Of a DNA stretch of 64,000 nt, positions 1 through 64,000 are shown one piece after another. Numbering within the stretch: the stretch's first letter is position 1; every line of letters starts with the position of its first letter. The notes under the pieces were generated by a model. That model had not been told where the DNA came from, made no database searches, and was given only the letters and a program-made list of their open reading frames with translations. The position numbers were made by a program, and so were the translations under genes. Source of the stretch: Candidatus Poseidoniales archaeon (GTDB taxonomy: Archaea > Thermoplasmatota > Poseidoniia > MGIII > CG-Epi1). Where the stretch lies: positions 2,680 through 66,679 of the forward strand of contig JBJLCC010000011.1 of NCBI GenBank assembly GCA_045567855.1, given 5' to 3'.

Positions 1-2
1 CA

Positions 3-1043
3 CTTTTAGATATTTATGAATCAGGAATGACTGTTAAACAATTAGATCCTTTATTTTCAGGACTAAGAGATGCTATAGTTCCCTTGGTAAAGGCAGTTGG
101 AGAAAGTCCAAATCAACCTGATACAAGTTTTTTGGATATTGGCAAATTCCCTGAAGATCAGCAAAGAGAATTTTCATTGAAAGTAGCGGAAGGTATAGGT
201 TTTGACTTTGAAGCAGGCAGAATGGACACTTCTACCCATCCATTTTGTTCAGGAGCTGGGCCAAACGATGTTCGCTTTACTACAAGGTATGATGAAGAAT
301 TTCCATTTGGGTGCCTGTATGGAGTAATGCATGAAACAGGGCATGGAACGTACGAACAAGGGTTGTTAGAAGAGCATGAAGGTACGCCGATGGGTCAAGC
401 AGTCTCCCTAGGAGTACATGAATCTCAATCAAGAATGTGGGAAAATATGGTTGGACGTAGCAAAGAGTTTTGGCAATATTACATTGAAGATTTCAAGGAG
501 TGTTTTCCACATCTACCAAGTGATTTAGATATTGATACCCTTCATAGAGCTGTAAATACAGTTAAACCATCTCTAATTCGAGTAGAATCAGATGAAGCAA
601 CATACAATCTTCATATCATGGTTAGATATGAAATTGAAAAGCAATTAGTCAATGGTAATATCAACGTTTCAGAATTACCTGATTTTTGGAATTCTAAGAT
701 GGAAGAATATTTAGGAGTAACTCCTCCAAACAATACTAAAGGAGTTCTCCAAGACATTCATTGGTCAATGGGTGCAATAGGTTACTTTCCAACATATACT
801 CTTGGTAATTTGTATGCAGCTCAGCTTTATGCTGCAGCCATCGCAGATGATCCAAGTATTCCTAGTAAAATAGCCAAAGGAGAGTTTAGAGTATTATTGA
901 ATTGGATGAGAAGTCATATACATGTTCATGGCTCTAGGTTAAAACCTGCAGATTTAATTACAAAAGCTACAGGGAAAGAACCCAGCAGTGATGATTTCAT
1001 AAAATATTTAACTACAAAATATTCAAAAATTTATAACTTGTAA
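3..1043 (+). CDS. M32 (carboxypeptidase Taq-like) metallocarboxypeptidase, 5'-truncated by window edge
   Basis: The frame is open from nt 3 (LLDIYESG precedes the first Met at 27), so the gene starts upstream of the window. It has the HExxH zinc motif (HETGHGTYEQG) plus HESQSRMWEN and DIHWSMGAIGYFPTYTLG blocks typical of family M32. Confidence 0.85.
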   Translation, partial: LLDIYESGMTVKQLDPLFSGLRDAIVPLVKAVGESPNQPDTSFLDIGKFPEDQQREFSLKVAEGIGFDFEAGRMDTSTHPFCSGAGPNDVRFTTRYDEEFPFGCLYGVMHETGHGTYEQGLLEEHEGTPMGQAVSLGVHESQSRMWENMVGRSKEFWQYYIEDFKECFPHLPSDLDIDTLHRAVNTVKPSLIRVESDEATYNLHIMVRYEIEKQLVNGNINVSELPDFWNSKMEEYLGVTPPNNTKGVLQDIHWSMGAIGYFPTYTLGNLYAAQLYAAAIADDPSIPSKIAKGEFRVLLNWMRSHIHVHGSRLKPADLITKATGKEPSSDDFIKYLTTKYSKIYNL

Positions 1044-1045
1044 AG

Positions 1046-1121
1046 TGGTAGCCCCCCTCGGATTCGAACCGAGGTCTCAGGCTCCAAAGGCCTGAATGAT
1101 GGACCGCTACACTAGGGGGCT
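1046..1121 (-). tRNA. tRNA-Gln (anticodon UUG), CCA encoded
   Basis: I folded the reverse complement by hand. Acceptor stem AGCCCCC/GGGGGCT (A1:U72), anticodon stem CAGGC/GCCTG with loop CTTTGGA (TTG), T arm CTCGG-TTCGAAT-CCGAG, and a 3' ACCA. Confidence 0.9.
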
Positions 1122-1170
1122 TCACTTGGTTAGAGACAGGTCTCTTTAGAAATGTCCCCCGTAAGCAACA

Positions 1171-1179
1171 ATTAATAAA
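1171..1179 (+). promoter_or_regulatory. TATA-like box upstream of the 1200 ORF (leaderless geometry)
   Basis: attaataaa is centred about 25 nt upstream of the ATG at 1200. Confidence 0.35.
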
Positions 1180-1199
1180 GGTCCCGTGGTGCAATATCA

Positions 1200-1457
1200 A
1201 TGACAGCTAGTGATAGGTTTATGAAAAAGGTCAGTGATTTCTACAATGACTTAGGATATCCTGTCACTTGGGAAGGTGAAGGTTCTAAACGCAGTTTAGA
1301 AATTCAATTTAAAGCAGAGTCTGGTTATTTTACTTCTATGATTTTTTCACCAAGCGGAAATGATATTATCGTAAAAGATGAATGGGGCCGTGAGCAAAAA
1401 ATTAAGGCTACGAAAGGAAATCTTGATATGATTAAATCTTGGTCTGAAAACCGCTAA
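1200..1457 (+). CDS. hypothetical protein (85 aa)
   Basis: ORF with a TATA-like element at the expected distance. I recognise no motif. Confidence 0.4.
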   Translation: MTASDRFMKKVSDFYNDLGYPVTWEGEGSKRSLEIQFKAESGYFTSMIFSPSGNDIIVKDEWGREQKIKATKGNLDMIKSWSENR

Positions 1458-2101
1458 TCAGGTAATTTACTCATACTTTCAGCATCAGGTCTTGATTTTA
1501 TTTCTAAGTTAGTTAATCTATCTTGATCAAATTCAAAAATCCAAGGTTCGCACCATCCAATTTCCGTTTTGAGTATTTGCTCAGGACTAAAATTCTTTAG
1601 CGCCATTACAATGGCTCTTATGCTATTTCCGTGAGCACTTACGATAACATTTTTACCATCAAATACCTGAGGTAATATATTGTCATTGAGGTAAGGTATT
1701 ACTCTATCAGCAGTATCCTTTAGAGATTCTCCACCAGGGGGCGGGATGTCATAGCTTCTTCTCCAGATTTGGACTTGCTCATCTCCGAATTTTTTAGCAG
1801 CTTCAGCTTTATTCTGACCGACTAAATCGCCATAATCTCTCTCATTTAAAGCCAAGTTTTTCTTAACAGGAATTGATGTTTGCTTTATTCCTTTTAGAAT
1901 AATATCTAATGTATCATTTGCCCTTTTAAGTTTTGATGTGAAGGCCATGTCAAAATTTATCTTTTTGAGTAAATTAACAGCTTGTTTAGCTTCAGCTATA
2001 CCTTGTTCATTGAGATCTACATCCTTCCATCCGGTAAATCTATTTTGATCATTATAAACAGATAATCCATGTCTCACAAGAATAAGTTTTCCACGTTTCA
2101 T
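1454..2101 (-). CDS. gpmA: 2,3-bisphosphoglycerate-dependent phosphoglycerate mutase (histidine phosphatase family)
   Basis: N-terminal LILVRHGLSVYNDQNRFTGWKDVDL (RHG catalytic motif) and a distal SAHGNSIRA motif. Length is 215 aa. Confidence 0.85.
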   Translation of the reverse strand: MKRGKLILVRHGLSVYNDQNRFTGWKDVDLNEQGIAEAKQAVNLLKKINFDMAFTSKLKRANDTLDIILKGIKQTSIPVKKNLALNERDYGDLVGQNKAEAAKKFGDEQVQIWRRSYDIPPPGGESLKDTADRVIPYLNDNILPQVFDGKNVIVSAHGNSIRAIVMALKNFSPEQILKTEIGWCEPWIFEFDQDRLTNLEIKSRPDAESMSKLPD

Positions 2102-2103
2102 AA

Positions 2104-3090
2104 TTAGTTATATTTTTCTATCGCAACTTGTCCATATTTAGGTAACGGCTGTGCCCTTATGCCCAACTGTTTTTCGATTTGCTTTGCTAACTCCTTTGTT
2201 GAACCGTGCACCGTGTAAACTTGTTTAGGATTGCATTCTTCAACAAACTTCATTGTTCCACTAAAATCGGAATGATCGCTTATTGGAAATCCAGCATCTA
2301 CACTTCTCAACGCCCATTCTGAAAAAGCGCACCATCCAGAAACCCGTGCAGTTTTAGCACCTTTCTTCCTCATATTTTGCACAGCCTCATCTTTTTTCTT
2401 TCCATTGGCAGCAGTAGTCGAAGTTACCAGTAATTCAGTATTTTTTTGCTCATTTTCAGTTATTTCAGAATATCTATTGTATTCCAGATTAACGCCGTTA
2501 TTTTTGTATATATCACTAACAGAACCTACCACATCAGAAACTACAGGCGTTACACCACCCAAGTTGGCGGTTGCAATTACTTCCTGTGCTTTCCCTAGCG
2601 AGTAAGCTCCGATAATAGCTCCTTCTTTTGCAGATGTAGCCATTATCCATGCCTGTAAATCGCTAAGGACTTCTTTCCTGTCAGGTAGAACTTGGTCTGG
2701 TTTTCCATAAGTAGATTCAATGATTAAGGTATCACAATCCTGCGGTTTAGCAATCCCTGCGGTTACAGTCCCATACGGATTATAGTCTCCAGTATAGAGA
2801 ACACCTTCACATTCAATCATTGCAGAGCCTACAACATGTCCTGCCGAAAAAAACTCTAACTCAAAATCGTTTATCTTAAACTTTTCGTGAAGATTATGCG
2901 TGGTCGCCTCTTTATATCCTGTTCTAGCAATCATGACTTCTTTAGTAGGCTCAGTCATGTGAGTTTTTGGCCTTAGATGGTCAGAATGCCCATGACTTAC
3001 AGCTCCGTCTGGCCTTCCACTTGATGGATCGAGATAAATTGCTCTTTTATCTCTTTTAAGACATATGCCTTTGTAATCAAAAACTTCCAC
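2104..3090 (-). CDS. metallo-beta-lactamase fold, beta-CASP-like nuclease/hydrolase
   Basis: HGHSDH (HxHxDH) motif near the N-terminus and about 330 aa. The architecture resembles short archaeal/bacterial beta-CASP exonucleases. Confidence 0.7.
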   Translation of the reverse strand: MEVFDYKGICLKRDKRAIYLDPSSGRPDGAVSHGHSDHLRPKTHMTEPTKEVMIARTGYKEATTHNLHEKFKINDFELEFFSAGHVVGSAMIECEGVLYTGDYNPYGTVTAGIAKPQDCDTLIIESTYGKPDQVLPDRKEVLSDLQAWIMATSAKEGAIIGAYSLGKAQEVIATANLGGVTPVVSDVVGSVSDIYKNNGVNLEYNRYSEITENEQKNTELLVTSTTAANGKKKDEAVQNMRKKGAKTARVSGWCAFSEWALRSVDAGFPISDHSDFSGTMKFVEECNPKQVYTVHGSTKELAKQIEKQLGIRAQPLPKYGQVAIEKYN

Positions 3091-3614
3091 TAATTTACAC
3101 CTTTTAGGCTAAAAGAGTATCTTGCAGGTTCTCTCCATCGGTGTCCTGTTAAGTATCCACATAATTTACAATTAAAGCCAATAGCCACTTTTCCGCCGTA
3201 AAGTGTTGCATTATGAACTCTCTTCAATGGTGAGGTACAGACTGGGCATGGTTGTCCAGGAGATGCAAACTCACCTCTGTGATGCGTATGCCCACTTTGG
3301 TCTTCACCGGGCCGAATTCTTCTCCATCGTTTTACAACTGGATCGTATCCTAAGCCTTGTCTTCTGAAAGTATTTTCATCATTTTCAGGTCCAGCACCTA
3401 CAGAGCGTGTTCTTATTCCCAGTTTAATTTTTTTCGACTTAACGGCTACTACTCTCATCCTTTCAGCTGAAAGTTTGTATGTTTTATCTTCTTTTTTAAG
3501 GTGTACAATAACTAGTTTATGCATTTTAGTTTGAGTATCGATTGTTCCTCTATTTTTCAGAACGTTTATGACAGCTTCCACTATCACTTTTTTAGTAGGT
3601 TTTCGATACTCCAT
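3090..3614 (-). CDS. hypothetical basic protein with C-terminal zinc-ribbon (CPVC...CKLC)
   Basis: 174-aa ORF whose stop overlaps the start of the downstream MBL gene by 1 nt. It has a CPVCTSP...NCKLCGY four-Cys motif and a Lys/Arg-rich N-terminal half. Confidence 0.5.
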   Translation of the reverse strand: MEYRKPTKKVIVEAVINVLKNRGTIDTQTKMHKLVIVHLKKEDKTYKLSAERMRVVAVKSKKIKLGIRTRSVGAGPENDENTFRRQGLGYDPVVKRWRRIRPGEDQSGHTHHRGEFASPGQPCPVCTSPLKRVHNATLYGGKVAIGFNCKLCGYLTGHRWREPARYSFSLKGVN

Positions 3615-3695
3615 TAGTATCCCATCAGAACTGAATGTTAAAGCTTGTTGGAGCTATAGTAATTTTTATATTCCATTACAACAAAGGGTATACAA

Positions 3696-3701
3696 CCGGA
3701 G
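3696..3701 (+). promoter_or_regulatory. Shine-Dalgarno-like GGAGGT ahead of the ArsR-family gene
   Basis: ggaggt lies 6 nt upstream of the ATG at 3708, and a ttttatatt TATA-like element lies about 40 nt upstream. Confidence 0.4.
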
Positions 3702-3707
3702 GTTGAT

Positions 3708-4367
3708 ATGTCATTCGATGAAGTAGACGAATTATTTTATTTATTAGAAAACCCAACAAGGCGTAGAATTCTTCAATTGTTGTCGATAGAAAGACTATAT
3801 CCGTTGCAATTATCAAAGGAAATAGATGTGACTCAACAAGCAGTAGTAAAGCATTTAAGAATTTTAGAAGACCATGGATTAGTAAAATCAAGGGATGAAC
3901 CGAGTCGACGAGGTCCAAATAGAAGGGTTTACAAAGCATCTAGAGATGTTTCCTTACACATAGATATTGGCCCCTCAACTTATAAGCAAAAAGCCGAAAC
4001 TGACTTTGATGTTTCAGATTTATCAGATCAAAATCGCAGAGTCTTAGATGCAATTGCCGAATCAGAAAATATGGATTCAAGAGCTAGAATGGATCTCTTA
4101 TCGCGAGTCTCAGAAGATCTCAAACAGTCTATAGATGAGGTAGAGTCGGAAAGAAGAAGTCTAATGGCACTAATGGGTGAATTAAATAGAAAAATAATAT
4201 CTACAACTCAGGATGCAGATTGTACTTATCACGAAAGGAGATTATTACATCATATTCTTCATAACAGAGATTACACTATTGAAAGTGCAGCCGCATCATT
4301 AGGTCTTCGTGAGGCTGAAGTCAGAATAATATTAGAAAGTTTACAGCATAGAGGACTAACTCGCTAA
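3708..4367 (+). CDS. ArsR-family winged-helix transcriptional regulator with long helical C-terminal extension
   Basis: NPTRRRILQLLSIERLYPLQLSKEIDVTQQAVVKHLRILEDHGLV is a typical ArsR/SmtB HTH. The C-terminal half is charged and helical. Confidence 0.8.
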   Translation: MSFDEVDELFYLLENPTRRRILQLLSIERLYPLQLSKEIDVTQQAVVKHLRILEDHGLVKSRDEPSRRGPNRRVYKASRDVSLHIDIGPSTYKQKAETDFDVSDLSDQNRRVLDAIAESENMDSRARMDLLSRVSEDLKQSIDEVESERRSLMALMGELNRKIISTTQDADCTYHERRLLHHILHNRDYTIESAAASLGLREAEVRIILESLQHRGLTR

Positions 4368-4414
4368 TTATCCGCATATCTTATATAGAATGCTAAAATA
4401 ATATAATATCTAAG

Positions 4415-4945
4415 ATGGACGCTCTTCAGAAAAGTTTACTTGCAGTAGTTGCAATATCATTGTTCTTTCCTATCGCGCAAGCTGAGGACAAAATATATCG
4501 CGTTGAGGGCCTACCTGAAGATTTACACTATTTTACAGGGAAGTCTTACGAGGTTGTACTTACTGCAAATGATTATGCTTCAATTTCAGAAGTAAACATT
4601 AGTGTGACTAACGGGTCGTTAAGTTTGACAAATGAATTTGAGGCTGATGTATACAATTTAATTTTAGAATCGAGCGATGATGGTTGGACTTTTTTCTGGC
4701 AAGCTCCGGATCAATCTTTTAGTTTAGGAGAAGGTAATTCTTTAATGACTATAATTTTCACAGATACAGACGGTCAAGTATGGTCATCGTACGAGTCTAT
4801 GCTTAGATCGCCGGAAATAGTGTCCCACAGTACCTCAGGAGTTCCTGACTGGGCAAATTTATTAGCATGGTCTGGAGTTAGTGTTACAGTTTTATGCTCG
4901 GTTGCTGGTTCTTACGTTCTCAGAAGAGATAAAATTAAGCAATAA
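4415..4945 (+). CDS. secreted, C-terminally membrane-anchored hypothetical protein
   Basis: Sec-type signal peptide (LLAVVAISLFFPIAQA/ED), a C-terminal hydrophobic helix plus a basic tail (RRDKIKQ), and N-x-S/T sequons. Confidence 0.55.
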   Translation: MDALQKSLLAVVAISLFFPIAQAEDKIYRVEGLPEDLHYFTGKSYEVVLTANDYASISEVNISVTNGSLSLTNEFEADVYNLILESSDDGWTFFWQAPDQSFSLGEGNSLMTIIFTDTDGQVWSSYESMLRSPEIVSHSTSGVPDWANLLAWSGVSVTVLCSVAGSYVLRRDKIKQ

Positions 4946-4960
4946 TTTTTGTAACGTAAG

Positions 4961-4969
4961 GTATATATG
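4961..4969 (+). promoter_or_regulatory. TATA box of pilin gene
   Basis: gtatatatg is preceded by purines (aag). The expected transcription start is near 4990, giving a 5' UTR of about 25 nt that carries a GAGGA Shine-Dalgarno at 5004-5008. Confidence 0.45.
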
Positions 4970-4989
4970 CTCAGCCAACTGTCTATTTG

Positions 4990-5005
4990 TCTGACTTAGG
5001 TCAGA
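4990..5005 (+). promoter_or_regulatory. perfect 6-bp inverted repeat (TCTGAC-TTAG-GTCAGA) in pilin 5' leader, overlapping the SD
   Basis: Read directly from the sequence. The 3' arm overlaps the AGAGGA Shine-Dalgarno region. Confidence 0.35.
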
Positions 5006-5015
5006 GGACACAACA

Positions 5016-5519
5016 ATGCAAAGAAGAATTGTAAAAGATGAGCAGGCAGTATCTCCTGTAATTGCGGTTATTTTGATGGTCGCTATTACAGTGGTTTTGG
5101 CTGCAGTATTGTACGTTTGGGCTAGCAGTTTCCTTGGTGGTACAACCAAGAACGCACCAACCGGCAGTATGATAGCTAGCGAAGATGGAAGCGGTGTCTG
5201 GACGGTTCAGATCGTCAAGATTAACCCACAAGTTTCCGTAAACTCTGTACACTGGTACTTATTAGATGTACAAGGAAACACTAAGACTGATGGCTTAGTT
5301 TCTGATGTCTATGGATATTACTCTGGTCAGGGTAAAGCTGTAGTCTTCATTGACAACGACTTCAACGGCAAGTTGAGCCCAGGTGACAAATTTGAAGTTC
5401 ACCCAGGTGAAGCTGGTTCCGATTTGGAAAGTGTAAATGACGTAAGTGATTACTCCTTCCGTATGAAGTTCGAGCCTACTGGTGATGTAATCGGATACGA
5501 TATAGGTCTACAATCATAG
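5016..5519 (+). CDS. archaeal type IV pilin-like protein (class III signal peptide, Pilin_N/DUF1628 type)
   Basis: N-terminus MQRRIVKDEQAVSPVIAVILMVAITVVLAAVLYVW matches the archaeal pilin N-terminal consensus (..AVSPVIg.iLmvAITVvLAa..). The rest is a soluble beta-rich domain. Confidence 0.8.
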   Translation: MQRRIVKDEQAVSPVIAVILMVAITVVLAAVLYVWASSFLGGTTKNAPTGSMIASEDGSGVWTVQIVKINPQVSVNSVHWYLLDVQGNTKTDGLVSDVYGYYSGQGKAVVFIDNDFNGKLSPGDKFEVHPGEAGSDLESVNDVSDYSFRMKFEPTGDVIGYDIGLQS

Positions 5520-5569
5520 ACTTAGGTCACCAAAATTAGAGTGGAATTCTTTTCACTCGCAGGTAATTC

Positions 5570-5604
5570 GGGGGCTTCGGCCCCCACTTACCAAACTTTT
5601 TTTT
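5570..5604 (+). terminator. GC-rich hairpin with UUCG tetraloop followed by T8 tract
   Basis: GGGGGC-TTCG-GCCCCC (5570-5585) stands out in an AT-rich context, and the T8 run is at 5597-5604. It lies between the convergent pilin and cca genes. Confidence 0.5.
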
Positions 5605-6784
5605 AATCTAACCAAGGCACACGTTGGATTGGTTTTGCACCTTCACATATCCCTTCCCTTACGCTTGCATTTGGTAGAAGAGATTTCACCACGTCTTCGA
5701 TTGTTTGATTTCTTGGTTTTTTACCAATTTCCAATCTCTCATCGTTAAGTATTGCATTTGGATATTTTTTTAGAAATTCAATTGCTCCGTTTTCCCAAGG
5801 AGCTGGGCCTTTGTGTGATACTATTTCGGGTAGTTTTCGCATTCCAGTTTCTATGACAATATAACCGTCATTCCCCATATTTGCATTCCATGCGATTGGT
5901 TCAAAGTCATGAAGCGCCCTATAGATTTTTCTTCCTTGTTTTTGTAACCATGGCATTACGGTTTCTTCATTTTCTCCTGGAAGCGATAAAATAATACTTG
6001 TCAAATTTCCTTGAAATTCTCTTTCTTTATACTTAGGGAAAAAGAAATTATTTGACGGCTCATCAAGAAATGATTTAGAAGCTAAAATAGCAGTTCCTAG
6101 TCCTTTCAAAGTTACTCCTGCAGCTACATTTCTTTTGTCATCGACAGGATCACAAATCATTATTGGAGATTCAGGAGTTTTCATTTTATCAATAATAATA
6201 GGAGGTCTCCACCGGGAAATTTCTTTAATTAGATTTAAGAATCCTCCGTATTTTATGCAAAGTATTTCTACTAAATAACCTGAAAACCCACCTACTGCGG
6301 AATTTGCACCGTAAGCTCCAACGGCCTTTAGGAACTGTTTTGTCAATCTTACTTCATTTTCTAACCCATTTATATTGGATATTACCCAATCAGTATGGAA
6401 TGGCGTTCTATCCACTGCAGATACAGATTCAGTAGAGTCTTCAATTGCAAAACAAGGTACTAGATCAATCCCCACACCATCTATTTCTCCTCTCAAATAG
6501 GGATGCTGTGCGTAGAGTTCCTTACCATTAGGTAGTATTTTCCTTGCTATAGCCAAACCTTCTTTTTTCAAATTAGCTCCCTTTTGAAATATTAAAAAAA
6601 TGTCAATGTCAGTTCCAGCTAGAAAAGTTCTTTTTGCAATTGATCCTACAACTTTAGCTTCAAAAGTTGACATTTCTAAAGCCTTTATTTTCTTAAGAAT
6701 ATTGTCCCTTAAACTTATTATTTTTTCTTTTTCTTCAAGTTTTGGTTGGACTTGCTCTAAGGCCTCAGCTATTATTTCTTTCAC
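5603..6784 (-). CDS. cca: CCA-adding tRNA nucleotidyltransferase (archaeal class I)
   Basis: GSIAKRTFLAGTDIDIFL nucleotidyltransferase motif (G[SG]..[DE]hD) and an archaeal-type domain order. The GTG start overlaps the upstream stop (GTGA). Confidence 0.8.
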   Translation of the reverse strand: MKEIIAEALEQVQPKLEEKEKIISLRDNILKKIKALEMSTFEAKVVGSIAKRTFLAGTDIDIFLIFQKGANLKKEGLAIARKILPNGKELYAQHPYLRGEIDGVGIDLVPCFAIEDSTESVSAVDRTPFHTDWVISNINGLENEVRLTKQFLKAVGAYGANSAVGGFSGYLVEILCIKYGGFLNLIKEISRWRPPIIIDKMKTPESPIMICDPVDDKRNVAAGVTLKGLGTAILASKSFLDEPSNNFFFPKYKEREFQGNLTSIILSLPGENEETVMPWLQKQGRKIYRALHDFEPIAWNANMGNDGYIVIETGMRKLPEIVSHKGPAPWENGAIEFLKKYPNAILNDERLEIGKKPRNQTIEDVVKSLLPNASVREGICEGAKPIQRVPWLD

Positions 6785-7284
6785 TCTTCTTCATCTGCAT
6801 GGTCGACTTTACCTTTACGCCATGCCTTTGTCCTTTCTTTTTCAGCCCTTTTTCTTAATGTTTCAATATCATCTTTAACAGGAAGAAAGATAGGAATAAT
6901 GAATATTATAAGTCCAAGAATTAATGCTAATATTCCCCATAATAAGTATTTTCCAGTTGTTATAGATTCTAAAAATAATGAGATAAGTATAAGAGACAAA
7001 ACAGTGGAAATCCAAATTATTTTTCTGAAAGCCTTTTCTGAAATAATATATTTATCCTTTTCTTCTAAAATTTCAACTGAAAATTCGGCATTTGGAATTT
7101 CAATCTCTTCTTCATTACTAACAGGCCTTTCCAGTTTTAATTTTCTTAAGTATAAATGACCTGCGATTCCAGATATTATGAAGGCAGCTTGCCCATATCC
7201 AGGATCGCCTGCTGCAGTTGCAGCCCAAACGGCATACAACATTGTTAGCCATATTGTAACTATTATTGCATTATACAAGTCCAT
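6781..7284 (-). CDS. hypothetical membrane protein (about 4 TM, charged C-terminal tail)
   Basis: Hydrophobic segments are visible and there are no conserved motifs. It lies between the flavodoxin-ferredoxin gene and cca in the same orientation. Confidence 0.5.
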   Translation of the reverse strand: MDLYNAIIVTIWLTMLYAVWAATAAGDPGYGQAAFIISGIAGHLYLRKLKLERPVSNEEEIEIPNAEFSVEILEEKDKYIISEKAFRKIIWISTVLSLILISLFLESITTGKYLLWGILALILGLIIFIIPIFLPVKDDIETLRKRAEKERTKAWRKGKVDHADEEE

Positions 7285-7297
7285 GATTATTCGAGAT

Positions 7298-8287
7298 TTA
7301 GACTTTACTTTCCATGGTAATTGCTTCTACAGGGCAGGCGAAAGCACAGAGGGTACAACCTACACAAGTATCATCTAAAATCAATGCTTTTTTAGATTCG
7401 AATTGCGAGGTTCTTGCTTTCAAGTCCCAAGATATCATATCAATTGATGCAAAATTACAGTAGTAAACACATTGAGTACAACCTATGCATTTTTCGTTAT
7501 CTACTAAAGCAATGTAGTCTTTACCTTGGGGAAGAGATTTGAGAGTTATTTTTCTCAACTCTTTGAACATATCTTTAGCTTTTTCTATGCCTGTTGTAGG
7601 TAATTCATCGTCGTCAACAGCTTCTTTAACTCTTTTAAGCCATTTATTAGGTTTATGAAAGAAAAGGGATGCAGTTCCCATTGCTTGGTATGCAGAAGTT
7701 CCAGCATTTTCTTCTACAACAGTTTCGACTTCAGTATCTACTACGGCACCGGATGCATAAGAAGTCATACTTTCAACTAAATCAGCTTGGAAGTTTCCTT
7801 CATTATCAACGCTAGCTAATTTTGACATCGTACCATTCATCCATTGTTCAGCCGGTTCTTCAAAATCTACATCACAATCAACTCTATCATGGATTCTAGT
7901 ACCTCCCATATCTTCCATGGTTTTATCCCAATCTATTCCGGACTGACAAAATAAATCGTAACCTGTATCTCCGAGTGCACAAATTGAAAAATGAGTGTTA
8001 GTTAATATTTTACCAACACCAACTGCAGCTTCGTACAGTTCTTCAGCATTGTCAGGCATTTCTCCTTCTCCCCATGTGGAGCATACAATCATCACTCTGG
8101 ACATTCCAGACATTGAATTAATGTCAAAGCCATCCATGTCATGAACTGTAGGATTTAGTCCGTATTTTTTAGCTTCTTTTTGCCATTTTTCAGCTAAGCC
8201 TTCAGAATTTCCACTCTGAGAGCCGTACAATATATGTAAATCTCGATTTCCTTCAGTAGCGAATGCAGTAATATCCACATCAGACAC
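7298..8287 (-). CDS. flavodoxin (FMN) domain fused to 2x[4Fe-4S] ferredoxin domain
   Basis: N-terminal ILYGSQSGNSEGLAEK...CSTWGEGEMPDN resembles the CysJ/CPR-type FMN domain. The C-terminus carries CIGCTQCVYYC and CVGCTLCAFACP cluster motifs. GTG start, TAGTG overlap with the upstream gene. Confidence 0.8.
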   Translation of the reverse strand: MSDVDITAFATEGNRDLHILYGSQSGNSEGLAEKWQKEAKKYGLNPTVHDMDGFDINSMSGMSRVMIVCSTWGEGEMPDNAEELYEAAVGVGKILTNTHFSICALGDTGYDLFCQSGIDWDKTMEDMGGTRIHDRVDCDVDFEEPAEQWMNGTMSKLASVDNEGNFQADLVESMTSYASGAVVDTEVETVVEENAGTSAYQAMGTASLFFHKPNKWLKRVKEAVDDDELPTTGIEKAKDMFKELRKITLKSLPQGKDYIALVDNEKCIGCTQCVYYCNFASIDMISWDLKARTSQFESKKALILDDTCVGCTLCAFACPVEAITMESKV

Positions 8288-9183
8288 TACTTCTTATCCT
8301 CCAAGCATGCAACTAAAAATTGCATTAAGTCCATCATTTCATAATCGTGATGATGGCCCTCTTCAGGATTCATACGTTCCTCATTAAGCATGCATTGCAT
8401 ATGCATGTAACATTTAGGACATCCTCCGAGCATTATGTCTATACCTGCATCTGTACCTTGGTCAAGCCTTTTTCTTCGCACAGCTTTTGTAGCATCATTA
8501 CAATACATCATTGAAGAAACTCCACAACAAAGGGCTCTTTCTTTGTTATTTTCAAGTTCGACCATTGTAGCTCCATCTACTAATTGTATTAAATCACGAG
8601 GAGCCTCATATTCACCCATCATTCTACCGAGGCGGCAGGGGTCGTGGTAAGATACAGTTACATTTTCAGGTGCCTTAAATTTCAAACCTCTTCCTTGTAA
8701 CGTTTGAGTAATGTGTTCAACTTTAATTCCAAGTTTACCAGGTAAATCATAGTCCACAGCAAAGGTACGATAGCATTCAGCACATGAGCATGTTATAATT
8801 TTTACTCCGGATTCTTTTAGTCTTCTCATATTGTGCTCTTTTAGAGCATCAAAGACTTCTAGATTCCCTTGCCATAATTGGTCATGTCCTGAACATTTAA
8901 AGACGTTCATATCTAAAATTAGCGGATCAATATCGGCATAATTTAGCAATTTGATTGAGGCTGCAGCAATTGAGGCGTGATCTGCATCTCCTTTATTCAA
9001 GTGAGTAAATTTGACCTCTACATCCATAAAATCTACACAGCCTGGGAAGTAACCATATTCATGATATCTTTCAGGTTTCCACTCCTGTTTCTCTTCATTC
9101 ATTGCGTCTTCCACAATCAATCTTTCGAAAAGAGGATGTGGAATAGTTCTAGCGTATGGCTTTTGTCTCGTTTCATCTGTCAT
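8287..9183 (-). CDS. CCG (cysteine-rich) domain protein, HdrB/GlcF/SdhE/LutA-like
   Basis: Two cysteine-rich repeats: FPGC...KCSG...CSCAEC and HDPCRLGR...LCCGVSS...GGCPKC. No signal peptide or TM helix. Confidence 0.75.
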   Translation of the reverse strand: MTDETRQKPYARTIPHPLFERLIVEDAMNEEKQEWKPERYHEYGYFPGCVDFMDVEVKFTHLNKGDADHASIAAASIKLLNYADIDPLILDMNVFKCSGHDQLWQGNLEVFDALKEHNMRRLKESGVKIITCSCAECYRTFAVDYDLPGKLGIKVEHITQTLQGRGLKFKAPENVTVSYHDPCRLGRMMGEYEAPRDLIQLVDGATMVELENNKERALCCGVSSMMYCNDATKAVRRKRLDQGTDAGIDIMLGGCPKCYMHMQCMLNEERMNPEEGHHHDYEMMDLMQFLVACLEDKK

Positions 9184-10309
9184 ATGCTACACCTCCTATT
9201 GGAGAGCTACCACTGCCTGGTAAATCTAGAGTATTTCCCTCTGCAGTTGCTCCAAGTGTAGCTAAAAGTCTTTGTTCTAGTACATAATCAACATATTCAA
9301 TGTTCTGTGGGCAAACTGCAGTACACATACCACAAGAAATGCATGACCAAAGAGCAACTCCATCGTGTTTATTTTGGAAAGTATTAAAAATAATATTTAA
9401 TTCATGTTCTCCTTCCATATCTCTTACGGGACAAATATCATCACAAAGTCCACATTGATAGCACCGGTTTAATTTGAATTCATAAATGCGTTGCATTCGC
9501 CGGTCTTGAATACCATTTGTGTAAAGATCGAACCTTTCTTCATCACTTAGCGGTTTGGCACCTTCAGATCTTCTTCTATCAAGGAATAGATAAGTTATCA
9601 AAGCGCAAGCGATAGGGCCCCACAAAGTAAGCGCATAGAGTAAGTCGGTGGTAACTTCAGGATAGTACAGTGCTATGTTTGCATTAATTGAAAAAACAGA
9701 CAGCATAATTACCATTGCTATACCATAAACGCCGATTGCAGCTCTAACTGGATCTTCTATGGGTCTTCGTTCATGCCCTCTATTGATTACGTCTCCATAT
9801 TGAGGGTCAATAACTGCACCCAATGCTCTGTCGATAAATGGAACTGCAACAACTAGTCCAACAATAAGTCCTTGAACTAAAGTACCCCAAACTTTTGCAC
9901 TCATTAAAAATAGCTCTATATCATCTAAGCCTAAGAAAGGAATCATAGAAAGAGGTAGCCCTATTTTCAAATCAGTAGCAACTTTTAGACATCCAAAAGC
10001 CCACAACAAATACCAATCAGGTAGTGGAGGTGGATAGGCAGTACCAGCAGTAGGATCAGCAGACTCGTGTAATGGAGGTGGAATGAATGCTCCCAAATAA
10101 AACATAATTGAAAGGACATAGAATGTGTAAACAGTATCTCTTGATAATTCGTGAGGATAAAGAGGCTCACCTTTTACGAGGCTCGCTTCTAGAACAGAGT
10201 GTTCTTCACGATTATCTAGTTTTCTTATTGTATCAAGTTCTTGTTGTTCCTGTATAGACTCGCCTATCATTTCTGTAGCATCATCTTCTAGTATATTTTC
10301 TTGGCTCAT
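9173..10309 (-). CDS. cytochrome b C-terminal domain/subunit IV-like membrane protein fused to C-terminal 2x[4Fe-4S] (HdrC-like) domain
   Basis: PEWY-like motif LPDWYLLWAFG follows the first TM helix, with several more TM helices, then DRRRSEG and CYQCGLCDDICPV plus CISCGMCTAVCPQN. TAATG overlap with the cytochrome b gene. Confidence 0.75.
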   Translation of the reverse strand: MSQENILEDDATEMIGESIQEQQELDTIRKLDNREEHSVLEASLVKGEPLYPHELSRDTVYTFYVLSIMFYLGAFIPPPLHESADPTAGTAYPPPLPDWYLLWAFGCLKVATDLKIGLPLSMIPFLGLDDIELFLMSAKVWGTLVQGLIVGLVVAVPFIDRALGAVIDPQYGDVINRGHERRPIEDPVRAAIGVYGIAMVIMLSVFSINANIALYYPEVTTDLLYALTLWGPIACALITYLFLDRRRSEGAKPLSDEERFDLYTNGIQDRRMQRIYEFKLNRCYQCGLCDDICPVRDMEGEHELNIIFNTFQNKHDGVALWSCISCGMCTAVCPQNIEYVDYVLEQRLLATLGATAEGNTLDLPGSGSSPIGGVAYDR

Positions 10310-11286
10310 TAGTGAGGTTCAGCCTCCCCTTGGATCCATACTAATGCCATATGAATTATCATAAGAACTGTACCTACTAAAGGAAGCACAAAAATATGAA
10401 GCCAGTACATTCTTGTTACAGTATCTGCAGTAACTTGCGTTCCTCCAAATACGATTTGAGCCATCAATGGCCCCATTGCAGGTATAGAAGTGGCCATTTC
10501 AAGGCCAATTGCAGCAGCCGCATATCCGAGTGCATCCCATGGCAATAGATATCCAGTGTAACCAAAGAAAATAGTTACAAGTAATAGTATGACTCCTAGG
10601 ATCCAGTTAACTTCTCTTGGATTCCTATAAGCACCTACAAAGTAAACTCTCATCATGTGTAAAAATACTGCTGCAACCATGAAGTGTGCAGCCCAATGAT
10701 GTATAGCTCGCATTATGTATCCAAAAGCTACTTTTGTCATTATGAGTTCCATAGATTGATACGATCCCGATGTGGCATGACCGTCCTCATCAAAAGTTAT
10801 TTCACCATCTGGTACATAGTAGAATCCAAGATAAATTCCGGTTATAACTAAGATAATGTATGCAAAAAATGAAAGTCCTCCTAAGGAATAGAATGGATAC
10901 CAATACCAAACAGATTTCACATTGTATCTTTCAGTATGAGACTGCGGCATTGTCCTCCCACTTGAAGGTAGAAGTGTGAAAACAACTGAATAATATTCTC
11001 GTTTGGCAAGAGAAGTATATCTGTGTAATGCAAATCTTTCATCAAACCAGTTCCACGTTGCCAATAAGACTCGTGGAAGAGTTCCAGAAACGTACAAATA
11101 TCCTACAGTCAATACAGCCATTAACAGTTGAAGGAAAATCAATGGGAAAGTATACTTTCTCATTAGTTCTTCAATTATAGGGGCGTCACCTGCTGCACTT
11201 ACAGGCAGTGCAAAGAAAGTAATACTTCCTAATAGTGAAGCAAAAAGTAGTTTTATTTTCATCCTTGTCCGCAATATTTGAGCCAT
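10309..11286 (-). CDS. cytochrome b (N-terminal, di-haem domain) with extra N-terminal TM helices
   Basis: IHHWAAHFMVAAVFLH (H-x13-H) and HIFVLPLVGTVLMIIH (H-x14-H), plus YRNPREVNWILGV...GYTGYLLPWD. The alternative start at 11262 (MKIK...) forms an ATGA overlap with the Rieske stop and may be the true start. Confidence 0.85.
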   Translation of the reverse strand: MAQILRTRMKIKLLFASLLGSITFFALPVSAAGDAPIIEELMRKYTFPLIFLQLLMAVLTVGYLYVSGTLPRVLLATWNWFDERFALHRYTSLAKREYYSVVFTLLPSSGRTMPQSHTERYNVKSVWYWYPFYSLGGLSFFAYIILVITGIYLGFYYVPDGEITFDEDGHATSGSYQSMELIMTKVAFGYIMRAIHHWAAHFMVAAVFLHMMRVYFVGAYRNPREVNWILGVILLLVTIFFGYTGYLLPWDALGYAAAAIGLEMATSIPAMGPLMAQIVFGGTQVTADTVTRMYWLHIFVLPLVGTVLMIIHMALVWIQGEAEPH

Positions 11287-11945
11287 TCAATTTGAGTCAT
11301 TAGCCCAACTAAACCTCCATCTTTTTCTTCTATAGGTACCACAGGAAGACCATAAGGGGCAGGCCCTTCTAATAATTCTGCAGCCATAACTTCACGGCCT
11401 TGTTCGTCAACATTTTTAATAACAGATAGTGGATCGAACAATGATAAATGGCATGGACATAAGAACATATTTTCATAGTCATTTCCACTGATAGTACTTG
11501 TTCCTTCAGCGCTAAATACAGGTTTACAGCATAAATGAGGACATTTGTATGTATGGTATGCCATGAGATATGCATTACCATCATCTACACTCACTCCCAG
11601 TCCGTTCATTGATGGTTCAGCAGGAACTTTGGCTAAAGCTAATTGTATTTCACATGCTCCTAATTCTTGTTCTAAATCTTTTGGAGCCCAATTGACAATT
11701 GCTACATCCCAAAGATTAAAATCCTCTTTTTTAGCGACACTTCCACCCATGTTTTCATACCATTTCCCGCTTTCAGATTTATAAGTTAAGGTCTCGTGGG
11801 CATCATCATCATTACATCTAGTAACTGGCGGTGGGAGTAATGTTTTAAGTGCAGGAACTGCAAGAGCTGTAGTCATTCCAGCTCCAGCCAATCCTATAGC
11901 GCCTTGTAAGAATCCTCTTCGTGTTATATTCATATCATCTTTCAA
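11259..11945 (-). CDS. Rieske [2Fe-2S] protein with twin-arginine signal
   Basis: Tat motif TRRGFLQGAIGLAGAG and the cluster boxes CPHLCC and CPCHLSLFD. Confidence 0.85.
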   Translation of the reverse strand: MKDDMNITRRGFLQGAIGLAGAGMTTALAVPALKTLLPPPVTRCNDDDAHETLTYKSESGKWYENMGGSVAKKEDFNLWDVAIVNWAPKDLEQELGACEIQLALAKVPAEPSMNGLGVSVDDGNAYLMAYHTYKCPHLCCKPVFSAEGTSTISGNDYENMFLCPCHLSLFDPLSVIKNVDEQGREVMAAELLEGPAPYGLPVVPIEEKDGGLVGLMTQIEWLKYCGQG

Positions 11946-12228
11946 GTTTTGTTATAACCTTACTCCTCCTCTTTTTTAGTTCCAAAACATCAGGCAAAAA
12001 TGATCTTCTGTAGAAATCAATCATTAACCCCATTATCAGAAATGCCATAGCAATTGTAAACGAAAGAAATTGTTGATCCCATCCCTCTAATATTCCATAT
12101 ATGAATAGGGAGTCATACATTATTTCCAATACTAATAAAACAAGGACAATTGCAAAAATTTCACCTTGTTCTTTACCTGGAGTCTCACGTACAACTTTTC
12201 CTAGGTCCTCGTCTTTATAAGTTCCCAA
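11935..12228 (-). CDS. small 2-TM membrane protein (start uncertain; TTG)
   Basis: Two hydrophobic helices. The only canonical start is TTG at 12228, but the frame stays open and protein-like for 30 codons upstream. Confidence 0.5.
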   Translation of the reverse strand: MGTYKDEDLGKVVRETPGKEQGEIFAIVLVLLVLEIMYDSLFIYGILEGWDQQFLSFTIAMAFLIMGLMIDFYRRSFLPDVLELKKRRSKVITKLER

Positions 12229-12286
12229 TAATTTCTGTGCATCTTCAGGAGTTATTTCCCCTTTTGCAATTTTCTCAAGTAATTCG

Positions 12287-12982
12287 TTAACCTCGGTAAT
12301 GGGAACTACCTCCTCTAATTACAACATATGCCAACAATATCATCACAAATACCACAGCTATCGCGAGTAATGCTATCCAGTACTGCATTAAACTTACGCC
12401 CAGTTCATGTATAGATGCTTCCTCTGATTTTACCTGAGGAGTTCCAATAGATACGGCTGTAATATATCCCCATTGATCTCCACCAGTTCCAGCCCCATTA
12501 ACGACATTATAATAAATTGTGAATAAAGAATCACCGCTACCATCGCTCGGAGCAGTCCATTGGAAAGTCCAGTTTCGTTGACCATTACTGTCAGCATTAT
12601 GTGAAATATATTTTCCTTCCCCACCTATCCAATAAAGTGCATCAGTCTGAAAAGCTCCTTCACTTACTTCAGCTAAAAAACCACCATACCGAATGGCTTC
12701 AGGTTCGGAGATTACGCTAGTATCGTTTATTACAAGTGAAATATTGTAGGCAGTATCTGGTTCATATTTAGATGGAATTCCTTCTAGCATGTACATACCT
12801 TGATCAAGTTGTTCGTCCATGTGGCAGGAGCAGCCATTAGCAATGCTATCTTCAGCCCAATCCTCACCGGCCCCTTGCTGAGCACCTCCTGCAGGGTAAC
12901 CATCGACGCTCATACCGACAGATATGACTGTAATCAATAAAATTGCTAATAGTGCGTAGGTTTCTTTTTGATTCGTAGCCAA
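12287..12982 (-). CDS. extracytoplasmic, C-terminally membrane-anchored protein of unknown function (first gene of Rieske/cyt b array)
   Basis: N-terminal signal/anchor, a beta-rich domain with a CSCH motif, and a C-terminal TM helix (WIALLAIAVVFVMILLAYVVI). TTG start preceded by a GGGGAG Shine-Dalgarno-like element. Confidence 0.6.
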   Translation of the reverse strand: MATNQKETYALLAILLITVISVGMSVDGYPAGGAQQGAGEDWAEDSIANGCSCHMDEQLDQGMYMLEGIPSKYEPDTAYNISLVINDTSVISEPEAIRYGGFLAEVSEGAFQTDALYWIGGEGKYISHNADSNGQRNWTFQWTAPSDGSGDSLFTIYYNVVNGAGTGGDQWGYITAVSIGTPQVKSEEASIHELGVSLMQYWIALLAIAVVFVMILLAYVVIRGGSSHYRG

Positions 12983-13021
12983 ATTTAGCTCCCCTTAAGG
13001 TGGGATATTATCGAAGTGAGC

Positions 13022-13033
13022 GCTATATAAAAA
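13022..13033 (-). promoter_or_regulatory. TATA box for the minus-strand Rieske/cyt b array
   Basis: On the minus strand this reads TTTTTATATAGC, about 45 nt upstream of the TTG start at 12982. That leaves room for a short leader carrying the SD. Confidence 0.4.
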
Positions 13034-13090
13034 TATAGTAATATTTTAGGCACTTTTTTACTTGAGTGAACAGCTTTGTTTTAATGAGGC

Positions 13091-13099
13091 TATAATATT
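13091..13099 (+). promoter_or_regulatory. TATA-like box for the 13124 gene (leaderless geometry)
   Basis: tataatatt is centred about 29 nt upstream of the ATG at 13124. Confidence 0.35.
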
Positions 13100-13123
13100 A
13101 TTAAACAACCGTTTTGATAGTCT

Positions 13124-14710
13124 ATGAAAGACGTCAGATTAAGTAAGCTAATGGGCTTAGTTTTGTTAGGTCTTTTAACACTGTTATTTCGCTTTCCAGT
13201 TACAGATTCACCTACCGATTCAGATAATTTTTTTTATGCTACAACTGTAAAATCAGTATTAAGTGATGGTCAAATCTTTTGGGCCGAGCATATTTTTTCA
13301 TTCTATGGTTTGTATCCAGGGACTACTCCATTAGGAGGCACGATATTAGCAACATCAATAGTACAAATAACAGGCATATCTATTCATCATTATCAATTAT
13401 TTCATAGTATCTTCCTATCGTTAATTTCTACTTTTGGTTTTTTTTTATTATCGGGTGAGCTAACTTCAAATTATAAGAGTCGTTGGATTTCATCTTTAGC
13501 ATTTTTAGTTGTGCCTAAGTTTGTATTCCTTAATATTTGGAGATTTTCTTTACGTTTTTTGCTTATTGCATTTCTTACTTTTTTCTTTTGGGCAATTCTC
13601 AGATTTATGAATGAACAATACAATCGCAGTTCTAGAAAAATGTTGTTATTGTTAGTGGTGTTTACAATAACTCTTCCATCATTACATAGAATGGGGTTAT
13701 TATTTCCTGGATTTTTATTATCCTTTCTTTTAGCTTTTTTGTTTTGGAATTGGCAGGAAAAAGCGTTGAATCGAGAGCGCGCAGGAAGGCAAATCTTCTT
13801 TGTATTAACGCTCTTAGCTTCTTACTTTTTTTACCTCAGTTATCTTGATTTTTCACCTTATTCGCCAGATAAAAAATTATTTGCAGTTTACTATTTAAAT
13901 GAGGGTGGTTTTTTTTCGACTATAATTAATTTAGGTTTTTACTATCTAATAAATACAGGCCCTATCATATCATTATCTTTGGTGGGTTTTATATTTTGGA
14001 TTCAAGAGGGCAGAGTCCCCTTTGGCTACATGTTTTTTATGTCCTCAATTTCTCTAGCTACCATATTAATTTTAGATTTGATTTACATTTCTTACTTGGT
14101 TACATTTATGATAATAGTATTTGTAATTCCAGGTATGGATTTTTTCATTGATAATCTCAAAGATTATAGAATACGTTTTCGAGTTTTTTTTGTGTCTATA
14201 CTAATACTTACAGTCTCGTTTTCCAGTATGAATTTATTCTATAGATTAGACGAGAAAGAGAATGAGAATTATAGTTATACCTACAATGTTAGTGAGGCTA
14301 GCATATCTACAGGTTTGTGGTTAGGTGAAAATTTTTATTCTGAAATTATAGAATCGAATGATAGGAATAGGGAGAGACGAGTCGTAGCTTACAGCGATTC
14401 AGTAAGTCAATCAGACTTAACTGAATTATCTTCAGGTAAAATTATTTTATCAGATATGGAGATTTCGCGAATATCAGTTGTCGATTTTTACTGGGAAAGT
14501 GAGGATCATCTCTGGAAATGGAATAATGCAGCAAATCAATCGGCCTTAGAGTCCAATGTATCGATTGTAAATCTTGCAATGTCTAATTTTACCGGCCAGG
14601 CATCTACTAATACTTTAATTGTAAGTAACTATTACAAAAGTATGCCGTATTATAATTTTAATGTGTATCGTAATGAAGAGCTTGCAGTTTATTGGACAAA
14701 TAATTATTGA
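13124..14710 (+). CDS. large polytopic membrane protein, possible GT-C-type glycosyltransferase
   Basis: More than 10 predicted TM helices followed by a soluble domain of about 170 aa that contains sequons. No AglB WWDYG motif was seen, so the function is uncertain. Confidence 0.5.
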   Translation: MKDVRLSKLMGLVLLGLLTLLFRFPVTDSPTDSDNFFYATTVKSVLSDGQIFWAEHIFSFYGLYPGTTPLGGTILATSIVQITGISIHHYQLFHSIFLSLISTFGFFLLSGELTSNYKSRWISSLAFLVVPKFVFLNIWRFSLRFLLIAFLTFFFWAILRFMNEQYNRSSRKMLLLLVVFTITLPSLHRMGLLFPGFLLSFLLAFLFWNWQEKALNRERAGRQIFFVLTLLASYFFYLSYLDFSPYSPDKKLFAVYYLNEGGFFSTIINLGFYYLINTGPIISLSLVGFIFWIQEGRVPFGYMFFMSSISLATILILDLIYISYLVTFMIIVFVIPGMDFFIDNLKDYRIRFRVFFVSILILTVSFSSMNLFYRLDEKENENYSYTYNVSEASISTGLWLGENFYSEIIESNDRNRERRVVAYSDSVSQSDLTELSSGKIILSDMEISRISVVDFYWESEDHLWKWNNAANQSALESNVSIVNLAMSNFTGQASTNTLIVSNYYKSMPYYNFNVYRNEELAVYWTNNY

Positions 14711-14774
14711 AATATGCTAATGTTTTTATACAGGCCCGACTGGCGCAGTGTCCTTATTAGGAGTTAAAAAGAAA

Positions 14775-15227
14775 ATGGCACGAATGCATGCAAGACGTAA
14801 AGGTCGCTCAGGTTCTAGTCCACAGACTAGGAAAGAAAACCCTAAATGGTCACCAAAGGCCAAAGACGTAGAAAAGCTAATCCTTGAATTATATTCAGAA
14901 GGTAAATCGTCATCCGAAATAGGAATCATTTTAAGAGATATGCATGGAGTTCCTAGCGTAAAATTAGCAACAGGTAAATCAATAACTTCAGTCTTGTTAG
15001 ACGGAGGTTCTTCTTCTTCACTTCCAGAAGATTTAACAAATCTTATGAGAAAAGCAGTTCGTTTAGGCGAGCATTTAAAATTAAATAAGAAAGATATTCA
15101 CAATACACGTTCTTTGAGGTTAACAGAAGCTAAAATACTTCGTTTAGTGAAATACTATCGATCGACTAAGGTGTTGTCTGATGACTGGAAATATTCATTG
15201 AATGAAGCTAAGCTTTTAGTAGGATAG
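14775..15227 (+). CDS. rps15: 30S ribosomal protein uS15 (S15P/S13e)
   Basis: MARMHARRKGRSGSSPQTRKENPKWS is the archaeal/eukaryotic S15P/S13e N-terminus. The ATG at 14775 is preferred over the ORF-track start at 14748. Confidence 0.85.
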   Translation: MARMHARRKGRSGSSPQTRKENPKWSPKAKDVEKLILELYSEGKSSSEIGIILRDMHGVPSVKLATGKSITSVLLDGGSSSSLPEDLTNLMRKAVRLGEHLKLNKKDIHNTRSLRLTEAKILRLVKYYRSTKVLSDDWKYSLNEAKLLVG

Positions 15228-15237
15228 TAGCAATTTA

Positions 15238-15981
15238 ATGGCCGATTGGTGCCTATTAGTAATAGATAATGAATCACATTTGGTAAATCTTGATTTAAAA
15301 ATTATTAATATAAAAAATTTTGGCAGTTTCCCTTCAGATTTTCTAAAAAAACAAAAATTAGGCATTGAGTTTGATTTTTTTAATGAAAGAGGGAAATTAA
15401 TTCCATACAATTTATCAGATATTCAAAGCAATTTAGTACGTGGACCTCAAATAATATCGCCCAAAGACATTGCTTGGCTCATTTATAGTTCAGATGTCAA
15501 GTCAAATGATACAATTGTAGAAGCTGGCGGTGGATCAGGGGCACTTACAACTGCCTTAGCTCAAGCTTCTTTTCCAAATGGTAAAGTTATTACTTTTGAA
15601 AAAAATAAGAAGCATTACGAAATAGTAAAAAGAAATCTCATCTTAAGTCCATATTCAAGTCAAGTAGAATTAAGAAACGAAGAGTTAAATGAGAGAAGTA
15701 GCCCCATACCTTGTAATTCGATACTCTTAGATTTACCTGATCCTCAAAAACTAATTAAATGGGCTGAAAAGTCTTTAATCTTGGGGGGCAAACTATTGAG
15801 TTATATTCCAACAGTCAATCAGGTTGAGACGTTATTATCTTCATTAGATGATTGGGGAGAAGTGGAGATTAGTGAGATGATGCATAGAACTTGGCAACCA
15901 AAGTTAGGTGCGATACGACCCAATACAAATATTTTAGGGCACACTGGCTTTATTTTATCAGCTAGATTATTGAATAAGTAG
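15238..15981 (+). CDS. trmI: tRNA (adenine-N1)-methyltransferase (TrmI/Gcd14 family)
   Basis: SAM motif IVEAGGGSGALTTALAQ, LLDLPDP, and a C-terminal HTGFI motif typical of the m1A58 methyltransferase family. Confidence 0.7.
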   Translation: MADWCLLVIDNESHLVNLDLKIINIKNFGSFPSDFLKKQKLGIEFDFFNERGKLIPYNLSDIQSNLVRGPQIISPKDIAWLIYSSDVKSNDTIVEAGGGSGALTTALAQASFPNGKVITFEKNKKHYEIVKRNLILSPYSSQVELRNEELNERSSPIPCNSILLDLPDPQKLIKWAEKSLILGGKLLSYIPTVNQVETLLSSLDDWGEVEISEMMHRTWQPKLGAIRPNTNILGHTGFILSARLLNK

Positions 15982-16013
15982 ATATCTATTTTACTAGTCG
16001 CCTTCATATACTT

Positions 16014-16940
16014 TTGATGTCATCTATAGAGGAAGTAATTATCATAGGTTCAGGTCCAGCAGGCTATACTGCAGGCTTGTATACTGGAAGAGCAATGCTT
16101 AAACCTAAATTGTTCGCAGGTTTTGCAAGTGGTGGGCAACTAATGCTGACTAGCGATGTAGAAAATTTCCCAGGATATCCTGAAGGTATAAGTGGCCCTG
16201 AAATGATGATGGAATTGAGAGCTCAAGCAGCAAGATTTGGTTGCGATATTGTTGATAAAAATGTAGATTCGATTGATACTAGCTCTCATCCGTTTAAAGT
16301 CAATGTAGGTAAAGAACAATTTTTAACAGAATCAATAATTATTACAACAGGTGCAGAGGCAATATGGCTAGATGCAGCTAATGAAGAGAAGCACAAAGGA
16401 CAAGGAATATCTACCTGTGCCACATGTGACGGTGCATTTTTCAGAAATAAAGAAGTTATAGTAGTTGGAGGCGGAGACTCAGCCATGGAGGAAGCTACTT
16501 TCCTTACTAGATTTTGCAGTAAAGTCACCATTGTTAACAGAAGAGAAGAACTAAGAGCTTCACAAATTATGGCAGATAGAGCCCGAGATAATGATAAGAT
16601 CGAATGGAAATTAAATCGAGTTGTAAAGGAGTGGGTAGGTGAGCAAGGAAATTTCGAAGGAGTTATTCTTGTAGACACTATATCAGGTGAAGAAGAATTA
16701 CTCAAATGTGACGGAGCATTCATAGCTATAGGACACAAGCCTATGACAAATTTCCTAGGAGATCAGATTGAGTTGGATGATCATGGCTACATAGTTCCTA
16801 AAGAAAATACTATGACAAATGTTTCTGGAGTATTCGCAGCAGGGGACGTAGTTGATACGAGGTATCGCCAGGCAATTACTGCAGCAGGTATGGGATGTAT
16901 GGCAGCTATTGATGCTGAAAAATGGTTAGAAGAGAATTAG
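16014..16940 (+). CDS. trxB: thioredoxin-disulfide reductase
   Basis: IIIGSGPAGYTAG FAD motif, redox-active CATCDG, VVGGGDSAMEEA NADPH motif, and FAAGDV. Confidence 0.9.
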   Translation: MMSSIEEVIIIGSGPAGYTAGLYTGRAMLKPKLFAGFASGGQLMLTSDVENFPGYPEGISGPEMMMELRAQAARFGCDIVDKNVDSIDTSSHPFKVNVGKEQFLTESIIITTGAEAIWLDAANEEKHKGQGISTCATCDGAFFRNKEVIVVGGGDSAMEEATFLTRFCSKVTIVNRREELRASQIMADRARDNDKIEWKLNRVVKEWVGEQGNFEGVILVDTISGEEELLKCDGAFIAIGHKPMTNFLGDQIELDDHGYIVPKENTMTNVSGVFAAGDVVDTRYRQAITAAGMGCMAAIDAEKWLEEN

Positions 16941-16986
16941 CTCAAATTAACAATCATTTTTTAGAACCCCCTATTAATGACCATTT

Positions 16987-18030
16987 GTGCAGCGTCAGCT
17001 TTCTCTTAGCAAATCGGAAGATGCCATCAGTCCAATTATAGGTACAGTTTTGATATTGGCGATTATGGTTTCTATTACAGGAACAATGCTTGCTTGGGGT
17101 ATTCCACAAATTCAAGAAAGTGAAGCTTATGCCATTTACACTTCAGCTCAAAATAATTTTCTTAATTTTGATGCAGACTTGGATCAAGTCATAATTCAGG
17201 GAGAGGGTAGTTCACGTTCATCGACAGTTTCTTTCAGTGCAGGAACGTTCGTTCAACGCGAAAATTTAGATGAAATACGTTATTATTACGAAACAACAAA
17301 TTGGTCATCTTTTGAAATCCTCGGAGTAAAGAATGAAGCTAAAAAATTCGCTATTCTCGATAATAAGGAAGTTATTGACAATTTCGTAGTCAATATTTCT
17401 TATCCAAATGGAACTACCTGGGAGGGAATATCTTCATCACATATTGTTTCTGGTTTTCCGTCTTTAGTTTACGGGTCTTCAGCCACTTTTACAAGTACAG
17501 CTAATAATACCGTAGTTGGCGGTTTTCTCATTTATGGCGTAGATTCGCTTTCGTACAAATATTCTTCAGTTTCAGGAGTTTATAAAATGCGTTTATTCAA
17601 CGGTGGAATTGTTACTAGAGAGCCAGGGGGTTTGTTCTCTGTAAGTTCTAAGCCAATTATTCGTTCTATTTCTACAGATGATTCTTACCAGTCTTTGGTT
17701 TTATATCAGACAGATTATAACATGACAACAGGCGCAAAATCGTTGATGGGAGGCAATTATAATTTCGAAGCACGAAATCAAGGAGGTAAAGATTTATCTT
17801 TTGAAGTTTACAATGTCAGAATGGGTTTTACGGGCGATAGTTCAAGAGCGTTGACAACTTATTATTCCACTTATTGGAGTTTTAATTCTGAGACATATAC
17901 AATTTCTAGTAGTAAATCAACAGCAGCAGCCAATATGGGCTTTGAAGAAGACATTTTTTATAATCAAGATACAGCATTTGACTTTAGAATTTTGGAGAGA
18001 ACAATTCATGTTACATTTAACCTCCGATGA
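16987..18030 (+). CDS. archaeal type IV pilin-like protein (large, 347 aa)
   Basis: GTG start. The N-terminus ...SEDAISPIIGTVLILAIMVSITGTMLAWG fits the Pilin_N/class III signal type. The globular part carries multiple N-x-S/T sequons. Confidence 0.7.
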   Translation: MQRQLSLSKSEDAISPIIGTVLILAIMVSITGTMLAWGIPQIQESEAYAIYTSAQNNFLNFDADLDQVIIQGEGSSRSSTVSFSAGTFVQRENLDEIRYYYETTNWSSFEILGVKNEAKKFAILDNKEVIDNFVVNISYPNGTTWEGISSSHIVSGFPSLVYGSSATFTSTANNTVVGGFLIYGVDSLSYKYSSVSGVYKMRLFNGGIVTREPGGLFSVSSKPIIRSISTDDSYQSLVLYQTDYNMTTGAKSLMGGNYNFEARNQGGKDLSFEVYNVRMGFTGDSSRALTTYYSTYWSFNSETYTISSSKSTAAANMGFEEDIFYNQDTAFDFRILERTIHVTFNLR

Positions 18031-18484
18031 TTCAGGTGCCTCACAGTTAATTGGTTACGTATACACAGCATTAATATCAGTTTTAATTTTGTCTTCAATG
18101 ATGCTTACCTCAAGCACTATGCTGAATGGTAGTGTCTCTAATACTGCACAAGAAGAAGCTGAACAACTGGCACTTTATTTTCAATTAGCAGTAGAAGACT
18201 TATTGAATACAGTTAGAGAGTATCCTGGATCATCCCCAGTAATGACTCTCGACACAGGTATTGAAGCAATAAATCATGGAATACAATACAAGGTAACTGG
18301 TTCTACCACAGGACTTAAAGTTACTACAATTCAGCCTCGGGGAGGGTCTTTTGAAGTTACTTTCCCATTAGCGCCTGCAGTATCTATTGAGACTACGAAC
18401 TCTGCATCTCTAAAGTCAACCACTTCTTATATAGTCATATCTTATGATGAAAACCTAAAGGTTGTCACGTTAACCTCAGGATGA
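18008..18484 (+). CDS. pilin-like/minor filament protein
   Basis: The in-frame ATG at 18008 gives MLHLTSDDSGASQLIGYVYTALISVLILSSMM, a short polar leader followed by a hydrophobic helix. It overlaps the upstream gene end by 23 nt. Confidence 0.5.
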   Translation: MLHLTSDDSGASQLIGYVYTALISVLILSSMMLTSSTMLNGSVSNTAQEEAEQLALYFQLAVEDLLNTVREYPGSSPVMTLDTGIEAINHGIQYKVTGSTTGLKVTTIQPRGGSFEVTFPLAPAVSIETTNSASLKSTTSYIVISYDENLKVVTLTSG

Positions 18485-18488
18485 TAAG

Positions 18489-20747
18489 ATGAGTGCTGCA
18501 AAAGAAACAATGGACGGAGCTTCTGCATTAATAGAAGAAGAGGAGGAACAAATTGATGAAACAAAGCTTTCTTGGAGAGAACGTAGAAGATTAAATAAGC
18601 AAAGAAAAGCTGAAGCTAAGAAACGTAAAGCAGCAGAGAAAGATGGTGTAATTCATGACCTAGTTATGGATGATATTGAGATAGGGGAAGATTTTGAAGA
18701 ATTAGACACTTATCCAGTTAGACCTCCTTTTTCATATGTAAGAGTTCTTTTTGATAAGAGAGATTATTCTAGATTTTATTATGTGGTTGAACCTAAGGCT
18801 TCAAAGCAAGAAAACGAAGATTTGCAGACAATAAAAGATGTTTTACAGCGCGCACTTAATATTGAAAGAGATACTCTTGATGAAAGTCAAGAAGATTTTT
18901 TGAAACAAGCTGTTGATGATATTTTAGATAGTTATAGGTTAAAATCTCGTAAGAGTAATCGTCAGAAAATACATTACTACATAGAAAGAGATTTGATAGG
19001 TTATGGTAAAATTGATACAATGATGAAAGATCCTAATATTGAGGATGTTTCTTGTGATGGCCCTGGAGTTGAAATTTTTGTTTACCATAGAAGATTCGAA
19101 TCGTTAAGAACTAATGTAATGTGGGAAGACGAGTTAGAGTTAGAGCAATACATAATTCGTATGGCTCAGCGTTGTGGTAAGCACATTTCAATTGCTGAAC
19201 CTCTTCTTGACGCAACATTAATGGATGGTTCACGTATAGTTATGACATTAGGTAGAGAAGTATCTACCAAAGGTTCTACGTTTACAATTCGGCGTTTTAG
19301 AGATGAACCGTTTACGCCAGTAGATTTACTTGAGTTCAAAACTTTTTCTTCCATGCAAATTGCCTTTTTCTGGCTTGCAATGCAATATGGAATGTCTATG
19401 CTGTTTGTAGGTGGTACAGCTTCAGGAAAGACTACTTCTTTGAATGCATGTTCACTTTTCCTTCCATGGCAACATAAAATAGTAAGTATTGAAGAGACAC
19501 GTGAGTTAAACTTACCACATCCAAACTGGATTCCAGGTTGTACTAGGCAAGGTTTTGGTGGTGAATCGGCAGGAAGTGGTACGAAGGCACCAGGAGAAGT
19601 TGACATGTATGATTTGTTACGTGCAGCTTTGAGAGAACGTCCTGAATACATAATTGTTGGGGAAATTAGAGGGGCCGAAGCTTATGTTCTTTTCCAGGCA
19701 ATGGCAACAGGTCACACAACATATTCAACTTTCCACGCAGATTCAATTCAGAGTTTAGTTCATCGTTTAGAAAATAAGCCAATTGAAATTCCTCGAGTTT
19801 TAATTCCAGCTTTAGATGGTATTTCTATCCAAATTCAAACAAGAGTTGGTGGAAAACGTGTAAGGAGAAATAAGGGTATTATCGAAATTATAGGTATTGA
19901 TCCTCACTCGCATGAATTGCTAACTAATGAAGCTTTTAGATGGGACAATACTGTAGATGAATATATTTTTACAGGTAAATCATACATTTTTGAAAAAATA
20001 ATGATGAAGGCTAATCTCAACCGTGTTGAGATTATGGATGAAACTAAGAGAAGGCAGTTAGTAATTGAGTGGTGTTTGAAGAAAGGAATACGAGATTACA
20101 AAGATTTTGCCAGAGTTGTCGCAGAGTATTACGTACATCCTGAAGATGTAATGAGGAGAGTTTACGAAGATATGCAAGTTGGAGGTAAAAAGCGTAGACG
20201 TAAAGTTGAAGACAGAAACTTAGATTTATCTAGATCAGATGATTCGGAAGTAGATGTTTCGGACTTCCCACCTAAAATTAGGCAGAAGTATCAAACACGT
20301 GAAGCGAAAGAACAAGCTGCCCGAGCTAAAAACGACGCTAAGATTTCACAAACCGATGACCCTACTAAGAGAGCTAATTTGATAGCTAAAGAAGAGCAGA
20401 GAAGGGCAAAAGCTGAAACTAGATTAGAGAGTGATTTGCTAAAAGATCAAGCCTATTATGTACCATTAAAGCAATTAAAACCATTAGCTAAGCAAATAAG
20501 CTTAGGCGATATATCATCATTAAATGAAGTTGAAGGAAGAAGAATGCTTAATGATGTCCGTTCAGAGATGAACAAGAAGTCTAAAGCTGAAACTAATATT
20601 TCAAAAATAGAAGCTTCAGATAAAAAAGAGAAAGCAATATCATCAGAGGAAGAACGTGTATCAAAGTCATTAAACAGCCTAAAAGCTAAGCTAGCAAATA
20701 GGGTTCAGCGTTCAGCGAACCCACGTTGGTGGCATTCATGGCTCTAG
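18489..20747 (+). CDS. type IV filament assembly ATPase (archaeal FlaI/PilB/GspE superfamily) with charged N- and C-terminal extensions
   Basis: Walker A VGGTASGKTTSLNA, GEIRGAEAYVLFQAMATGHTTYSTFHA, and an N-domain PPFSYVRVLF...YYVVEP. A Lys/Glu/Arg-rich tail of about 190 aa follows the ATPase core. Confidence 0.85.
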   Translation: MSAAKETMDGASALIEEEEEQIDETKLSWRERRRLNKQRKAEAKKRKAAEKDGVIHDLVMDDIEIGEDFEELDTYPVRPPFSYVRVLFDKRDYSRFYYVVEPKASKQENEDLQTIKDVLQRALNIERDTLDESQEDFLKQAVDDILDSYRLKSRKSNRQKIHYYIERDLIGYGKIDTMMKDPNIEDVSCDGPGVEIFVYHRRFESLRTNVMWEDELELEQYIIRMAQRCGKHISIAEPLLDATLMDGSRIVMTLGREVSTKGSTFTIRRFRDEPFTPVDLLEFKTFSSMQIAFFWLAMQYGMSMLFVGGTASGKTTSLNACSLFLPWQHKIVSIEETRELNLPHPNWIPGCTRQGFGGESAGSGTKAPGEVDMYDLLRAALRERPEYIIVGEIRGAEAYVLFQAMATGHTTYSTFHADSIQSLVHRLENKPIEIPRVLIPALDGISIQIQTRVGGKRVRRNKGIIEIIGIDPHSHELLTNEAFRWDNTVDEYIFTGKSYIFEKIMMKANLNRVEIMDETKRRQLVIEWCLKKGIRDYKDFARVVAEYYVHPEDVMRRVYEDMQVGGKKRRRKVEDRNLDLSRSDDSEVDVSDFPPKIRQKYQTREAKEQAARAKNDAKISQTDDPTKRANLIAKEEQRRAKAETRLESDLLKDQAYYVPLKQLKPLAKQISLGDISSLNEVEGRRMLNDVRSEMNKKSKAETNISKIEASDKKEKAISSEEERVSKSLNSLKAKLANRVQRSANPRWWHSWL

Positions 20748-21688
20748 TAGGTCTAACTGGTTTCGAAACATTTAGCCGAGTCTTGTTAGGATGGTTCGGC
20801 CGTATGGTAACTAAGGACTCGGTAGAGCTTAAAAATCAATTAGTCAAGGCAAGAATTCCACTCCTACCAGAAGATTATGTGGCCTCATCAGCTATGCAAG
20901 TGATTCTTACCTTTTTAGGTGGAGTCGCTTTTTCGCTTGTTATTGTTGGAGTCTTGGTTCCACAATTAGAAACAATGCAAGATCCAACAAAAGAAGAAGG
21001 TGAAAACTTTGCAGTTTCAAATATAATTCAATATGCACTCATTGCACTTTTAGTATTTGTATTGCCAGCTTTAGTGGCTTTGGTTCAATTTTTGACTCCA
21101 GCTTTATTGGAAAGCAGTAGAGGGACAAATATGGACAGACAAATTCCTTTTGCAGCAAGTTATGTGTCTGCAATGGCTGCAGCTAATGCTACACCTTCAA
21201 TGACTTTTAAGTCACTCGCAAGAAACAAAGACATTTATGGAGAAATAGCGAATGAAGCTGCATGGATTTATCACAGTATGGAATTTATGGGAAGAGATTT
21301 AGTTACAACCCTGAAAGAAGCAGTTGATAGAACGCCTTCAGAAAGATTTGCTGAATTTATTCAAGGAATTATAGGAACAGTTACATCAGGAGGTAATCTA
21401 AAGTTATATTTCCTTAATCGTTCAGAATATTATGCACAACAAAATAGAGTCCATGTGAAAGACGTATTGCAGCAAATGGCTTTGTTTTCGGAAGCTTATG
21501 TGGTTGTAGCCGTTGCATTACCTATTTTTGCTATGATTATTGCAGTTATTACATTCTGGGTTTCAGGTGCAGGCATGAAACTTGAAGAAATACACATGTA
21601 TTTGCTAATTTTTGGAGGATTTCCGGTTATTCAGTCAATTTTTTCAGTTTTATTCTATACTTTGAGTCAGGAGGTTTCGACTGATTAA
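20738..21688 (+). CDS. type IV filament platform protein, single T2SSF domain (TadB/TadC/FlaJ-half-like)
   Basis: TM helices flank a cytoplasmic helical domain (IPFAASYVSAMAAANATP...). The ATG at 20738 (or the TTG at 20726) overlaps the ATPase stop. Confidence 0.65.
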   Translation: MALVGLTGFETFSRVLLGWFGRMVTKDSVELKNQLVKARIPLLPEDYVASSAMQVILTFLGGVAFSLVIVGVLVPQLETMQDPTKEEGENFAVSNIIQYALIALLVFVLPALVALVQFLTPALLESSRGTNMDRQIPFAASYVSAMAAANATPSMTFKSLARNKDIYGEIANEAAWIYHSMEFMGRDLVTTLKEAVDRTPSERFAEFIQGIIGTVTSGGNLKLYFLNRSEYYAQQNRVHVKDVLQQMALFSEAYVVVAVALPIFAMIIAVITFWVSGAGMKLEEIHMYLLIFGGFPVIQSIFSVLFYTLSQEVSTD

Positions 21689-22929
21689 TGACAATTAAAG
21701 GCAACCTTCAAAAGAAAATCTATCGTGATCGCCGAACTGGTGTAAAGAGAAGGTGGATGGAATATAGTAAAGTTAATAGATGGCTATCAGTTAGAGATAA
21801 AGTAACTGATTGGGCTCCAGCGTTCGTGGCTTTTTTTTCTATTGTTTTTGCTTTATTTTTCTTTATGATTGCCAATATTAATAATACTACAGATGAACAA
21901 ACTTTAGTAGTAGATGTAGACGCAGATAAACAATTTGATAATCCTTGGGACATGAATGACGGTCAATTTTCGTTTACGTTTGGAAATACTTACAATGAAG
22001 GTGGAGGTCAGCAAAACCGTGTTGAAGCAATCTATGGTTTAGGCCTACCAATAGCAATACAGAAGAATGAGTCTGTAGATTCCAACCCTCTTGTTGATGG
22101 CATTGAGAACGAAATGACTCCTAACACATGGTATCGTACATTCCCTGAAATATCGGCTATAGATTACATTGTATTTGGCATTATTTCGTTATTTTTACCA
22201 TATGGCGTTTATGGATACCGTAGGGATCAAATTAGAGCTAGAGTTGAGGAAAAATTCCCAGATTTTCTGAGAGACTTAGCTGAATATTGGAAAGGCGGTC
22301 TTAGTATGACTGTAGCTATTCAAACACTTGCAAAAGGAGAATATGGCAATCTTAATGATGAAGTTAATAAGATGTCATCACAAATTTCATGGGGGGTTTC
22401 TTTTGGTGAAGTTTTAGAAATGTTTACTGAGAGAGTGACTTCACCTATAGTCACTCGTGCAGTTAGAATGGTAGATGAAGCCAACAGAGCCGGAGGTAAG
22501 ATTTCGGATATTCTACTTGCCGCTTCTTACGATGCGCGTGAAATTAAAGCTCTTGAAACCGAAAGAAGACAAGAAGTAGGAAGTTATGTTACAGTTATTT
22601 ACGCTTCTTTCTTTGTTTATCTTGGCATTATTCTTGTTTTGGCTTCGACTTTTATTCCTGCAATTGTGGATTCTTCAGCAGCTACAAGCGGTTCAGGTTC
22701 AATGTCTATAGGTAATTTAACAATAAGGGAAATGAATGAGGTTTGGATTTCGACAGTTTTCCTTTACAGTTTACTAATCCAAGGAATGGGAATGGGTATG
22801 GCTGCAGGCTTTATGTCAACTGGAAAATTGTATTCCGCATTTTTACGAGCTTCATTTTTGTTATTCTTAGGCTGGTTTATTTTTGAATTAGCAGGCATTA
22901 CTACATCTATGATAACTCCGCAAATTTAG
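21688..22929 (+). CDS. type IV filament platform protein, single T2SSF domain (second half)
   Basis: FPDFLRDLAEYWKGGLSMTVAIQTLAK...EVNKMSSQISWGVSFGEVLEMF is typical of a T2SSF/FlaJ domain. TAATG overlap with the upstream gene. The periplasmic insert is unusually long. Confidence 0.7.
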   Translation: MTIKGNLQKKIYRDRRTGVKRRWMEYSKVNRWLSVRDKVTDWAPAFVAFFSIVFALFFFMIANINNTTDEQTLVVDVDADKQFDNPWDMNDGQFSFTFGNTYNEGGGQQNRVEAIYGLGLPIAIQKNESVDSNPLVDGIENEMTPNTWYRTFPEISAIDYIVFGIISLFLPYGVYGYRRDQIRARVEEKFPDFLRDLAEYWKGGLSMTVAIQTLAKGEYGNLNDEVNKMSSQISWGVSFGEVLEMFTERVTSPIVTRAVRMVDEANRAGGKISDILLAASYDAREIKALETERRQEVGSYVTVIYASFFVYLGIILVLASTFIPAIVDSSAATSGSGSMSIGNLTIREMNEVWISTVFLYSLLIQGMGMGMAAGFMSTGKLYSAFLRASFLLFLGWFIFELAGITTSMITPQI

Positions 22930-22940
22930 GAAATTATTCA

Positions 22941-23393
22941 ATGAAAAACACGAAGGGACAAATGCATGTTTTAGAGGTATTACTAGTAGGTGTTTTATTC
23001 ACTTCAGCAGTAAATGTAGCGGTAAATATTTTACCCACAAGTGATGCTGATAATTCAGGACAAAACGATCTTTATTTTTTAGGAACGGAAATTTTAGAGT
23101 TGTTAGACAATTGGGCTCCCTTAGATTCGAATATATCCTCAGAGCATAATGGTTCGACATTAGCTTGGTGGTTAGCTACAGATAATAATTCAGAGATAAA
23201 GAAATATCTTGATTCGGGTTTACCTTCCTCAGTATCTTACAGATTGGAAGCGATTCATGGCTCCCAAAATGAAGTCATTGTAAATAGAGAACTTCCAGAT
23301 GGAGAAGTTAGTACTTCATTTAGGATAGTCTGGAGTGATAGTGAGATTTGGAACTTAACCTTACACTTATGGTATGGCTACAGGGAGGCTTAA
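22941..23393 (+). CDS. prepilin-like protein (class III signal MKNTKG/Q)
   Basis: MKNTKGQMHVLEVLLVGVLFTSAV has a short basic leader, a G/Q junction and a hydrophobic helix. Confidence 0.6.
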   Translation: MKNTKGQMHVLEVLLVGVLFTSAVNVAVNILPTSDADNSGQNDLYFLGTEILELLDNWAPLDSNISSEHNGSTLAWWLATDNNSEIKKYLDSGLPSSVSYRLEAIHGSQNEVIVNRELPDGEVSTSFRIVWSDSEIWNLTLHLWYGYREA

Positions 23394-23782
23394 TGAATAC
23401 GAAAGGTCAGCTTCTATTAGTTTCAGGTCTTTTGATGTCCATTACGCTAATAGCAGTCAGTAGTACAATTACGCATTCAGTAAATTTGGGTGCTCATCAA
23501 GGTGAAAGACATGATTTAACTCCTCACATAAGTTCAATTGAAAAGAATTTTCCATTAGCACTAGAACATGAAATAGGGGAAAATGAAGGTTCTTTGGAAA
23601 TCAATGATACATTTAGACAAGTCTCGAAGAATTTTGAATCTTTATTTGCTTCAAGAGGTATTTCGTTGTCTTTTAGTTTGACTTCTTCATCATTAGATTC
23701 AGGAAATCACACGTTTGTATATGATTATACTATGGGTGATGGCATTATCACAATATTATTATCGAAAACAACCGAATTCTAA
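23393..23782 (+). CDS. prepilin-like protein (class III signal MNTKG/Q), paralogous N-terminus
   Basis: The internal ATG at 23393 forms a TAATG overlap with the upstream stop. The N-terminus is MNTKGQLLLVSGLLMSITLIAV. Confidence 0.6.
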   Translation: MNTKGQLLLVSGLLMSITLIAVSSTITHSVNLGAHQGERHDLTPHISSIEKNFPLALEHEIGENEGSLEINDTFRQVSKNFESLFASRGISLSFSLTSSSLDSGNHTFVYDYTMGDGIITILLSKTTEF

Positions 23783-23783
23783 A

Positions 23784-24095
23784 TTAATCTTTAGATCCAA
23801 ATGATGAGATTGTTCTTTTGAACATTCCACCAAAACCAATTACTGTAGTAATTAAAATTCCAACAAACATTAACAAGTATCCTAGGTATAATTGTTCCAA
23901 ATTATTATTAAAATCGGTTTGGTTAGTTTCTCCATTAAGAGCCATTAATCTAATAAGTCCTAGTATGAATCCAGCAATCAATAAAATAAATCCAATACTA
24001 ATTCCTATTTCAGAAGTTGTAAACCCATCTTCCTCTACGTCTGGTTTTCCTTTAAAATCTGGAAAATCATTGTTACCTTTTTCTTCATCAGACAT
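23784..24095 (-). CDS. small 2-TM membrane protein
   Basis: Acidic N-terminus followed by two clear hydrophobic helices. It is preferred over the overlapping antisense ORF at 23818-24102. Confidence 0.45.
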   Translation of the reverse strand: MSDEEKGNNDFPDFKGKPDVEEDGFTTSEIGISIGFILLIAGFILGLIRLMALNGETNQTDFNNNLEQLYLGYLLMFVGILITTVIGFGGMFKRTISSFGSKD

Positions 24096-24139
24096 AATCT
24101 AGCCAGAAATAATAGCTTAATAAGCTTGCCCTTCGAATC

Positions 24140-25741
24140 TCACTTCATTTCTTTATGTTCTAGAGCGGCTTTAACCAATCCAAAATGTAGTGGAGAAGGC
24201 TTATCTGGCCTTGATTTAAATTCAGGATGGAATTGAGATGCCATAAAATAAGGATGATTTTCTAATTCTAGAATCTCCATGCGTCTTCCACTTTTATTTC
24301 TTCCAGTATACTTCATACCTTTTTCTTCAATTTGAGCAATATATTCGGGATTTATTTCATATCTATGGCGGTGCCTTTCGAAAATAATGTCTTTTTTGTA
24401 TAATTCTTTAGCCTTTCCACCAGAGATTACCACCTCATGATCACCTAATCTCATAGTAGCTCCCATATCTTTCACACCTTCTTGTTCAGGTAAAATATCA
24501 ATTATAGGATGTTTAGCATCAGGTTCTAATTCAGAAGAATTTGCATTTTTTAATCCTAAAACATTACGGGCAAATTCTACCGTTGCTAGTTGAAATCCAA
24601 AGCAAACACCGAGATAGGGGGTTTTATTTTCACGAGCCCATTTTGCACTCATAATTTTACCTTCAGATCCTCTACTTCCAAATCCACCTGGAACTAAAAC
24701 TCCATTTACGCCTTCAAGGCTTTCAGTATTTGCACTGTCTTCTAAATCTGGCGCCTCAATCCATCTTATTTTGACCTTACAGTCAAGTAATGCTCCTGCA
24801 TATCTTAGAGATTCTTCATGTGAAATGTAGGAATCTTTCAAATCAGTATATTTTCCTATTAAAGCTATTTCTATAGTTTTGTTACCATTTGAGATTCGGT
24901 CAGCAAAGTCTTTCCATTTTTTTAGATCAGGTCTCTTAGGTTTTAGCCCTAGGCGTTTTTCAACTAGTGCAGGAAGTTTTTGATCTAGAAAAACCATAGG
25001 GACATCATAAATTGATCTTGCATCCGGAGCTGAGATTACACATTCACGAGGTATGTCTGCGAAAAATGCAATTTTAGTAGCGATATCTTCTTCAAGTTTT
25101 GTACTACTCCTTCCTACAATAATATCGGGCCTTATCCCTAGTCCCTGTAGTTCTTTTACAGAATGTTGAGTAGGTTTAGTCTTTTGTTCACCTACAGCCC
25201 CTACGACTGGGACTAATGTGGTGTGTATGACCATAACATTCTCTTTCCCTTCTAATCTTCCTAATAGTCTTACAGATTCCATGAAGGGCATTGATTCAAT
25301 ATCACCTACAGTTCCACCCAATTCAACCATACAAATATCTGCCTTAGCTTCCTTTGCGGCTTTTTGTATACCATCCACAATTTCACGTACTACATGTGGA
25401 ATAATTTGTACTGTTTGGCCGAGATAATCTCCATGCCTCTCTTTTTCAATAACATTTTTGAAAACTTTTCCAGTAGTAATGTTATGATCTTTTGTCAAAT
25501 TACAACTTAAAAATCGCTCATAATTTCCTAAATCTAAATCAACTTCAGATCCATCCGTCATAACAAATACTTCGCCATGCTCGTACGGATTCATAGTCCC
25601 TGCATCTACATTCAGATAGGGGTCAATCTTTACAGCTGTAACTTTGTATCCTGCACGCTGCAGTAGTAGGCCAGTAGAAGACGAGGTAATTCCTTTACCT
25701 ATTCCAGAAAGAACTCCGCCGGTCACAAGTATATATTTCAT
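24140..25741 (-). CDS. pyrG: CTP synthase
   Basis: MKYILVTGGVLSGIGKGI N-terminus, GATase motif LGVCFGFQ, and a length of 533 aa. Confidence 0.95.
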   Translation of the reverse strand: MKYILVTGGVLSGIGKGITSSSTGLLLQRAGYKVTAVKIDPYLNVDAGTMNPYEHGEVFVMTDGSEVDLDLGNYERFLSCNLTKDHNITTGKVFKNVIEKERHGDYLGQTVQIIPHVVREIVDGIQKAAKEAKADICMVELGGTVGDIESMPFMESVRLLGRLEGKENVMVIHTTLVPVVGAVGEQKTKPTQHSVKELQGLGIRPDIIVGRSSTKLEEDIATKIAFFADIPRECVISAPDARSIYDVPMVFLDQKLPALVEKRLGLKPKRPDLKKWKDFADRISNGNKTIEIALIGKYTDLKDSYISHEESLRYAGALLDCKVKIRWIEAPDLEDSANTESLEGVNGVLVPGGFGSRGSEGKIMSAKWARENKTPYLGVCFGFQLATVEFARNVLGLKNANSSELEPDAKHPIIDILPEQEGVKDMGATMRLGDHEVVISGGKAKELYKKDIIFERHRHRYEINPEYIAQIEEKGMKYTGRNKSGRRMEILELENHPYFMASQFHPEFKSRPDKPSPLHFGLVKAALEHKEMK

Positions 25742-25819
25742 TGACTCAACGGACTAATACATGTTAAAAGCTAGCTATAAGAGCGCCGGTCCACTTAAAC
25801 CCCTTTTCAATGATAAGTT

Positions 25820-26722
25820 GTGACAATTGATATTAACAGACACAATAGCAAATTGTTTTGGTTTGATTTACAACCAAATGAGGAAAGAGAATTTATCACA
25901 ATTTATATAATAGTGGATGAGAAGATTACACTAATTGAGACCGGCCCGGCCTGCTCACACAAGAACCTAGTCGAGGGAATAAATAAAGCAGGGTTTACAC
26001 TATCAGATATAGATTTTATTGTTCCCACTCATATTCATCTGGATCATTTTGGCGGAGGAGGACATATAATGGAAGTTTGCGAGAATGCTAAAGCAGTAGT
26101 GCATCCAAATGCAGTATACCATGTTTCAAATGTAAATAAGTGGTGGTCAGGAAGTCTTGATTTTTTAGGAGATGTTGCTGAATTATACGGAGAGCCTTTG
26201 CCAATTCCTGAAGAAAGGATAATGTCTGCTGAAGATGGTTTTGAATTGGATTTAGGAGTGTCAATGTTGAATGCAATGCACACGCCAGGACATGCTCCAC
26301 ATCACATAACCTGGATACATAATAAGTCAGCCTTTGTTGGTGATTCCCTAGGCCTTTGGTATCCTGAAATAGATAAGGCATTTCCAGTTACTCCGGGATA
26401 TTATCGGCACGATTTAGCTTTACAAAGCATAAACTCTATGTCTAAATTAAATCTAGAGGAAATATTCTATACACATTTTGGACCAAGGCCAGCTACAGGA
26501 GCTTTTCAACAAACTCTCAATGAATTCCAGGCTTGGATGTCAATTGTCGAAGATGGAATTAATAAAAGTCTCAACTCAGAAGAAATATTAGATATTCTAT
26601 TTTTAACGCAAGACGGATTAAAGCTTACAGATATTAAGCACGGCATACATCAGAGAAACACTCATTTAGGCTCTGTTGAAGGGATGATGAGTTGCATTAA
26701 AAGAAAAAATGAGAAAAGCTAA
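25820..26722 (+). CDS. MBL-fold metallo-hydrolase
   Basis: HIHLDHFGG (HxHxDH) motif and a distal HTPGHAPHH. GTG start. Confidence 0.75.
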   Translation: MTIDINRHNSKLFWFDLQPNEEREFITIYIIVDEKITLIETGPACSHKNLVEGINKAGFTLSDIDFIVPTHIHLDHFGGGGHIMEVCENAKAVVHPNAVYHVSNVNKWWSGSLDFLGDVAELYGEPLPIPEERIMSAEDGFELDLGVSMLNAMHTPGHAPHHITWIHNKSAFVGDSLGLWYPEIDKAFPVTPGYYRHDLALQSINSMSKLNLEEIFYTHFGPRPATGAFQQTLNEFQAWMSIVEDGINKSLNSEEILDILFLTQDGLKLTDIKHGIHQRNTHLGSVEGMMSCIKRKNEKS

Positions 26723-27284
26723 TACAATTTCGGTAGTCGAATCATCGCCATTCCCTCATGTGGTAGTTGAAGACTTTCTAGATGATAGTACCTTAGATTT
26801 AGTGATAGATGCACTTGCAGGACTTGAGTACAGTTTTAGCGAATCCGATCTTTTTAGCTATTGGGCAAGCGTAAAATTAACTGATATTGATCATCCAGCA
26901 CTAGATGTTCTAAGGGAAGACTTAGGGGATAAATTATGGAGGAAAGCAGTTGCGGAAGCATTCCAAGTTTCTTTATTGTCACGAATAGATATGGCAGCAT
27001 ATGTGTATGGCCAGGGAGATTTTTTGCTACCGCACGATGATCAAGTTGAAAATAGAGTTATTGCTTACAGTTTACATTTAACTCCAGATTTAGAGGAACA
27101 GGATGGAGGTTCATTGGATCTTTTTGAAGGTAAGAAAGATGGCACTTCAAAGTTAGTTAAGAGAATAATTCCCAAATTCAATTCGTTGAATTTGTTTGAG
27201 GTCTCTGAAACTTCTTGGCATCAAGTTAGCGAAATTTTAACCGATATTCAACGATTAACTCTTACAGGATGGTATCATGTCTGA
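26709..27284 (+). CDS. 2OG-Fe(II) oxygenase, Tpa1/Ofd1/OGFOD1-like prolyl hydroxylase fold
   Basis: GDFLLPHDDQ (HxD) together with the distal SWHQV His, and an N-terminal FPHVVVEDFL. Confidence 0.65.
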   Translation: MRKANTISVVESSPFPHVVVEDFLDDSTLDLVIDALAGLEYSFSESDLFSYWASVKLTDIDHPALDVLREDLGDKLWRKAVAEAFQVSLLSRIDMAAYVYGQGDFLLPHDDQVENRVIAYSLHLTPDLEEQDGGSLDLFEGKKDGTSKLVKRIIPKFNSLNLFEVSETSWHQVSEILTDIQRLTLTGWYHV

Positions 27285-27831
27285 GATAAATCATTACTAT
27301 TTGGAAAAGCCTACATTGTCTAATCTTAACCGAATATTTGGTTCGGCAGATATTCCTTTTATTCGTTTATCCAAATTTTTATCTAATGAAGAAGTAAATC
27401 GGAAAGTTGAACTAAAAAGGGACGAAAAGATAGGTTTTTACAGAAGAGATATTTGCTCAGCATATCTCGGTGATTTTTGGAAATCAAAAGATTTCCTTAG
27501 TTTCTTAGAAGCAGGAACGGGGTTAACACTCAAATTTCGATCGTCACAAGGCCAAGTTTACAGTCCTGGAGATTATTCGCTCCTACATTCTGAAGAGTTT
27601 GAAAAGAAAAGATTAGTAGTAGTTTATGATTTAACAAATAGTTGGAATGTTGAATGGGGTGGACATGATATCTATACTTCACCAGACAAGGATCCCTTGA
27701 TCTGCAACAGAGATTCTGGAACATTGATGCTAACTTTAATGGATGAAGGAGACTACTCTTGTACAAGATATGTTAGTTTGAAATCCGATTCTAAGGTTGT
27801 TATTGACAAAGTAATTTTCGACTTAAAATAG
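27277..27831 (+). CDS. second double-stranded beta-helix protein, likely non-catalytic (Ofd1 C-terminal-domain-like)
   Basis: GDYSLLHSEEFEKKRLVVVYDLT aligns by eye with GDFLLPHDDQVENRVIAYSLHLT of the upstream protein, but I find no distal His. It overlaps the upstream gene by 8 nt. Confidence 0.5.
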   Translation: MSEINHYYLEKPTLSNLNRIFGSADIPFIRLSKFLSNEEVNRKVELKRDEKIGFYRRDICSAYLGDFWKSKDFLSFLEAGTGLTLKFRSSQGQVYSPGDYSLLHSEEFEKKRLVVVYDLTNSWNVEWGGHDIYTSPDKDPLICNRDSGTLMLTLMDEGDYSCTRYVSLKSDSKVVIDKVIFDLK

Positions 27832-27857
27832 TTACTTATTTTTGAGTACCTACGCTG

Positions 27858-27866
27858 TTTTTATAT
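27858..27866 (+). promoter_or_regulatory. TATA-like box plus AGGAG Shine-Dalgarno (27889-27893) ahead of the riboflavin operon
   Basis: tttttatat lies about 35-40 nt upstream of the TTG start at 27900, and aggag lies 6 nt upstream of that TTG. Confidence 0.35.
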
Positions 27867-27899
27867 CACACATACAAAATTATCATTTAGGAGATTATT

Positions 27900-28607
27900 T
27901 TGTCTAACTCAATTAACCTTGAAAAAATTAAGATGGAAATACTTAGTGGCAATCCAATTTTTGTTTTTGATGAAGAGGGAAGAGAATCTGAAACGGATAT
28001 TTTCTTTTATGCTAAATCAGTTACGAGTGATAATTTACATTATTTGAGAAAAAACGGTGGAGGCATGATATTTTTGGCCTCAGATTACTCCATTTCGATG
28101 AAGTTAGGGATTCCTTTTATGGAAGAAATATATCAGGCAGCGTTCTCCAATTCAAAGAATTTTACCATATTAGAGATAATGAAAAACCATTCATTACCTT
28201 ACACAAAGTCTAAATCTTCATTTTCTATTTTTATTAATCATAAGGACACTTTTACAGGAATAACTGACGATGATCGCTCCCTAACAGCACGCTCATTTTC
28301 AGAAGTTTTTGAACAAGCTGAAACCATTAGTGCTGAAGAATCAAGGAATATCATGGGAAATTCATTCAGGAGTCCAGGTCATGTACCAATTTGTATATCT
28401 GCCTCGAATGGGCTCTCTGAGAGGCAAGGGCACACAGAGTTAATAACAGAATTATTTAAAAAAATGAGTCTAACTCCTGTTGCGTTAGGTTGTGAAATGG
28501 TTTCTAAATCCGGTAAATCTCTAACGCGTTTAGAAGCAGAGATGTTTGCAAAAGATAATGGATATTTATTTCTAGAGGGTCAACATATCAAAGAGGTATG
28601 TCTGTGA
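27900..28607 (+). CDS. ribB: 3,4-dihydroxy-2-butanone 4-phosphate synthase
   Basis: FDEEGRESETDIFF and RQGHTELITEL motifs, plus the rib operon context. TTG start supported by the SD. Confidence 0.75.
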   Translation: MSNSINLEKIKMEILSGNPIFVFDEEGRESETDIFFYAKSVTSDNLHYLRKNGGGMIFLASDYSISMKLGIPFMEEIYQAAFSNSKNFTILEIMKNHSLPYTKSKSSFSIFINHKDTFTGITDDDRSLTARSFSEVFEQAETISAEESRNIMGNSFRSPGHVPICISASNGLSERQGHTELITELFKKMSLTPVALGCEMVSKSGKSLTRLEAEMFAKDNGYLFLEGQHIKEVCL

Positions 28608-29044
28608 AAGTTGTAGCCACTGGGGTTTTTGATATAATTCATATAGGTCATGCCCATTTTTTGAATGCGGCCAAAGAGCACGGTGATCATTTAACAGTTA
28701 TTGTAGCCAATGATGGTACAGTCAGGAAGATGAAAGGGGAGCCTATTTTATCAGATAGAAGGCGTTCAGAAGTAGTTTTTCAACTTAAACCAGTAGATGA
28801 AGTAGTGATAGGGAGAACAGGAAATATGCTCGATATTATCGTTGAGGACATAAAGCCTGACGTCATTGCCCTAGGTTTCGATCAACGTTTATTTACAACT
28901 AAAGAATTAACAGCTAAATTACTGGAAAGGGGTTTAGAAGTTAAGGTAGTCCGACTTGAAGAAATGGAGCAAGACTTGGCAGGTTCACGTAAAATAATTT
29001 CTAAAATATTAAAGATATATAGGAAAAAATACAGTTCTGAATAA
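28598..29044 (+). CDS. ribL: FAD synthetase, archaeal RibL-type cytidylyltransferase-fold
   Basis: VVATGVFDIIHIGHAHFL (HxGH nucleotidyltransferase motif), 148 aa, embedded in the rib operon. Confidence 0.7.
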   Translation: MSVKVVATGVFDIIHIGHAHFLNAAKEHGDHLTVIVANDGTVRKMKGEPILSDRRRSEVVFQLKPVDEVVIGRTGNMLDIIVEDIKPDVIALGFDQRLFTTKELTAKLLERGLEVKVVRLEEMEQDLAGSRKIISKILKIYRKKYSSE

Positions 29045-29658
29045 TGGTTTTTACAGGAATAGTACAAGAAAAAGCGAAAGTCACCAGCATTGAAAAATCT
29101 CAAGATTTTTCCAGTATTCGAATAGAAGCAAGTTTAGATTTTGTAGAAGGAATTAAAATTGGAGCAAGTGTTTCAATTGACGGCGTTTGTTTAACAGTTA
29201 CTTCAATAGAAGATAATAGTCTGACTTTCGATGTTATTGTAGAAACCTTAAGAGTTACTACTTTATCAAATTTAGAGAAGTCAGACTTAGTAAATTTAGA
29301 AAGAGCAGCACGTTTTGGGGATGAAATTGGCGGACATATTATTTCGGGTCATGTTTCTGGAATCGTAAAAATATCAAGAATAGAGAGTACAACTAATAAT
29401 CATATCCTTTCTTTTAAAACAAGTAGTGATTTGATAAAATATATTTTCCCAAAAGGATATGTATCATTAAACGGAATAAGTTTAACTATTGGAGAGGTAA
29501 ACAGAGTAGACAATACTTTCACAGTTTATTTAATTCCTGAAACGCTAAGAATTACAACTATGCAAGATAAGAATATTGGAGATATGATTAATTTAGAAAT
29601 TGAAACGCAAACCAAAAATACGGTTGATTTAATAACTGAAATGCAGGTGAAAAAATAA
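29044..29658 (+). CDS. ribE: riboflavin synthase, bacterial/eukaryotic two-barrel type
   Basis: MVFTGIVQE N-terminus and two internal repeats (GASVSIDGVCLTV and YVSLNGISLTI). Confidence 0.85.
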   Translation: MVFTGIVQEKAKVTSIEKSQDFSSIRIEASLDFVEGIKIGASVSIDGVCLTVTSIEDNSLTFDVIVETLRVTTLSNLEKSDLVNLERAARFGDEIGGHIISGHVSGIVKISRIESTTNNHILSFKTSSDLIKYIFPKGYVSLNGISLTIGEVNRVDNTFTVYLIPETLRITTMQDKNIGDMINLEIETQTKNTVDLITEMQVKK

Positions 29659-30062
29659 TGGCAAAGTCAGTAGCAATTGTAGCAGGCAGTTATCATAAAG
29701 ATAAAGTAGAAAAAATGGTTGAAATAGTTAAATCAATGTCTTCTGAAAACAATCTGTTAATTGAAGAAATATGCTGGGTTCCAGGTTCAATGGAACTTCC
29801 GTTACAGATTAAGCGCTTATTACTTAGAGAGTCAATTCAAGGAATAATAGTTTTAGGAATTATTGAAAAAGGAGAGACTGACCATGGCTTAGTTATGGGT
29901 CAGGCAGTTACTAAATCAATCATAGACTTGCAGTTACTTTCAATGAAGCCAATAGGATTTGGGATAATAGGTCCAGGTGCAGAAGAAGAACAAATTGATA
30001 AAAGAGTAGAAGTTCATGCTAGGCAGGCAGTGTTAGCAGTTTCAGAAATGTTATTTAATTGA
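29658..30062 (+). CDS. ribH: 6,7-dimethyl-8-ribityllumazine synthase
   Basis: 134 aa of archaeal length, VAIVAGSYHKD...VPGSMELP motifs, and TAATG coupling to ribE. Confidence 0.8.
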   Translation: MAKSVAIVAGSYHKDKVEKMVEIVKSMSSENNLLIEEICWVPGSMELPLQIKRLLLRESIQGIIVLGIIEKGETDHGLVMGQAVTKSIIDLQLLSMKPIGFGIIGPGAEEEQIDKRVEVHARQAVLAVSEMLFN

Positions 30063-32679
30063 ATTTCTTTTTTATTTTCCAATTACTCATTTTATATTTT
30101 TCTATCATATAGTGGAGCGCATGGTAGAAGCTTGGTAGGGCAAAAACAGCCATTAAAAGAGAGAATAGAACGAGTGTAATAATTAGTGCGAAGAAATTCC
30201 TTAATCCAATGAATTGACTACTAAAGAAGGAAATTAGAACTCCAGAGAATACACCTCCCATTGTGGTAAATGTCGCTTCTACAACTGATTGCCCTGTATT
30301 TTCAACAGCTTTTTGTATTCCTTCAGGAGAAGTACCTTCTTCTCTTACCCTTTCAGTAATTTGAATTGAATTATCAATACCAATTCCGATAATAATGGTT
30401 CCAACCATCGCGGTAAAAATATTTAGATTAGTTCCTCCAGCATCAACTGTAGCTGGATACCATAGAATCACCAACAAAATAGGTAGAAAAGTAATCACTC
30501 CGAATTTAACGGAACTAAAAATCACAATCATTGTTATCAAAACTAAAAGTAAACTTAGCTTAATAGTGTCGAATTGAGTTTCTTGGATTCCTTCATTAAT
30601 TGCAATGCTTACAGGAGGTCCCCCGGTCAATTGAGACATTTGTGCATCATGGGCATGAATTTGTTTGTCTCTTAAGAATGCGATATCATCTATTTCATTA
30701 ACTAAGATTGTGGTGTCGTCAATATTGATGTATGGCATGCTAACATAGATTAGGGCCTTATCGTATTCATCAGTCAAAAGCATTGCTCGCATCTCATCAG
30801 TAAATGATTCGTAAAAAACATCAATCATATCACTTCTAAATTGTTCTCTATCATAAAATGGGAGTAAAACATCCACCCAGATATAGTCGTCTCCAAAAAA
30901 GTCACTGTGCAAGAAATCCCAGAAACTTCCATCAAATTCAAAAATAACATCTCCATCAGGGTCTTCTATAGCTATAGTAATGTGCGCAGATTTGAAAAAG
31001 TCCACAATAGAAAATGCTGAAACATTTATGAGTTCATTAGAATTTCGATTAGTAATAGATAAATTATTGATTTCACCTTGCGTCCAATTCATCACATCTA
31101 AAACATCTAAATCCTTTGCAGCAGGTTTTGTTCTGTCCTCAGGACCATTTATGAGTAATATTCCAGTCTGTCCAGCTTCAAATTTTTCTGAATATTCGCT
31201 TAACTTCTTTATTGAATCAATATCTTCAGGTGCAGATTCACTTCCTTTGATATCTTGATCCATAGCAGCAATTCTTGCAATAGAGTATGAAGTTGTTAGA
31301 AGAAGAACTAATAGAATCGCTTTCCACTGCTTTGTCGATAAGACAGCTATACTTTTCCACCCTTCTGATTTATGTCTAGAGTAATTAGTTAACTTCATAA
31401 TTGCAGGAGTCATACTAACCGTCAGAAAGAATGCACACATAACTCCAACAATCATAGTGAATCCAACCGTTCTCATTGGAGCAATTGGAGAAATGAAAAG
31501 AGCAGAAAAACCAATAGTATCAGTAACTGCACATAGAAAAGTTGCTTTTCCTGTTGTAAGTAATGCTAAAAATGTAGCTCTTGGCATCTTATTTCCTTCG
31601 TCTTTAAATTCAACAATCCGATTAGCTACGTGCAATCCATAGTCAACCCCAATTCCTACCAAAATTGGTCCGGCAGCTACAATCATTGGAGTCAGAACCA
31701 CTCCAGACAAATTTACGATCCCAAGAGTCCAAATTAGAGCACAAAATATTGGAAGTAAAACCACAGGTATAGCTAACCAATTCCTGTGAAAAAATAACAT
31801 CATCGCGATAACTATTCCTAATGAAATAGGTAGCATCGTTAGTAAATCATCATACAATCTAGCAGTTACTTCGTGTAATACAACTACAAGGCCAGTTTGA
31901 GTCATGTCAGTTCTAGCATTATATCTTTGATCAATATGATCCTGAATTTTAGCAATCATTTCCTCTTGTGAAGCATCATTATCTTCTCCCTGATATTTTA
32001 GAGCGAATAGAATTACTGCTGTGTCAATTATTTCATCGTTATTTGTGTCTATAGCAAAATTTTGTAGTGCTGAAGACGTACTATCAAAAATTTGGTCTAC
32101 TCTATCTTGGTCATCAGGTATATTATACGTACCAGTTAGATTTACAGTATCATCATCGTTTTGCTCAATGCTTAATCCACCAAATATTTTACCTTCGGTT
32201 GCTTCTATAAATCTAGCATTAGTTGAGTTAAATTCTTTGATTAGAGTAGAAATACTTAACGTAAAAATTATCCCGTCCTTATCTCCTCGATCGGCTTGAT
32301 ATGTTTCTAAATCTTCACTCTGTCCATACTTATCAATCGTATTTTCAAGAAGAGCAATTTCTTTCAAAGTAGGAACATATGTAATATTATCAACTACAAT
32401 ATCGTTAAAGACATTAGGATCATTAGCATTTCCAGTTTCAATATAGACAATGATTAGATCAGTTGCCCAATCTTGTCTAACTTCAATTAATATTTCTGTA
32501 GATTCCTCACCTTCAGGAAGATATACCTCTATATCTCTTGTCATATTTTCTTCGAAAGTTAGGGCCGATTGTAGAAGAAGAACAGTTATTAGACTGAGAA
32601 CAGTAACAGTGGCTACTGCATTCTTCAAAATTATATTAGTATAAATTTGCACTCCGTTCTCTAAAGCCTTTGTAATCAC
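30055..32679 (-). CDS. RND-superfamily/MMPL-like exporter (two 6-TM bundles, two large extracytoplasmic domains)
   Basis: 874 aa with duplicated TM blocks (GIGVDYGLHV... and GIGIDNSIQI...) typical of the COG1033-type RND/SSD exporters. Confidence 0.75.
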   Translation of the reverse strand: MITKALENGVQIYTNIILKNAVATVTVLSLITVLLLQSALTFEENMTRDIEVYLPEGEESTEILIEVRQDWATDLIIVYIETGNANDPNVFNDIVVDNITYVPTLKEIALLENTIDKYGQSEDLETYQADRGDKDGIIFTLSISTLIKEFNSTNARFIEATEGKIFGGLSIEQNDDDTVNLTGTYNIPDDQDRVDQIFDSTSSALQNFAIDTNNDEIIDTAVILFALKYQGEDNDASQEEMIAKIQDHIDQRYNARTDMTQTGLVVVLHEVTARLYDDLLTMLPISLGIVIAMMLFFHRNWLAIPVVLLPIFCALIWTLGIVNLSGVVLTPMIVAAGPILVGIGVDYGLHVANRIVEFKDEGNKMPRATFLALLTTGKATFLCAVTDTIGFSALFISPIAPMRTVGFTMIVGVMCAFFLTVSMTPAIMKLTNYSRHKSEGWKSIAVLSTKQWKAILLVLLLTTSYSIARIAAMDQDIKGSESAPEDIDSIKKLSEYSEKFEAGQTGILLINGPEDRTKPAAKDLDVLDVMNWTQGEINNLSITNRNSNELINVSAFSIVDFFKSAHITIAIEDPDGDVIFEFDGSFWDFLHSDFFGDDYIWVDVLLPFYDREQFRSDMIDVFYESFTDEMRAMLLTDEYDKALIYVSMPYINIDDTTILVNEIDDIAFLRDKQIHAHDAQMSQLTGGPPVSIAINEGIQETQFDTIKLSLLLVLITMIVIFSSVKFGVITFLPILLVILWYPATVDAGGTNLNIFTAMVGTIIIGIGIDNSIQITERVREEGTSPEGIQKAVENTGQSVVEATFTTMGGVFSGVLISFFSSQFIGLRNFFALIITLVLFSLLMAVFALPSFYHALHYMIEKYKMSNWKIKKKFN

Positions 32680-32714
32680 AAGTGCCCTATCGAGGCCTCA
32701 AAATAAATGTAATC

Positions 32715-34478
32715 TTAACTAGAATAGTAGTATTCTTTCTTACTTTTCTGTTCTCTGTCCAACCTTGAACCTGGCTTATTGACGCGAGGTCTGTGAGTAT
32801 TTTTATCACGCCTAAAAGTCACGTCCACTCTTTCCAAAAAGATATTCATTCCTTCTCTCATTTTGTAAGGTCCTTCTACAATTCCTTTATTTCCAGGATC
32901 TCCACCAAAGCATAATATCCCATCTGAAATATAATCTATAAAGTAAATATCATGATCTACAATAAGAGCTGATTTACCTCTGTTCTCCATGAACCTTCTA
33001 ATGGTTTTAGCAGTTACCATTCTTTGATTTGCATCAAGATATGCAGATGGTTCATCTAGCAAATATAGATCAGCTTCCTTGAGTAAACATTCAGCGACAG
33101 CAACACGTTGTAACTCCCCTCCTGATAGAGTTTGCATTTCTCTTTCTAGTAGAGGTTCCAAATTCAGGGGCCGATTTAGTTCAGTACTAAATGTATGCTC
33201 ATCATAACCTTCAACGGATTGTAATAAATCTTGAACAATTCTTCCTTCCTGAATATCAATGTATTGAGGCTTGTATGATACAGCTATTTCGCTTTCAATT
33301 TCACCTTCATCAGGTTCCAAATCTCCAGCTAGCATTTTAACAAATGTTGTTTTACCTGTAGCATTTGCTCCCACTACTCCCAAAACTTGACCACTTAGCA
33401 GTTCACCGGCTTTTGCTTCAAGGCTAAAACTACCTAATTTCTTCGATAATTTCGGCCATTGAACAAGCCTTAGCCCCTCCCACCCTGTTCTTGGCGGGTG
33501 CTCTAAGAATTTAATTGGTTTATCTCTTATTCTAACATTTTGTTCTACAAGATAACCTTCGATATATGCATTAATTGCCTTGCGTGTTGTTCTAGCAGGA
33601 GTAAATATTCCAAATGCTCCCTTTTTACCATAAACTATGTGAGTTAGGTCTGCAATCACATCTAAAACTGCTAAATCGTGTTCAATTACGATTACTCTTG
33701 CAGATTCAGATAGCTCTTGGATTATTCTCACAATCCTCATTCTCTCGTATATGTCAAGATAAGAAGAAGGCTCATCAAAGAAGTAAACGTCAGCTTTTTT
33801 TAGTAAAGTTGCACAAATTGCAACTCTTTGTAATTCACCGCCAGATAATTGATCTAGATTTCTTTCCAAAAGATGTCCTAATCCAAACTTTTCAATCATT
33901 TCATCGTATAATCCTCTTTCATTTACAGAAGAAAGGAGCTTACCTACATTTCCTTTGAAAGCCTTGGGAATATGATCTACATATTGGGGTTTCAATGCCA
34001 CCTTAACAGTAGATTCATTTAATTCAGCTAGAAAGTCTCTCAATTCTCCGCGTGGTAATGTTTCAATTACATCTTCCCACAAACATTCATCAGATTCAAA
34101 TTCACCAAGATTCGGAATTATCGTTCCGTTCAAAATATTAAATGCAGTAGATTTGCCCATCCCATTAGGTCCTAAAATTCCGATTATAGATTCTTTTGAC
34201 GGAGTAGGTAATCTAAATAGTCTAAAACCATTGAGAGAATATCTGTGAATCATATCAGTTTCTAATTCTTCAGGAAGATTGATCACTTTTACAGCATCAC
34301 CAGGACAATTTTTAGCCCTCATCAGGCAGGGTGGGCAAGCATCCTCTAAAATCTTACATTTATCATTCTCGTCAACTTGTATGCACTCGGCACCGCAAGA
34401 TCCTGCATACTTCTGTAAATATTCAAAGGCAGGGCTATTTGGTTTGCATTTGTCTTCAAATAGGACAGCAATTCTCAT
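32715..34478 (-). CDS. ABCE1 / RNase L inhibitor-type ribosome recycling ATPase
   Basis: N-terminal Fe-S Cys clusters (RIAVLFEDKCKP...CGAEC...CPPCLMRAKNCP), two Walker A motifs (GPNGMGKST, GANATGKTT) and two LSGGELQR signatures. The start is taken at MRIAV (34478). Confidence 0.9.
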   Translation of the reverse strand: MRIAVLFEDKCKPNSPAFEYLQKYAGSCGAECIQVDENDKCKILEDACPPCLMRAKNCPGDAVKVINLPEELETDMIHRYSLNGFRLFRLPTPSKESIIGILGPNGMGKSTAFNILNGTIIPNLGEFESDECLWEDVIETLPRGELRDFLAELNESTVKVALKPQYVDHIPKAFKGNVGKLLSSVNERGLYDEMIEKFGLGHLLERNLDQLSGGELQRVAICATLLKKADVYFFDEPSSYLDIYERMRIVRIIQELSESARVIVIEHDLAVLDVIADLTHIVYGKKGAFGIFTPARTTRKAINAYIEGYLVEQNVRIRDKPIKFLEHPPRTGWEGLRLVQWPKLSKKLGSFSLEAKAGELLSGQVLGVVGANATGKTTFVKMLAGDLEPDEGEIESEIAVSYKPQYIDIQEGRIVQDLLQSVEGYDEHTFSTELNRPLNLEPLLEREMQTLSGGELQRVAVAECLLKEADLYLLDEPSAYLDANQRMVTAKTIRRFMENRGKSALIVDHDIYFIDYISDGILCFGGDPGNKGIVEGPYKMREGMNIFLERVDVTFRRDKNTHRPRVNKPGSRLDREQKSKKEYYYSS

Positions 34479-34590
34479 TTTTCCGGTGTTGTTGAAAGAC
34501 TTAGTCTTGTCGTATTTCCTTTTTACAATGCGACTAATTAAAATCATATGGTCATCCAAAGATACTTTTGTCCCCCTTTAATGGGATGTT

Positions 34591-35028
34591 GTGCGAATAA
34601 AATTTACACTTCCAGGAAAGCCGGTAGCTCAGGGTCGCCCTCGTTTTTATCGCAAAGGAAAATTTGTAGTCGCAACGGATCCTAAACCTAGTAAAGTCTA
34701 CAAAGCAGATATCGCATATATTGCTCAGAGAGCCCGAGAGGAAGCAGGAATAGTAGGCCTTTTCGAAGGCCCGCTAGGGATGGAAATTTTTGCATATTTC
34801 CCTTGTCCTAAAAGTAAATGGAGAGTAAAAGTACCTAGAACAGAAGAACATCACGCGAAAAGGCCCGATGCCGATAATTTAGCTAAGTCAGTAAAAGATG
34901 GGCTAAGTGGAGTGTTGTATCATGACGACGGGCAAATATCGGAATTAGTAGTTAGAAAAAGGATTGCAGCTCAAGGTGACGGACCTAGAATTGAAGTTGA
35001 GTTATACAAATTGGAGCCATTAGAATGA
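34591..35028 (+). CDS. rusA: RusA-family Holliday junction resolvase
   Basis: PGKPVAQGRPRF...KRPDADNLAKSVKDGLSGVLYHDDGQI is the RusA signature. GTG start, and the stop overlaps the folD start (ATGA). Confidence 0.75.
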   Translation: MRIKFTLPGKPVAQGRPRFYRKGKFVVATDPKPSKVYKADIAYIAQRAREEAGIVGLFEGPLGMEIFAYFPCPKSKWRVKVPRTEEHHAKRPDADNLAKSVKDGLSGVLYHDDGQISELVVRKRIAAQGDGPRIEVELYKLEPLE

Positions 35029-35846
35029 AATCAATTATAGATGGTAAAAAAATAGCCAAAGAGATTGAAATTGAATTAACTACTAAAGTAGCTTCAATGG
35101 ATAGAGCTCCCAGACTGTCTGTAGTTCAGATAGGGGACGATCCAGCTTCAGCATCTTACATTAAAGCGAAAGCAAATGCAGCTTCTAGAGTTGGTATTGA
35201 ACTTACACATCACCATTTATCAGTAGATACCTCAGTAAAAGAGTTAGAGACTCTCGTTGATGAATTAAACGAAAGTGAAGATGGCCTCATAATTCAATTA
35301 CCTATTCCTAAGACTCTAGAATCTGTTTTGGAAAAAATTAAACCTGAAAATGATGTTGATGGCTTTCATTCTGAAAACTTAGGAAAATTAGTCCAGGGGA
35401 TTTCAGGAATGGTTCCTTGTACTCCGGCAGGGATAATTGAGTTACTATATCGCTCTGGGAATGATCCAGAGGGTAAACATGTTGTTGTTGTTGGGCGTAG
35501 TACAATAGTCGGTACGCCACTATCTCTTTTATTATCTCAGAAAGGAGTAGATGCAACAGTTACACTGTGCCACAGTAGAACTAAATCTTTGCAAGAACAT
35601 TGTAAACAAGCAGATATTTTGGTAGCTGCCGTGGGAAAAGCTAATATGATTACCAAGGATATGGTAAAACCCGGTGCAGTCATAATAGACGTAGGTGTTA
35701 ACAGAACTTCAGAAGGGTTAGTTGGAGACGTATCGCATGATGTTAGAGAGGTTGCAAGTCAAATCACACCAGTTCCAGGAGGGGTAGGGCCAATGACGGT
35801 TGTAATGCTAATGTTGAATACAGTGAAATCGGCTTTAGAAAATTAA
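35025..35846 (+). CDS. folD: bifunctional methylenetetrahydrofolate dehydrogenase/cyclohydrolase
   Basis: VQIGDDPASASYIKAK, GRSTIVGTPLSLLL and PVPGGVGPMT motifs. Confidence 0.9.
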   Translation: MKSIIDGKKIAKEIEIELTTKVASMDRAPRLSVVQIGDDPASASYIKAKANAASRVGIELTHHHLSVDTSVKELETLVDELNESEDGLIIQLPIPKTLESVLEKIKPENDVDGFHSENLGKLVQGISGMVPCTPAGIIELLYRSGNDPEGKHVVVVGRSTIVGTPLSLLLSQKGVDATVTLCHSRTKSLQEHCKQADILVAAVGKANMITKDMVKPGAVIIDVGVNRTSEGLVGDVSHDVREVASQITPVPGGVGPMTVVMLMLNTVKSALEN

Positions 35847-37160
35847 GTTTTTGAAAAGTACCCATGGACTAGTTAACTGGCGTTGAGCTTCTTTTGATGT
35901 TAAGCTTTCAGATAATATTTTTTGAAGTTCAGGTTTCTTTTGTGCCTTACCAATAAACCAATTTATCAACCATTTTTTTCTAGTATAGTTTTGGATTTTG
36001 AAAGAATTTGTCAATTCTTTGCCTAGTATTTCCCAAATTTCTTTCTGGTAATCTTCCCCACATTTCAAATTAAAGTCATTTCTATTTTCTTTGAAATGTT
36101 TCACAGCAATCTTTGCAGATAGAAGGGCATTACCTATCCCTTCTCCAGTAAAAGGATCTACTAGACTTCCAGAATCTCCTACCAGAAGGCAACCCTTACC
36201 GAACATTCTTCTTAGTTTCATCTCATTTTTTCTTGGTGAACCCAACGGCAATTGCCACACTTTTCCACTATCTTTTACCAATTCAGCGTTCTCAAATCGA
36301 GATGCAAACTTTTCTTCTATTATATATTTTTGAAGTTCCTTCAATTTCATTTCTTTATTCTTAAAATCTTTAAGTGTAATTCCTAAGCCTACATTGCACG
36401 TATTCTCGCCAACTGGAAAAATCCAAAAATACCCTGGAATAACTCCATCTACATAGTGGAATTCTATAGCTCCTTTCTCATTATCTATGCCCTTCACTCC
36501 TTTCCAATATTCTCTAAATGAAGTACTCCAATGCTCTTTTTTGATAAATTCCTCACCATTTATTTCAGATACGATTGTTTTGGCAACAAGACAGTTTACT
36601 CCTCCGGCGCCAATGGTTAATGGAGCATAGAATTCTTTCTCACCAACTCCATTTTTACCTTTTACTCCAATTACTCTATTATTATCTTCACTGTCAACTA
36701 TTAAATTATTAACTCTGAAATTTTGAATTACAAAGCCCCCATTATCTTCCACTCGATTTTTTGCTTCATTGAACAGAATCCAATCAAAGTTTATTCTTGG
36801 ATAAACATATCCCGTAGCTTCAGAATCTTTAATTTCAACTTTTACTTTTTCTTCTTTTGTGTTACTAAATATTACACTATCAAATATGAAATGCGGACTT
36901 TTTTCAAGGATTTTTAATATATTCAATTCTTCTAAATGCTTTAGAGCTTTTCCTCCAACTGCATCTCCACAAACTTTGTCTCTGGGGAATTCTTCTTTCT
37001 CTAATAGTAAAACCTTGAACCCTTCGTTAGCAGCATAACAAGCAGCTGCAGACCCTGCAGGCCCACCCCCTACAATAATAGCATCGAAATTTACTTCATT
37101 ATTAGGGATATTTTTCGTTTCTATATTTTTTTCCCAAAAAACATTTGTTTTATCCGACAC
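35835..37160 (-). CDS. geranylgeranyl reductase family FAD-dependent oxidoreductase
   Basis: AIIVGGGPAGSAAACYAA dinucleotide motif, GDAVGG and GDSGSLVDPFTGEGI motifs. Length is 441 aa. Confidence 0.75.
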   Translation of the reverse strand: MSDKTNVFWEKNIETKNIPNNEVNFDAIIVGGGPAGSAAACYAANEGFKVLLLEKEEFPRDKVCGDAVGGKALKHLEELNILKILEKSPHFIFDSVIFSNTKEEKVKVEIKDSEATGYVYPRINFDWILFNEAKNRVEDNGGFVIQNFRVNNLIVDSEDNNRVIGVKGKNGVGEKEFYAPLTIGAGGVNCLVAKTIVSEINGEEFIKKEHWSTSFREYWKGVKGIDNEKGAIEFHYVDGVIPGYFWIFPVGENTCNVGLGITLKDFKNKEMKLKELQKYIIEEKFASRFENAELVKDSGKVWQLPLGSPRKNEMKLRRMFGKGCLLVGDSGSLVDPFTGEGIGNALLSAKIAVKHFKENRNDFNLKCGEDYQKEIWEILGKELTNSFKIQNYTRKKWLINWFIGKAQKKPELQKILSESLTSKEAQRQLTSPWVLFKNLIF

Positions 37161-37240
37161 AATTTTAGAACTTATTGCCGATTAATAAACGTTTTCAGCA
37201 TAGCAATACAAATTTTAAGACCTCTGCTAATCTCGTATTG

Positions 37241-38356
37241 ATGGCAGTAGCTTCTAATGTTAATAATTCTAAAAAACATAGAATAATTGGCGCAGGCCTT
37301 TCTGGACTTTCTGCGGCAATTAATTTTGCTAAGAATGATGAGAAAGTAGTGATTCATGAATCAAGAGAAGATGTTGGCATGCAATTTCACCCTAATTATC
37401 AAGTTTTACTAAAGGAAAGTCCAGATACACCTTCCTCTGAAGCAGGAGCTAAACAGTATCTGAATAGATGGGGATTAAATCCCAAGTTTACCTTCAAGGA
37501 TGCAAAAAAATTTATCTGCTCTACAGAAAAGAGAGATTTTACGATTTCCTTAAAAGAGCCATTACCTTTGATTCTGCGAGGTGGCGAAAATTCACTCGAG
37601 AGAGGGCTCGCTAATGAGGCTAAAGATTTAGGTGTTGAATTTAAGTTTAAATCAAGACCCAAGCCAAAAGCAGGAGATATTCTTTCCACAGGTCCAAAGC
37701 GTACAGATATGGTCGCCTTTGGGGCATACTATGAAAATTCAGATTTTCCTCGAGATCAATTTTTGTACATGCATGATGAAAAATATTCTCCAAGGGGATG
37801 GTATCTGTATGTAATTCCGATGGATGATGATACTATTAAGATTATGAATTGTTGCTCAAAGCCATACGCAAAACAAGTCAGGAAATTATTGTACAAGGCA
37901 GTTGAAGAGCGAGATATTCTGAAGAATATTGTTGATGGTGCAAAGCCCACAGGTACTGTAGGAGGTCAAGGTGGTGTCGATTTCCCTAAGACTGCAATTA
38001 AGGACGGAGTTTATCACACAGGTGAAGCTGCAGGTTTTCAAGATCCTTGGAGAGGATTTGGAATGAATTATGCAATTGAATCCGGAGCTCTTGCTCAGAG
38101 GGCAATATCTGAATCCTTAGATTATGATAAATTATGGAAAAAACAGTTTCATCAAAGGAAGAAAGCAGATATTGCCCGTAGAGGAATATTCGCACTTCTC
38201 GGCAACCGAGCATTCGAATATGGTATGAGGAAAGTTAAGGAAGGAGACGAAGTTGATTGGGAAGAGATTAATCCTAGCGGTTGGAAAAAATCACTAATCT
38301 ACAACACTTTTTACTCAATGGAGATGGCTAAGAAAACAATGTGGGATTCCTGGTGA
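37241..38356 (+). CDS. FAD/NAD(P)-binding oxidoreductase (GGR/UbiH-like, divergent)
   Basis: HRIIGAGLSGLSAAINFAK Rossmann motif and a distal GEAAGFQDPWRGFGM. The ATG at 37241 is preferred over the ORF-track start at 37175. Confidence 0.6.
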   Translation: MAVASNVNNSKKHRIIGAGLSGLSAAINFAKNDEKVVIHESREDVGMQFHPNYQVLLKESPDTPSSEAGAKQYLNRWGLNPKFTFKDAKKFICSTEKRDFTISLKEPLPLILRGGENSLERGLANEAKDLGVEFKFKSRPKPKAGDILSTGPKRTDMVAFGAYYENSDFPRDQFLYMHDEKYSPRGWYLYVIPMDDDTIKIMNCCSKPYAKQVRKLLYKAVEERDILKNIVDGAKPTGTVGGQGGVDFPKTAIKDGVYHTGEAAGFQDPWRGFGMNYAIESGALAQRAISESLDYDKLWKKQFHQRKKADIARRGIFALLGNRAFEYGMRKVKEGDEVDWEEINPSGWKKSLIYNTFYSMEMAKKTMWDSW

Positions 38357-38559
38357 TGGATCTTACTGGTTTTGCATCATACATCTTATCTGGTTTAACA
38401 TTATTCGCAGGCTGTGTCATTTTTTTCGGAGAGAATGAATTCATTATTCCTACGTCAGGCCGTTCACTTAGGTTATCCTGCTCGTTTCTACTTTGGTTCC
38501 TAGCCTTAATTTTTTGGGCCATGGCAGTTAAAATTGAAGATGACGATAGTATAATATAA
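38356..38559 (+). CDS. small 2-TM membrane protein (tentative)
   Basis: The ATG at 38356 forms a TGATG overlap with the upstream stop. Two hydrophobic helices and an acidic tail. Confidence 0.35.
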   Translation: MDLTGFASYILSGLTLFAGCVIFFGENEFIIPTSGRSLRLSCSFLLWFLALIFWAMAVKIEDDDSII

Positions 38560-38579
38560 TCAATTCTTTAATTAAAAAT

Positions 38580-40832
38580 ATGTCTAATTTTGGTGTGATT
38601 CGTAATTATTATTCTCAAATGCCTGAGAAAATAGAGCAGGCCAGACACATCTTGAAGCGTCCGATGACGTTAACAGAAAAGATTCTTTTTAGTCATTTAG
38701 TCAAAATTGAAAAAGAACCTACAAGAACAAAATCTTATGTTGAATTACAACCAGATAGGGTGGCAATGCAAGATGCTACAGCCCAAATGGCGTTACTTCA
38801 ATTCGCTCTAACAGGGCGTTCGGAAGTTGCAGTCCCTTCAACAGTCCATTGCGATCATTTGATTCAAGCGAGAGTAGGAAAAGATAAAGATTTGGAATAT
38901 GCCAATGAAATAAGTTCAGAAGTCTTTTCTTTCTTGAAATCAGCTTCAGCAAAATATGGTCTTGGATTTTGGAAGCCAGGTGCTGGTATTATCCACCAAG
39001 TTGTTCTTGAGAATTATGCATTCCCCGGCGGGATGATGATTGGTACAGATTCTCATACACCAAATGCGGGAGGCCTAGGGATGGTTGCAATAGGTGTAGG
39101 AGGAGCAGATGCTATGGAAGTCATGGCAGGTTTACCCTTTACAATTAAATGGCCCGGAATTATTGGAGTTCATTTAATTGGTGAACTATCAGGTTGGGCT
39201 TCCGCTAAAGATGTTATCTTGAAAGTTTGTGAAGAATTAACAGTCAAAGGAGGTACAGGCCACATTGTAGAATATTTTGGCCCAGGCGCCTCTACAATAT
39301 CTTCAACTGGTAAAGGTACAATTTGTAATATGGGTGCTGAAGTTGGAGCTACAACTTCACTTTTCCCTTATGATAGTTCTATGGATGATTATCTTAGAGC
39401 AACAAATAGATCAGATGTTGCAGATATGGCTAAAGATTTTTCTGAATATCTAGTTCCAGATGTAGAAGTTGAGACTAATCCTGCCCAGTACTATGATAGA
39501 ATTATTGAAATTAATTTATCCGAATTAGTTCCGGCAATAGTTGGGCCGCATACTCCAGATTTAGCAAGACCTGTATCTGAATTAGGGGATGAAGCTAGAG
39601 AGAACGGTTGGCCAACTGATATTCAAGCAGCTTTGATTGGCTCTTGTACTAATTCTTCCTACGAAGATATGGAGAGAGCATCTTCAATTGCACAACAGGC
39701 TAGAAATGCGGGTCTGAAATCAAAAGTTCAGTTTATGGTTACACCAGGTTCAGATACCATCGATAATACTATCAGAAGAGATGGTCAAATGCAAATATTT
39801 GATGATATCGGAGGCACTGTATTAGCAAATGCATGCGGGCCATGTATTGGCCAATGGAAAAGAGACGATATTGATAGTGGAGATGTGAATTCTATTGTTT
39901 CTTCTTACAATCGTAATTTTAGTGGCAGAAATGATGGCAATCATCAAACACTATCTTTCCTTACAAGTCCAGAAATAGTTACAGCCATGGCAATTGCAGG
40001 TAGTTTAGATTTTAATCCTATTACAGACAAATTAACTTCAGAAGACGGTAGTGAATTTTTACTTGATCCTCCAGAGGGAGATCAATTGCCTGAAAACGGC
40101 TTTTTATTTAATCTAGAAGGATTCATACCCCCTCCAAAAGGATCGGATTCAGTTGATTTAGATGTATCTTCTGAGAGTAGAAGATTACAATTATTGGAGC
40201 CATTTGTAGCAACTACCAAGAAGGATTTGGAAGATTTGCCAATTTTAGTCAAAGTTAAAGGTAAATGTACCACAGATCATATTTCTCCAGCAGGAATTTG
40301 GTTACAATTTAGAGGCCATTTAGATAATATTTCAGATAATTGTTACATTGGTGCACATAATTCATTTACTGAAGAACAAGGTACTGCAATCAATCAATTA
40401 GATGGTAATAAAGGAAAGATTCCAAAGATTGCACGTAATTACTATGAAAATAATCAGCCGTGGGCAGTTATTGCAGATGTTAATTACGGTGAGGGAAGTA
40501 GCAGAGAACACGCAGCTATGTCTCCAAGATTCTTAGGATGTAAGGTTGTTATTGCAAGAGGTATGGCTCGTATTGCAGAAACTAACTTGAAGAAACAAGG
40601 AGTTTTACCACTCATTTTTGCTGATGAATCCTCATGGGATTTATTGAGAGTTGATGATAGATTGACAATCAAAGGAACTGATGAACTAGGACCCAATTCC
40701 AAGGTCACTGTGGAAGCAAAGCACAGTGATGGAACTATGGATACTTTTGTTTGTAATCACAGTATGGATGAATTACAGGTAGAATGGTTCAAAGCAGGTT
40801 CTGCCTTGAATTATCTAAGATCAAAGAATTAA
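38580..40832 (+). CDS. acn: aconitate hydratase (about 750 aa, mitochondrial-like type)
   Basis: GTDSHTPNAGGLG, IGSCTNSSYEDM and ANACGPCIGQW Fe-S ligand motifs. Confidence 0.9.
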   Translation: MSNFGVIRNYYSQMPEKIEQARHILKRPMTLTEKILFSHLVKIEKEPTRTKSYVELQPDRVAMQDATAQMALLQFALTGRSEVAVPSTVHCDHLIQARVGKDKDLEYANEISSEVFSFLKSASAKYGLGFWKPGAGIIHQVVLENYAFPGGMMIGTDSHTPNAGGLGMVAIGVGGADAMEVMAGLPFTIKWPGIIGVHLIGELSGWASAKDVILKVCEELTVKGGTGHIVEYFGPGASTISSTGKGTICNMGAEVGATTSLFPYDSSMDDYLRATNRSDVADMAKDFSEYLVPDVEVETNPAQYYDRIIEINLSELVPAIVGPHTPDLARPVSELGDEARENGWPTDIQAALIGSCTNSSYEDMERASSIAQQARNAGLKSKVQFMVTPGSDTIDNTIRRDGQMQIFDDIGGTVLANACGPCIGQWKRDDIDSGDVNSIVSSYNRNFSGRNDGNHQTLSFLTSPEIVTAMAIAGSLDFNPITDKLTSEDGSEFLLDPPEGDQLPENGFLFNLEGFIPPPKGSDSVDLDVSSESRRLQLLEPFVATTKKDLEDLPILVKVKGKCTTDHISPAGIWLQFRGHLDNISDNCYIGAHNSFTEEQGTAINQLDGNKGKIPKIARNYYENNQPWAVIADVNYGEGSSREHAAMSPRFLGCKVVIARGMARIAETNLKKQGVLPLIFADESSWDLLRVDDRLTIKGTDELGPNSKVTVEAKHSDGTMDTFVCNHSMDELQVEWFKAGSALNYLRSKN

Positions 40833-40957
40833 CTATAGACAAAAGAGTAATCTTAAATCAATTATACTGAAGACATCCCACTGTTAAGAGTTTCACTACC
40901 TTTTCCAAACCACTTGAAAGTTCCTTTTTCTCATTAAAGTATAGACAATCAACAAAG

Positions 40958-41923
40958 CTAGCAGGTAAACTTATGGGTTACACCACTTCCGGAAGTAACG
41001 TTACCAACCATTTGAGCATGCTTTCCTAGGATTGATACAGATTTCTCGGCGTCACTTTTGTCAACAATTAGAATCATCCCCATTCCCATGTTAAACGTTC
41101 GATACATTTCGTTATTTTCTATACTTCCCTTTTCCTGTAACCAATCAAAAACAGAAGGGACAGGTAAAGGATTATCGATTACATACTGAAAATTATCATT
41201 TATTCGACTAATATTGTCTAGTCCACCGCCAGTAATATGAGCTATTCCATGAACGTTCACTTGTTTAATTAAAGCCATTACTTCTTTGACGTAAATTCTA
41301 GTTGGTTCAACAAGTTTCTTTCCAAGCTCCTTATCGCCATCAAATAATTTCCGAATTAAAGTGTATCCGTTTGAGTGTGGTCCACTTGATTTCAGACCAA
41401 TCAAAACATCGCCTTCAGTAATCTTTGTTCCATCTATTATCTTATCTTGTTTAACGTAACCAACTGAAGTACCTGCAATATCAAAGCCATGAACTAATTC
41501 AGGCAATATTGCAGTTTCTCCCCCGGATAAAGTACAGTTAGATTGTTTACATCCTTCTGCCAACCCCATTCCAATTTTAGCCATTAATTTTTCATCAGGT
41601 TTGTCTAGCGCTACGTAATCAACAAAACTTAGTGGTTCAGCACCAACACAAATTAGATCATTTGTGTTCATGGCAACACAGTCTATTCCGACAGTATGAA
41701 TTGAGTCCATTTCTTCTGCCAGCAATAATTTGCTTCCTACGCCGTCTGTACAAATTGCCAGTGCCCCATCTCCAAGTTTAACTAATCCTGCAAATCCATT
41801 ATCCAACTTTATTGCTTCACCGTCGCCCTTCCTATTGACTCCTTTAATTTGGGCAATAAGAGCTTCAGTCGCTTTTTCACTTGCATCAATATCTACGCCA
41901 GCTTCAGAGTACGTGCTTACCAT
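40958..41923 (-). CDS. purM: phosphoribosylformylglycinamidine cyclo-ligase (AIR synthetase)
   Basis: YSEAGVDIDASEKA N-terminus, DGVGSKLLLA and SGPHSNGYTLIRK motifs. Confidence 0.9.
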   Translation of the reverse strand: MVSTYSEAGVDIDASEKATEALIAQIKGVNRKGDGEAIKLDNGFAGLVKLGDGALAICTDGVGSKLLLAEEMDSIHTVGIDCVAMNTNDLICVGAEPLSFVDYVALDKPDEKLMAKIGMGLAEGCKQSNCTLSGGETAILPELVHGFDIAGTSVGYVKQDKIIDGTKITEGDVLIGLKSSGPHSNGYTLIRKLFDGDKELGKKLVEPTRIYVKEVMALIKQVNVHGIAHITGGGLDNISRINDNFQYVIDNPLPVPSVFDWLQEKGSIENNEMYRTFNMGMGMILIVDKSDAEKSVSILGKHAQMVGNVTSGSGVTHKFTC

Positions 41924-41928
41924 ATTGT

Positions 41929-43161
41929 TTACATCTTAGCGTAATAATTTTGTACAACAGTACTAACTTGTCCAATATCATCGATGTTACGTTGAACCAG
42001 TGATTCAAGAATCTTTTGTCTATTTTGAGCCATTTCATCAAACTGTCTTGGTGCAACACCTGCAGCTTTAGATATTCGCTCACGTAGTTTACTTGGAACT
42101 CCAGTTTCTTCTAATTGATTGGATTGTCCATTCCATTTGAATAAAGTGTTTAGCCTAGGTTTACTACCTTCTAAACCGGCCAATTCAGACACCTCAGTAA
42201 TAGTTCGAATTTGTTTTCCATTAACATTTATTCTACTTTGCATTATAATTAGATGTAAAGCATTCATCATTATTGGAGGAACTTCCATAGGAGGATTGAT
42301 TAATCTTGATACAGTTTCCTGTGCAGTATTTGCGTGAACCGTACCAAAACATCCATCGTGACCCGTATTCATTGCAGTAAAGAGAGTTTTAGCCTCTGGC
42401 CCTCTTACTTCACCTACAATTATTCTGTCAGGCCTCATACGCAGTGTATTTTTTAGTAAAGAATCCATATCAACTTCGGGTTCTTCTGGTTTTGTCGAGT
42501 TAAATGTTTCAAGTTGAACATGATGTTCATGCTTTAATTGAACTTCGGTAACATCCTCAATTGTAATTAATCTATCTTTTGAAGGAATAAATAATCCTAA
42601 CACATTCAAGGTTGTAGTTTTACCGGAACCTGTACCGCCCGCAACCAAAATATTAGATGGAGCAGATCCCATCCCATCAGCAAACATCCATAACAGTGAG
42701 GCTAACCTTGGAGACATAGTTCCAAATTTCATCAGATTAACAACTGTTAGCGGATCATTCATCTGCTTTCTAATTGTCATTGTTGGACCATTCGGAGAGA
42801 CCGGTGGAATTGTAGCATTTACACGGCTTCCATCAGGCAATCTTCCGTCCAGTAACAAATTCCCAGGACCTACTTTTCTACCAACATATTTTCCAACTTT
42901 CTGAATAATTGCAGTAGCTTCCTCGCTGGTTAATTTCACATTAGTTACACACATACCATGTTTTCTATGAGCAACCATTACAGCTTTATCCGGGTGGTTG
43001 TACATAATTTCTTCAAGATTATCATCATCTAGCAATGGCTTTAGAGCACCATAGCTTGGAGATTTGACAGCTTTTGTTACTTGATATAGTGGTCGCTCAG
43101 CATCAGCTCTTTCGACGATGTTGGCAGTCGGGTATTGTTCTATGATTCGTCCTTGTTGCAT
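41929..43161 (-). CDS. TadA/CpaF/VirB11-like type IV filament/secretion ATPase
   Basis: Walker A VAGGTGSGKTTTLN and GEVRGPEAKTLFTAMNTGHDG...TVHAN. The start at 43161 (MQQGR) abuts the upstream stop. The ORF-track start at 43236 would overlap the upstream gene by 73 nt. Confidence 0.8.
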   Translation of the reverse strand: MQQGRIIEQYPTANIVERADAERPLYQVTKAVKSPSYGALKPLLDDDNLEEIMYNHPDKAVMVAHRKHGMCVTNVKLTSEEATAIIQKVGKYVGRKVGPGNLLLDGRLPDGSRVNATIPPVSPNGPTMTIRKQMNDPLTVVNLMKFGTMSPRLASLLWMFADGMGSAPSNILVAGGTGSGKTTTLNVLGLFIPSKDRLITIEDVTEVQLKHEHHVQLETFNSTKPEEPEVDMDSLLKNTLRMRPDRIIVGEVRGPEAKTLFTAMNTGHDGCFGTVHANTAQETVSRLINPPMEVPPIMMNALHLIIMQSRINVNGKQIRTITEVSELAGLEGSKPRLNTLFKWNGQSNQLEETGVPSKLRERISKAAGVAPRQFDEMAQNRQKILESLVQRNIDDIGQVSTVVQNYYAKM

Positions 43162-43163
43162 AT

Positions 43164-43928
43164 TTATACGATTGATATCCTTAGTGCTAGTAATAGCGTA
43201 GTAGTGGCTATGAACATGTACATTGGCATTCGCCATATTGCAGTTTTAGTTGTTTGTAAAATAACAGACTGCATCCAAACACCTCCAGCCCCTAACACCA
43301 TCATGTAGAAAAATAAAGATTGATTCAATAAACTTAGATCGACATTAAGTTCGAACGAGCCGGCTTTACCGCTTCCAAATACTGAAACAATTAATCCTAA
43401 TAGAATTGGGCAAATGACAGCTCCACCCCATAGAATGAAATTAGCAGTACTTTGTGTTTTTGTAATTCTTTCTTTTCGGAGCATATAAATTTCCCAGAAC
43501 TCTTCAGAGATATTTTCGAGAGTGGTTGCAAAGCTTCCAGAAGACCCAAGTGCAACATTCAGTATGCTTACAATTCTTATAATCATTGGAGATTCAGTTT
43601 GTTTTGCAAAGTCTCTCATTGCCATACCAAATCCATCGTCTCTCATTCTCTTTACGGCTTCACGGAGAAATACCCCCATTCTGTCATTTCTTCCAGAAGC
43701 AATAGCATCCAAAGCAGATTCAACCCCCATTCCAGCGCGTAATTCTTCAGCTAAATCAGCTAAAACATCGGGCCACACAGCTTCCAATTCATTAATTTTA
43801 TCCTGTTTTCTTTTAGCAGGAATGTAGAATAGAGTTCCAATAAGTGCCCAAACGCCTAGCCCTATCCAAATAATACCGTGCAATGAAGACAAGCCATCTC
43901 CACTTACTATATCGTCCAACAAGCTCAT
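43164..43928 (-). CDS. T2SSF-domain platform protein (TadB/TadC-like)
   Basis: N-terminal TM helix, a cytoplasmic helical domain (VWPDVLADLAEELRAGMGVESALDAIA) and C-terminal TM helices. Confidence 0.7.
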   Translation of the reverse strand: MSLLDDIVSGDGLSSLHGIIWIGLGVWALIGTLFYIPAKRKQDKINELEAVWPDVLADLAEELRAGMGVESALDAIASGRNDRMGVFLREAVKRMRDDGFGMAMRDFAKQTESPMIIRIVSILNVALGSSGSFATTLENISEEFWEIYMLRKERITKTQSTANFILWGGAVICPILLGLIVSVFGSGKAGSFELNVDLSLLNQSLFFYMMVLGAGGVWMQSVILQTTKTAIWRMPMYMFIATTTLLLALRISIV

Positions 43929-44500
43929 ACTCCAGGCTCCTTTGCTTTAGTTTGAACAATCATTCCAGCAATAATTATGGTTGCTGTAATAAATAGTGCA
44001 GGTACACAAACATCGGGCATTGTTGGAGTATTTCCTAGAAACCCTCCACCAGATGCTTTTGCAGATTCTACTAATCCATTAACCACAGCACCTATTACAA
44101 CAATAATAGGAATTAGTATTGAAACAATTATAAATTGTTCAGATGTTGAAGATAAACCCTCAATGAAATTATCCAAATTTACACGCCTTTCTTTAGCTTC
44201 TTTTTCAGCTATAGATCTTAATCTATCAATTACATTAGTATCTTCTTCGATAGACATAATTAAGCTAGATAGAACCTTTCTCAGTCCAGAGGAATCTGTA
44301 TTCCGCATTTGAGTTCTAATAGCGTCACTGAAGTTTTTCCCGCCTTCGGTGTCTCTAAAAATTTGTTTGAAAATTTCACTTAAATCTCCGTAGTCTTCGT
44401 CAGCAACATGCTTCATTGCTTCTGCAACACCTACGCCAGATTCTAATAGAACTTCAATTCCTCTAATGGCAAAGAGTAGTTCCTGGTCAACGGTCGCCAT
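43925..44500 (-). CDS. T2SSF-domain platform protein (TadB/TadC-like), short
   Basis: ELLFAIRGIEVLLESGVGVAEAMKHVA...FSDAIR helical domain followed by two TM helices. 4-nt overlap with the downstream gene. Confidence 0.65.
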   Translation of the reverse strand: MATVDQELLFAIRGIEVLLESGVGVAEAMKHVADEDYGDLSEIFKQIFRDTEGGKNFSDAIRTQMRNTDSSGLRKVLSSLIMSIEEDTNVIDRLRSIAEKEAKERRVNLDNFIEGLSSTSEQFIIVSILIPIIVVIGAVVNGLVESAKASGGGFLGNTPTMPDVCVPALFITATIIIAGMIVQTKAKEPGV

Positions 44501-44539
44501 AATATATCAACAAAACCCCATTATAAACTACTTAACTTT

Positions 44540-45235
44540 TTAAATTTGTGCATTTTTTATAAAATCTCGATAAGTACTCAAGCTGATATAGAACGAAAAA
44601 ACCATTGACCATTCACATAGAGCCGTCAAATTTAGGTATATACTTCGTTCAGTGTTTACGTCTGGTGGGTTATCCATCCGGTGAAAAAAATCTTCTCTTT
44701 CATCTAACATTTCTAAGTTATCTAAAACACTGAATATGGCCATCATTAGATAGAAAAACCATCCAGCCGTTATAGCATATCTTCTAATTTTATTGTCGAG
44801 TCCACTTTTTTTCATTAGATTGTAGCTGAAAGTTGCAGAGATCAGATATGTCGTGAATAAAGTGAATGCAGTAACGCCATGTAAAACAGGAAATTCTTTC
44901 CAATTAAAGCTTACCGTAATTATTCCACATATAGATCCTATGGTAGAAATAATTCTAATTCTTTCATTTCCTTTGATATAGAATTCACCCAGTTCCTCAG
45001 CTAAGGGTTTGAATAATCGGTAAATTACCTGAACTATTAGTAAAGTTCCAAACAAGCTAATGCCCAGCCCAGTTGAGAAAATACTTTCTTCGGGTTCTGA
45101 AAAAGGCATTTCAGATATAATTGGTATAAATGGGGCAACTCTTCCACTGGTAGTTGATACGATGTAAGTTGTTATTAGCGTTAATATCCCTAAAATTATA
45201 CTAAATTCTAGAAGTAATTTAGCACTATTTTTCAT
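44540..45235 (-). CDS. polytopic membrane protein, unknown function
   Basis: About 6 TM helices. It overlaps the ppdK stop region by 11 nt in the same orientation. Confidence 0.5.
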   Translation of the reverse strand: MKNSAKLLLEFSIILGILTLITTYIVSTTSGRVAPFIPIISEMPFSEPEESIFSTGLGISLFGTLLIVQVIYRLFKPLAEELGEFYIKGNERIRIISTIGSICGIITVSFNWKEFPVLHGVTAFTLFTTYLISATFSYNLMKKSGLDNKIRRYAITAGWFFYLMMAIFSVLDNLEMLDEREDFFHRMDNPPDVNTERSIYLNLTALCEWSMVFSFYISLSTYRDFIKNAQI

Positions 45236-47924
45236 TCAGTACCGCTTGTGCAGCAGCTAATCTAGCGATTGGAACTCTGAAAGGTGAGCATGAAACATAA
45301 TCCATTCCAACTCCATGGCAAAAGTGAACTGACTTTGGCTCTCCACCATGTTCGCCACAGATTCCAACTTTAAGATCAGGTTTTGTTCTACGGCCTCTTT
45401 CAATACCCATTTTAACTAATTCACAAACACCTTCATCTAGACTTGCAAAAGGATCCTCTGGTAATAATTCATTTTCTAAATATGCTGGCATAAATCCGCC
45501 CGTATCATCACGACTAAATCCAAAAGCCATTTGCGTCAAATCATTAGTTCCAAATGAAAAGAATTCTGCAGTTTCGGCTATTCGGTCAGCTACGAAACTT
45601 GCTCTTGGAATTTCCATCATTGTTCCAACCATGTAATTATCCAATCCTTCAATGTTACTTGCTACATTTCTAACTATTTTCTCCTGGTGATTATATTCAG
45701 TTTCCATTCCTGTCAGGGGAATCATAATTTCAGGGAAAGTTTTTACATTTTCATCTGAAAGTTCAGCTGCAGCTTCTAAAATAGCTCTGGCTTGCATTTC
45801 TGTTATCTCAGGATGTGTTATTCCTAACCTTACACCTCTGTGCCCCATCATTGGATTTGATTCTTTGAGTGTATCAGATCTTCGTTCCAATTCTTCAGCA
45901 TTGATTCCCAATGCTTCAGCAAGCTTTTTCTGCCTTTTAATATCGTGAGGAATAAACTCATGCAATGGCGGATCCATTAGTCTAATAGTAACAGGAAGGC
46001 CTTGCATTGCTCTTAAAGTTTCTTTGATATCGTTTTTCATGTAAGGGAATAATGAATCTAAAGCCGTTTTCCTTTCATCTTGGCTATTAGCCATTATCAT
46101 TTCTTGAAGATGGAAAAGTGGATCTTCAGATCCTTCACCGTAGAACATGTGTTCTATTCTGAAAAGTCCAATTCCTTCAGCTCCAAAGCCTAATGCTCTT
46201 TTTGCATCTGATGGAGTTTCTGCATTTGTCCTCACTTTTAGCCTTCTAACTTTGTCACAAAGCTCTAAGAAATGCGTCAAATAATCACTCGTAATATCAG
46301 TTTCAATCAGAGGTAGTTCATCTTTATAGACTTTTCCAGCAGTTCCATTTAGTGTAATTTCTTCACCTTCATTCACAGTTACCTCCCCGACAGTAAATTT
46401 CTTTTTAATTGAGTCCACTTTCATCTCACCGGCACCAACAACACAACACATTCCCCAACCTCTTGCAACTAAAGCTGCATGTGAAGTCATTCCTCCACGA
46501 GAAGTCAATATTGCTACAGAAGCTCGCATTCCTTCAACATCTTCAGGATTAGTTTCTTCTCTAACTAGTACCACTTTTTCGCCCTTTGCTGCCCAATCCA
46601 CAGCATCTTGAGCTGTAAAAACAGCTTTTCCAGTTGCGCCTCCTGGGCCTGCAGGCAAACCTTTTGCCAAAATTGGAGTAATTTTTTCTACATCTGGATC
46701 AACAATGGGGTGGAGTAATTCATCCAATTGTGACGGTGTAACTCTTCCAATTGCAGTATTTCCATCTATCCTATTTTCTTTTACCATTTCAGAAGCCATA
46801 CGAATAGCAGCAGGACCGTTACGTTTTCCAATTCGGCACTGAAGCATCCAAAGTTTTCCTGTTTGGATAGTAAATTCAATGTCCATCATATCGCTGTAGT
46901 GGTCTTCAAGGTTTAGTCTAATTGTGTTCAACTCATCATATAAATGAGGCACAGCCTGCTCTAGGCTTGGTAAATCTCCACTATGCTCAGTTCGACATAT
47001 TTCATTTAATGGATTTGGAGTTCTAATCCCAGCAACAACGTCTTCACCTTGAGCTTTAGATAGCCATTCTCCGTAAAAATTATTTTCGCCAGTTGCAGGA
47101 TTTCTAGTAAATGCAACACCTGTGGCACTATCTTCTCCTAGGTTTCCATATACCATTGCTTGAACGTTTACAGCAGTTCCCCATTCTTCGGGAATATTCT
47201 CAATTTTTCTGTAAGCCTTTGCTCTTTTTCCATCCCAAGAGTAGAATACTGCAGACACAGCACCCCATAGTTGTTCCCATGGATTTTCAGGAAATGGTTT
47301 TTTGAGTACTTCCAACACTTTTCCTTTGTAAATTTCTACTAAATCTTTCAAATTAGATGCAGATAAATCAGTATCTTCAGTTACGCCTTGTTGTTCTTTC
47401 ATTTTTTCCAATTCATGTTCTAATTGGTTACGAATCCCCATTCCTTCCTCAGGTTCAATGCCTGAAGCTTTCTCCATTACAACGTCAGAATACATTTGAA
47501 TTAATCTTCTCTGAGCATCGTATACAAATCTTGGGTCTCCACTTTGAGCAATAAGTCCTTCTCGTGTAACATCGTTTAATCCTACGTTGAGAACAGTTTC
47601 CATCATACCTGGCATTGATGTTCTAGCTCCAGATCTTACAGATAGGAGTAAAGGATTTTCAGAATCTCCAAAAATAGTCCCTACATTATTTTCAACATCT
47701 TTCAACGCATTTTTTAGCTGACCGTCGAGTTCCTCTGGATAGGTTTGATTATTTTCATTATAGAAAGTACATACTTCAGTAGTAATAGTACAACCAGGAG
47801 GTACAGGTATTTTCAAGAGAGCCATTTCAGCTAAATTAGCCCCTTTTCCACCTAACAAATTTTTCATGTCAGCTTTGCCATCGGTCATGTTTGGACCGAA
47901 GCGATAAACGTGCATTTCGCTCAT
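45225..47924 (-). CDS. ppdK: pyruvate, phosphate dikinase
   Basis: GGMTSHAALVARGWG phosphohistidine motif and GICGEHGG in the PEP-utilising C-terminal domain. Length is 899 aa. Confidence 0.95.
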   Translation of the reverse strand: MSEMHVYRFGPNMTDGKADMKNLLGGKGANLAEMALLKIPVPPGCTITTEVCTFYNENNQTYPEELDGQLKNALKDVENNVGTIFGDSENPLLLSVRSGARTSMPGMMETVLNVGLNDVTREGLIAQSGDPRFVYDAQRRLIQMYSDVVMEKASGIEPEEGMGIRNQLEHELEKMKEQQGVTEDTDLSASNLKDLVEIYKGKVLEVLKKPFPENPWEQLWGAVSAVFYSWDGKRAKAYRKIENIPEEWGTAVNVQAMVYGNLGEDSATGVAFTRNPATGENNFYGEWLSKAQGEDVVAGIRTPNPLNEICRTEHSGDLPSLEQAVPHLYDELNTIRLNLEDHYSDMMDIEFTIQTGKLWMLQCRIGKRNGPAAIRMASEMVKENRIDGNTAIGRVTPSQLDELLHPIVDPDVEKITPILAKGLPAGPGGATGKAVFTAQDAVDWAAKGEKVVLVREETNPEDVEGMRASVAILTSRGGMTSHAALVARGWGMCCVVGAGEMKVDSIKKKFTVGEVTVNEGEEITLNGTAGKVYKDELPLIETDITSDYLTHFLELCDKVRRLKVRTNAETPSDAKRALGFGAEGIGLFRIEHMFYGEGSEDPLFHLQEMIMANSQDERKTALDSLFPYMKNDIKETLRAMQGLPVTIRLMDPPLHEFIPHDIKRQKKLAEALGINAEELERRSDTLKESNPMMGHRGVRLGITHPEITEMQARAILEAAAELSDENVKTFPEIMIPLTGMETEYNHQEKIVRNVASNIEGLDNYMVGTMMEIPRASFVADRIAETAEFFSFGTNDLTQMAFGFSRDDTGGFMPAYLENELLPEDPFASLDEGVCELVKMGIERGRRTKPDLKVGICGEHGGEPKSVHFCHGVGMDYVSCSPFRVPIARLAAAQAVLNEK

Positions 47925-47968
47925 TCTTACTCATACACTAGCGAAATAGGTATAAATTCTCTTTCTCT

Positions 47969-48394
47969 TTATTCTATAGGGTCATGAAGCTTACCAATTA
48001 GAGGCCAACCATGCCACAATAATCGTTCATCTAATTCAATTAATATTTTGTAAATCTCATCATATCCTTCAACAACATGCTCAATTAGGCATGATTTACA
48101 TTCATCACTTAGCCATTTTTCTATTAATTCTGAATTTCCAACTTCCATTATCTTTGCCATTTCGCTCATCTCCTGAAGCCTAATTTGCAAATGATTAAGA
48201 AAAATTTCAGAATTTTTTAAAGCCATAGTCAGGTGTAGAAATCTTAAATTTTCATCCTCAACAATTTCAATAATATTCTTATCTTTAGGTGCACCTTCTG
48301 CAACTAACATTCCAAGTAACTTTTTTTCACCAAATATTTCTTTTGCAGCGGCCAGTAAAAATTGCAAACTTTCCTTTTTTTTTTCTTTATTCAT
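47969..48394 (-). CDS. hypothetical protein (141 aa, helical)
   Basis: The ORF overlaps the upstream P-loop gene by 8 nt. No motif recognised. Confidence 0.45.
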   Translation of the reverse strand: MNKEKKKESLQFLLAAAKEIFGEKKLLGMLVAEGAPKDKNIIEIVEDENLRFLHLTMALKNSEIFLNHLQIRLQEMSEMAKIMEVGNSELIEKWLSDECKSCLIEHVVEGYDEIYKILIELDERLLWHGWPLIGKLHDPIE

Positions 48395-48863
48395 ATTTGT
48401 TAGTGATATAATCTACAACTGCCATAATATCATTTTTTGATGCTAGGGCAGTTTCTTCATCAATCACATCTCCCATTCCTATGCAAAATATGGTGTTGTT
48501 ACTATACACTTTCCATTCCGGAACTATTTCTTTAGTCCGGTTTAGAACAATTATTCGATTTGTATCTGGAGTATTTCTTTCTAGATAATTCCACAGTTCA
48601 ATAAAGTGTGAATCCGGTTTCTCGAGCCCATTTCCAACAACAATTTGCATGTTTGCAGCTCTGAGCCAATCTATCCAAACTTTACCTGTAGCCGTTGGTG
48701 CATCGATTTCATAAAGCATAATATTGTTTAATTCACAAGCGTGATCTAGTAACATATCTGGTACGTTATCAGGAACTACAAAATTTCCCCAAGGTTTTGG
48801 TAGGCTTCTCATGAAGGTGGACTTACCAGCCCCCATCGGTCCTGTAACCATTATGTATTTCAT
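48387..48863 (-). CDS. small P-loop NTPase (158 aa)
   Basis: The only recognisable feature is the Walker A motif VTGPMGAGKSTF at the N-terminus. 4-nt overlap with the upstream methyltransferase gene. Confidence 0.55.
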   Translation of the reverse strand: MKYIMVTGPMGAGKSTFMRSLPKPWGNFVVPDNVPDMLLDHACELNNIMLYEIDAPTATGKVWIDWLRAANMQIVVGNGLEKPDSHFIELWNYLERNTPDTNRIIVLNRTKEIVPEWKVYSNNTIFCIGMGDVIDEETALASKNDIMAVVDYITNKYE

Positions 48864-49549
48864 CTTTTACCTACCTTTATTGCTTTGAATATTCCCATTA
48901 AATTCTCATACTCGCCTTCATCAGGGTTTCCTCTTGATATCAACCTTCTTAAAGTAGTTCTAGAGCGTTCTAGCCTTCTTTCTGGGTAACTACTACTTTC
49001 CAATAAAGCCATGATTCTATCAACTAGCCTTTCAAACTCATCTTGAGAAACGGATTTCCGTTTTTTCATACTTTTAACTTTCTCTTTTCTCTTAATTTCA
49101 TAAACCACAAGCGCAACAGCATGCGATAGATTGAGTATTGGATATTCAGGATTTGTGGGGATAGTTATAGTCGCTTCACAGAGCGCTAATTCTTCTCTGT
49201 AAAGTCCATGATTTTCTCTGCCGAATAAAAGCGCAGGCTTGCCTCTATCAGCTATTATTTCGTTAATTTTTCTCACGTCCTGAGGAGCTCTAAACCATCT
49301 TTTATCTCCTTCAGGTCTTATACCGCTAGTCCCAATTGCAATATCACAATCAGCTATTGCTTCTTCAATAGTATTATATCTTTTTGATTTCTCAAGAATT
49401 GGTCTTCCGGATTTAGATCGAGCATAACTTTCATCGGCTAATTCACAACCTTTTACCATTGCCAAGTCATTCAATCCAAAATTTGCCATAGCTCTAGCTA
49501 CGGCACCTATATTTCCCGGATGCTGAGGTTCAACTAGTACAATTCTCAA
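48860..49549 (-). CDS. SpoU/TrmH-family RNA 2'-O-methyltransferase (TrmJ-like)
   Basis: IVLVEPQHPGNIGAVARAMANFG, LFGRENHGL and LNLSHAVALVVYE motifs. Confidence 0.8.
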   Translation of the reverse strand: MRIVLVEPQHPGNIGAVARAMANFGLNDLAMVKGCELADESYARSKSGRPILEKSKRYNTIEEAIADCDIAIGTSGIRPEGDKRWFRAPQDVRKINEIIADRGKPALLFGRENHGLYREELALCEATITIPTNPEYPILNLSHAVALVVYEIKRKEKVKSMKKRKSVSQDEFERLVDRIMALLESSSYPERRLERSRTTLRRLISRGNPDEGEYENLMGIFKAIKVGKR

Positions 49550-49626
49550 AGTTAGCTAAAGGAGGACTTTTAGATAGCTTACGTGCAATGAAATAATTAA
49601 TATAAGCTCGGCTTAGAGGTTATGGA

Positions 49627-50745
49627 ATGGTAGAAATTTACATTATATTGAGTTTGGTGATTGGAATAGGAGTAGGCTACGCAATTGCGAATAAAAGTAA
49701 TAATTCGAACGATGATGACATAGATTCTATAAAAAAAGAAATGGAAAATACATTCAAAGCTTTAGCTTTAGATGTTAATAAATCAAATACTGAAGAATTT
49801 TTTAAGTTGGCAAATGATAAATTTCAAGGGTTAAGTAAAGAATCAGATACCAATTTAGAGAGTAAGAAAAAACTAATTGATGAAAATTTAAATGAAATGT
49901 CTAAAAGATTGAAGTCTATAGAAGATGCCTCCATCAAGCTTAATGAAAATTTAGAATCTACTAATACTCAAACCAAAGATTTGACAAAGACAACAATCAA
50001 ATTACGTGAGATATTGTCTTCATCACAAAAGCGAGGGCAATGGGGAGAGAGAATTGTTGAAGATATCCTTAACGTTATTGGGCTTATGGAAGGTGTAAAT
50101 TATACCAAGCAAGGAGTTGTCGAATCAGGCGAACGTCCTGATTTCACATTTAAACTACCTAAAGAAAAAATAATTAACATGGATGTAAAATTTCCTTTAG
50201 CCCATTACGAGAGATATATTGATTCGGAAGATGAACAAATTCGTAATTCTGAAAAAAGTGCATTTATAAGAGACGTAAAGAAACATGTTAAAGATATAAC
50301 AAAACGTAGCTATATTGACCCTTCATCAGGGACTTTAGATTACGTACTAATGTTGGTTCCAAATGAATCAATTTATTCATTTATTAATAAGGAAGATAGC
50401 GCAGTTATCGATTTTGCTTTAGAAAATAAAGTTCTTCTTTGTTCACCCCTTACTCTTTATGCAATTCTTTCCCTGATTCATCAAGCAACAAGAAATTTTG
50501 CGATGGAGGAAAAAGCTACAGAAGTAATGAGTTTACTCAATACTTTCCGTCTTCAGTGGTCAAAATATGTAGAGGCTATGGATAAAATGGGAAGAAGAAT
50601 AGACGATGCAAAGAAAGAATTTAATAGCTTAGTTAGCACACGTACTAATCAATTACAGAAACCCCTCAACAAAATAGATGACATAACTAATTTAGTTGAC
50701 GACACAGAGCAAGTCACTAAACTAGAAGGTCAGCAGAAGTTTTAA
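49627..50745 (+). CDS. rmuC: DNA recombination protein RmuC
   Basis: N-terminal TM helix, a coiled coil, then RPDFTFKLPKEKIINMDVKFPL...MLVPNESIY, which matches the RmuC nuclease-like core. Confidence 0.8.
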   Translation: MVEIYIILSLVIGIGVGYAIANKSNNSNDDDIDSIKKEMENTFKALALDVNKSNTEEFFKLANDKFQGLSKESDTNLESKKKLIDENLNEMSKRLKSIEDASIKLNENLESTNTQTKDLTKTTIKLREILSSSQKRGQWGERIVEDILNVIGLMEGVNYTKQGVVESGERPDFTFKLPKEKIINMDVKFPLAHYERYIDSEDEQIRNSEKSAFIRDVKKHVKDITKRSYIDPSSGTLDYVLMLVPNESIYSFINKEDSAVIDFALENKVLLCSPLTLYAILSLIHQATRNFAMEEKATEVMSLLNTFRLQWSKYVEAMDKMGRRIDDAKKEFNSLVSTRTNQLQKPLNKIDDITNLVDDTEQVTKLEGQQKF

Positions 50746-52154
50746 AGATCCTTCAGAGAAGAAACTAATTCAGTCATCATTTGTTTACCATCTCCAAATA
50801 GCATCATTGTTTTATCTTCGTAGAACAGGTCATTATCTACCCCAGCATATCCAACAGATAATGATCTTTTTACCATAACGACAACTCTTGCTTTATCTGC
50901 ATCGATTATAGGCATTCCAGCTAAAGGACCCTCTCCGCTTCTTGCAGCAGGGTTAACTGTATCATTTGCACCGACAACAATTGCGACATCACATTCTCCC
51001 ATTTCGGAGTTAATGTCATCCATTTCAATCAACTTTTCATACGGAACACTTGCCTCAGCTAGTAGGACATTCATGTGTCCTGGCATTCGACCTGCAACAG
51101 GATGGATTCCATATTTTACTTCACAACCATTTGCTTCTAAAATGTCAGCAAATTCACGAACTTGGTGTTGACATTGTGATACAGCCATTCCGTACCCTGG
51201 AATAATAACACATTTAGAAATTCCATCACATACCATGGCCACTTCTTCGGGGTCAGATCCAACTTTAGTTCTAGTAACTTGTTCTTTATCAGAGCCTCCG
51301 AATGATTTGAATAATACATCAATTAATTGACGATTCATTGCTTTACACATTATATTTGTTAAAATTAAACCAGCTGCCCCTACCATAGATCCTGCAATTA
51401 TCAGAACATTATTTCCGATAATGAAGCCTGTGAATGCTGCAGCTATGCCAGATAAAGAGTTTAGCAGACTTACTACAACGGGCATATCAGCACCTCCAAT
51501 AGGAAGTACGAATAAAATTCCAAGAATAGATGATAGTGCAATAATAGCTATAACATAATCTTGATTTCCAGGTTCCTCGATAGTCATGTAGAGAAGTCCT
51601 ACGATTGAAATTAATACCAATCCTTTAACGTAATTTAGCCATTCAGGACCCCAGGTCGGAGTTCTATACCATGTTCCAAATATTTCAACTCCACCTTTTA
51701 ATTTCATCATAGCGAGCAAGCTACCCGTTAGAGTTACCCAGCCAACTAAAGCAGATAAGCCAATAGCAGTCCAAGCAACATGTAATTCTAAACCTTCAGG
51801 CAAATCATTTTCATTAATCCTCCTGAAGACTTCTGATGCAGCTACCAATGCACTTGCAGCACCTCCAAATCCATTGAACAAGGCAACCATTTCGGGCATT
51901 CCTGTCATTTGCACTCTAATCGCCATTAGATATCCAATGAATCCTCCAATGACAAGTCCAGAAATTATAAGAATAAAATTATTTATTTCACCAAAATCCA
52001 TTTGAGCTATTGTAACCACTACAGCCACAAGCATTCCCATCGCACCATACAAATTTCCGGTTGGTGCAGTTCTAGGGTGGCCTAATTTCTTTAGACCCAT
52101 TATGAAAAGTATTGAAGCTACAAGATATCCTATGTCCCAAACAGCTTCGTCCAT
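50742..52154 (-). CDS. pntB: NAD(P) transhydrogenase subunit beta
   Basis: Polytopic N-terminal half and a dIII domain with GYGMAVSQCQH and VGANDTVNPAA. Confidence 0.9.
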   Translation of the reverse strand: MDEAVWDIGYLVASILFIMGLKKLGHPRTAPTGNLYGAMGMLVAVVVTIAQMDFGEINNFILIISGLVIGGFIGYLMAIRVQMTGMPEMVALFNGFGGAASALVAASEVFRRINENDLPEGLELHVAWTAIGLSALVGWVTLTGSLLAMMKLKGGVEIFGTWYRTPTWGPEWLNYVKGLVLISIVGLLYMTIEEPGNQDYVIAIIALSSILGILFVLPIGGADMPVVVSLLNSLSGIAAAFTGFIIGNNVLIIAGSMVGAAGLILTNIMCKAMNRQLIDVLFKSFGGSDKEQVTRTKVGSDPEEVAMVCDGISKCVIIPGYGMAVSQCQHQVREFADILEANGCEVKYGIHPVAGRMPGHMNVLLAEASVPYEKLIEMDDINSEMGECDVAIVVGANDTVNPAARSGEGPLAGMPIIDADKARVVVMVKRSLSVGYAGVDNDLFYEDKTMMLFGDGKQMMTELVSSLKDL

Positions 52155-52462
52155 TACTTGCCCCCTCTTTTACCAGCAATCATGTTCAACATTCGGTTAG
52201 TAACAGCAAATCCTCCAACTACGTTAATTGTAGCTAAAATTAGTGCAAAAAATGCCAACCATGCTGCAACTCCAGGATCGCCCCCGTTGAAGTCAGTATT
52301 TGAAAAAATCAAAGCTCCAACAATTGTAATTCCAGAAATTGCATTAGCTCCTGACATTAGCGGAGTATGGAGTGTAGCAGGTACTTTTGTAATTAGTTCG
52401 AATCCTAGAAAAATAGCCAATATGAAAACCGTGATTGCACCTATAAGTGTGACTAATTCCAT
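52154..52462 (-). CDS. pntA: NAD(P) transhydrogenase subunit alpha part 2 (membrane)
   Basis: 102-aa protein with 3 TM helices, lying between the alpha-1 and beta genes with 1-nt overlaps. Confidence 0.85.
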   Translation of the reverse strand: MELVTLIGAITVFILAIFLGFELITKVPATLHTPLMSGANAISGITIVGALIFSNTDFNGGDPGVAAWLAFFALILATINVVGGFAVTNRMLNMIAGKRGGK

Positions 52463-53634
52463 TATTTCATAGCCTCCATTAGTTTAGTATGGTTTTCGTG
52501 CAACTTTCCGTCCTCAGCAATTAAAATTCCACCATAACCTGCTGAAATTCCACCTTCATCCCCGGTGAGCACTTGCTCTTCTTGGTTTATAGCTAATTTA
52601 CCTTCGTTAACTAAAACAGTTACGAAGTTGGTAACGTTATTTGAATAAAGCATTGATGCAGTATTTGGAACAGTTCTGCATAACATAGGAATTCCTACAA
52701 TTGTTACTCCATCTTTTTCAATTATTTTTCCATCTTTACTTCCAACGATATTGCCACCAGTATCTGTATTCATATCAACAATTACAGCCCCCTCTTTCAT
52801 TTCCCTTGTCATCTTATCATTATTTTCCTTACCGAAGAATAGTTTGGGTGCATTTGCACCGAATAATCTAGCAGTAGTAATTACAACATCAGCGTCCTTT
52901 ACAGCATCCATTAGAGAATTATCAAATGCTTCTTGAAGTCCCTTATCTGTAAAAAGGGAAGCATGTCCACTTGAGCTTTCAGCGTCCTTCCACCCAGGTA
53001 CATCGATAAATTTAGCGCCTAAGCTTTCAGTGTCTTGTTTAGCAGCTAATCTAACATCTATAGCTTGTACTGCGGCACCTAACCTCTTTGCAGTTGCTAT
53101 GGCTTGAAGGCCAGCTACAGCTGCCCCTTGAATTATGAATTTTGCAGGTCTTACGGTTCCAGCAGATGTCATCATCATAGGAACCATTTTCGCAATATTT
53201 TGAGACCCCATTAAAGCTGCTTTATATCCTGATAAATTGTCCTGACTTGAGTTCACATCCATTGATTGACCTTTTGATAATCTTCTTGGAATGACTTCCA
53301 GAGAGAGAAGAGTAACTCCAGAATCAATTATTTTTTTTGTTTGTTCAAGGTTTCTAAAAGGATCAGCCATGCATGCTAACATTTGACCTTTTTTCATATT
53401 CTCAAAATTCGGAACATCAATTGAAGCAACTAATTCACATTTCATTACTTCATCCAATGATTTAGTTTTTGCACCTTTTTCTTCATATTCAGCATCAGAA
53501 TATCCTGATTTCTCTCCAGCACTTTTTTCAATTACCACCTCAAAACCTAATTTCTTTAATTTAGGTATTGAAACTGGCACGATAGCTACACGAGTTTCTT
53601 TCTCGTTATTCTCTTTTGGTATTCCTATACGCAT
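52462..53634 (-). CDS. pntA: NAD(P) transhydrogenase subunit alpha part 1 (dI, AlaDH/PNT domain)
   Basis: MRIGIPKE...ETRVA N-terminus and the IIQGAAVAGLQAIATAKRLGA Rossmann motif. Confidence 0.9.
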   Translation of the reverse strand: MRIGIPKENNEKETRVAIVPVSIPKLKKLGFEVVIEKSAGEKSGYSDAEYEEKGAKTKSLDEVMKCELVASIDVPNFENMKKGQMLACMADPFRNLEQTKKIIDSGVTLLSLEVIPRRLSKGQSMDVNSSQDNLSGYKAALMGSQNIAKMVPMMMTSAGTVRPAKFIIQGAAVAGLQAIATAKRLGAAVQAIDVRLAAKQDTESLGAKFIDVPGWKDAESSSGHASLFTDKGLQEAFDNSLMDAVKDADVVITTARLFGANAPKLFFGKENNDKMTREMKEGAVIVDMNTDTGGNIVGSKDGKIIEKDGVTIVGIPMLCRTVPNTASMLYSNNVTNFVTVLVNEGKLAINQEEQVLTGDEGGISAGYGGILIAEDGKLHENHTKLMEAMK

Positions 53635-53712
53635 AATTTAGCACCGATAATTTGTGTGTTGACTAAATAGTCTGTAATGTATCCTACAAACATACTGATA
53701 AAACTTTTCCTA

Positions 53713-54882
53713 TTACTTTCCAATTTCACGAGCAATTACTAATCTCTGAACTTCTTGGGTTCCTTCGTAAATTTGAGTGATTTTTGCATCACGGAAAAAT
53801 CTTTCAACTGGGAAATCCTTTGTGTATCCATATCCACCTAAAACTTGTACAGCCCTTTCAGAAACCCACATTGCAGTATCACCTGCGCTGAGTTTCGCAA
53901 TTGAGGCTTCAAGGGTATGACGTGAAGAACCATTTTCATAATGCTCTTGCTTAGCCCATGCAGCTTTGTAAACTTGCAACCTGGCTGCATCAATTCTAAC
54001 AGCCATATCTGCCAGATAATTACTTATCGATTGATGAGCAGCAATAGGTTTTCCAAATGTTTCTCGTTCCTTTGAGTATTTTAGTGCAGCTTCATATGCT
54101 CCTTGTGCAATGCCTAGTCCTTGAGCAGCTATACCTATTCTTGAATTATCTAACGCATTCATTGCAATTGGAAACCCTTTACCTTCTTCTCCAAGTACAT
54201 TTGCTTTTGGAACTTTACATTCATTTAGAATCAACGTACATGTATCACTTGAGCGGATTCCTAGCTTGTCTTCTTTCTTTCCAATTTCAAATCCTTCAAA
54301 CCCTTTCTCAATTATAAAGCAAGTCACTCCTCCGTGACTCTTTTTTCCGTAATCAGGGTGATCGGTTACTTTAGCAAATAGAACGAAGAGATCTGCAGTA
54401 GTTCCGTTTGTAACCCACATTTTTTCACCATTCAAGGTATAGTGTTCACCATCATCTGTAGCTCTAGCTACCATTGCAGCAGCATCAGTGCCTGAACCAG
54501 CTTCGCTCAAAGAATATGCACCTAAAAATTCTCCAGAGGCTAATTTTGGTAAATATTTTTGTTTTTGCTCTTCATTTCCGCTTAATGCTATTGTCATTGA
54601 ACAAAGTCCAACATGGACAGCTATCATGACTCCTAAAGAAGGATCAACTCTTGACAATTCTTCTACAACAATTGCTTCTGAGATATCATCTAATTTTTGA
54701 CCACCATAATTCTCAGGAATGGTCATACCTGCAAATCCTAGTTCTGCGAATTTCTTAAATTCTTTAATAGGTGCAATTTGTTCTTTATCTCTCTTGTTAC
54801 AAGTAGGTCCAGCAACATTTTCAGCAAATTCACGTACCATTCCGCGAATCATTTTTTGGTCTTCGGTTTCTGCAAAATCCAT
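53713..54882 (-). CDS. acyl-CoA dehydrogenase
   Basis: YSLSEAGSGTDAA and QVLGGYGYTKDFPVERFFRDAKITQIYEGT motifs. Confidence 0.9.
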   Translation of the reverse strand: MDFAETEDQKMIRGMVREFAENVAGPTCNKRDKEQIAPIKEFKKFAELGFAGMTIPENYGGQKLDDISEAIVVEELSRVDPSLGVMIAVHVGLCSMTIALSGNEEQKQKYLPKLASGEFLGAYSLSEAGSGTDAAAMVARATDDGEHYTLNGEKMWVTNGTTADLFVLFAKVTDHPDYGKKSHGGVTCFIIEKGFEGFEIGKKEDKLGIRSSDTCTLILNECKVPKANVLGEEGKGFPIAMNALDNSRIGIAAQGLGIAQGAYEAALKYSKERETFGKPIAAHQSISNYLADMAVRIDAARLQVYKAAWAKQEHYENGSSRHTLEASIAKLSAGDTAMWVSERAVQVLGGYGYTKDFPVERFFRDAKITQIYEGTQEVQRLVIAREIGK

Positions 54883-54884
54883 TT

Positions 54885-55244
54885 TTATTCACTCATCAGT
54901 TTGATAATAGCTTCAGCAGGCTCGCCATTACATTCTTCCAAAGCCTTTTTTGCTTTTTCAGCAGAAACGCCGGCCTGTGCAGCCACTAAATCTATGTCTT
55001 CTTGGGGGATATTTGTAGTTTCCTCACTACTGCCTAGAGCGCGTTCTTCAGGCTCACCTACAATCTGATAAGACTTTTGTCCCATCATATCCATTGCACT
55101 TACAGAAGGGTTGCTAAAGTACAATTCTTTATCTTTTGTCCGTATAATTACCTCAGTAGCATCAAGTTCCTCTGTAGCACTTTGTAATTGTTTCTGCAAT
55201 TTTTTCATCATGCGGGGGTTCATACGCCCCATGCCTGGCATCAT
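54885..55244 (-). CDS. nac: nascent polypeptide-associated complex protein (NAC + UBA domains)
   Basis: NPRMMKKLQKQL...EVIIRTKDKELYF...YQIVGE NAC domain and a C-terminal UBA-like VSAEKAKKALEECNGEPAEAI. Confidence 0.85.
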   Translation of the reverse strand: MMPGMGRMNPRMMKKLQKQLQSATEELDATEVIIRTKDKELYFSNPSVSAMDMMGQKSYQIVGEPEERALGSSEETTNIPQEDIDLVAAQAGVSAEKAKKALEECNGEPAEAIIKLMSE

Positions 55245-55275
55245 ACGGTGGTTACACCCTCCCCTCTAAAAGAAT

Positions 55276-56298
55276 TTATGTTATTTTATATCTTAGAATC
55301 ACGGCAGTTCCACCTAATCCAAGTAGCATTTCACCACCGTGGTGATGAGGTGAAATCTCAATTACTTCAGTTCTATTTTTTTGTGCTAATTCTAATAATT
55401 CTAATCCTTCCTTTTCTTTTGTTTTTTCAGAAATTAGTAAAATACTTTCAGCCGCTCCACTTTCAACAGCCCTTCTAACTTCATTTTTTCCGTAAGTTCC
55501 CATATCTTTTGCTATAGCTTCCTTAAGTTTCTCAACAGCAGCCATTTCTTCTTGTATTTTTATCTGAGCCACCGCATTTGGTAAGTCACCTCTACCTATT
55601 GCTTCATGAATCCCAGCCATACCTCCTTGACCGGAGTTCTCAATAACACAGCCTTTGAAAATTTCACGCGCTCTAGACTTACCAACTTCTGCAAAATCTT
55701 CTTTTAAGAATCCAGGACCTATTATGACAATTATAGAATCTTTTATGTGAACTTTGACTATTTGTCTGACAGCTCTCTTGTAGAAATCATTCAGTTCCTC
55801 ACCTCCAGTTGATTTTCCACTGCCTTCTCTGTTAAGTGTTTTCAACTCTCGAATTCCATATGTTCTTAATTCAGCAATAACAATTGAATCACTTTCAACA
55901 GCTATTGCGGTTGCGGTTACGATTGGTTCTGCAGCCTTCTGTAGTCTTTTTCTATGGTGATTAAGCCAAACTTCTTTCCTAACGTCAAATGAATCTCCAG
56001 GTTCTAGAATTAAAGTGTGATGAAGTCCTTGATTATTTTCACCGAGAGAAATCAGACCATGGCATCGAAAACGTTGTCCGAAAGATTGATATTCGAGGTT
56101 CTTAACATCAATGGTAAGTTTCATTTTTTGTTTTTTGCCTCTTTCTTTCTTCAATCTGTCAGACTGTGATGATTCGCGTCTTTCGGTCAAGGCCCTAACT
56201 TGATCACCTTCGCTCAATAGCAAATTTAAATGGTATAAATCATCTTCATTTTCTAATCGAATTTGGTAAACGTTACTATCACGTTTATTGTACTTCAA
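55276..56298 (-). CDS. pelA: Pelota (mRNA surveillance/ribosome rescue factor)
   Basis: 340 aa with an eRF1-like three-domain pattern and IGPGFLKEDF. It lies next to nac and tfb. Confidence 0.8.
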   Translation of the reverse strand: MKYNKRDSNVYQIRLENEDDLYHLNLLLSEGDQVRALTERRESSQSDRLKKERGKKQKMKLTIDVKNLEYQSFGQRFRCHGLISLGENNQGLHHTLILEPGDSFDVRKEVWLNHHRKRLQKAAEPIVTATAIAVESDSIVIAELRTYGIRELKTLNREGSGKSTGGEELNDFYKRAVRQIVKVHIKDSIIVIIGPGFLKEDFAEVGKSRAREIFKGCVIENSGQGGMAGIHEAIGRGDLPNAVAQIKIQEEMAAVEKLKEAIAKDMGTYGKNEVRRAVESGAAESILLISEKTKEKEGLELLELAQKNRTEVIEISPHHHGGEMLLGLGGTAVILRYKIT

Positions 56299-56305
56299 AA
56301 TAACC

Positions 56306-57256
56306 TCACAAGTAGACTACAATATCTAAATTTTTAGCTAATTCCTTGTAACGGTTTCTTATTGTTACTTCGGTAACGCCCACTGTATCAGCAATAGTTT
56401 TTTGCGTTTTTCTCATGTCATGTACAACCGAAGCAATGTATATTGCAGCTGCGGCAACACCGGTAGGCCCTCTGCCAGAGGTTAATTCGGCAGCTATCGC
56501 TTGATTTAATATATTTATTGCAGTATTTTCAACGTCACCAGGCAATTCTAATTCTCTACAGAAACGAATAATGTAAACTGACGGAGATGCCGGTTGAAGA
56601 TTCAATTTTAATTCTCTGGAAATATATCTGTAAGTTCTTCCTACTTCTTTTTTGGATGCTCTTGAAGCTTCAGTAATTTCAGTTAAGGTTCTTGGAACTT
56701 CACATCTTCTGCATGCACCATAAAGGGCTGCAGCAGCGACTCCTTCAACGGATCTTCCCCTAACAAGATTATCCTGCACGGCTCTTCGGTACAGCATAGC
56801 AGCTTCTTCCCTAACTTGTCGGTGTAATCCAATTTTTGAAGCTAATCTGTTGAGTTCGTTAAGTGCCTGTGCCAGATTTCTATCTGCCGAATTTGAGGCT
56901 CTTGTTCGATTTTGCCATTTACGCATTCTGTAAACTTGAGCTCTGTTCTTTGTGGGAACGTTATTTCCGTTAATATCACGTCCACCCCATCCTATATCTG
57001 TTGAAAGACCTTTATCATGAACCATTACAGACATTGGAGCCCCACCTCGTGCCCTTCTTTCATTCTGCTCAGAATCAAAAGCTCTCCATTCTGGCCCTTG
57101 ATCAATTACTTGGTCATCAACAACAAGCCCACAGTTCCTACAGGTTACTTCTCCGCGCTTGTAATCACGTACGATATGTTCCGAGTCACATTCAGGACAT
57201 TCAGTCAATTCTTCAACATCAACTTCTTTGACTTTTTCGGAAATATTCATATTCAT
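56306..57256 (-). CDS. tfb: transcription initiation factor IIB (TFB)
   Basis: Zn-ribbon CPECDS...CRNCGLVV, a B-reader, and two cyclin-like repeats. The start is taken at MNMNISEK (57256 or 57250) rather than the ORF-track start at 57334. Confidence 0.9.
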
Positions 57257-57275
57257 ACGTATAGAGAATTTTGCC

Positions 57276-57289
57276 AATATAAGCTTTGG
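57276..57289 (-). promoter_or_regulatory. BRE/TATA element of tfb (leaderless geometry)
   Basis: The minus strand reads CCAAAG-CTTATATT. The TATA is centred about 24-30 nt upstream of the two candidate ATGs. Confidence 0.45.
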
Positions 57290-57377
57290 GCCGTTCCCTT
57301 TAAATTCCCCTTTTTGAAAGAAGGTGGAACACAAAAGATAGATAACCTATTTTATGAACCTCGTATGAAGACAATTG

Positions 57378-58526
57378 ATGCGAAGGGTAAGAGATTCTAT
57401 TCACGATTACATTGATTTAGATGATTTAGAGTCCTCTCTAGTTGATACACAACCCTATCAGAGATTACGATGGATAAAGCAATTAGGTTCAGCAAACTTA
57501 GTTTACCCTGGTGCTAATCACACTAGATTGGAGCATAGTATAGGTGTCAGCCATTTAGCTAAGCAAATGGCAAGTCAATCTGGAGTTTCTAAAGATGAAG
57601 TTCATCTAGTTTCTATTGCGGGCTTACTACACGATTTAGGACATTCACCATATTCACATCTAGCAGATGAGTTGCCATTTGGAAAGGATCACGTTGAAGT
57701 AACTCAAGATATTATTAGAGGGAGTAAAATATCAGATATATTCCATGATGAAGGAATAAATGCTAAAGAGATTTGTAGTCTAATTAAAGGAGATCACAAG
57801 TATGGGTCATTAATATCAGGAGACATAGACGGAGATCGTCTTGACTATCTTATGAGAGATTCTCATTACACTGGCGTTAAAACAGGAGTAGATACCGGAA
57901 GATTAGTCACGAAGATGTCTATTTTAGATAATGAGTTAGTAATTGGAGAAAGTGGTTTACCTGTAGTTGAAACATTTTTGACTTCACGTTCAATTATGTT
58001 TCCAACAGTATATTTTCATCCATTCTCAAGAGGAGCTGAATTAATGTTGGCGAGAGCGACTACGGCAGCAATAGTTAATGACCGTTTTTCATATGAATCC
58101 TTTGTTTCATTCACAGACCATAAATTTTTATCTGAATTAGATTCAGCAGGTAATCTTTCGAAAAAATTAGTCAACGATTTTGAGAATAGGAGCATAACAA
58201 AGAGAGTAGTTAGCCTTACTAAAGATGAAACCGAAGAAAGGGGGATATCTAAATCAGACGTTGAAACTCTAGAATCATCAATTGCAGAAAAACTTGATAT
58301 TGAACCTTCAGAAATTTTTATGGATTTGCCACCTTTCAAGGTAGTGCCAGCAATGAAAGTCAAAATTCTTAAAGAAGACGGGACGCTAGATTATGCAAGT
58401 AACATGTCAACCATCACAAAAAGTTTGTATGAAGCACAGTTTGATCACTGGAGGTGCAGAATATATGCTCCACCTAAAATGTCTACACAAGCTTCAGAAG
58501 TTGCGAAAAGGGAATTGGGAATTTAA
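57378..58526 (+). CDS. HD-domain phosphohydrolase (COG1078, dNTPase/SAMHD1-like)
   Basis: HTRLEHSIGV, LLHDLGHSPYSH and DGDRLDYLMRDSHYTGV motifs. Confidence 0.8.
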   Translation: MRRVRDSIHDYIDLDDLESSLVDTQPYQRLRWIKQLGSANLVYPGANHTRLEHSIGVSHLAKQMASQSGVSKDEVHLVSIAGLLHDLGHSPYSHLADELPFGKDHVEVTQDIIRGSKISDIFHDEGINAKEICSLIKGDHKYGSLISGDIDGDRLDYLMRDSHYTGVKTGVDTGRLVTKMSILDNELVIGESGLPVVETFLTSRSIMFPTVYFHPFSRGAELMLARATTAAIVNDRFSYESFVSFTDHKFLSELDSAGNLSKKLVNDFENRSITKRVVSLTKDETEERGISKSDVETLESSIAEKLDIEPSEIFMDLPPFKVVPAMKVKILKEDGTLDYASNMSTITKSLYEAQFDHWRCRIYAPPKMSTQASEVAKRELGI

Positions 58527-60107
58527 ATGTCTAAATCAATACAGAAATTCATTGAAGGATTAAATTGGAAGGTAGAAGATAGTAAATGGGATGGAAATGC
58601 CCATTTATTTTTCGTCAAGGAACCTGAAAATTTAGAAAAGAAATTCGAGGAATTACGTTTGTCTCTTAAGGTTGCTACTACTTTTGGCGCAGGTCGCCTA
58701 TTTCCGATGTTGAGGCGAACTGGTAATGAATTAATATTAGTTATTCTTCCCCAGCCTTCGTTTGATTATTATCAAAGTAGAATTAATTTATACTTACTTT
58801 TAGCCACTTTCTTTACTACTACTTGGGCCGGCGCAATGTGGTGGGCCTCGTACGATGATTCCTCAATAATTGAGATGAACTGGTGGTGGCTTAGAATCCT
58901 TATAAGTCCACAAATATTCTTTATGGGATTTCTCACTTTTTCCTTACCTTTAATGTTAATTCTTGGCGCTCACGAGATGGGTCACTATTATTATGCCAAA
59001 AAGCATAATCTTGATGCTTCCTTGCCGTTCTTCCTACCCATGCCTCCAATGATATTTCCATTTGGAACAATGGGTGCTTTTATTTCAATTAGAGAGCCAA
59101 TACCAAATCGAAAAGCTCTTCTGGATGTTGGTGCAAGTGGGCCAATAGCAGGTCTTTTGGTAGCTATACCAGTAACTCTTCTTGGTTTTTGGCTAACTGA
59201 ATTTTACGCGAGACCGGTTCCAGTAGATTCAGGAGATTCGTTGTTTTTAGGTTCATCTTTTTTCTTTGAATTACTTTTTTCCATTTCTGAAAATTTAAAT
59301 CCCTCATCTGGAGACTATTTATCTCATCCAGTTGTTCTTGCTGGATGGACCGGATTCTTTGTTACTGCCCTGAATTTAATGCCAGCTGGGCAGCTTGATG
59401 GAGGCCATATTGCACGTTCACTGCTTGGTCCAAAAGCAAATCTTTTATCTTTCGTTGTAATAATTTCACTTGTCTTCATGACTTTTTACGGTATTCCCGG
59501 ATTTGGACCTCCTTACATGGGATGGGCGATTTATGCACTTTTGATTTATTTCTTAGGAACTTACCATCCACCACCTTCAGAGGAGCTATCCTCATTAGGT
59601 TCTCCTAGAATATTTGTAGGATTGATTACTGGTTTAATCTTGTTTACAACTTTTACACCTTCACCAATTTTTACGGTAGATTCGCCATTCTCTTTAGACA
59701 TTGATTCAGATGAAGATAATTTTTATCAATATCCGGGTGAAACTAATGTAACGTCAATAAGAATATTGAATAATGGTCAAGAAGACGGATGGGAAAATCT
59801 TTCGCTAAATTTTGATAATAGCATAGATAATGTTACGATTTCCATTGTGGTAGATTTCATTAACCTCTCTTCCGAACCTCAAAGTATAAATGAAACATCA
59901 GATAATTTTAGCCAATATGTTTTCTACGACTCAGAAACTAATTCTACGCTTTTGAATCTATCATCTGGAGATTCAGCTAATTTAACATTAACAATTACAA
60001 CTTTAGAAAATTCGACATTTGATGACTCAAGCTTTGTATTAAGCGTTAAAAGCCGAACAGAAGATGTTTATAGTTCAACCTTTTATTTGTATAATAGAGA
60101 TAAGTAA
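58527..60107 (+). CDS. M50 (site-2 protease family) intramembrane metalloprotease with glycosylation-sequon-rich C-terminal domain
   Basis: HEMGHYYYAKKH (HExxH) lies in a TM helix, followed by NLMPAGQLDGGH. A C-terminal soluble domain follows the last TM helix. Confidence 0.8.
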   Translation: MSKSIQKFIEGLNWKVEDSKWDGNAHLFFVKEPENLEKKFEELRLSLKVATTFGAGRLFPMLRRTGNELILVILPQPSFDYYQSRINLYLLLATFFTTTWAGAMWWASYDDSSIIEMNWWWLRILISPQIFFMGFLTFSLPLMLILGAHEMGHYYYAKKHNLDASLPFFLPMPPMIFPFGTMGAFISIREPIPNRKALLDVGASGPIAGLLVAIPVTLLGFWLTEFYARPVPVDSGDSLFLGSSFFFELLFSISENLNPSSGDYLSHPVVLAGWTGFFVTALNLMPAGQLDGGHIARSLLGPKANLLSFVVIISLVFMTFYGIPGFGPPYMGWAIYALLIYFLGTYHPPPSEELSSLGSPRIFVGLITGLILFTTFTPSPIFTVDSPFSLDIDSDEDNFYQYPGETNVTSIRILNNGQEDGWENLSLNFDNSIDNVTISIVVDFINLSSEPQSINETSDNFSQYVFYDSETNSTLLNLSSGDSANLTLTITTLENSTFDDSSFVLSVKSRTEDVYSSTFYLYNRDK

Positions 60108-60109
60108 TA

Positions 60110-61327
60110 ATGTCAGTTTTCGAAGGTAAAGCATGGATATCTAAACAGGGGCTAGTAGATGTTTCTATTGAAGTAGAAAATGGTTACATTTCTTCAGTTA
60201 AAAAGACAAGTTTTGAACCAAAAGAAGAGAAAGCTCGGGGTCTAATTTTACCTGCAGCCCTTGATATGCATGTTCATTTTAGAGATCCAGGCTATCCACA
60301 TAAGGAAGACTGGAAAACGGGTTCTGAATCTGCGGCTTGCGGTGGAGTTACCGCAGTTGTAGATATGCCAAATACTAATCCATTTACCTCTGATATTTCA
60401 TCATTTAGGGACAAAGAACAAATTGCTAAAAGTAAATCAATCGTAGATTTTGGAATAGGAATTAATGTTGAAGAAAATTTAACTGAGCAAGACTGGTTTA
60501 GTACAGTTCCAGCAGCCTTTTGGAAGTTATATCCCTATGGCATCTCTTCAGATGATTATTTTAGATTGGCTAAAGAGGTTTTAGACAAAACAAAAAAGCC
60601 AATGGTAGTGCACTGTGAGCATCCAGATTATATGTACAATAATCCACTTGAAAAGTTATCAGATCATACTGAAAACCGTTTGGTTGCTGAAGAAAAATGT
60701 CTTGCATCAATGCCTTCATCTGAATATTTGCATGTTGCACATCTTTCGACCGCCAATGGGTTGAAAAATCTTCCACTTCTATCTTCAACAGAAGTTTGCC
60801 CGCATCATTTATTACTAAATTTAGATAATTGTAGTTCGTTAGATTGTAAGGTAGATCCTCCTTTGCGTAAAGTTTCTGACAATACTATTCTTTATGACGC
60901 TTACAGGAATGGCAAAATACCTATCTTAGCAAGTGATCATGCGCCACATACAATTGAAGAAAAGAAATCAGATACTCCGCCTTCTGGAATGCCAGGAGTA
61001 GAAACTATGGTGCCTTTAATGTTACAAGAAGTTGTTGAAAAGCGTTTAGATTTGAGTAGATTAGTAAATAGTATGGCTGAAGCCCCAGCAGATCGTCTTG
61101 GACTTAATAGAGGACGTATAGAAGAAGGCCAACCAGCAGATTTTATGTTTGTAGATTTAAATAATTCAGAGAAAATTAAGGTTGATAATCTTCATTCAAG
61201 AGCGAATTGGACGCCGTTTGAAGGGCGGGAAGCTATATTTCCCCATAAAGTATTTAGACGAGGAAAATTAATATCTGAGAATTCAGAAGTAGTATCTAAT
61301 GGAGGGGGAATAAACCTTTTTGACTAG
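60110..61327 (+). CDS. pyrC: dihydroorotase (amidohydrolase family)
   Basis: DMHVHFRDPG, GGVTAVVDMPNT and ASDHAPH motifs. Confidence 0.8.
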   Translation: MSVFEGKAWISKQGLVDVSIEVENGYISSVKKTSFEPKEEKARGLILPAALDMHVHFRDPGYPHKEDWKTGSESAACGGVTAVVDMPNTNPFTSDISSFRDKEQIAKSKSIVDFGIGINVEENLTEQDWFSTVPAAFWKLYPYGISSDDYFRLAKEVLDKTKKPMVVHCEHPDYMYNNPLEKLSDHTENRLVAEEKCLASMPSSEYLHVAHLSTANGLKNLPLLSSTEVCPHHLLLNLDNCSSLDCKVDPPLRKVSDNTILYDAYRNGKIPILASDHAPHTIEEKKSDTPPSGMPGVETMVPLMLQEVVEKRLDLSRLVNSMAEAPADRLGLNRGRIEEGQPADFMFVDLNNSEKIKVDNLHSRANWTPFEGREAIFPHKVFRRGKLISENSEVVSNGGGINLFD

Positions 61328-61345
61328 TATTTTTTTCTAACGAAA

Positions 61346-61355
61346 CTTTAATACT
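61346..61355 (+). promoter_or_regulatory. TATA-like box for surface protein gene (leaderless geometry)
   Basis: ctttaatact is centred about 28 nt upstream of the ATG at 61378. Confidence 0.35.
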
Positions 61356-61377
61356 GTCATTATTTCAATTACCTATT

Positions 61378-63522
61378 ATGCGAGGTCTTGGCTATTCCTT
61401 AATTTTGCTGGGTTTTTCAATATTATTATTGTCAGCCCCAACAGACGCTGAAGAGTATTCTAATACCGAGTTTTTTTTGGATAGATCTGGGATTGGCGAT
61501 ATTTATGATTTATCAATAGATGAACCTTCAGGAGATAGACCCAAATATTGGAAATGTCGAGACGACCCCGACCAAGCTAATAATTTCTTACCTTTAGCTT
61601 CTTGGGAAATGAATATGGGAGGCCCTTTGGAAGTAGGCGAGTCTTATAGCTACATTATATGGGTAGAATCAACAAATGTTCAAGAAATTAGTTTTAGGAC
61701 AACCATATATATCCGTAGTCAAGATGGTTTCAATAATTTATCAGTTGATGAGGTGAGTAAGTCCTCAGGTTTTGGCTCGTTTTTATCAGAGAATTATACT
61801 ATTGAATTAGAAGGCTCAGATCTTGATAAAAGTTTATTTCCTGATGGAGTTCCAGCTTACACTACTTTAGGAATTAAATTGGAAACAAGCGTTACCTGGG
61901 CTCCAGATACTGACAATAGAACTGTATGGGTCAAAGCAGCCCACTCTGATTTTCTTTCATCTTTTATGTTAGATTTTAAACATATTAACATTGAAGATGA
62001 TGATTACTACTTTGATAATGACAGAGTTGAATCCATAGATGAAGATTCATTATTTATCAAAGTTAATGTAACTAATGCGTTAGGTGCAGACAATTTTGAT
62101 ATTTCATCTGCAGAAATTATGATTGATGGCATTAGTGGAGGAGGAAAATTTAAGGATACAATACAATTGAAGGATAAACACACTTATGCTAAATACATTC
62201 AGGGAAAATGGTGGTATCAAGAGGATAATGATATTACCTCTGGCAATTATGTAATTAAATTTTCATTAAAGGATAATTTTGGTAACACTTGGACATCATC
62301 TATGACTTATTATTTGGAGGTAGATCAATATGGTTTAGAGGTTGAATTTGAGGAAGGTAATAGTGCTAATGGGCAATTACCAAAAGGTGGAAAGACAGAT
62401 TATTCATTTAAGATAATGAACACAGGAAATACCCGAGATATATTTATGATAACAATTAATGATTCGGACATTCCTTCAGGCTGGGAAGTTAGTCTTCAGT
62501 CAGGTTCATCGGTAGACCTTCAAATGGATCAATCATCTTATGTTCTAATTAGAGTAGAAGCTCCAGTCTCAGCCAGGGGAGGTTCATCAGAGAGGGTGAC
62601 AATTACAGTAACTTCTTCAAGTAATGATAATATTTTTGAAGATGTTAGTCTAGTTACTACTGTAAGAACATACGGCGTAGCCTTCCTCTCAGTTCCGGAT
62701 AGAATTAACATTGATCCCGAAGAATTGGACATTGATGGATATTATAAATTTAAAATTAATCTAAGGAATACAGGCAGCGATAAGGATACATTTGATTTGG
62801 GAGTAACCACTTCGCGGAGTGATTGGACAATTCGTGCAGAGGTGCAGGGTAATGATATTTCAGCAGTTACAATCGATAAATCTCAATCTGTTGCAGTAGA
62901 CATTGTTGTTAGGCCAGTTAACTTCGAAGATAGCTTAGGTGAAGAAGTCACATTTTTAATGACTGCAGATTCAATTTCTCCGGGCGATGGTTCAGCAACA
63001 GTCAATTCAAAAATTATAGTGGATGTTCCTGTAGAGAAAATATCAGATTTATCAGTTAGTATAGATGAAGTATTAATAAATAATAAGCCTATTGCAATTT
63101 TGCAACCATTAGACCTTCAAGAAGGCATGCCAATAGTAATTCAATTGACAGTCAACAATAACGGAGGAAAAAGTACAGGTAGTTTCGGAGTAACGCTTTA
63201 CGAGGGCTCTAGAATTGTAGATGAGTTTATTGTTGAACAAGGGATCGGTGGATTTGGTACGGCACCAGTTATTCTAAACTGGGAAACTCCCTCAGAGGGT
63301 TTGAAAACACTTAAAGTATATGTTGATTTCAAACAGCAAACCGATGAATCAAATAGTAAAAGAGCAGATAACACTTTAACCTTACCACTTACAATAAGTG
63401 AGAAGAGCACATCATCATCAAATAGTGAAAGCACAGATGATGCGTTACTTTTTGGTCCTACTTTTCCATTAACACTTGGTGTTTTATCATTTATTTCAAT
63501 TATTTACGGACGTAAAAAATAG
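61378..63522 (+). CDS. large secreted cell-surface protein with repeated Ig-like/CARDB-like domains and C-terminal Ser-rich linker plus TM anchor
   Basis: Signal peptide (LLGFSILLLSAPTDA/EE) and repeated beta-domain signatures (F.I.N.GN..D.F, e.g. YSFKIMNTGNTRDIF, KFKINLRNTGSDKDTF, LTVNNNGGKSTGSF). The C-terminus is SSSNSESTDD-LLFGPTFPLTLGVLSFISIIYGRKK. Confidence 0.7.
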   Translation: MRGLGYSLILLGFSILLLSAPTDAEEYSNTEFFLDRSGIGDIYDLSIDEPSGDRPKYWKCRDDPDQANNFLPLASWEMNMGGPLEVGESYSYIIWVESTNVQEISFRTTIYIRSQDGFNNLSVDEVSKSSGFGSFLSENYTIELEGSDLDKSLFPDGVPAYTTLGIKLETSVTWAPDTDNRTVWVKAAHSDFLSSFMLDFKHINIEDDDYYFDNDRVESIDEDSLFIKVNVTNALGADNFDISSAEIMIDGISGGGKFKDTIQLKDKHTYAKYIQGKWWYQEDNDITSGNYVIKFSLKDNFGNTWTSSMTYYLEVDQYGLEVEFEEGNSANGQLPKGGKTDYSFKIMNTGNTRDIFMITINDSDIPSGWEVSLQSGSSVDLQMDQSSYVLIRVEAPVSARGGSSERVTITVTSSSNDNIFEDVSLVTTVRTYGVAFLSVPDRINIDPEELDIDGYYKFKINLRNTGSDKDTFDLGVTTSRSDWTIRAEVQGNDISAVTIDKSQSVAVDIVVRPVNFEDSLGEEVTFLMTADSISPGDGSATVNSKIIVDVPVEKISDLSVSIDEVLINNKPIAILQPLDLQEGMPIVIQLTVNNNGGKSTGSFGVTLYEGSRIVDEFIVEQGIGGFGTAPVILNWETPSEGLKTLKVYVDFKQQTDESNSKRADNTLTLPLTISEKSTSSSNSESTDDALLFGPTFPLTLGVLSFISIIYGRKK

Positions 63523-63601
63523 CTTTTTTGGAATTAACAAGATTTTATATCAAGCCCATTTTAGAGGTTAATCCGGAGCCTGATATATTCTAGTATTACG
63601 T

Positions 63602-63679
63602 AGCGGGGTGGGGTAGCTAGGAAATCCCGTCGGGCTCATAACCCGGAGATCGATGGTTCAAATCCATCCCCCGCTACCA
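63602..63679 (+). tRNA. tRNA-Met (CAU), initiator-type, CCA encoded
   Basis: Acceptor stem AGCGGGG/CCCCGCT with A1:U72. The anticodon stem ends in three G:C pairs (GGG-CTCATAA-CCC). T arm ATGG-TTCAAAT-CCAT, then ACCA. Confidence 0.9.
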
Positions 63680-63707
63680 CTTTATTAGCAAGCTCTTTTG
63701 GAAGGCA

Positions 63708-64000
63708 TTGAGAAAAAACTTTGAACACACTGCAGACATCGGAATTGAGATTGAATCTCCGACCCTTTCAGAGGCTTTTCAAGAAGTATCACTTAGTTTC
63801 TCTGAAATAATTACGGGCGGTAGTCTACCTGAAGTTTTAACCTCTAAAGAAGTTTTTTTGGAGTCCGACAACCTTGATTCTCTTTTAGTTGATTTTTTGT
63901 CTTATTTAATCGTATTGTTCGATACTGACGATTTTATAGCTGGTTCAGCAAAATTAGAAGTTTCTAAAAAAAATAGTTTCCAATTAGCTGGAAAGTTAGT
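63708..64000 (+). CDS. archease (3'-truncated by window edge; not in the ORF track)
   Basis: My own translation of frame 3 gives (TTG)RKNFEHTADIGIEIESPTLSEAFQEVSLSFSEIITGG...LLVDFLSYLIVLFDTDDF. FEHTADIG is the archease N-terminal signature. The frame is open from 63642 to the window end, and TTG at 63708 is the only canonical start. Confidence 0.7.
   Translation, partial: MRKNFEHTADIGIEIESPTLSEAFQEVSLSFSEIITGGSLPEVLTSKEVFLESDNLDSLLVDFLSYLIVLFDTDDFIAGSAKLEVSKKNSFQLAGKL

Follow-up and report, generated by a model that had tools for sequence, protein, structure and literature searches.

A b6f-type Rieske/cytochrome b complex with a cytoplasmic iron-sulfur, CCG and flavin module in a Marine Group III archaeon

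Eight abutting or overlapping genes on the minus strand (positions 6781 to 12982) of the 64,000-nucleotide stretch of DNA analysed here (the window) encode one b6f-type, split-cytochrome-b Rieske/cytochrome b complex. In order, they specify a protein of predicted Reeler fold (G1), a DUF7318 protein (G2), a Rieske protein (G3), a cytochrome b6-like subunit (G4), a subunit-IV-like protein fused to a 2x[4Fe-4S] domain (G5), a two-CCG protein (G6), a flavodoxin fused to a second 2x[4Fe-4S] domain (G7) and a small membrane protein (G8) (Table 1).

The host of the array is a Marine Group III (MGIII) euryarchaeote. The seven ORFs described in an earlier note on this DNA (7298 to 12982, minus strand) were all present at the coordinates given there, and HMM searches (Pfam, NCBIfam) upheld the domains assigned to them, the Rieske domain by weak matches only. 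To these we added an eighth gene, G8, lying 13 nt 3' of G7. The junctions were also borne out: TAATG at G4/G5, TAGTG at G6/G7, 11-nt overlaps at G2/G3 and G5/G6, and ATGA at G3/G4 provided that G4 starts at Met9. The absences reported earlier held as well, in that no CxxCH motif occurred in window ORFs of at least 100 aa and no terminal oxidase was seen among the 30 window ORFs scanned. An acyl-CoA dehydrogenase gene lies elsewhere in the window (53713 to 54882).

Table 1. Genes of the array, with positions in the window
Gene	Product	Coordinates	Strand	Basis
G1	Outer-face protein, predicted Reeler fold	12287..12982	-	choice_anch_V, fold match
G2	DUF7318 two-TM subunit	11935..12300 (listed ORF 11935-12228)	-	Pfam DUF7318
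G3	Tat-exported Rieske [2Fe-2S] protein	11259..11945	-	Boxes at 11448-11543
G4	Cytochrome b6-like di-haem subunit	10309..11286	-	Pfam Cytochrome_B 4e-38
G5	Subunit-IV-like cytochrome b C-terminal part-2x[4Fe-4S]	9173..10309	-	Fe-S domain 9299-9472
G6	Two-CCG (non-cubane-cluster) protein	8287..9183	-	Pfam CCG, two stretches, 3e-18
G7	FMN flavodoxin-2x[4Fe-4S] protein	7298..8287	-	Flavodoxin 7841-8233; Fe-S domain 7313-7510
G8	Small membrane protein, about 3 TM	6781..7284	-	Conservation after G7

The order G1 to G8 was kept in 78 of 78 GTDB species-level loci, wherever the contig reached, and the array is therefore not a product of chance. These loci come from MGIII and from soil and sediment Thermoplasmata. 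A neighbourhood check upheld the association, with CCG and ferredoxin-like genes adjoining the cytochrome b genes in every relative examined. A Marine Group II (MGII) locus has the same parts with different fusion boundaries. The break falls between cytochrome bC-Fer4 and CCG in MGIII and soil Thermoplasmata and between cytochrome bC and TM-Fer4-CCG in a Poseidoniaceae-related locus, and single-chain cytochrome bC-Fer4-CCG fusions also exist. At one locus, L087, a cytoplasmic redox module made up of HdrC-HdrB-HdrA-MvhD lies directly downstream of the fused module; there, as in the ANME clusters, a canonical HdrB is present as a separate protein.

Because such single-chain fusions exist, and because Fer4 is fused to the cytochrome b C-terminal subunit in an array whose order is kept while its fusion boundaries shift, we conclude that the parts form one complex and not neighbouring enzymes. 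Fusions and synteny thus bear out the earlier proposal of a non-canonical Rieske/cytochrome b complex with a cytoplasmic Fe-S, CCG and FMN module. That an ordinary Rieske/cytochrome b complex happens to adjoin a soluble, unrelated GlcF/LutA-type Fe-S oxidoreductase might be argued from the occurrence of CCG proteins in many soluble dehydrogenases and from LutA as the second-best fold match of the module. Against the covalent Fer4 fusion, the natural three-way fusions, synteny across classes and the overlapping genes, that reading is extremely improbable and already close to refuted.

A literature search found no biochemical description of such a complex, in agreement with the earlier remark that none of this composition was known to have been characterised. 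The pairing had been mentioned only in passing. Diamond et al. 2022 gave it two sentences, reporting that complex III of a related order adjoins genes like hdrD and rnfB and proposing ferredoxin entry (PMC9038741), and Kao and Hunte 2014 listed fusions of bacterial cytochrome b with 4Fe-4S, MvhD and flavin domains (PMC4122944). The earlier statement that Fe-S plus CCG modules partner NarI-type b cytochromes, not Rieske/cytochrome b, is overtaken by these two papers.

On the outer face, G1 matched the NCBIfam choice-of-anchor V domain (2e-18), and its name in UniRef is 'Reelin domain-containing'. The AF2 model (core pLDDT about 80) had the F-spondin reeler domain as its best Foldseek match (1.5e-6), and we assign G1 a Reeler fold on the strength of this model. 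The protein has a hydrophobic segment at its N terminus, a TM anchor at its C terminus and the invariant residues G50-C51-x-C53-H54, H128 and H192. Its C-terminal anchor motif, YW(I/L)G..G, recurs in related loci whose first gene is of another type (cupredoxin-like, monohaem c or multihaem c), and we read G1 as occupying the place of cytochrome c1/f. The G2 family (DUF7318, 1.4e-13) was found in every related locus, L087, L088 and L089 included. A conserved N-terminal peptide of G2, ITEVNELLEKIAKGEITPEDAQKLL, is encoded upstream of the listed TTG start at 12228, and the true start is most likely an ATT at 12300 that overlaps the G1 stop codon. G3 gave weak HMM matches (TAT signal TIGR01409, 8e-5; Rieske_proteo, 1.6e-8). 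The earlier call of a Tat-signal Rieske protein stands, with both boxes present (C135-P-H-L-C-C and C163-P-C-H), bc1 iron-sulfur proteins in the PDB (7yr9, 8smr) aligning at 1e-4 and the motifs kept in 71 of 74 loci. A Pfam search assigned G8 to no family; it follows G7 in all MGIII loci of sufficient length, a weak relative adjoins the MGII cluster, and it is possibly an eighth subunit. Its stop codon overlaps the start of the gene for the CCA-adding enzyme (GTGA).

The best PDB relatives of G4 were cytochrome b6 chains (1e-40), with all four haem histidines aligned (H196/H210, H-x13-H; H297/H312, H-x14-H), as expected from the di-haem cytochrome b N-domain described previously. G4 has an N-terminal extension with two extra hydrophobic segments and probably starts at Met9 (11262). 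The membrane part of G5 comprises helices E to H with PDWY and an invariant E54; its match to the cytochrome b C-terminal half was weak (QcrB, 5.6e-8), its Fer4 dicluster matched Fer4_8 (3.8e-10), and its PDB matches were HdrC, FwdF, NuoI and QcrB. PDWY, reported earlier in place of PEWY, occurred in 81 of 82 homologues, and the C-terminal 2x[4Fe-4S] domain was likewise confirmed, with invariant cysteines at C283/286/289/293 and C323/326/329/333. Both Fer4 domains of the array (G5 and G7) have complete CxxCxxCxxxCP pairs. Since the G5 domain is fused after the fourth helix (helix H) and the sequence DRRRSEGAK, it lies on the cytoplasmic side, as the proposal of a cytoplasmic module required.

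On the quinone-reduction side, the invariant E54 of G5 is equivalent to the acidic Qi residue of subunit IV (D35) and bc1 (D229). The haem-ci cysteine (CxGG) is kept in 35 soil loci, eight deep MGIII loci and the MGII locus and is ancestral in the family. The clade of the window has lost it, b6 Cys35 aligning to Ser134 of G4 (FYSLGG), and has Trp at the position of b6 Arg207/bc1 His201, so that its quinone-reduction pocket may be altered.

G6 and G7 had no TM segment in a hydropathy scan, and no signal peptide was seen in either, which speaks for a place in the cytoplasm. The earlier description of G6 as a two-repeat CCG protein held for the two CCG stretches but not for the first motif, which reads CSG. 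CCG2 (8410 to 8637) is canonical (C183, C219-C220, C255, C258), and CCG1 (8773 to 9039) is a variant (C49, C97-S98, C132-x-C134-A-E-C137). Among orthologues the proximal CCG2 is invariant. The ligands of the distal CCG1 covary as two sets, 'CC + CAEG' and 'C(S/T) + CxCAEC'. Four cysteines are left of it in every soil orthologue and in one MGIII clade, and it is rearranged in the rest, that of the window keeping five. Such variability appears atypical of catalytic heterodisulfide reductases. The best PDB match of G6 was EtfD (9ojn, 2e-15), followed by HdrB (8e-6), and EtfD was also the best Foldseek match (6.6e-12) of a fusion model that was the only multi-domain model made and was poor (pLDDT 57). 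HdrD-like proteins of ANME and Methanoperedens share 45-48% identity with G6, which also matches the TfrB, LdhH, DsrK and HdrB models, each below cutoff.

G7 consists of an N-terminal CysJ/MioC-type FMN flavodoxin domain (Flavodoxin_1, 9e-27; best NCBIfam match CysJ, 5.7e-38), a linker and a C-terminal RnfB-like 2x[4Fe-4S] domain (Fer4_21, 3e-14; RnfB, 1.6e-10, below cutoff). The earlier inclusion of flavodoxin in the array holds for the clade of the window but not for its relatives: in other MGIII clades this linker and C-terminal domain come after a ferredoxin domain, the N-terminal domain is absent in soil relatives, and the MGII counterpart is a free 110-aa ferredoxin gene. The flavodoxin domain is no core part but a clade-specific substitute for a ferredoxin domain.

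We give about an even chance to a mechanism in which low-potential electrons from the cytoplasm enter the quinone-reduction side, and we favour it over the outward flow proposed earlier. A menaquinol-type quinol would be oxidised at the PDWY Qo site on the outer face, one electron passing to the Rieske cluster and on to a subunit with a C-terminal anchor and a swapped head, in this case Reeler-like, that stands for cytochrome c1/f. The cytoplasmic chain would run from FMN and 2x[4Fe-4S] (G7) through two CCG clusters (G6) and 2x[4Fe-4S] (G5 tail) to haem bH (G4) and the quinone-reduction pocket. It would mainly move ferredoxin- or flavodoxin-level electrons inward, for example from 2-oxoacid:ferredoxin oxidoreductases, to join the Q cycle, with G7 as a dedicated tethered ferredoxin/flavodoxin and the CCG clusters as a wire, not a disulfide-reducing site. 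A like entry of ferredoxin electrons, at haem cn, is a long-standing proposal for cytochrome b6f. The invariant E54 and the haem-ci cysteine of many orthologues argue that the quinone-reduction side is retained. Mycobacterial EtfD, which among solved structures is the nearest to the CCG module, is an electron-input wire that feeds the quinone pool, in the order CCG clusters, cubanes, haem b and menaquinone (PMC13083937); the non-cubane clusters of EMO serve electron transfer, the distal one being variable (10.64898/2026.08.18.745454). EtfD and EMO thereby pass ETF electrons to menaquinone, and we propose a similar route here. Diamond et al. 2022 (PMC9038741), working independently on a sister lineage, likewise inferred ferredoxin entry, and we also count the L087 arrangement in favour of input. 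On the other side, all centres of the chain are reversible and its direction lies beyond sequence evidence, the quinone-reduction pocket of the window's clade may be altered, the five cysteines of the window's CCG1 make a second non-cubane cluster and thiol chemistry possible, and the nearest relatives of G6 are annotated HdrD-like and located in Hdr clusters. An uncoupled ferredoxin-to-quinone path would, moreover, waste about 350 mV that a Nuo-type complex could conserve.

Under the drain model of the earlier note, the low-potential electron of a bifurcated quinol oxidation at Qo would cross haems bL and bH and leave by the cubanes and CCG clusters. Its acceptor in the cytoplasm would be the flavodoxin/ferredoxin domain, a disulfide or a soluble carrier, and quinone reduction at Qi would either be replaced or go on in parallel. 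The wire is indeed present and cytoplasmic, and the missing haem-ci cysteine and the Trp of the window's clade are compatible with a changed Qi site. For anammox Rieske/cytochrome b complexes that have extra cytoplasmic redox subunits, generation of NAD(P)H has been proposed (PMC12954380), and there are fusions of bacterial cytochrome b with 4Fe-4S/MvhD or ferredoxin/flavin reductase domains (PMC4122944). By our own estimate, menaquinol with a Rieske acceptor near +150 to +250 mV could bring the second electron to roughly -250 mV inside. Against the membrane potential, however, the potentials of ferredoxin or of a flavodoxin hydroquinone (about -400 mV) look unreachable, and the hosts are aerobic heterotrophs (PMC6336850, MGII; PMC9038741, soil lineage), whose catabolism should produce reduced ferredoxin rather than need it. 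With the acidic Qi residue invariant, the haem-ci cysteine ancestral and EtfD running inward, drainage is doubtful, and we do not favour it as a substitute for a Qi site.

Two further readings assign G7 a subsidiary part. If G6 were a catalytic HdrD/DsrK-type subunit, electrons would pass by way of haem bH, inward or outward, between the quinone pool and a cytoplasmic thiol/disulfide couple, which could be a low-molecular-weight disulfide or a protein trisulfide/disulfide, with G7 as an extra electron branch. The identity of G6 to HdrD-like proteins, its below-cutoff matches, its canonical CCG2, the five cysteines of the window's CCG1 and the position of the L087 fusion directly upstream of HdrC, HdrB, HdrA and MvhD all point that way. 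Synthesis of CoM or CoB is not known from these archaea, however, and no DsrC/TusE-like or lipoate-carrier gene was found in the conserved clusters examined. Catalytic Hdr employs both non-cubane clusters (10.64898/2026.08.18.745454), at odds with the reduced or rearranged CCG1 of orthologues, and the separate HdrB of L087 and the ANME clusters means that the HdrD-like protein need not be catalytic there; a catalytic role is accordingly unlikely. Alternatively, as an equivalent of EtfD/EMO, G6 would dock an electron-transferring flavoprotein reduced by acyl-CoA and amino-acid dehydrogenases and pass electrons through cytochrome b to the quinone pool, G7 being accessory. Among solved structures EtfD matches best in sequence as well as in fold, the window holds the acyl-CoA dehydrogenase gene, and MGII have been described as protein and fatty acid degraders (PMC6336850). 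We regard this, too, as unlikely, since no etfAB was found in or adjoining any cluster examined and the module is always accompanied by the ferredoxin-like subunit (G7), which suggests docking of ferredoxin type over ETF type.

The design is spread across abundant ocean and soil archaea. Were electrons drained outward after all, oxidation of quinol would yield low-potential reductant, paid for by the high-potential branch.

An ORF scan of the window identified, on the minus strand between positions 6781 and 12982, a run of closely packed ORFs, which we number G1 (most upstream) to G8. Pfam and NCBIfam profile searches bore out the domains that the earlier note had read from the sequence, the junction sequences agreed with the abutting and overlapping gene ends that it had described, and, as it had stated, no CxxCH motif was found in any window ORF of at least 100 amino acids. 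The encoded proteins contain all four haem histidines and every Fe-S cysteine. The true start of G2 is probably an ATT codon at position 12300, overlapping G1. The stretch 12229-12300, upstream of the listed start, encodes ITEVNELLEKIAKGEITPEDAQKLL, which is conserved in the related loci L001 and L012 and resembles the N terminus of the protein from L088, a locus in a Halobacteria-labelled MAG; this ATT is the sole in-frame table 11 start of the extension, and L001 has GTG there. A literature search on DUF7318, the family of G2, returned nothing.

Genes of the operon, and first genes of related loci with a homologous C-terminal TM anchor, YW(I/L)G..G...Y..(I/V)(K/R)
Gene	Locus	Position	Strand	Assignment
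G1	window	12287-12982	minus	choice-of-anchor V domain; homologous C-terminal TM anchor
G2	window	11935-12228	minus	DUF7318
G3	window	11259-11945	minus	twin-arginine signal; Rieske boxes C135PHLCC and C163PCH; bc1 iron-sulfur protein alignment
G4	window	10309-11286	minus	cytochrome b N-terminal type, 4e-38
G5	window	9173-10309	minus	weak match to cytochrome b C-terminal half (QcrB, 5.6e-8), then complete 2x[4Fe-4S]
G6	window	8287-9183	minus	two CCG stretches, 3e-18
G7	window	7298-8287	minus	Flavodoxin_1 (9e-27; best model CysJ) and Fer4_21 dicluster
G8	window	6781-7284	minus	small membrane protein, 13 nt after G7; conserved in relatives
First gene	L004	4195-4827		homologous C-terminal TM anchor
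First gene	L088	4425-4934		homologous C-terminal TM anchor
First gene	L087	4729-5454		homologous C-terminal TM anchor
First gene	L089	3995-4807		homologous C-terminal TM anchor

The end of G8 is overlapped (GTGA) by a CCA-adding enzyme gene on the same strand (region 5603-7284), an adjacency also found in L001. Divergent from the operon on its other side is a gene for a 528-amino-acid multi-pass membrane protein with no Pfam family (13124-14710), syntenic in L001 (531 amino acids). A thioredoxin-reductase-like gene (16014-16940), apart from the operon and divergently placed, is syntenic in MGIII and absent from the listed part of the soil locus L004. In L004, a GlcD-like FAD oxidase gene (FAD_binding_4 and FAD-oxidase_C; 11264-12784) lies ~2 kb downstream on the opposite strand, adjoining TatA/TatC and a molybdopterin oxidoreductase gene. 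Elsewhere in the window, region 50742-54882 groups genes for PntB (50742-52154), a PntA-like protein (52462-53634), and an acyl-CoA dehydrogenase (53713-54882).

The closest PDB relatives of G4 were cytochrome b6 chains (1e-40), and its H196/H210 and H297/H312, on helices B and D, aligned with H86/H100/H187/H202 of b6, providing the ligands of two bis-His haems. The split of cytochrome b in the array falls at the b6/subunit IV boundary, and G5, like subunit IV, carries GEPxxPxE. On the quinone-reduction (Qi) side, E54 of G5 is invariant among homologues, and a Trp occupies the position of b6 Arg207 and bc1 His201 throughout the family. We take E54 to be the equivalent of subunit IV Asp35 and bc1 Asp229. 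The Qo motif in the ef loop is PDWY (G5 residues 97-100), found in 81 of 82 homologues and linked to menaquinol by Kao and Hunte (PMC4122944). The predicted complex is b6-like. In the window copy, Cys35 of b6, which binds haem ci, aligned with G4 Ser134 (10885-10887) in the motif FYSLGG (residues 132-137), such that the CxGG motif is lacking. In a MAFFT alignment, the cysteine was present in 43 loci (35 from soil and 8 from deep-branching MGIII) as well as in the MGII-type locus, all within L035-L041, L046, L048-L086, and L089, and it was replaced by Ser only in the larger MGIII group that includes the window. The family is therefore b6f-like by ancestry, the window clade having lost the haem ci site, and this distribution implies that the loss within MGIII was recent.

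G5 also adds an eighth helix to the b-type core, together with the fused 2x[4Fe-4S] domain. Among its helices E to H, helix E fell below the hydropathy threshold and was placed by homology; after helix H come a basic stretch and the Fe-S domain, in that order. A hydropathy scan gave no TM segment in G6 or G7, and no signal peptide was seen in either. Together with the basic stretch, this places the Fe-S/CCG/FMN module in the cytoplasm. An AlphaFold model of P0258, a single-chain cytochrome bC-Fer4-CCG fusion, built from a 10-sequence alignment, had a pLDDT of 57 with the CCG part alone confident, and only the Foldseek ranking of that part, and no geometry, was taken from it.

On the outer face, G3 has the cluster ligands and disulfide cysteines of a Rieske protein (C135-P-H137-L-C-C140 and C163-P-C165-H166) and the Tat motif TRRGFL for export. 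The position of a c-type cytochrome subunit (c1, f, or di-haem c) is held by G1, a Reeler-type beta sandwich (AF2 core pLDDT ~80) whose top Foldseek match was the F-spondin reeler domain (1.5e-6) and one of whose homologues is named in UniRef as a Reelin-domain protein. Its invariant residues are G50-C-x-C-H54, H128, and H192. A cupredoxin identity for G1 was ruled out, as the fold search led to the Reeler domain and the type 1 copper ligand spacing is absent. The C-terminal anchor motif of G1, YWIG..IGI...SY..I(K/R), also occurs in the soil loci, whose cupredoxin-like first gene carries it (62 of 65 ORFs), and a G1-type anchor can be made out in the L088 cytochrome c, the L087 multihaem c, and the MGII protein. 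The heads carried on this anchor differ by lineage: Reeler-like with GCxCH in MGIII and MGII, cupredoxin-like in soil Thermoplasmata, monohaem c in L088, and multihaem c in L087. Swapped heads on a common anchor are as expected of the electron acceptor of the Rieske protein, and G1, a Reeler-fold protein in which GCxCH is invariant, may represent a new type of redox head that stands in for cytochrome c1/f. By all sequence criteria except the c-type cytochrome, the predicted complex is a member of the Rieske/cytochrome b superfamily.

Outside the family, G6 is nearest in sequence to HdrD-like proteins of ANME and Methanoperedens (45-48% identity), which have a canonical CCG set and whose genes sit in soluble HdrD-HdrC-HdrB-HdrA-MvhD clusters without cytochrome b. 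Its top solved relative, ahead of HdrB, was EtfD of M. smegmatis (2e-15), also the best fold match in Foldseek. The proximal CCG2 motif is canonical in every G6 orthologue. The distal CCG1 motif, encoded at 8773-9039 in the window, reads C49...C97-S...C132xC134xxC137 and exists in two forms, KCCGHD with CAEG in the soil lineages and one MGIII clade and KC(S/T)GHD with TCSCAEC in the window and most MGIII. The covariation of these ligands is perfect across ~70 loci, which suggests that the two forms are alternative ligand sets for one retained cluster. G6 thus deviates at CCG1 from the two canonical motifs of HdrD. Moreover, HdrD carries Fer4 and CCG in one chain with a NarI-type HdrE, whereas here Fer4 is on G5, CCG is on G6, and the partner is of the cytochrome b6/subunit IV type. 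NCBIfam models for HdrD, HdrB, DsrK, and TfrB all scored below their cutoffs, TfrB being best with 88 bits against 385 and the rest far below.

G7 is a flavodoxin of the CysJ/MioC type by its Flavodoxin_1 score (94.4 bits against a gathering threshold of 25) and its FMN phosphate loop, GSQSGNSE (residues 22-29). The C-terminal dicluster domain and the linker are conserved among relatives. The N-terminal domain is a flavodoxin in the window clade (11 complete loci), a ferredoxin in other MGIII clades, and missing in the soil relatives. We claim no link between the flavodoxin type and the surface ocean; by MAG and SAG names both forms occur among MGIII, and one of each is labelled CG-Epi1. Identification of G7 as RnfB was rejected, with TIGR01944 scoring 40.9 bits against a cutoff of 68.7, no membrane anchor, and no rnf partners; MGII genomes likewise have been described without other Rnf genes (PMC6336850).

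G5 is 96% identical to a protein of Marine Group III euryarchaeote CG-Epi1, and the source names of its close homologues are marine group II/III. A scan of one genome per species found 78 loci in MGIII and in soil, sediment, and groundwater Thermoplasmata. The earlier note had taken the CCG and flavodoxin genes to belong with those for cytochrome b, and an ORF search with the window proteins found, in all 78 loci and as far as contig ends allowed, a first gene followed by genes for DUF7318, Rieske, cytochrome bN, cytochrome bC-Fer4, CCG, and ferredoxin-like proteins. The loci were picked by the G5 fusion, so this result means that CCG and ferredoxin-like genes always accompany the fusion, not that all cytochrome b genes have them. 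The array is real, conserved, and widespread, and the analysis shows its composition, the cytoplasmic position of its Fe-S, CCG, and FMN parts, and the co-inheritance and fusion of these parts with the cytochrome b core.

A library-wide search with G5 returned just 12 clusters below 1e-30, several of which were single chains with Cytochrom_B_C, Fer4, and two CCG domains. One archaeal contig, locus L087 (GCA_964347835.1, 4729-14876), encodes a multihaem c, a small DUF7318-like protein, Rieske, cytochrome bN, such a cytochrome bC-Fer4-CCG chain, HdrC, HdrB, HdrA (1010 amino acids), MvhD, and another multihaem c, apparently a Rieske/cytochrome b complex coupled to a bifurcating Hdr module. L088 (4425-8329) encodes a cytochrome c, DUF7318, a Rieske protein predicted by position and length (Pfam gave no family), cytochrome bN, and cytochrome bC-Fer4, and within this stretch no CCG or ferredoxin-like gene was found; the Fer4 tail can thus occur where the CCG module is missing. 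In the MGII-type locus L089, whose cytochrome bC falls into one 90% cluster with a protein of Poseidoniaceae (MGII), every part is present with other cut points. Its cytochrome bC lacks Fer4 and is followed by a 635-amino-acid protein with one TM helix, Fer4, and two CCG domains, and a short way downstream, on the opposite strand, are G7-like and G8-like genes. The Fer4-CCG protein (7881-9788) begins with a 230-residue region of unknown fold ahead of its single TM helix, a region that, given a cytoplasmic Fe-S part, would have to be extracellular. The same parts thus occur with three different fusion boundaries, which is strong evidence that they form one physical complex, and it is scarcely credible that they belong to unrelated neighbouring enzymes.

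The membrane core shares with b6f and Firmicute b6c complexes the split at b6/subunit IV, GEPxxPxE, P(D/E)WY, and, in many orthologues, the CxGG cysteine. It differs from them in having no cytochrome f/c1, a PDWY Qo motif, an eighth helix with the fused 2x[4Fe-4S], extra CCG and ferredoxin/flavodoxin subunits, and, in the window clade, Ser for the haem ci Cys. The haloarchaeal halocyanin-type cluster (Baymann et al. 2012, PMC3509893) likewise splits cytochrome b and adds an eighth helix to its C-terminal part; it lacks cytochrome c, uses a non-haem partner on the outer face, and is flanked by small hypothetical genes. The Halobacteria-labelled L088 has DUF7318 ahead of its predicted Rieske, cytochrome bN, and cytochrome bC-Fer4. 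The text on the haloarchaeal cluster names no Fe-S, CCG, or flavodoxin parts; L088 has the Fer4 fusion and no CCG gene. Another close system is the "complex III-like" locus that Diamond et al. (2022, PMC9038741) described in Ca. Angelarchaeales. There, cytochrome b has hdrD-like and rnfB-like neighbours, the Rieske gene is preceded by a plastocyanin-like one, and genes for an A-type ATPase and complex I adjoin. L004 and L048-L086 fit this description and are orthologous gene for gene to the window cluster, which differs from them in having a Reeler-like head for the cupredoxin, a flavodoxin on G7, a lost haem ci Cys, and a rearranged CCG1. The description spans two sentences, with the Fer4 fusion to cytochrome bC, the CCG variation, haem ci, and the anchor swap unmentioned.

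By the defining features of the HdrD, RnfB, and EtfD families, the predicted complex belongs to none of them, and its cytoplasmic module resembles that of EtfD/EMO in construction; domain content and the top PDB and Foldseek matches agree on a non-cubane plus two-cubane module. Recent structures of EtfD (M. smegmatis, 9ojn) and EMO (Syntrophus) show a wire of two CCG clusters, two cubanes, and a membrane haem b that leads from a flavoprotein in the cytoplasm to menaquinone, and a distal CCG cluster that is variable and non-catalytic (PMC13083937; 10.64898/2026.08.18.745454). G6 shares the variable distal site and a first motif with one Cys (CTG in EtfD, CSG here). It differs at EtfD His583, which is Glu here, and in its membrane partner, a Rieske/cytochrome b6-type core rather than a domain of five helices and one to three haems within the same chain. 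The donor also differs, being ETF in EtfD/EMO and a dedicated ferredoxin/flavodoxin subunit here. It is quite unlikely that ETF feeds the complex: no etf genes were found in the clusters examined. The acyl-CoA dehydrogenase of the window nonetheless implies an ETF-dependent electron input somewhere in the host. HdrDE and DsrMK resemble the complex in placing Fer4 and two CCG domains against the cytoplasmic side of a membrane protein with haem b. In those enzymes, the partner is of the NarI type, and both CCG motifs are canonical and catalytic toward CoM-S-S-CoB or DsrC, whereas here Fer4 and CCG are on separate chains and CCG1 is non-canonical; we regard a catalytic thiol/disulfide role for G6 as improbable. 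The reading that we favour, giving it about an even chance, is that of an input wire from ferredoxin- or flavodoxin-level donors, on the analogy of EtfD/EMO, whose parts and kind of distal variability the module shares and among which it has its best match, and in view of the ferredoxin/flavodoxin end that G7 provides. Diamond et al. (PMC9038741) made the same suggestion for the soil lineage in one sentence. We infer that low-potential cytoplasmic electrons would enter at G7, pass through the CCG clusters and the cubanes to haem bH and the quinone-reduction pocket, and from that pocket join the Q cycle.

Least certain in this reading is which way the electrons run. The earlier note had proposed the reverse, that the low-potential electron from Qo is drained through haem bH, Fe-S, CCG, and FMN to the cytoplasm. 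Its cytoplasmic wire, conserved with the cytochrome b core, stands, but the outward direction fits less well with the conserved Qi acid and the ancestral haem ci, as well as with the aerobic heterotrophy of the hosts and our own rough energetics. We consider this drain unlikely, if more possible in the window clade, where haem ci has been lost. In its full form, Qo would send one electron to the oxidase chain and the other via bL, bH, the cubanes, and CCG to the tethered flavodoxin/ferredoxin or to a disulfide, a quinol-driven bifurcation with cytoplasmic exit that we likewise hold to be doubtful. If it were true, an aerobic archaeon would make low-potential reductant from its quinone pool, and this would be the first Rieske/cytochrome b complex shown to export its low-potential electron rather than recycle it. 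Anammox Rieske/cytochrome b complexes and the bacterial cytochrome b-FeS ("PDWF-FeS") fusions of Kao and Hunte (2014) also combine such cores with cytoplasmic Fe-S or flavin modules, and a low-potential branch to cytoplasmic acceptors has been proposed for them, not shown (PMC12954380, PMC4122944). The added domains there are MvhD, ferredoxin-flavin reductase, and FAD/NAD(P)-binding subunits, none of them CCG, and the cytochrome b clades and Qo motifs differ from those here.

The combination of parts has been glimpsed earlier, not analysed. Searches on Rieske/cytochrome b with HdrD-like proteins or Marine Group III uncovered neither a dedicated study nor any structure or biochemistry, and nothing on MGIII in particular, and the literature searched contained no report of a Fer4 domain fused to cytochrome bC, of fusion boundaries that shift, of EtfD-like variation in CCG, of the exchange of ferredoxin for flavodoxin, of the haem ci loss, or of the head-swapped Reeler-like subunit. 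What the array offers is a b6-type core with a genetically hard-wired Fe-S/flavin chain on its quinone-reduction face. In many members, this wire is co-inherited with the haem ci motif. It makes testable whether a b6-type complex can accept ferredoxin-level electrons on its cytoplasmic or stromal face, as has been proposed for the ferredoxin:plastoquinone route in cyclic electron flow. Should the wire run outward instead, the complex would be the clearest candidate for a quinone-based bifurcation that supplies cytoplasmic acceptors, an idea so far only proposed for anammox complexes. For biochemistry, the family provides natural variation in its outer heads (cupredoxin, cytochrome c, multihaem c, and Reeler-like), in its inner carrier (ferredoxin versus flavodoxin), and in its covarying distal CCG ligand sets. 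Marine Group II, described as globally abundant in the ocean, was reported by Tully et al. (2019) to have cytochrome b and Rieske, no canonical bc1, and a lone "RnfB," its complex III being called "MGII specific" (PMC6336850). The array, which occurs in soil and sediment Thermoplasmata as well, is a candidate for this complex III; a large part of the aerobic respiration of marine archaea therefore probably runs through the design.

Follow-up and report, generated by a model that had tools for sequence, protein, structure and literature searches.

A C-terminal half of cytochrome b fused to a putative iron-sulfur wire in marine archaea

Introduction

Rieske/cyt b complexes are usually seen as closed Q-cycle machines, whose n-side exchanges electrons only with quinone. 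An open reading frame (ORF) in a marine group II/III archaeon (Thermoplasmatota) appeared to join the C-terminal membrane half of cytochrome b to a 2x[4Fe-4S] domain, raising the question of whether such a fusion is real and, if so, what a Rieske/cyt b complex would do with iron-sulfur clusters tethered to its cytoplasmic side. We analyzed the window, i.e., the whole stretch of 64,000 nucleotides of DNA carrying this ORF, and compared it with its relatives. A sequence-only reading had proposed a covalent link between the Rieske/cyt b and Hdr-like parts, with two cubane clusters on the N-side next to the haem bH/Qi region. The core of this reading was supported, although several of its details required correction.

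Results

The ORF was confirmed as an ATG-initiated frame of 378 aa, which lies on the minus strand; the plus strand is full of stop codons. The operon around it was resolved into the following features.

12287..12982, minus strand: 231-aa extracytoplasmic protein with an N-terminal hydrophobic segment and a C-terminal TM anchor ('choice-of-anchor V' domain), a candidate p-side partner; in relatives the position is taken by c-type cytochromes or a cupredoxin.
11935..12228, minus strand: DUF7318 small membrane protein, which sits upstream of the Rieske gene in nearly all archaeal relatives where that region was recovered, fused or not.
11259..11945, minus strand: Rieske [2Fe-2S] protein with a Tat signal (CPHLCC ... 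CPCHLS).
10309..11286, minus strand: cytochrome b N-terminal half (b6-like, 325 aa) with all four heme-ligand His conserved; the heme-ci position reads FYSLGG (Cys replaced by Ser). Its stop codon overlaps the ATG of the fusion by 1 nt.
9173..10309, minus strand: the fusion gene (378 aa), C-terminal half of a split cytochrome b (helices E-H) plus a cytoplasmic 2x[4Fe-4S] domain.
9581..10177, minus strand: membrane domain of the fusion (residues 45-243), with the conserved n-side motif GEPLYPHELSRD, helix E (58-80), the ef loop with PDWY, and helices F (139-161), G (189-210) and H (223-243).
10010..10021, minus strand: Qo-site motif PDWY (residues 97-100), invariant in all fusion families.
9473..9580, minus strand: basic cytoplasmic linker (residues 244-279, 9 K+R) between helix H and the Fe-S domain.
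9269..9472, minus strand: HdrC/HdrD-type dicluster domain (residues 280-347), in which Cys283/286/289/293 and Cys323/326/329/333 are all invariant.
8287..9183, minus strand: HdrB/EtfD-like protein with two CCG domains (298 aa), the first motif being KCSGHD and the second LCCG. Its start overlaps the end of the fusion by 11 nt, behind a GGAGGTG Shine-Dalgarno sequence.
7298..8287, minus strand: flavodoxin-like FMN domain (CysJ/CPR type) plus a 2x[4Fe-4S] ferredoxin domain (329 aa), the probable distal cytoplasmic end of the wire; the ferredoxin part is conserved in distant operons.
6781..7284, minus strand: 167-aa membrane protein closing the operon, with no family match; it is conserved in the nine marine loci whose sequence extends that far.

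The motifs on which the fusion was first recognized were all present: PPLPDWYLLWAFGCLK at residues 94-109, DRRRSEGAK at residues 244-252, CYQCGLCDDICPV at 283-295 and CISCGMCTAVCPQN at 323-336. The Fe-S domain passed Pfam thresholds, with Fer4_8 at 40.6 bits against a 27-bit cut-off, plus Fer4_7/9/10/17. It also matched HdrC (7bkb_C, E 1e-5) in a profile search and TIGR03290 at 3.5e-8. Meanwhile, the cytochrome b C-terminal assignment was weaker for the single sequence, as PF00032 scored E 0.09 and 13.4 bits against a 20.7-bit cut-off. This assignment was supported by three other results. A 14-sequence profile hit the C-terminal half of actinobacterial QcrB (9wcx_i residues 301-414, E 4e-7), aligned from PDWY through helices F, G and H; NCBIfam bc1_QcrB_actin gave a partial hit (E 5.6e-8), far below its full-length cut-off; and distant homologues of the same fusion, including protein clusters P0121, P0124, P0125 and P0137, passed PF00032 on their own. 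In addition, the neighboring N-terminal half aligned to cyt b6 at E 1e-40.

Next, we assessed whether the fusion could be a product of chance or assembly. The same fusion was found in 128 protein clusters at 60% identity or more, the closest of which holds 560 member sequences, and in more than 30 independent archaeal genomes, always in a Rieske/cyt b operon. Fifteen marine MAG/SAG loci, from single-cell and metagenome genomes of many studies, showed an identical gene order, and the junction and all eight Cys are invariant down to 30% identity. The operon order DUF7318, Rieske, cytbN, fusion, CCG, Fer4 protein is kept from 96% down to about 30% identity. That is, the fusion is not an assembly artefact.

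We then examined on which side of the membrane the Fe-S domain lies. Kyte-Doolittle hydropathy gave four TM helices (58-80, 139-161, 189-210 and 223-243), and the AF2 model placed helices at 52-73, 138-167, 187-213 and 221-250, although the TM part of the model had only pLDDT 50-70. Three helices follow PDWY. The sequence-only reading had stated that an odd number of helices between the PDWY loop and the Fe-S domain would place the domain outside; this rule was inverted, as PDWY lies on the p-side and an odd number of helices after it therefore puts the C-terminus inside. Using hydropathy segments read against alignment anchors, the number of helices between PDWY and the first Cys motif was odd (3, 5 or 7) in all 16 proteins examined, which represent about ten architectures; every insertion adds an even number. 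K+R counts fit the positive-inside pattern, with 5/3/9 in n-side segments against 2/0 in p-side loops, and the CCG and flavodoxin-ferredoxin partners have no signal peptide or TM segment. The description 'subunit IV-like' was loose, because b6f subunit IV (PetD) has three helices (E, F, G) and a p-side C-terminus, whereas this protein has four helices, as in the haloarchaeal split cyt b (PMC3509893), and a cytoplasmic C-terminus.

To assess whether the Rieske/cyt b and Hdr-like parts belong together, we searched for chains combining them. Many Thermoplasmata carry one chain with cyt b-C, Fer4 and two CCG domains, and 36 such natural triple fusions (PF00032 + Fer4 + PF02754) were found, showing that the fusion of the window and the downstream, translationally coupled CCG gene form an HdrD/EtfD-like unit. 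The CCG protein of the window is 44% identical to the C-terminal part of one of them (P0130, E 1e-79). In the window, however, the CCG domains are not in the same chain as the dicluster domain as they are in HdrD and EtfD, but in the next, overlapping gene. An AF2 model of the window fusion concatenated to the CCG protein (pTM 0.63) had Mycobacterium smegmatis EtfD (PDB 9ojn) as its best PDB match (E 1e-13 over 670 columns), and EtfD was also the best sequence match of the CCG protein (E 2e-15). In EtfD, the path runs from CCG clusters through two cubanes to heme b, about 7 A from the proximal cluster, and then to menaquinone (PMC13083937).

The first CCG motif differs between the window and most of its relatives. 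It is KCSGHD in the window and in 13 related loci, with CTG in one more, such that it is CSG or CTG in 14 of the 15 closest marine loci; one locus (L014) keeps CCG. The second motif, LCCG, is intact. In contrast, most relatives keep both CCG motifs intact (35 of 38 triple fusions); the state of the first motif in the soil Thermoplasmata group (loci L024-L038) is not reported. The first motif of EtfD is CTG, which gives a non-catalytic linear [3Fe-4S] cluster, whereas in Hdr both non-cubane clusters are needed for homolytic disulfide cleavage (PMC13083937). The Hdr-like module of the window's clade is therefore more EtfD-like, a non-catalytic wire, than a true heterodisulfide reductase.

On a cyt b tree, the fused lineages clustered together. 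The CxGG heme-ci motif is present in every fused lineage outside the window clade, as YC[LF]GG, and absent from every non-fused relative. In the window clade, the Cys is Ser; the heme-ci argument for an n-side heme link does not apply directly there. The Qi pocket also differs from both bc1 and b6f, as Trp replaces His/Arg five residues after the last heme ligand. The cytoplasmic partners vary among relatives, comprising poly-Fer4 + MvhD/FlpD, HdrCBA-like + FlpD, or an FAD oxidoreductase. We also scanned the window genes in 1-5519 and 13124-28607 for ETF, oxidase or ferredoxin-generating enzymes; only housekeeping, pilus and unrelated genes were found in these regions.

Discussion

The ORF thus encodes helices E-H of a split, b6-like cytochrome b in an archaeal Rieske/cyt b complex, with an HdrC/HdrD-type 2x[4Fe-4S] domain fused to the cytoplasmic end of helix H. 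We infer that the module docks on the n-side of cytochrome b and would form an electron wire from FMN through 2x[4Fe-4S], CCG clusters and 2x[4Fe-4S] to heme bH (plus heme ci in relatives) and then the Qi quinone. The placement next to heme bH/Qi, as in the sequence-only reading, is inferred rather than shown, and rests on analogy with EtfD. We postulate that electrons most likely flow inward, although no result fixes the direction and we consider this about as likely as not. Reduced cytoplasmic one-electron carriers (the built-in flavodoxin/ferredoxin subunit, fed by catabolic oxidoreductases) would inject electrons at heme bH/Qi, where quinone would be reduced, as EtfD does in mycobacteria. 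This also matches the route proposed for ferredoxin to heme cn in b6f cyclic flow (PMC5600118). The quinol would then be oxidised at Qo of the same complex through the Rieske protein; i.e., one machine would be both a quinone reductase and a quinol oxidase. HdrD-like modules in aerobes (EtfD, GlpC, GlcF, LutA) generally appear to feed electrons toward quinone, and marine group II/III archaea are probably aerobic heterotrophs. However, the intact CCG motifs of most relatives, and the link of some to HdrA-like/MvhD modules, also fit outward flow or disulfide chemistry.

An output (bifurcation) model is possible but less likely. In this model, quinol oxidation at Qo sends one electron to the Rieske/high-potential chain and the other through hemes bL and bH into the Fe-S wire, which reduces a cytoplasmic low-potential acceptor; i.e., the flavodoxin/ferredoxin subunit in the window, or NAD(P)+/ferredoxin via HdrA-like modules in relatives. 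The low-potential branch of the Q cycle would then be tapped for reducing power. The architecture is the same as for inward flow, and the HdrA-like flavoproteins and MvhD/FlpD next to the fusion in relatives are hallmarks of bifurcating or confurcating systems. Anammox Rieske/cyt b complexes with extra subunits have been proposed to generate NAD(P)H (PMC12954380), and electrons in QmoABC and DsrMK probably flow from quinol through heme b to cytoplasmic HdrC/D-like Fe-S proteins. However, aerobic heterotrophs such as marine group II/III archaea would be expected to produce rather than lack reduced ferredoxin, draining heme bH would short-circuit the Q cycle, and EtfD, an HdrD-like module with a degenerate CCG motif, works toward quinone.

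A membrane-bound disulfide reductase (HdrDE/DsrMK-like), in which the CCG protein would reduce a cytoplasmic disulfide or oxidise a thiol with electrons exchanged with the quinone pool through cytochrome b, is unlikely. The CCG protein matches TfrB (E 5e-25), DsrK and HdrB, its predicted fold is like that of HdrB, and JGI names some triple fusions 'heterodisulfide reductase subunit D'. However, in addition to the degenerate first motif of the window's clade, independent changes to S, T and V show that this Cys is dispensable. An extra ferredoxin/flavodoxin subunit downstream would be unnecessary for a terminal disulfide reductase, and a CoM/CoB-type substrate would not be expected in these aerobes. 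Finally, a chimeric ORF or an extracytoplasmic Fe-S domain has no support beyond the weak single-sequence PF00032 score and is contradicted by the conservation and helix counts described above.

No description of this fusion was found in the literature searched, and the nearest precedents were the bacterial PDWF-FeS clade and the anammox proposals. Mycobacterial EtfD (Rv0338c/MSMEG homologue) and archaeal HdrDE have, as here, a membrane b-heme domain followed by a 2x[4Fe-4S] domain and two CCG domains on the cytoplasmic side, and in EtfD the wire ends at a heme next to a quinone site. Here, the membrane partner is not the 5-helix HdrE/NarI-type cytochrome but the C-terminal half of a bc-type cytochrome b with a Qo motif, working with a Rieske protein; the module is split into two genes, His583 of EtfD is Glu (CAEC), and a flavodoxin-ferredoxin subunit is added. 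The haloarchaeal 'halocyanin-Rieske/cytb' complex (Baymann et al. 2012, PMC3509893) shares the split 4+4-helix cytochrome b, the PDWY motif and the gene order Rieske, cyt b-N, cyt b-C, and we observed the DUF7318 gene upstream in haloarchaeal loci. These complexes are the sister group on the cyt b tree; however, they have no Fe-S domain, no CCG or ferredoxin genes and no CxGG motif. Cytochrome b6f and Firmicute bc complexes (cyt b6 + subunit IV, heme ci/cn) are split at the same place and have the b6-type His spacing in helix D seen in the cyt b-N half, but no Fe-S domain is tethered in b6f.

In the PDWF-FeS clade (Kao & Hunte 2014, PMC4122944), a bc-type cytochrome b that keeps a Qo-like motif is fused to a 4Fe-4S domain and an MvhD domain, which is precedent for cyt b recruited to Hdr/Mvh-type modules. 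Those are unsplit bacterial proteins reported in only a few species, with no Rieske protein in the cluster and no CCG domains, whereas the window has a split cyt b with PDWY, a Rieske gene and no MvhD. QmoC of sulfate reducers (HdrC-HdrE fusion) combines an HdrC-like dicluster domain with a b-heme membrane domain in a single chain and works with HdrA-like subunits; however, the domain order is opposite, the membrane domain is NarI/HdrE-type, and NCBIfam qmoC (NF038018) scored 22 bits against a 300-bit cut-off.

With an attached wire and interchangeable cytoplasmic adaptors, electrons could enter or leave complex III directly from soluble carriers. Inward flow would give marine group II/III archaea a previously unrecognised way to feed ferredoxin/flavodoxin (or ETF-type) electrons into respiration, whereas outward flow would be a new way to make low-potential reductant from quinol. 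More speculatively, the fused lineages may be a distinct, single-origin subfamily of Rieske/cyt b complexes, carried by some of the most abundant archaea of the surface and deep ocean, in which the quinone-based bifurcating enzyme is physically wired at its n-side heme pair (bH/ci) to ferredoxin-, flavodoxin-, MvhD- and HdrA-type modules. If so, it would be the first natural case of a ferredoxin-like domain tethered at the Qi/heme-ci face and a tractable model for the disputed ferredoxin to heme cn route of cyclic electron flow; in relatives with HdrA, it might couple Q-cycle and flavin-based bifurcation in one complex.

Current annotations of the gene are inconsistent or misleading, comprising 'PreA subunit', 'ferredoxin', 'Fe-S oxidoreductase' and 'cytochrome b/c subunit'. 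One related locus (L043), which matched the fusion up to residue 289, encodes a non-fused 294-aa protein ending in a relic of the junction.

Organization of the operon containing the fusion gene

The ORF at 9173-10309, which was noticed in the sequence-only reading, is real, but it lies on the minus strand (378 aa, ATG start). All of the motifs noted in that reading are present in the protein; i.e., PPLPDWYLLWAFGCLK at residues 94-109, DRRRSEGAK at residues 244-252, CYQCGLCDDICPV at residues 283-295 and CISCGMCTAVCPQN at residues 323-336. The ORF is the fifth gene of a tightly packed minus-strand operon in a marine group II/III archaeon (Thermoplasmatota) with about 37% GC.

Genes of the operon, in order of transcription
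12982-12287, minus strand, 231-aa anchored extracytoplasmic protein
12228-11935, minus strand, DUF7318
11945-11259, minus strand, Tat-dependent Rieske protein
11286-10309, minus strand, b6-like cytochrome b N-terminal half (cyt b-N)
10309-9173, minus strand, the fusion
9183-8287, minus strand, two-CCG-domain protein
8287-7298, minus strand, flavodoxin + 2x[4Fe-4S] protein (Fld-Fer4)
7284-6781, minus strand, 167-aa membrane protein

The stop codon of cyt b-N overlaps the ATG of the fusion by one base, and the CCG gene starts 11 nt inside the 3' end of the fusion, behind a GGAGGTG sequence. The genes are therefore translationally coupled.

The 231-aa protein that opens the operon has an N-terminal hydrophobic segment, a C-terminal TM anchor and a 'choice-of-anchor V' domain (E 2e-18), with weak Reeler similarity, and it contains an odd CSCH motif. 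At this position, relatives encode multiheme or monoheme c-type cytochromes (loci L016, with CKTCH, L082/L083 and L087) or carry a cupredoxin fused to cyt b-N (locus L085). This protein may be the p-side electron acceptor of the Rieske protein. The DUF7318 small membrane protein precedes the Rieske gene in nearly all archaeal relatives in which that region was recovered (loci L016-L048 and L081-L087), fused or not, and is absent from the bacterial relatives; it is probably an uncharacterized subunit of this archaeal Rieske/cyt b type. The 167-aa membrane protein that closes the operon has no family match and is conserved in the nine marine loci that extend that far, whereas distant operons (L081, L084, L085, L086) end with unrelated small (72-91 aa) proteins at the same position. 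This protein may be a membrane tether for the peripheral module.

Domain identity and distribution of the fusion

The C-terminal 2x[4Fe-4S] domain passes several Pfam dicluster models and resembles HdrC (7bkb_C, E 1e-5; TIGR03290, E 3.5e-8). The membrane part is too divergent for PF00032 of Pfam as a single sequence (13.4 against 20.7 bits). However, a profile of 14 homologues aligned it with the C-terminal half of actinobacterial QcrB, from PDWY through helices F, G and H (E 4e-7), and more distant members of the same fusion family pass PF00032 directly. The upstream cyt b-N aligns with cytochrome b6 at E 1e-40; all four heme-ligand histidines are kept, and helix D has the b6-type spacing. 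In Thermoplasmata relatives (L081, L084 and L086, with cyt b-N genes of about 870 aa, and L085), cyt b-N carries large N-terminal extracytoplasmic domains (Big_5 repeats, or a cupredoxin), whereas the cyt b-N of the window has only a roughly 120-aa N-terminal extension with hydrophobic segments.

Next, we assessed whether the fusion could be an artefact. The same fusion was found in 128 protein clusters at 60-96% identity, and the nearest cluster stands for 560 sequences. In addition, it was found in 15 marine MAG/SAG loci, one of which is a marine group III single-cell genome and others of which are labelled Poseidoniia. A tblastn of nine window genes (the eight operon genes plus the flanking CCA-adding enzyme) against these loci showed an identical gene order. 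An artefact is thus essentially excluded.

Predicted topology of the membrane domain

Hydropathy analysis gave four helices at 58-80, 139-161, 189-210 and 223-243, with a moderately hydrophobic ef loop between the first two, and the AF2 model gave the same helices. K+R counts followed the positive-inside rule; the n-side segments contained 5 (N-terminus), 3 (FG loop, plus flanking R161 and R189) and 9 (post-H linker), whereas the p-side loops contained 2 (ef loop) and 0 (GH loop). PDWY lies on the p-side; therefore, the three helices after it put the C-terminus in the cytoplasm. The sequence-only reading had held that an odd number of helices would place the domain outside, which is inverted.

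Natural variants supplied a stronger test. We examined 16 proteins from about ten architectures of this fusion and counted the helices between PDWY and the first Cys motif. Most have 3 helices. P0131, a protein of this family, has two extra helices before helix F, giving 5, and the Thalassarchaeaceae-type P0127 has two extra helices flanking a roughly 250-aa hydrophilic insertion, also giving 5. The soil Thermoplasmata type (P0124, P0126, P0128, P0129) has four extra helices, giving 7. That is, the count is always odd, and every insertion adds an even number. There are also lineage-specific extracytoplasmic insertions; P0116 has a 27-aa two-Cys insertion in the G-H loop, and the hydrophilic domain of the MGIIb-type proteins (P0127 and those of loci L039 and L041, Thalassarchaeaceae) lies between helix H and the Fe-S domain. 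The CCG and Fld-Fer4 partners have no signal peptide or TM segment.

Association with the CCG-domain protein and variable partners

An exhaustive profile search and a second homology search found 36 or more proteins of 543-798 aa, each of which carries cyt b-C, the dicluster domain and two CCG domains in one chain according to Pfam. The separate CCG protein of the window is 44% identical to the C-terminal part of one of these triple fusions (E 1e-79). This 'Rosetta-stone' fusion shows that the fusion and the CCG protein of the window act together as an HdrD-like unit anchored to cytochrome b.

In distant operons, the next gene varies. It encodes a 2x[4Fe-4S] protein in soil Thermoplasmata and a roughly 510-aa poly-ferredoxin with an MvhD/FlpD domain in L081, L084 and L086. 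In L085, the position is taken by an FAD oxidoreductase, a Fer4 protein and FlpD, and in L083 by HdrC-like, HdrB-like and 1010-aa HdrA-like proteins plus FlpD. An LUD_dom + Fer4 + CCG protein (LutB/LdhH-like, about 660 aa), which is a second HdrD-like module, lies a few genes downstream of the triple-fusion operon in three Thermoplasmata loci (L081 14218-16215; L084 12981-14939; L086 13582-15576).

Similarity of the predicted structure to EtfD

We modelled an artificial concatenation of the fusion and the CCG protein of the window with a 47-sequence alignment, which resulted in a pTM of 0.63 and a pLDDT of 80-93 in the CCG part. The best PDB match of the model was M. smegmatis EtfD (9ojn, E 1e-13 over 670 columns), followed by LutA and HdrB. 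EtfD is a five-helix b-heme protein fused to two cubane clusters and two CCG domains; it forms a wire from ETF to menaquinone, with the proximal cubane about 7 A from the heme (PMC13083937). The first CCG motif of EtfD is CTG, which yields a non-catalytic linear [3Fe-4S] cluster shielded from solvent, and the authors read this as an adaptation to aerobic life. The window and 13 related loci have CSG at this motif, and one more has CTG; by contrast, 35 of 38 Thermoplasmata triple fusions keep CCG. For the clade of the window, this argues for a wire rather than a disulfide reductase.

Relationship between the fusion and the heme ci motif

In cyt b-N, the position of the b6f Cys that binds heme ci/cn (CxGG) reads FYSLGG in the window. 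It reads YC[LF]GG in every fused lineage outside the clade of the window, and no non-fused relative has the Cys. Compared with loci L012, L014 and L016-L047, the clade of the window shows three derived changes together; i.e., the heme-ci Cys is Ser, the first CCG motif is CSG or CTG, and the downstream ferredoxin carries a flavodoxin domain, which several sister lineages lack or have diverged (L006, L007, L009, L011 and L014, with hits only from about residue 185).

On a neighbour-joining tree of cyt b-N, computed without bootstrap support, the fused, CxGG-bearing lineages clustered together, with only one non-fused Hydrothermarchaeota sequence nested among them. The cluster is sister to the non-fused DUF7318-type complexes of haloarchaea and other Thermoplasmatota, which correspond to the haloarchaeal split 4+4-helix cytochrome b described by Baymann et al. 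(PMC3509893). The non-fused cyt b-C proteins of L043 (7914-8795) and P0133 end in '...FKLNRNYYRVR' and '...YETDLNRRFYIIRRST', respectively, which resemble the fusion junction 'YEFKLNRCYQC' with the cysteines lost. These ends are apparent relics and suggest secondary loss of the Fe-S domain; L043 also lacks the CxGG Cys.

Possible direction of electron flow

We inferred that the Fe-S module docks at the n-side face of cytochrome b and exchanges electrons with heme bH, and with heme ci where it is present. The direction of flow cannot be read from sequence. We favor inward flow as an explanation about as likely as not. This preference rests on the whole-module match to EtfD, the degenerate first CCG motif, the presumably aerobic heterotrophic lifestyle of these archaea and the parallel with the proposed ferredoxin to heme cn route in b6f (PMC5600118). 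Outward flow, in which the low-potential branch of Qo bifurcation reduces a cytoplasmic acceptor, is the main alternative and remains possible, although we consider it less likely. It draws on the HdrA/MvhD partners in relatives, on the Qmo and DsrMK precedents and on the NAD(P)H-generating proposal for anammox complexes (PMC12954380). A true disulfide reductase is unlikely for the clade of the window.

We found no description of this fusion in the literature searched. The nearest precedent is the bacterial 'PDWF-FeS' clade of Kao & Hunte, which has an unsplit cyt b fused to 4Fe-4S and MvhD domains and has no Rieske protein (PMC4122944). Public annotations are inconsistent ('PreA subunit', 'ferredoxin', 'Fe-S oxidoreductase', 'HdrD', 'cytochrome b/c subunit'). 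The modules themselves are known, whereas their combination is new; it is widespread in very abundant marine archaea and bears on open questions about n-side electron entry into bc/b6f complexes.

Other genes in the window

A pair of adjacent genes at 26709-27831 (plus strand) carries 2OG-Fe(II) oxygenase and Ofd1 C-terminal-like domains. This domain pair resembles eukaryotic ribosomal prolyl hydroxylases, which seems unusual for an archaeon. Archaeal type IV pilus genes, encoding a pilin with Pilin_N, a PilB-like ATPase and two T2SSF membrane proteins, lie at 5016-5519 and 18489-22929 (plus strand), and a thioredoxin-reductase-like flavoprotein lies at 16014-16940; none of these is linked to the operon.
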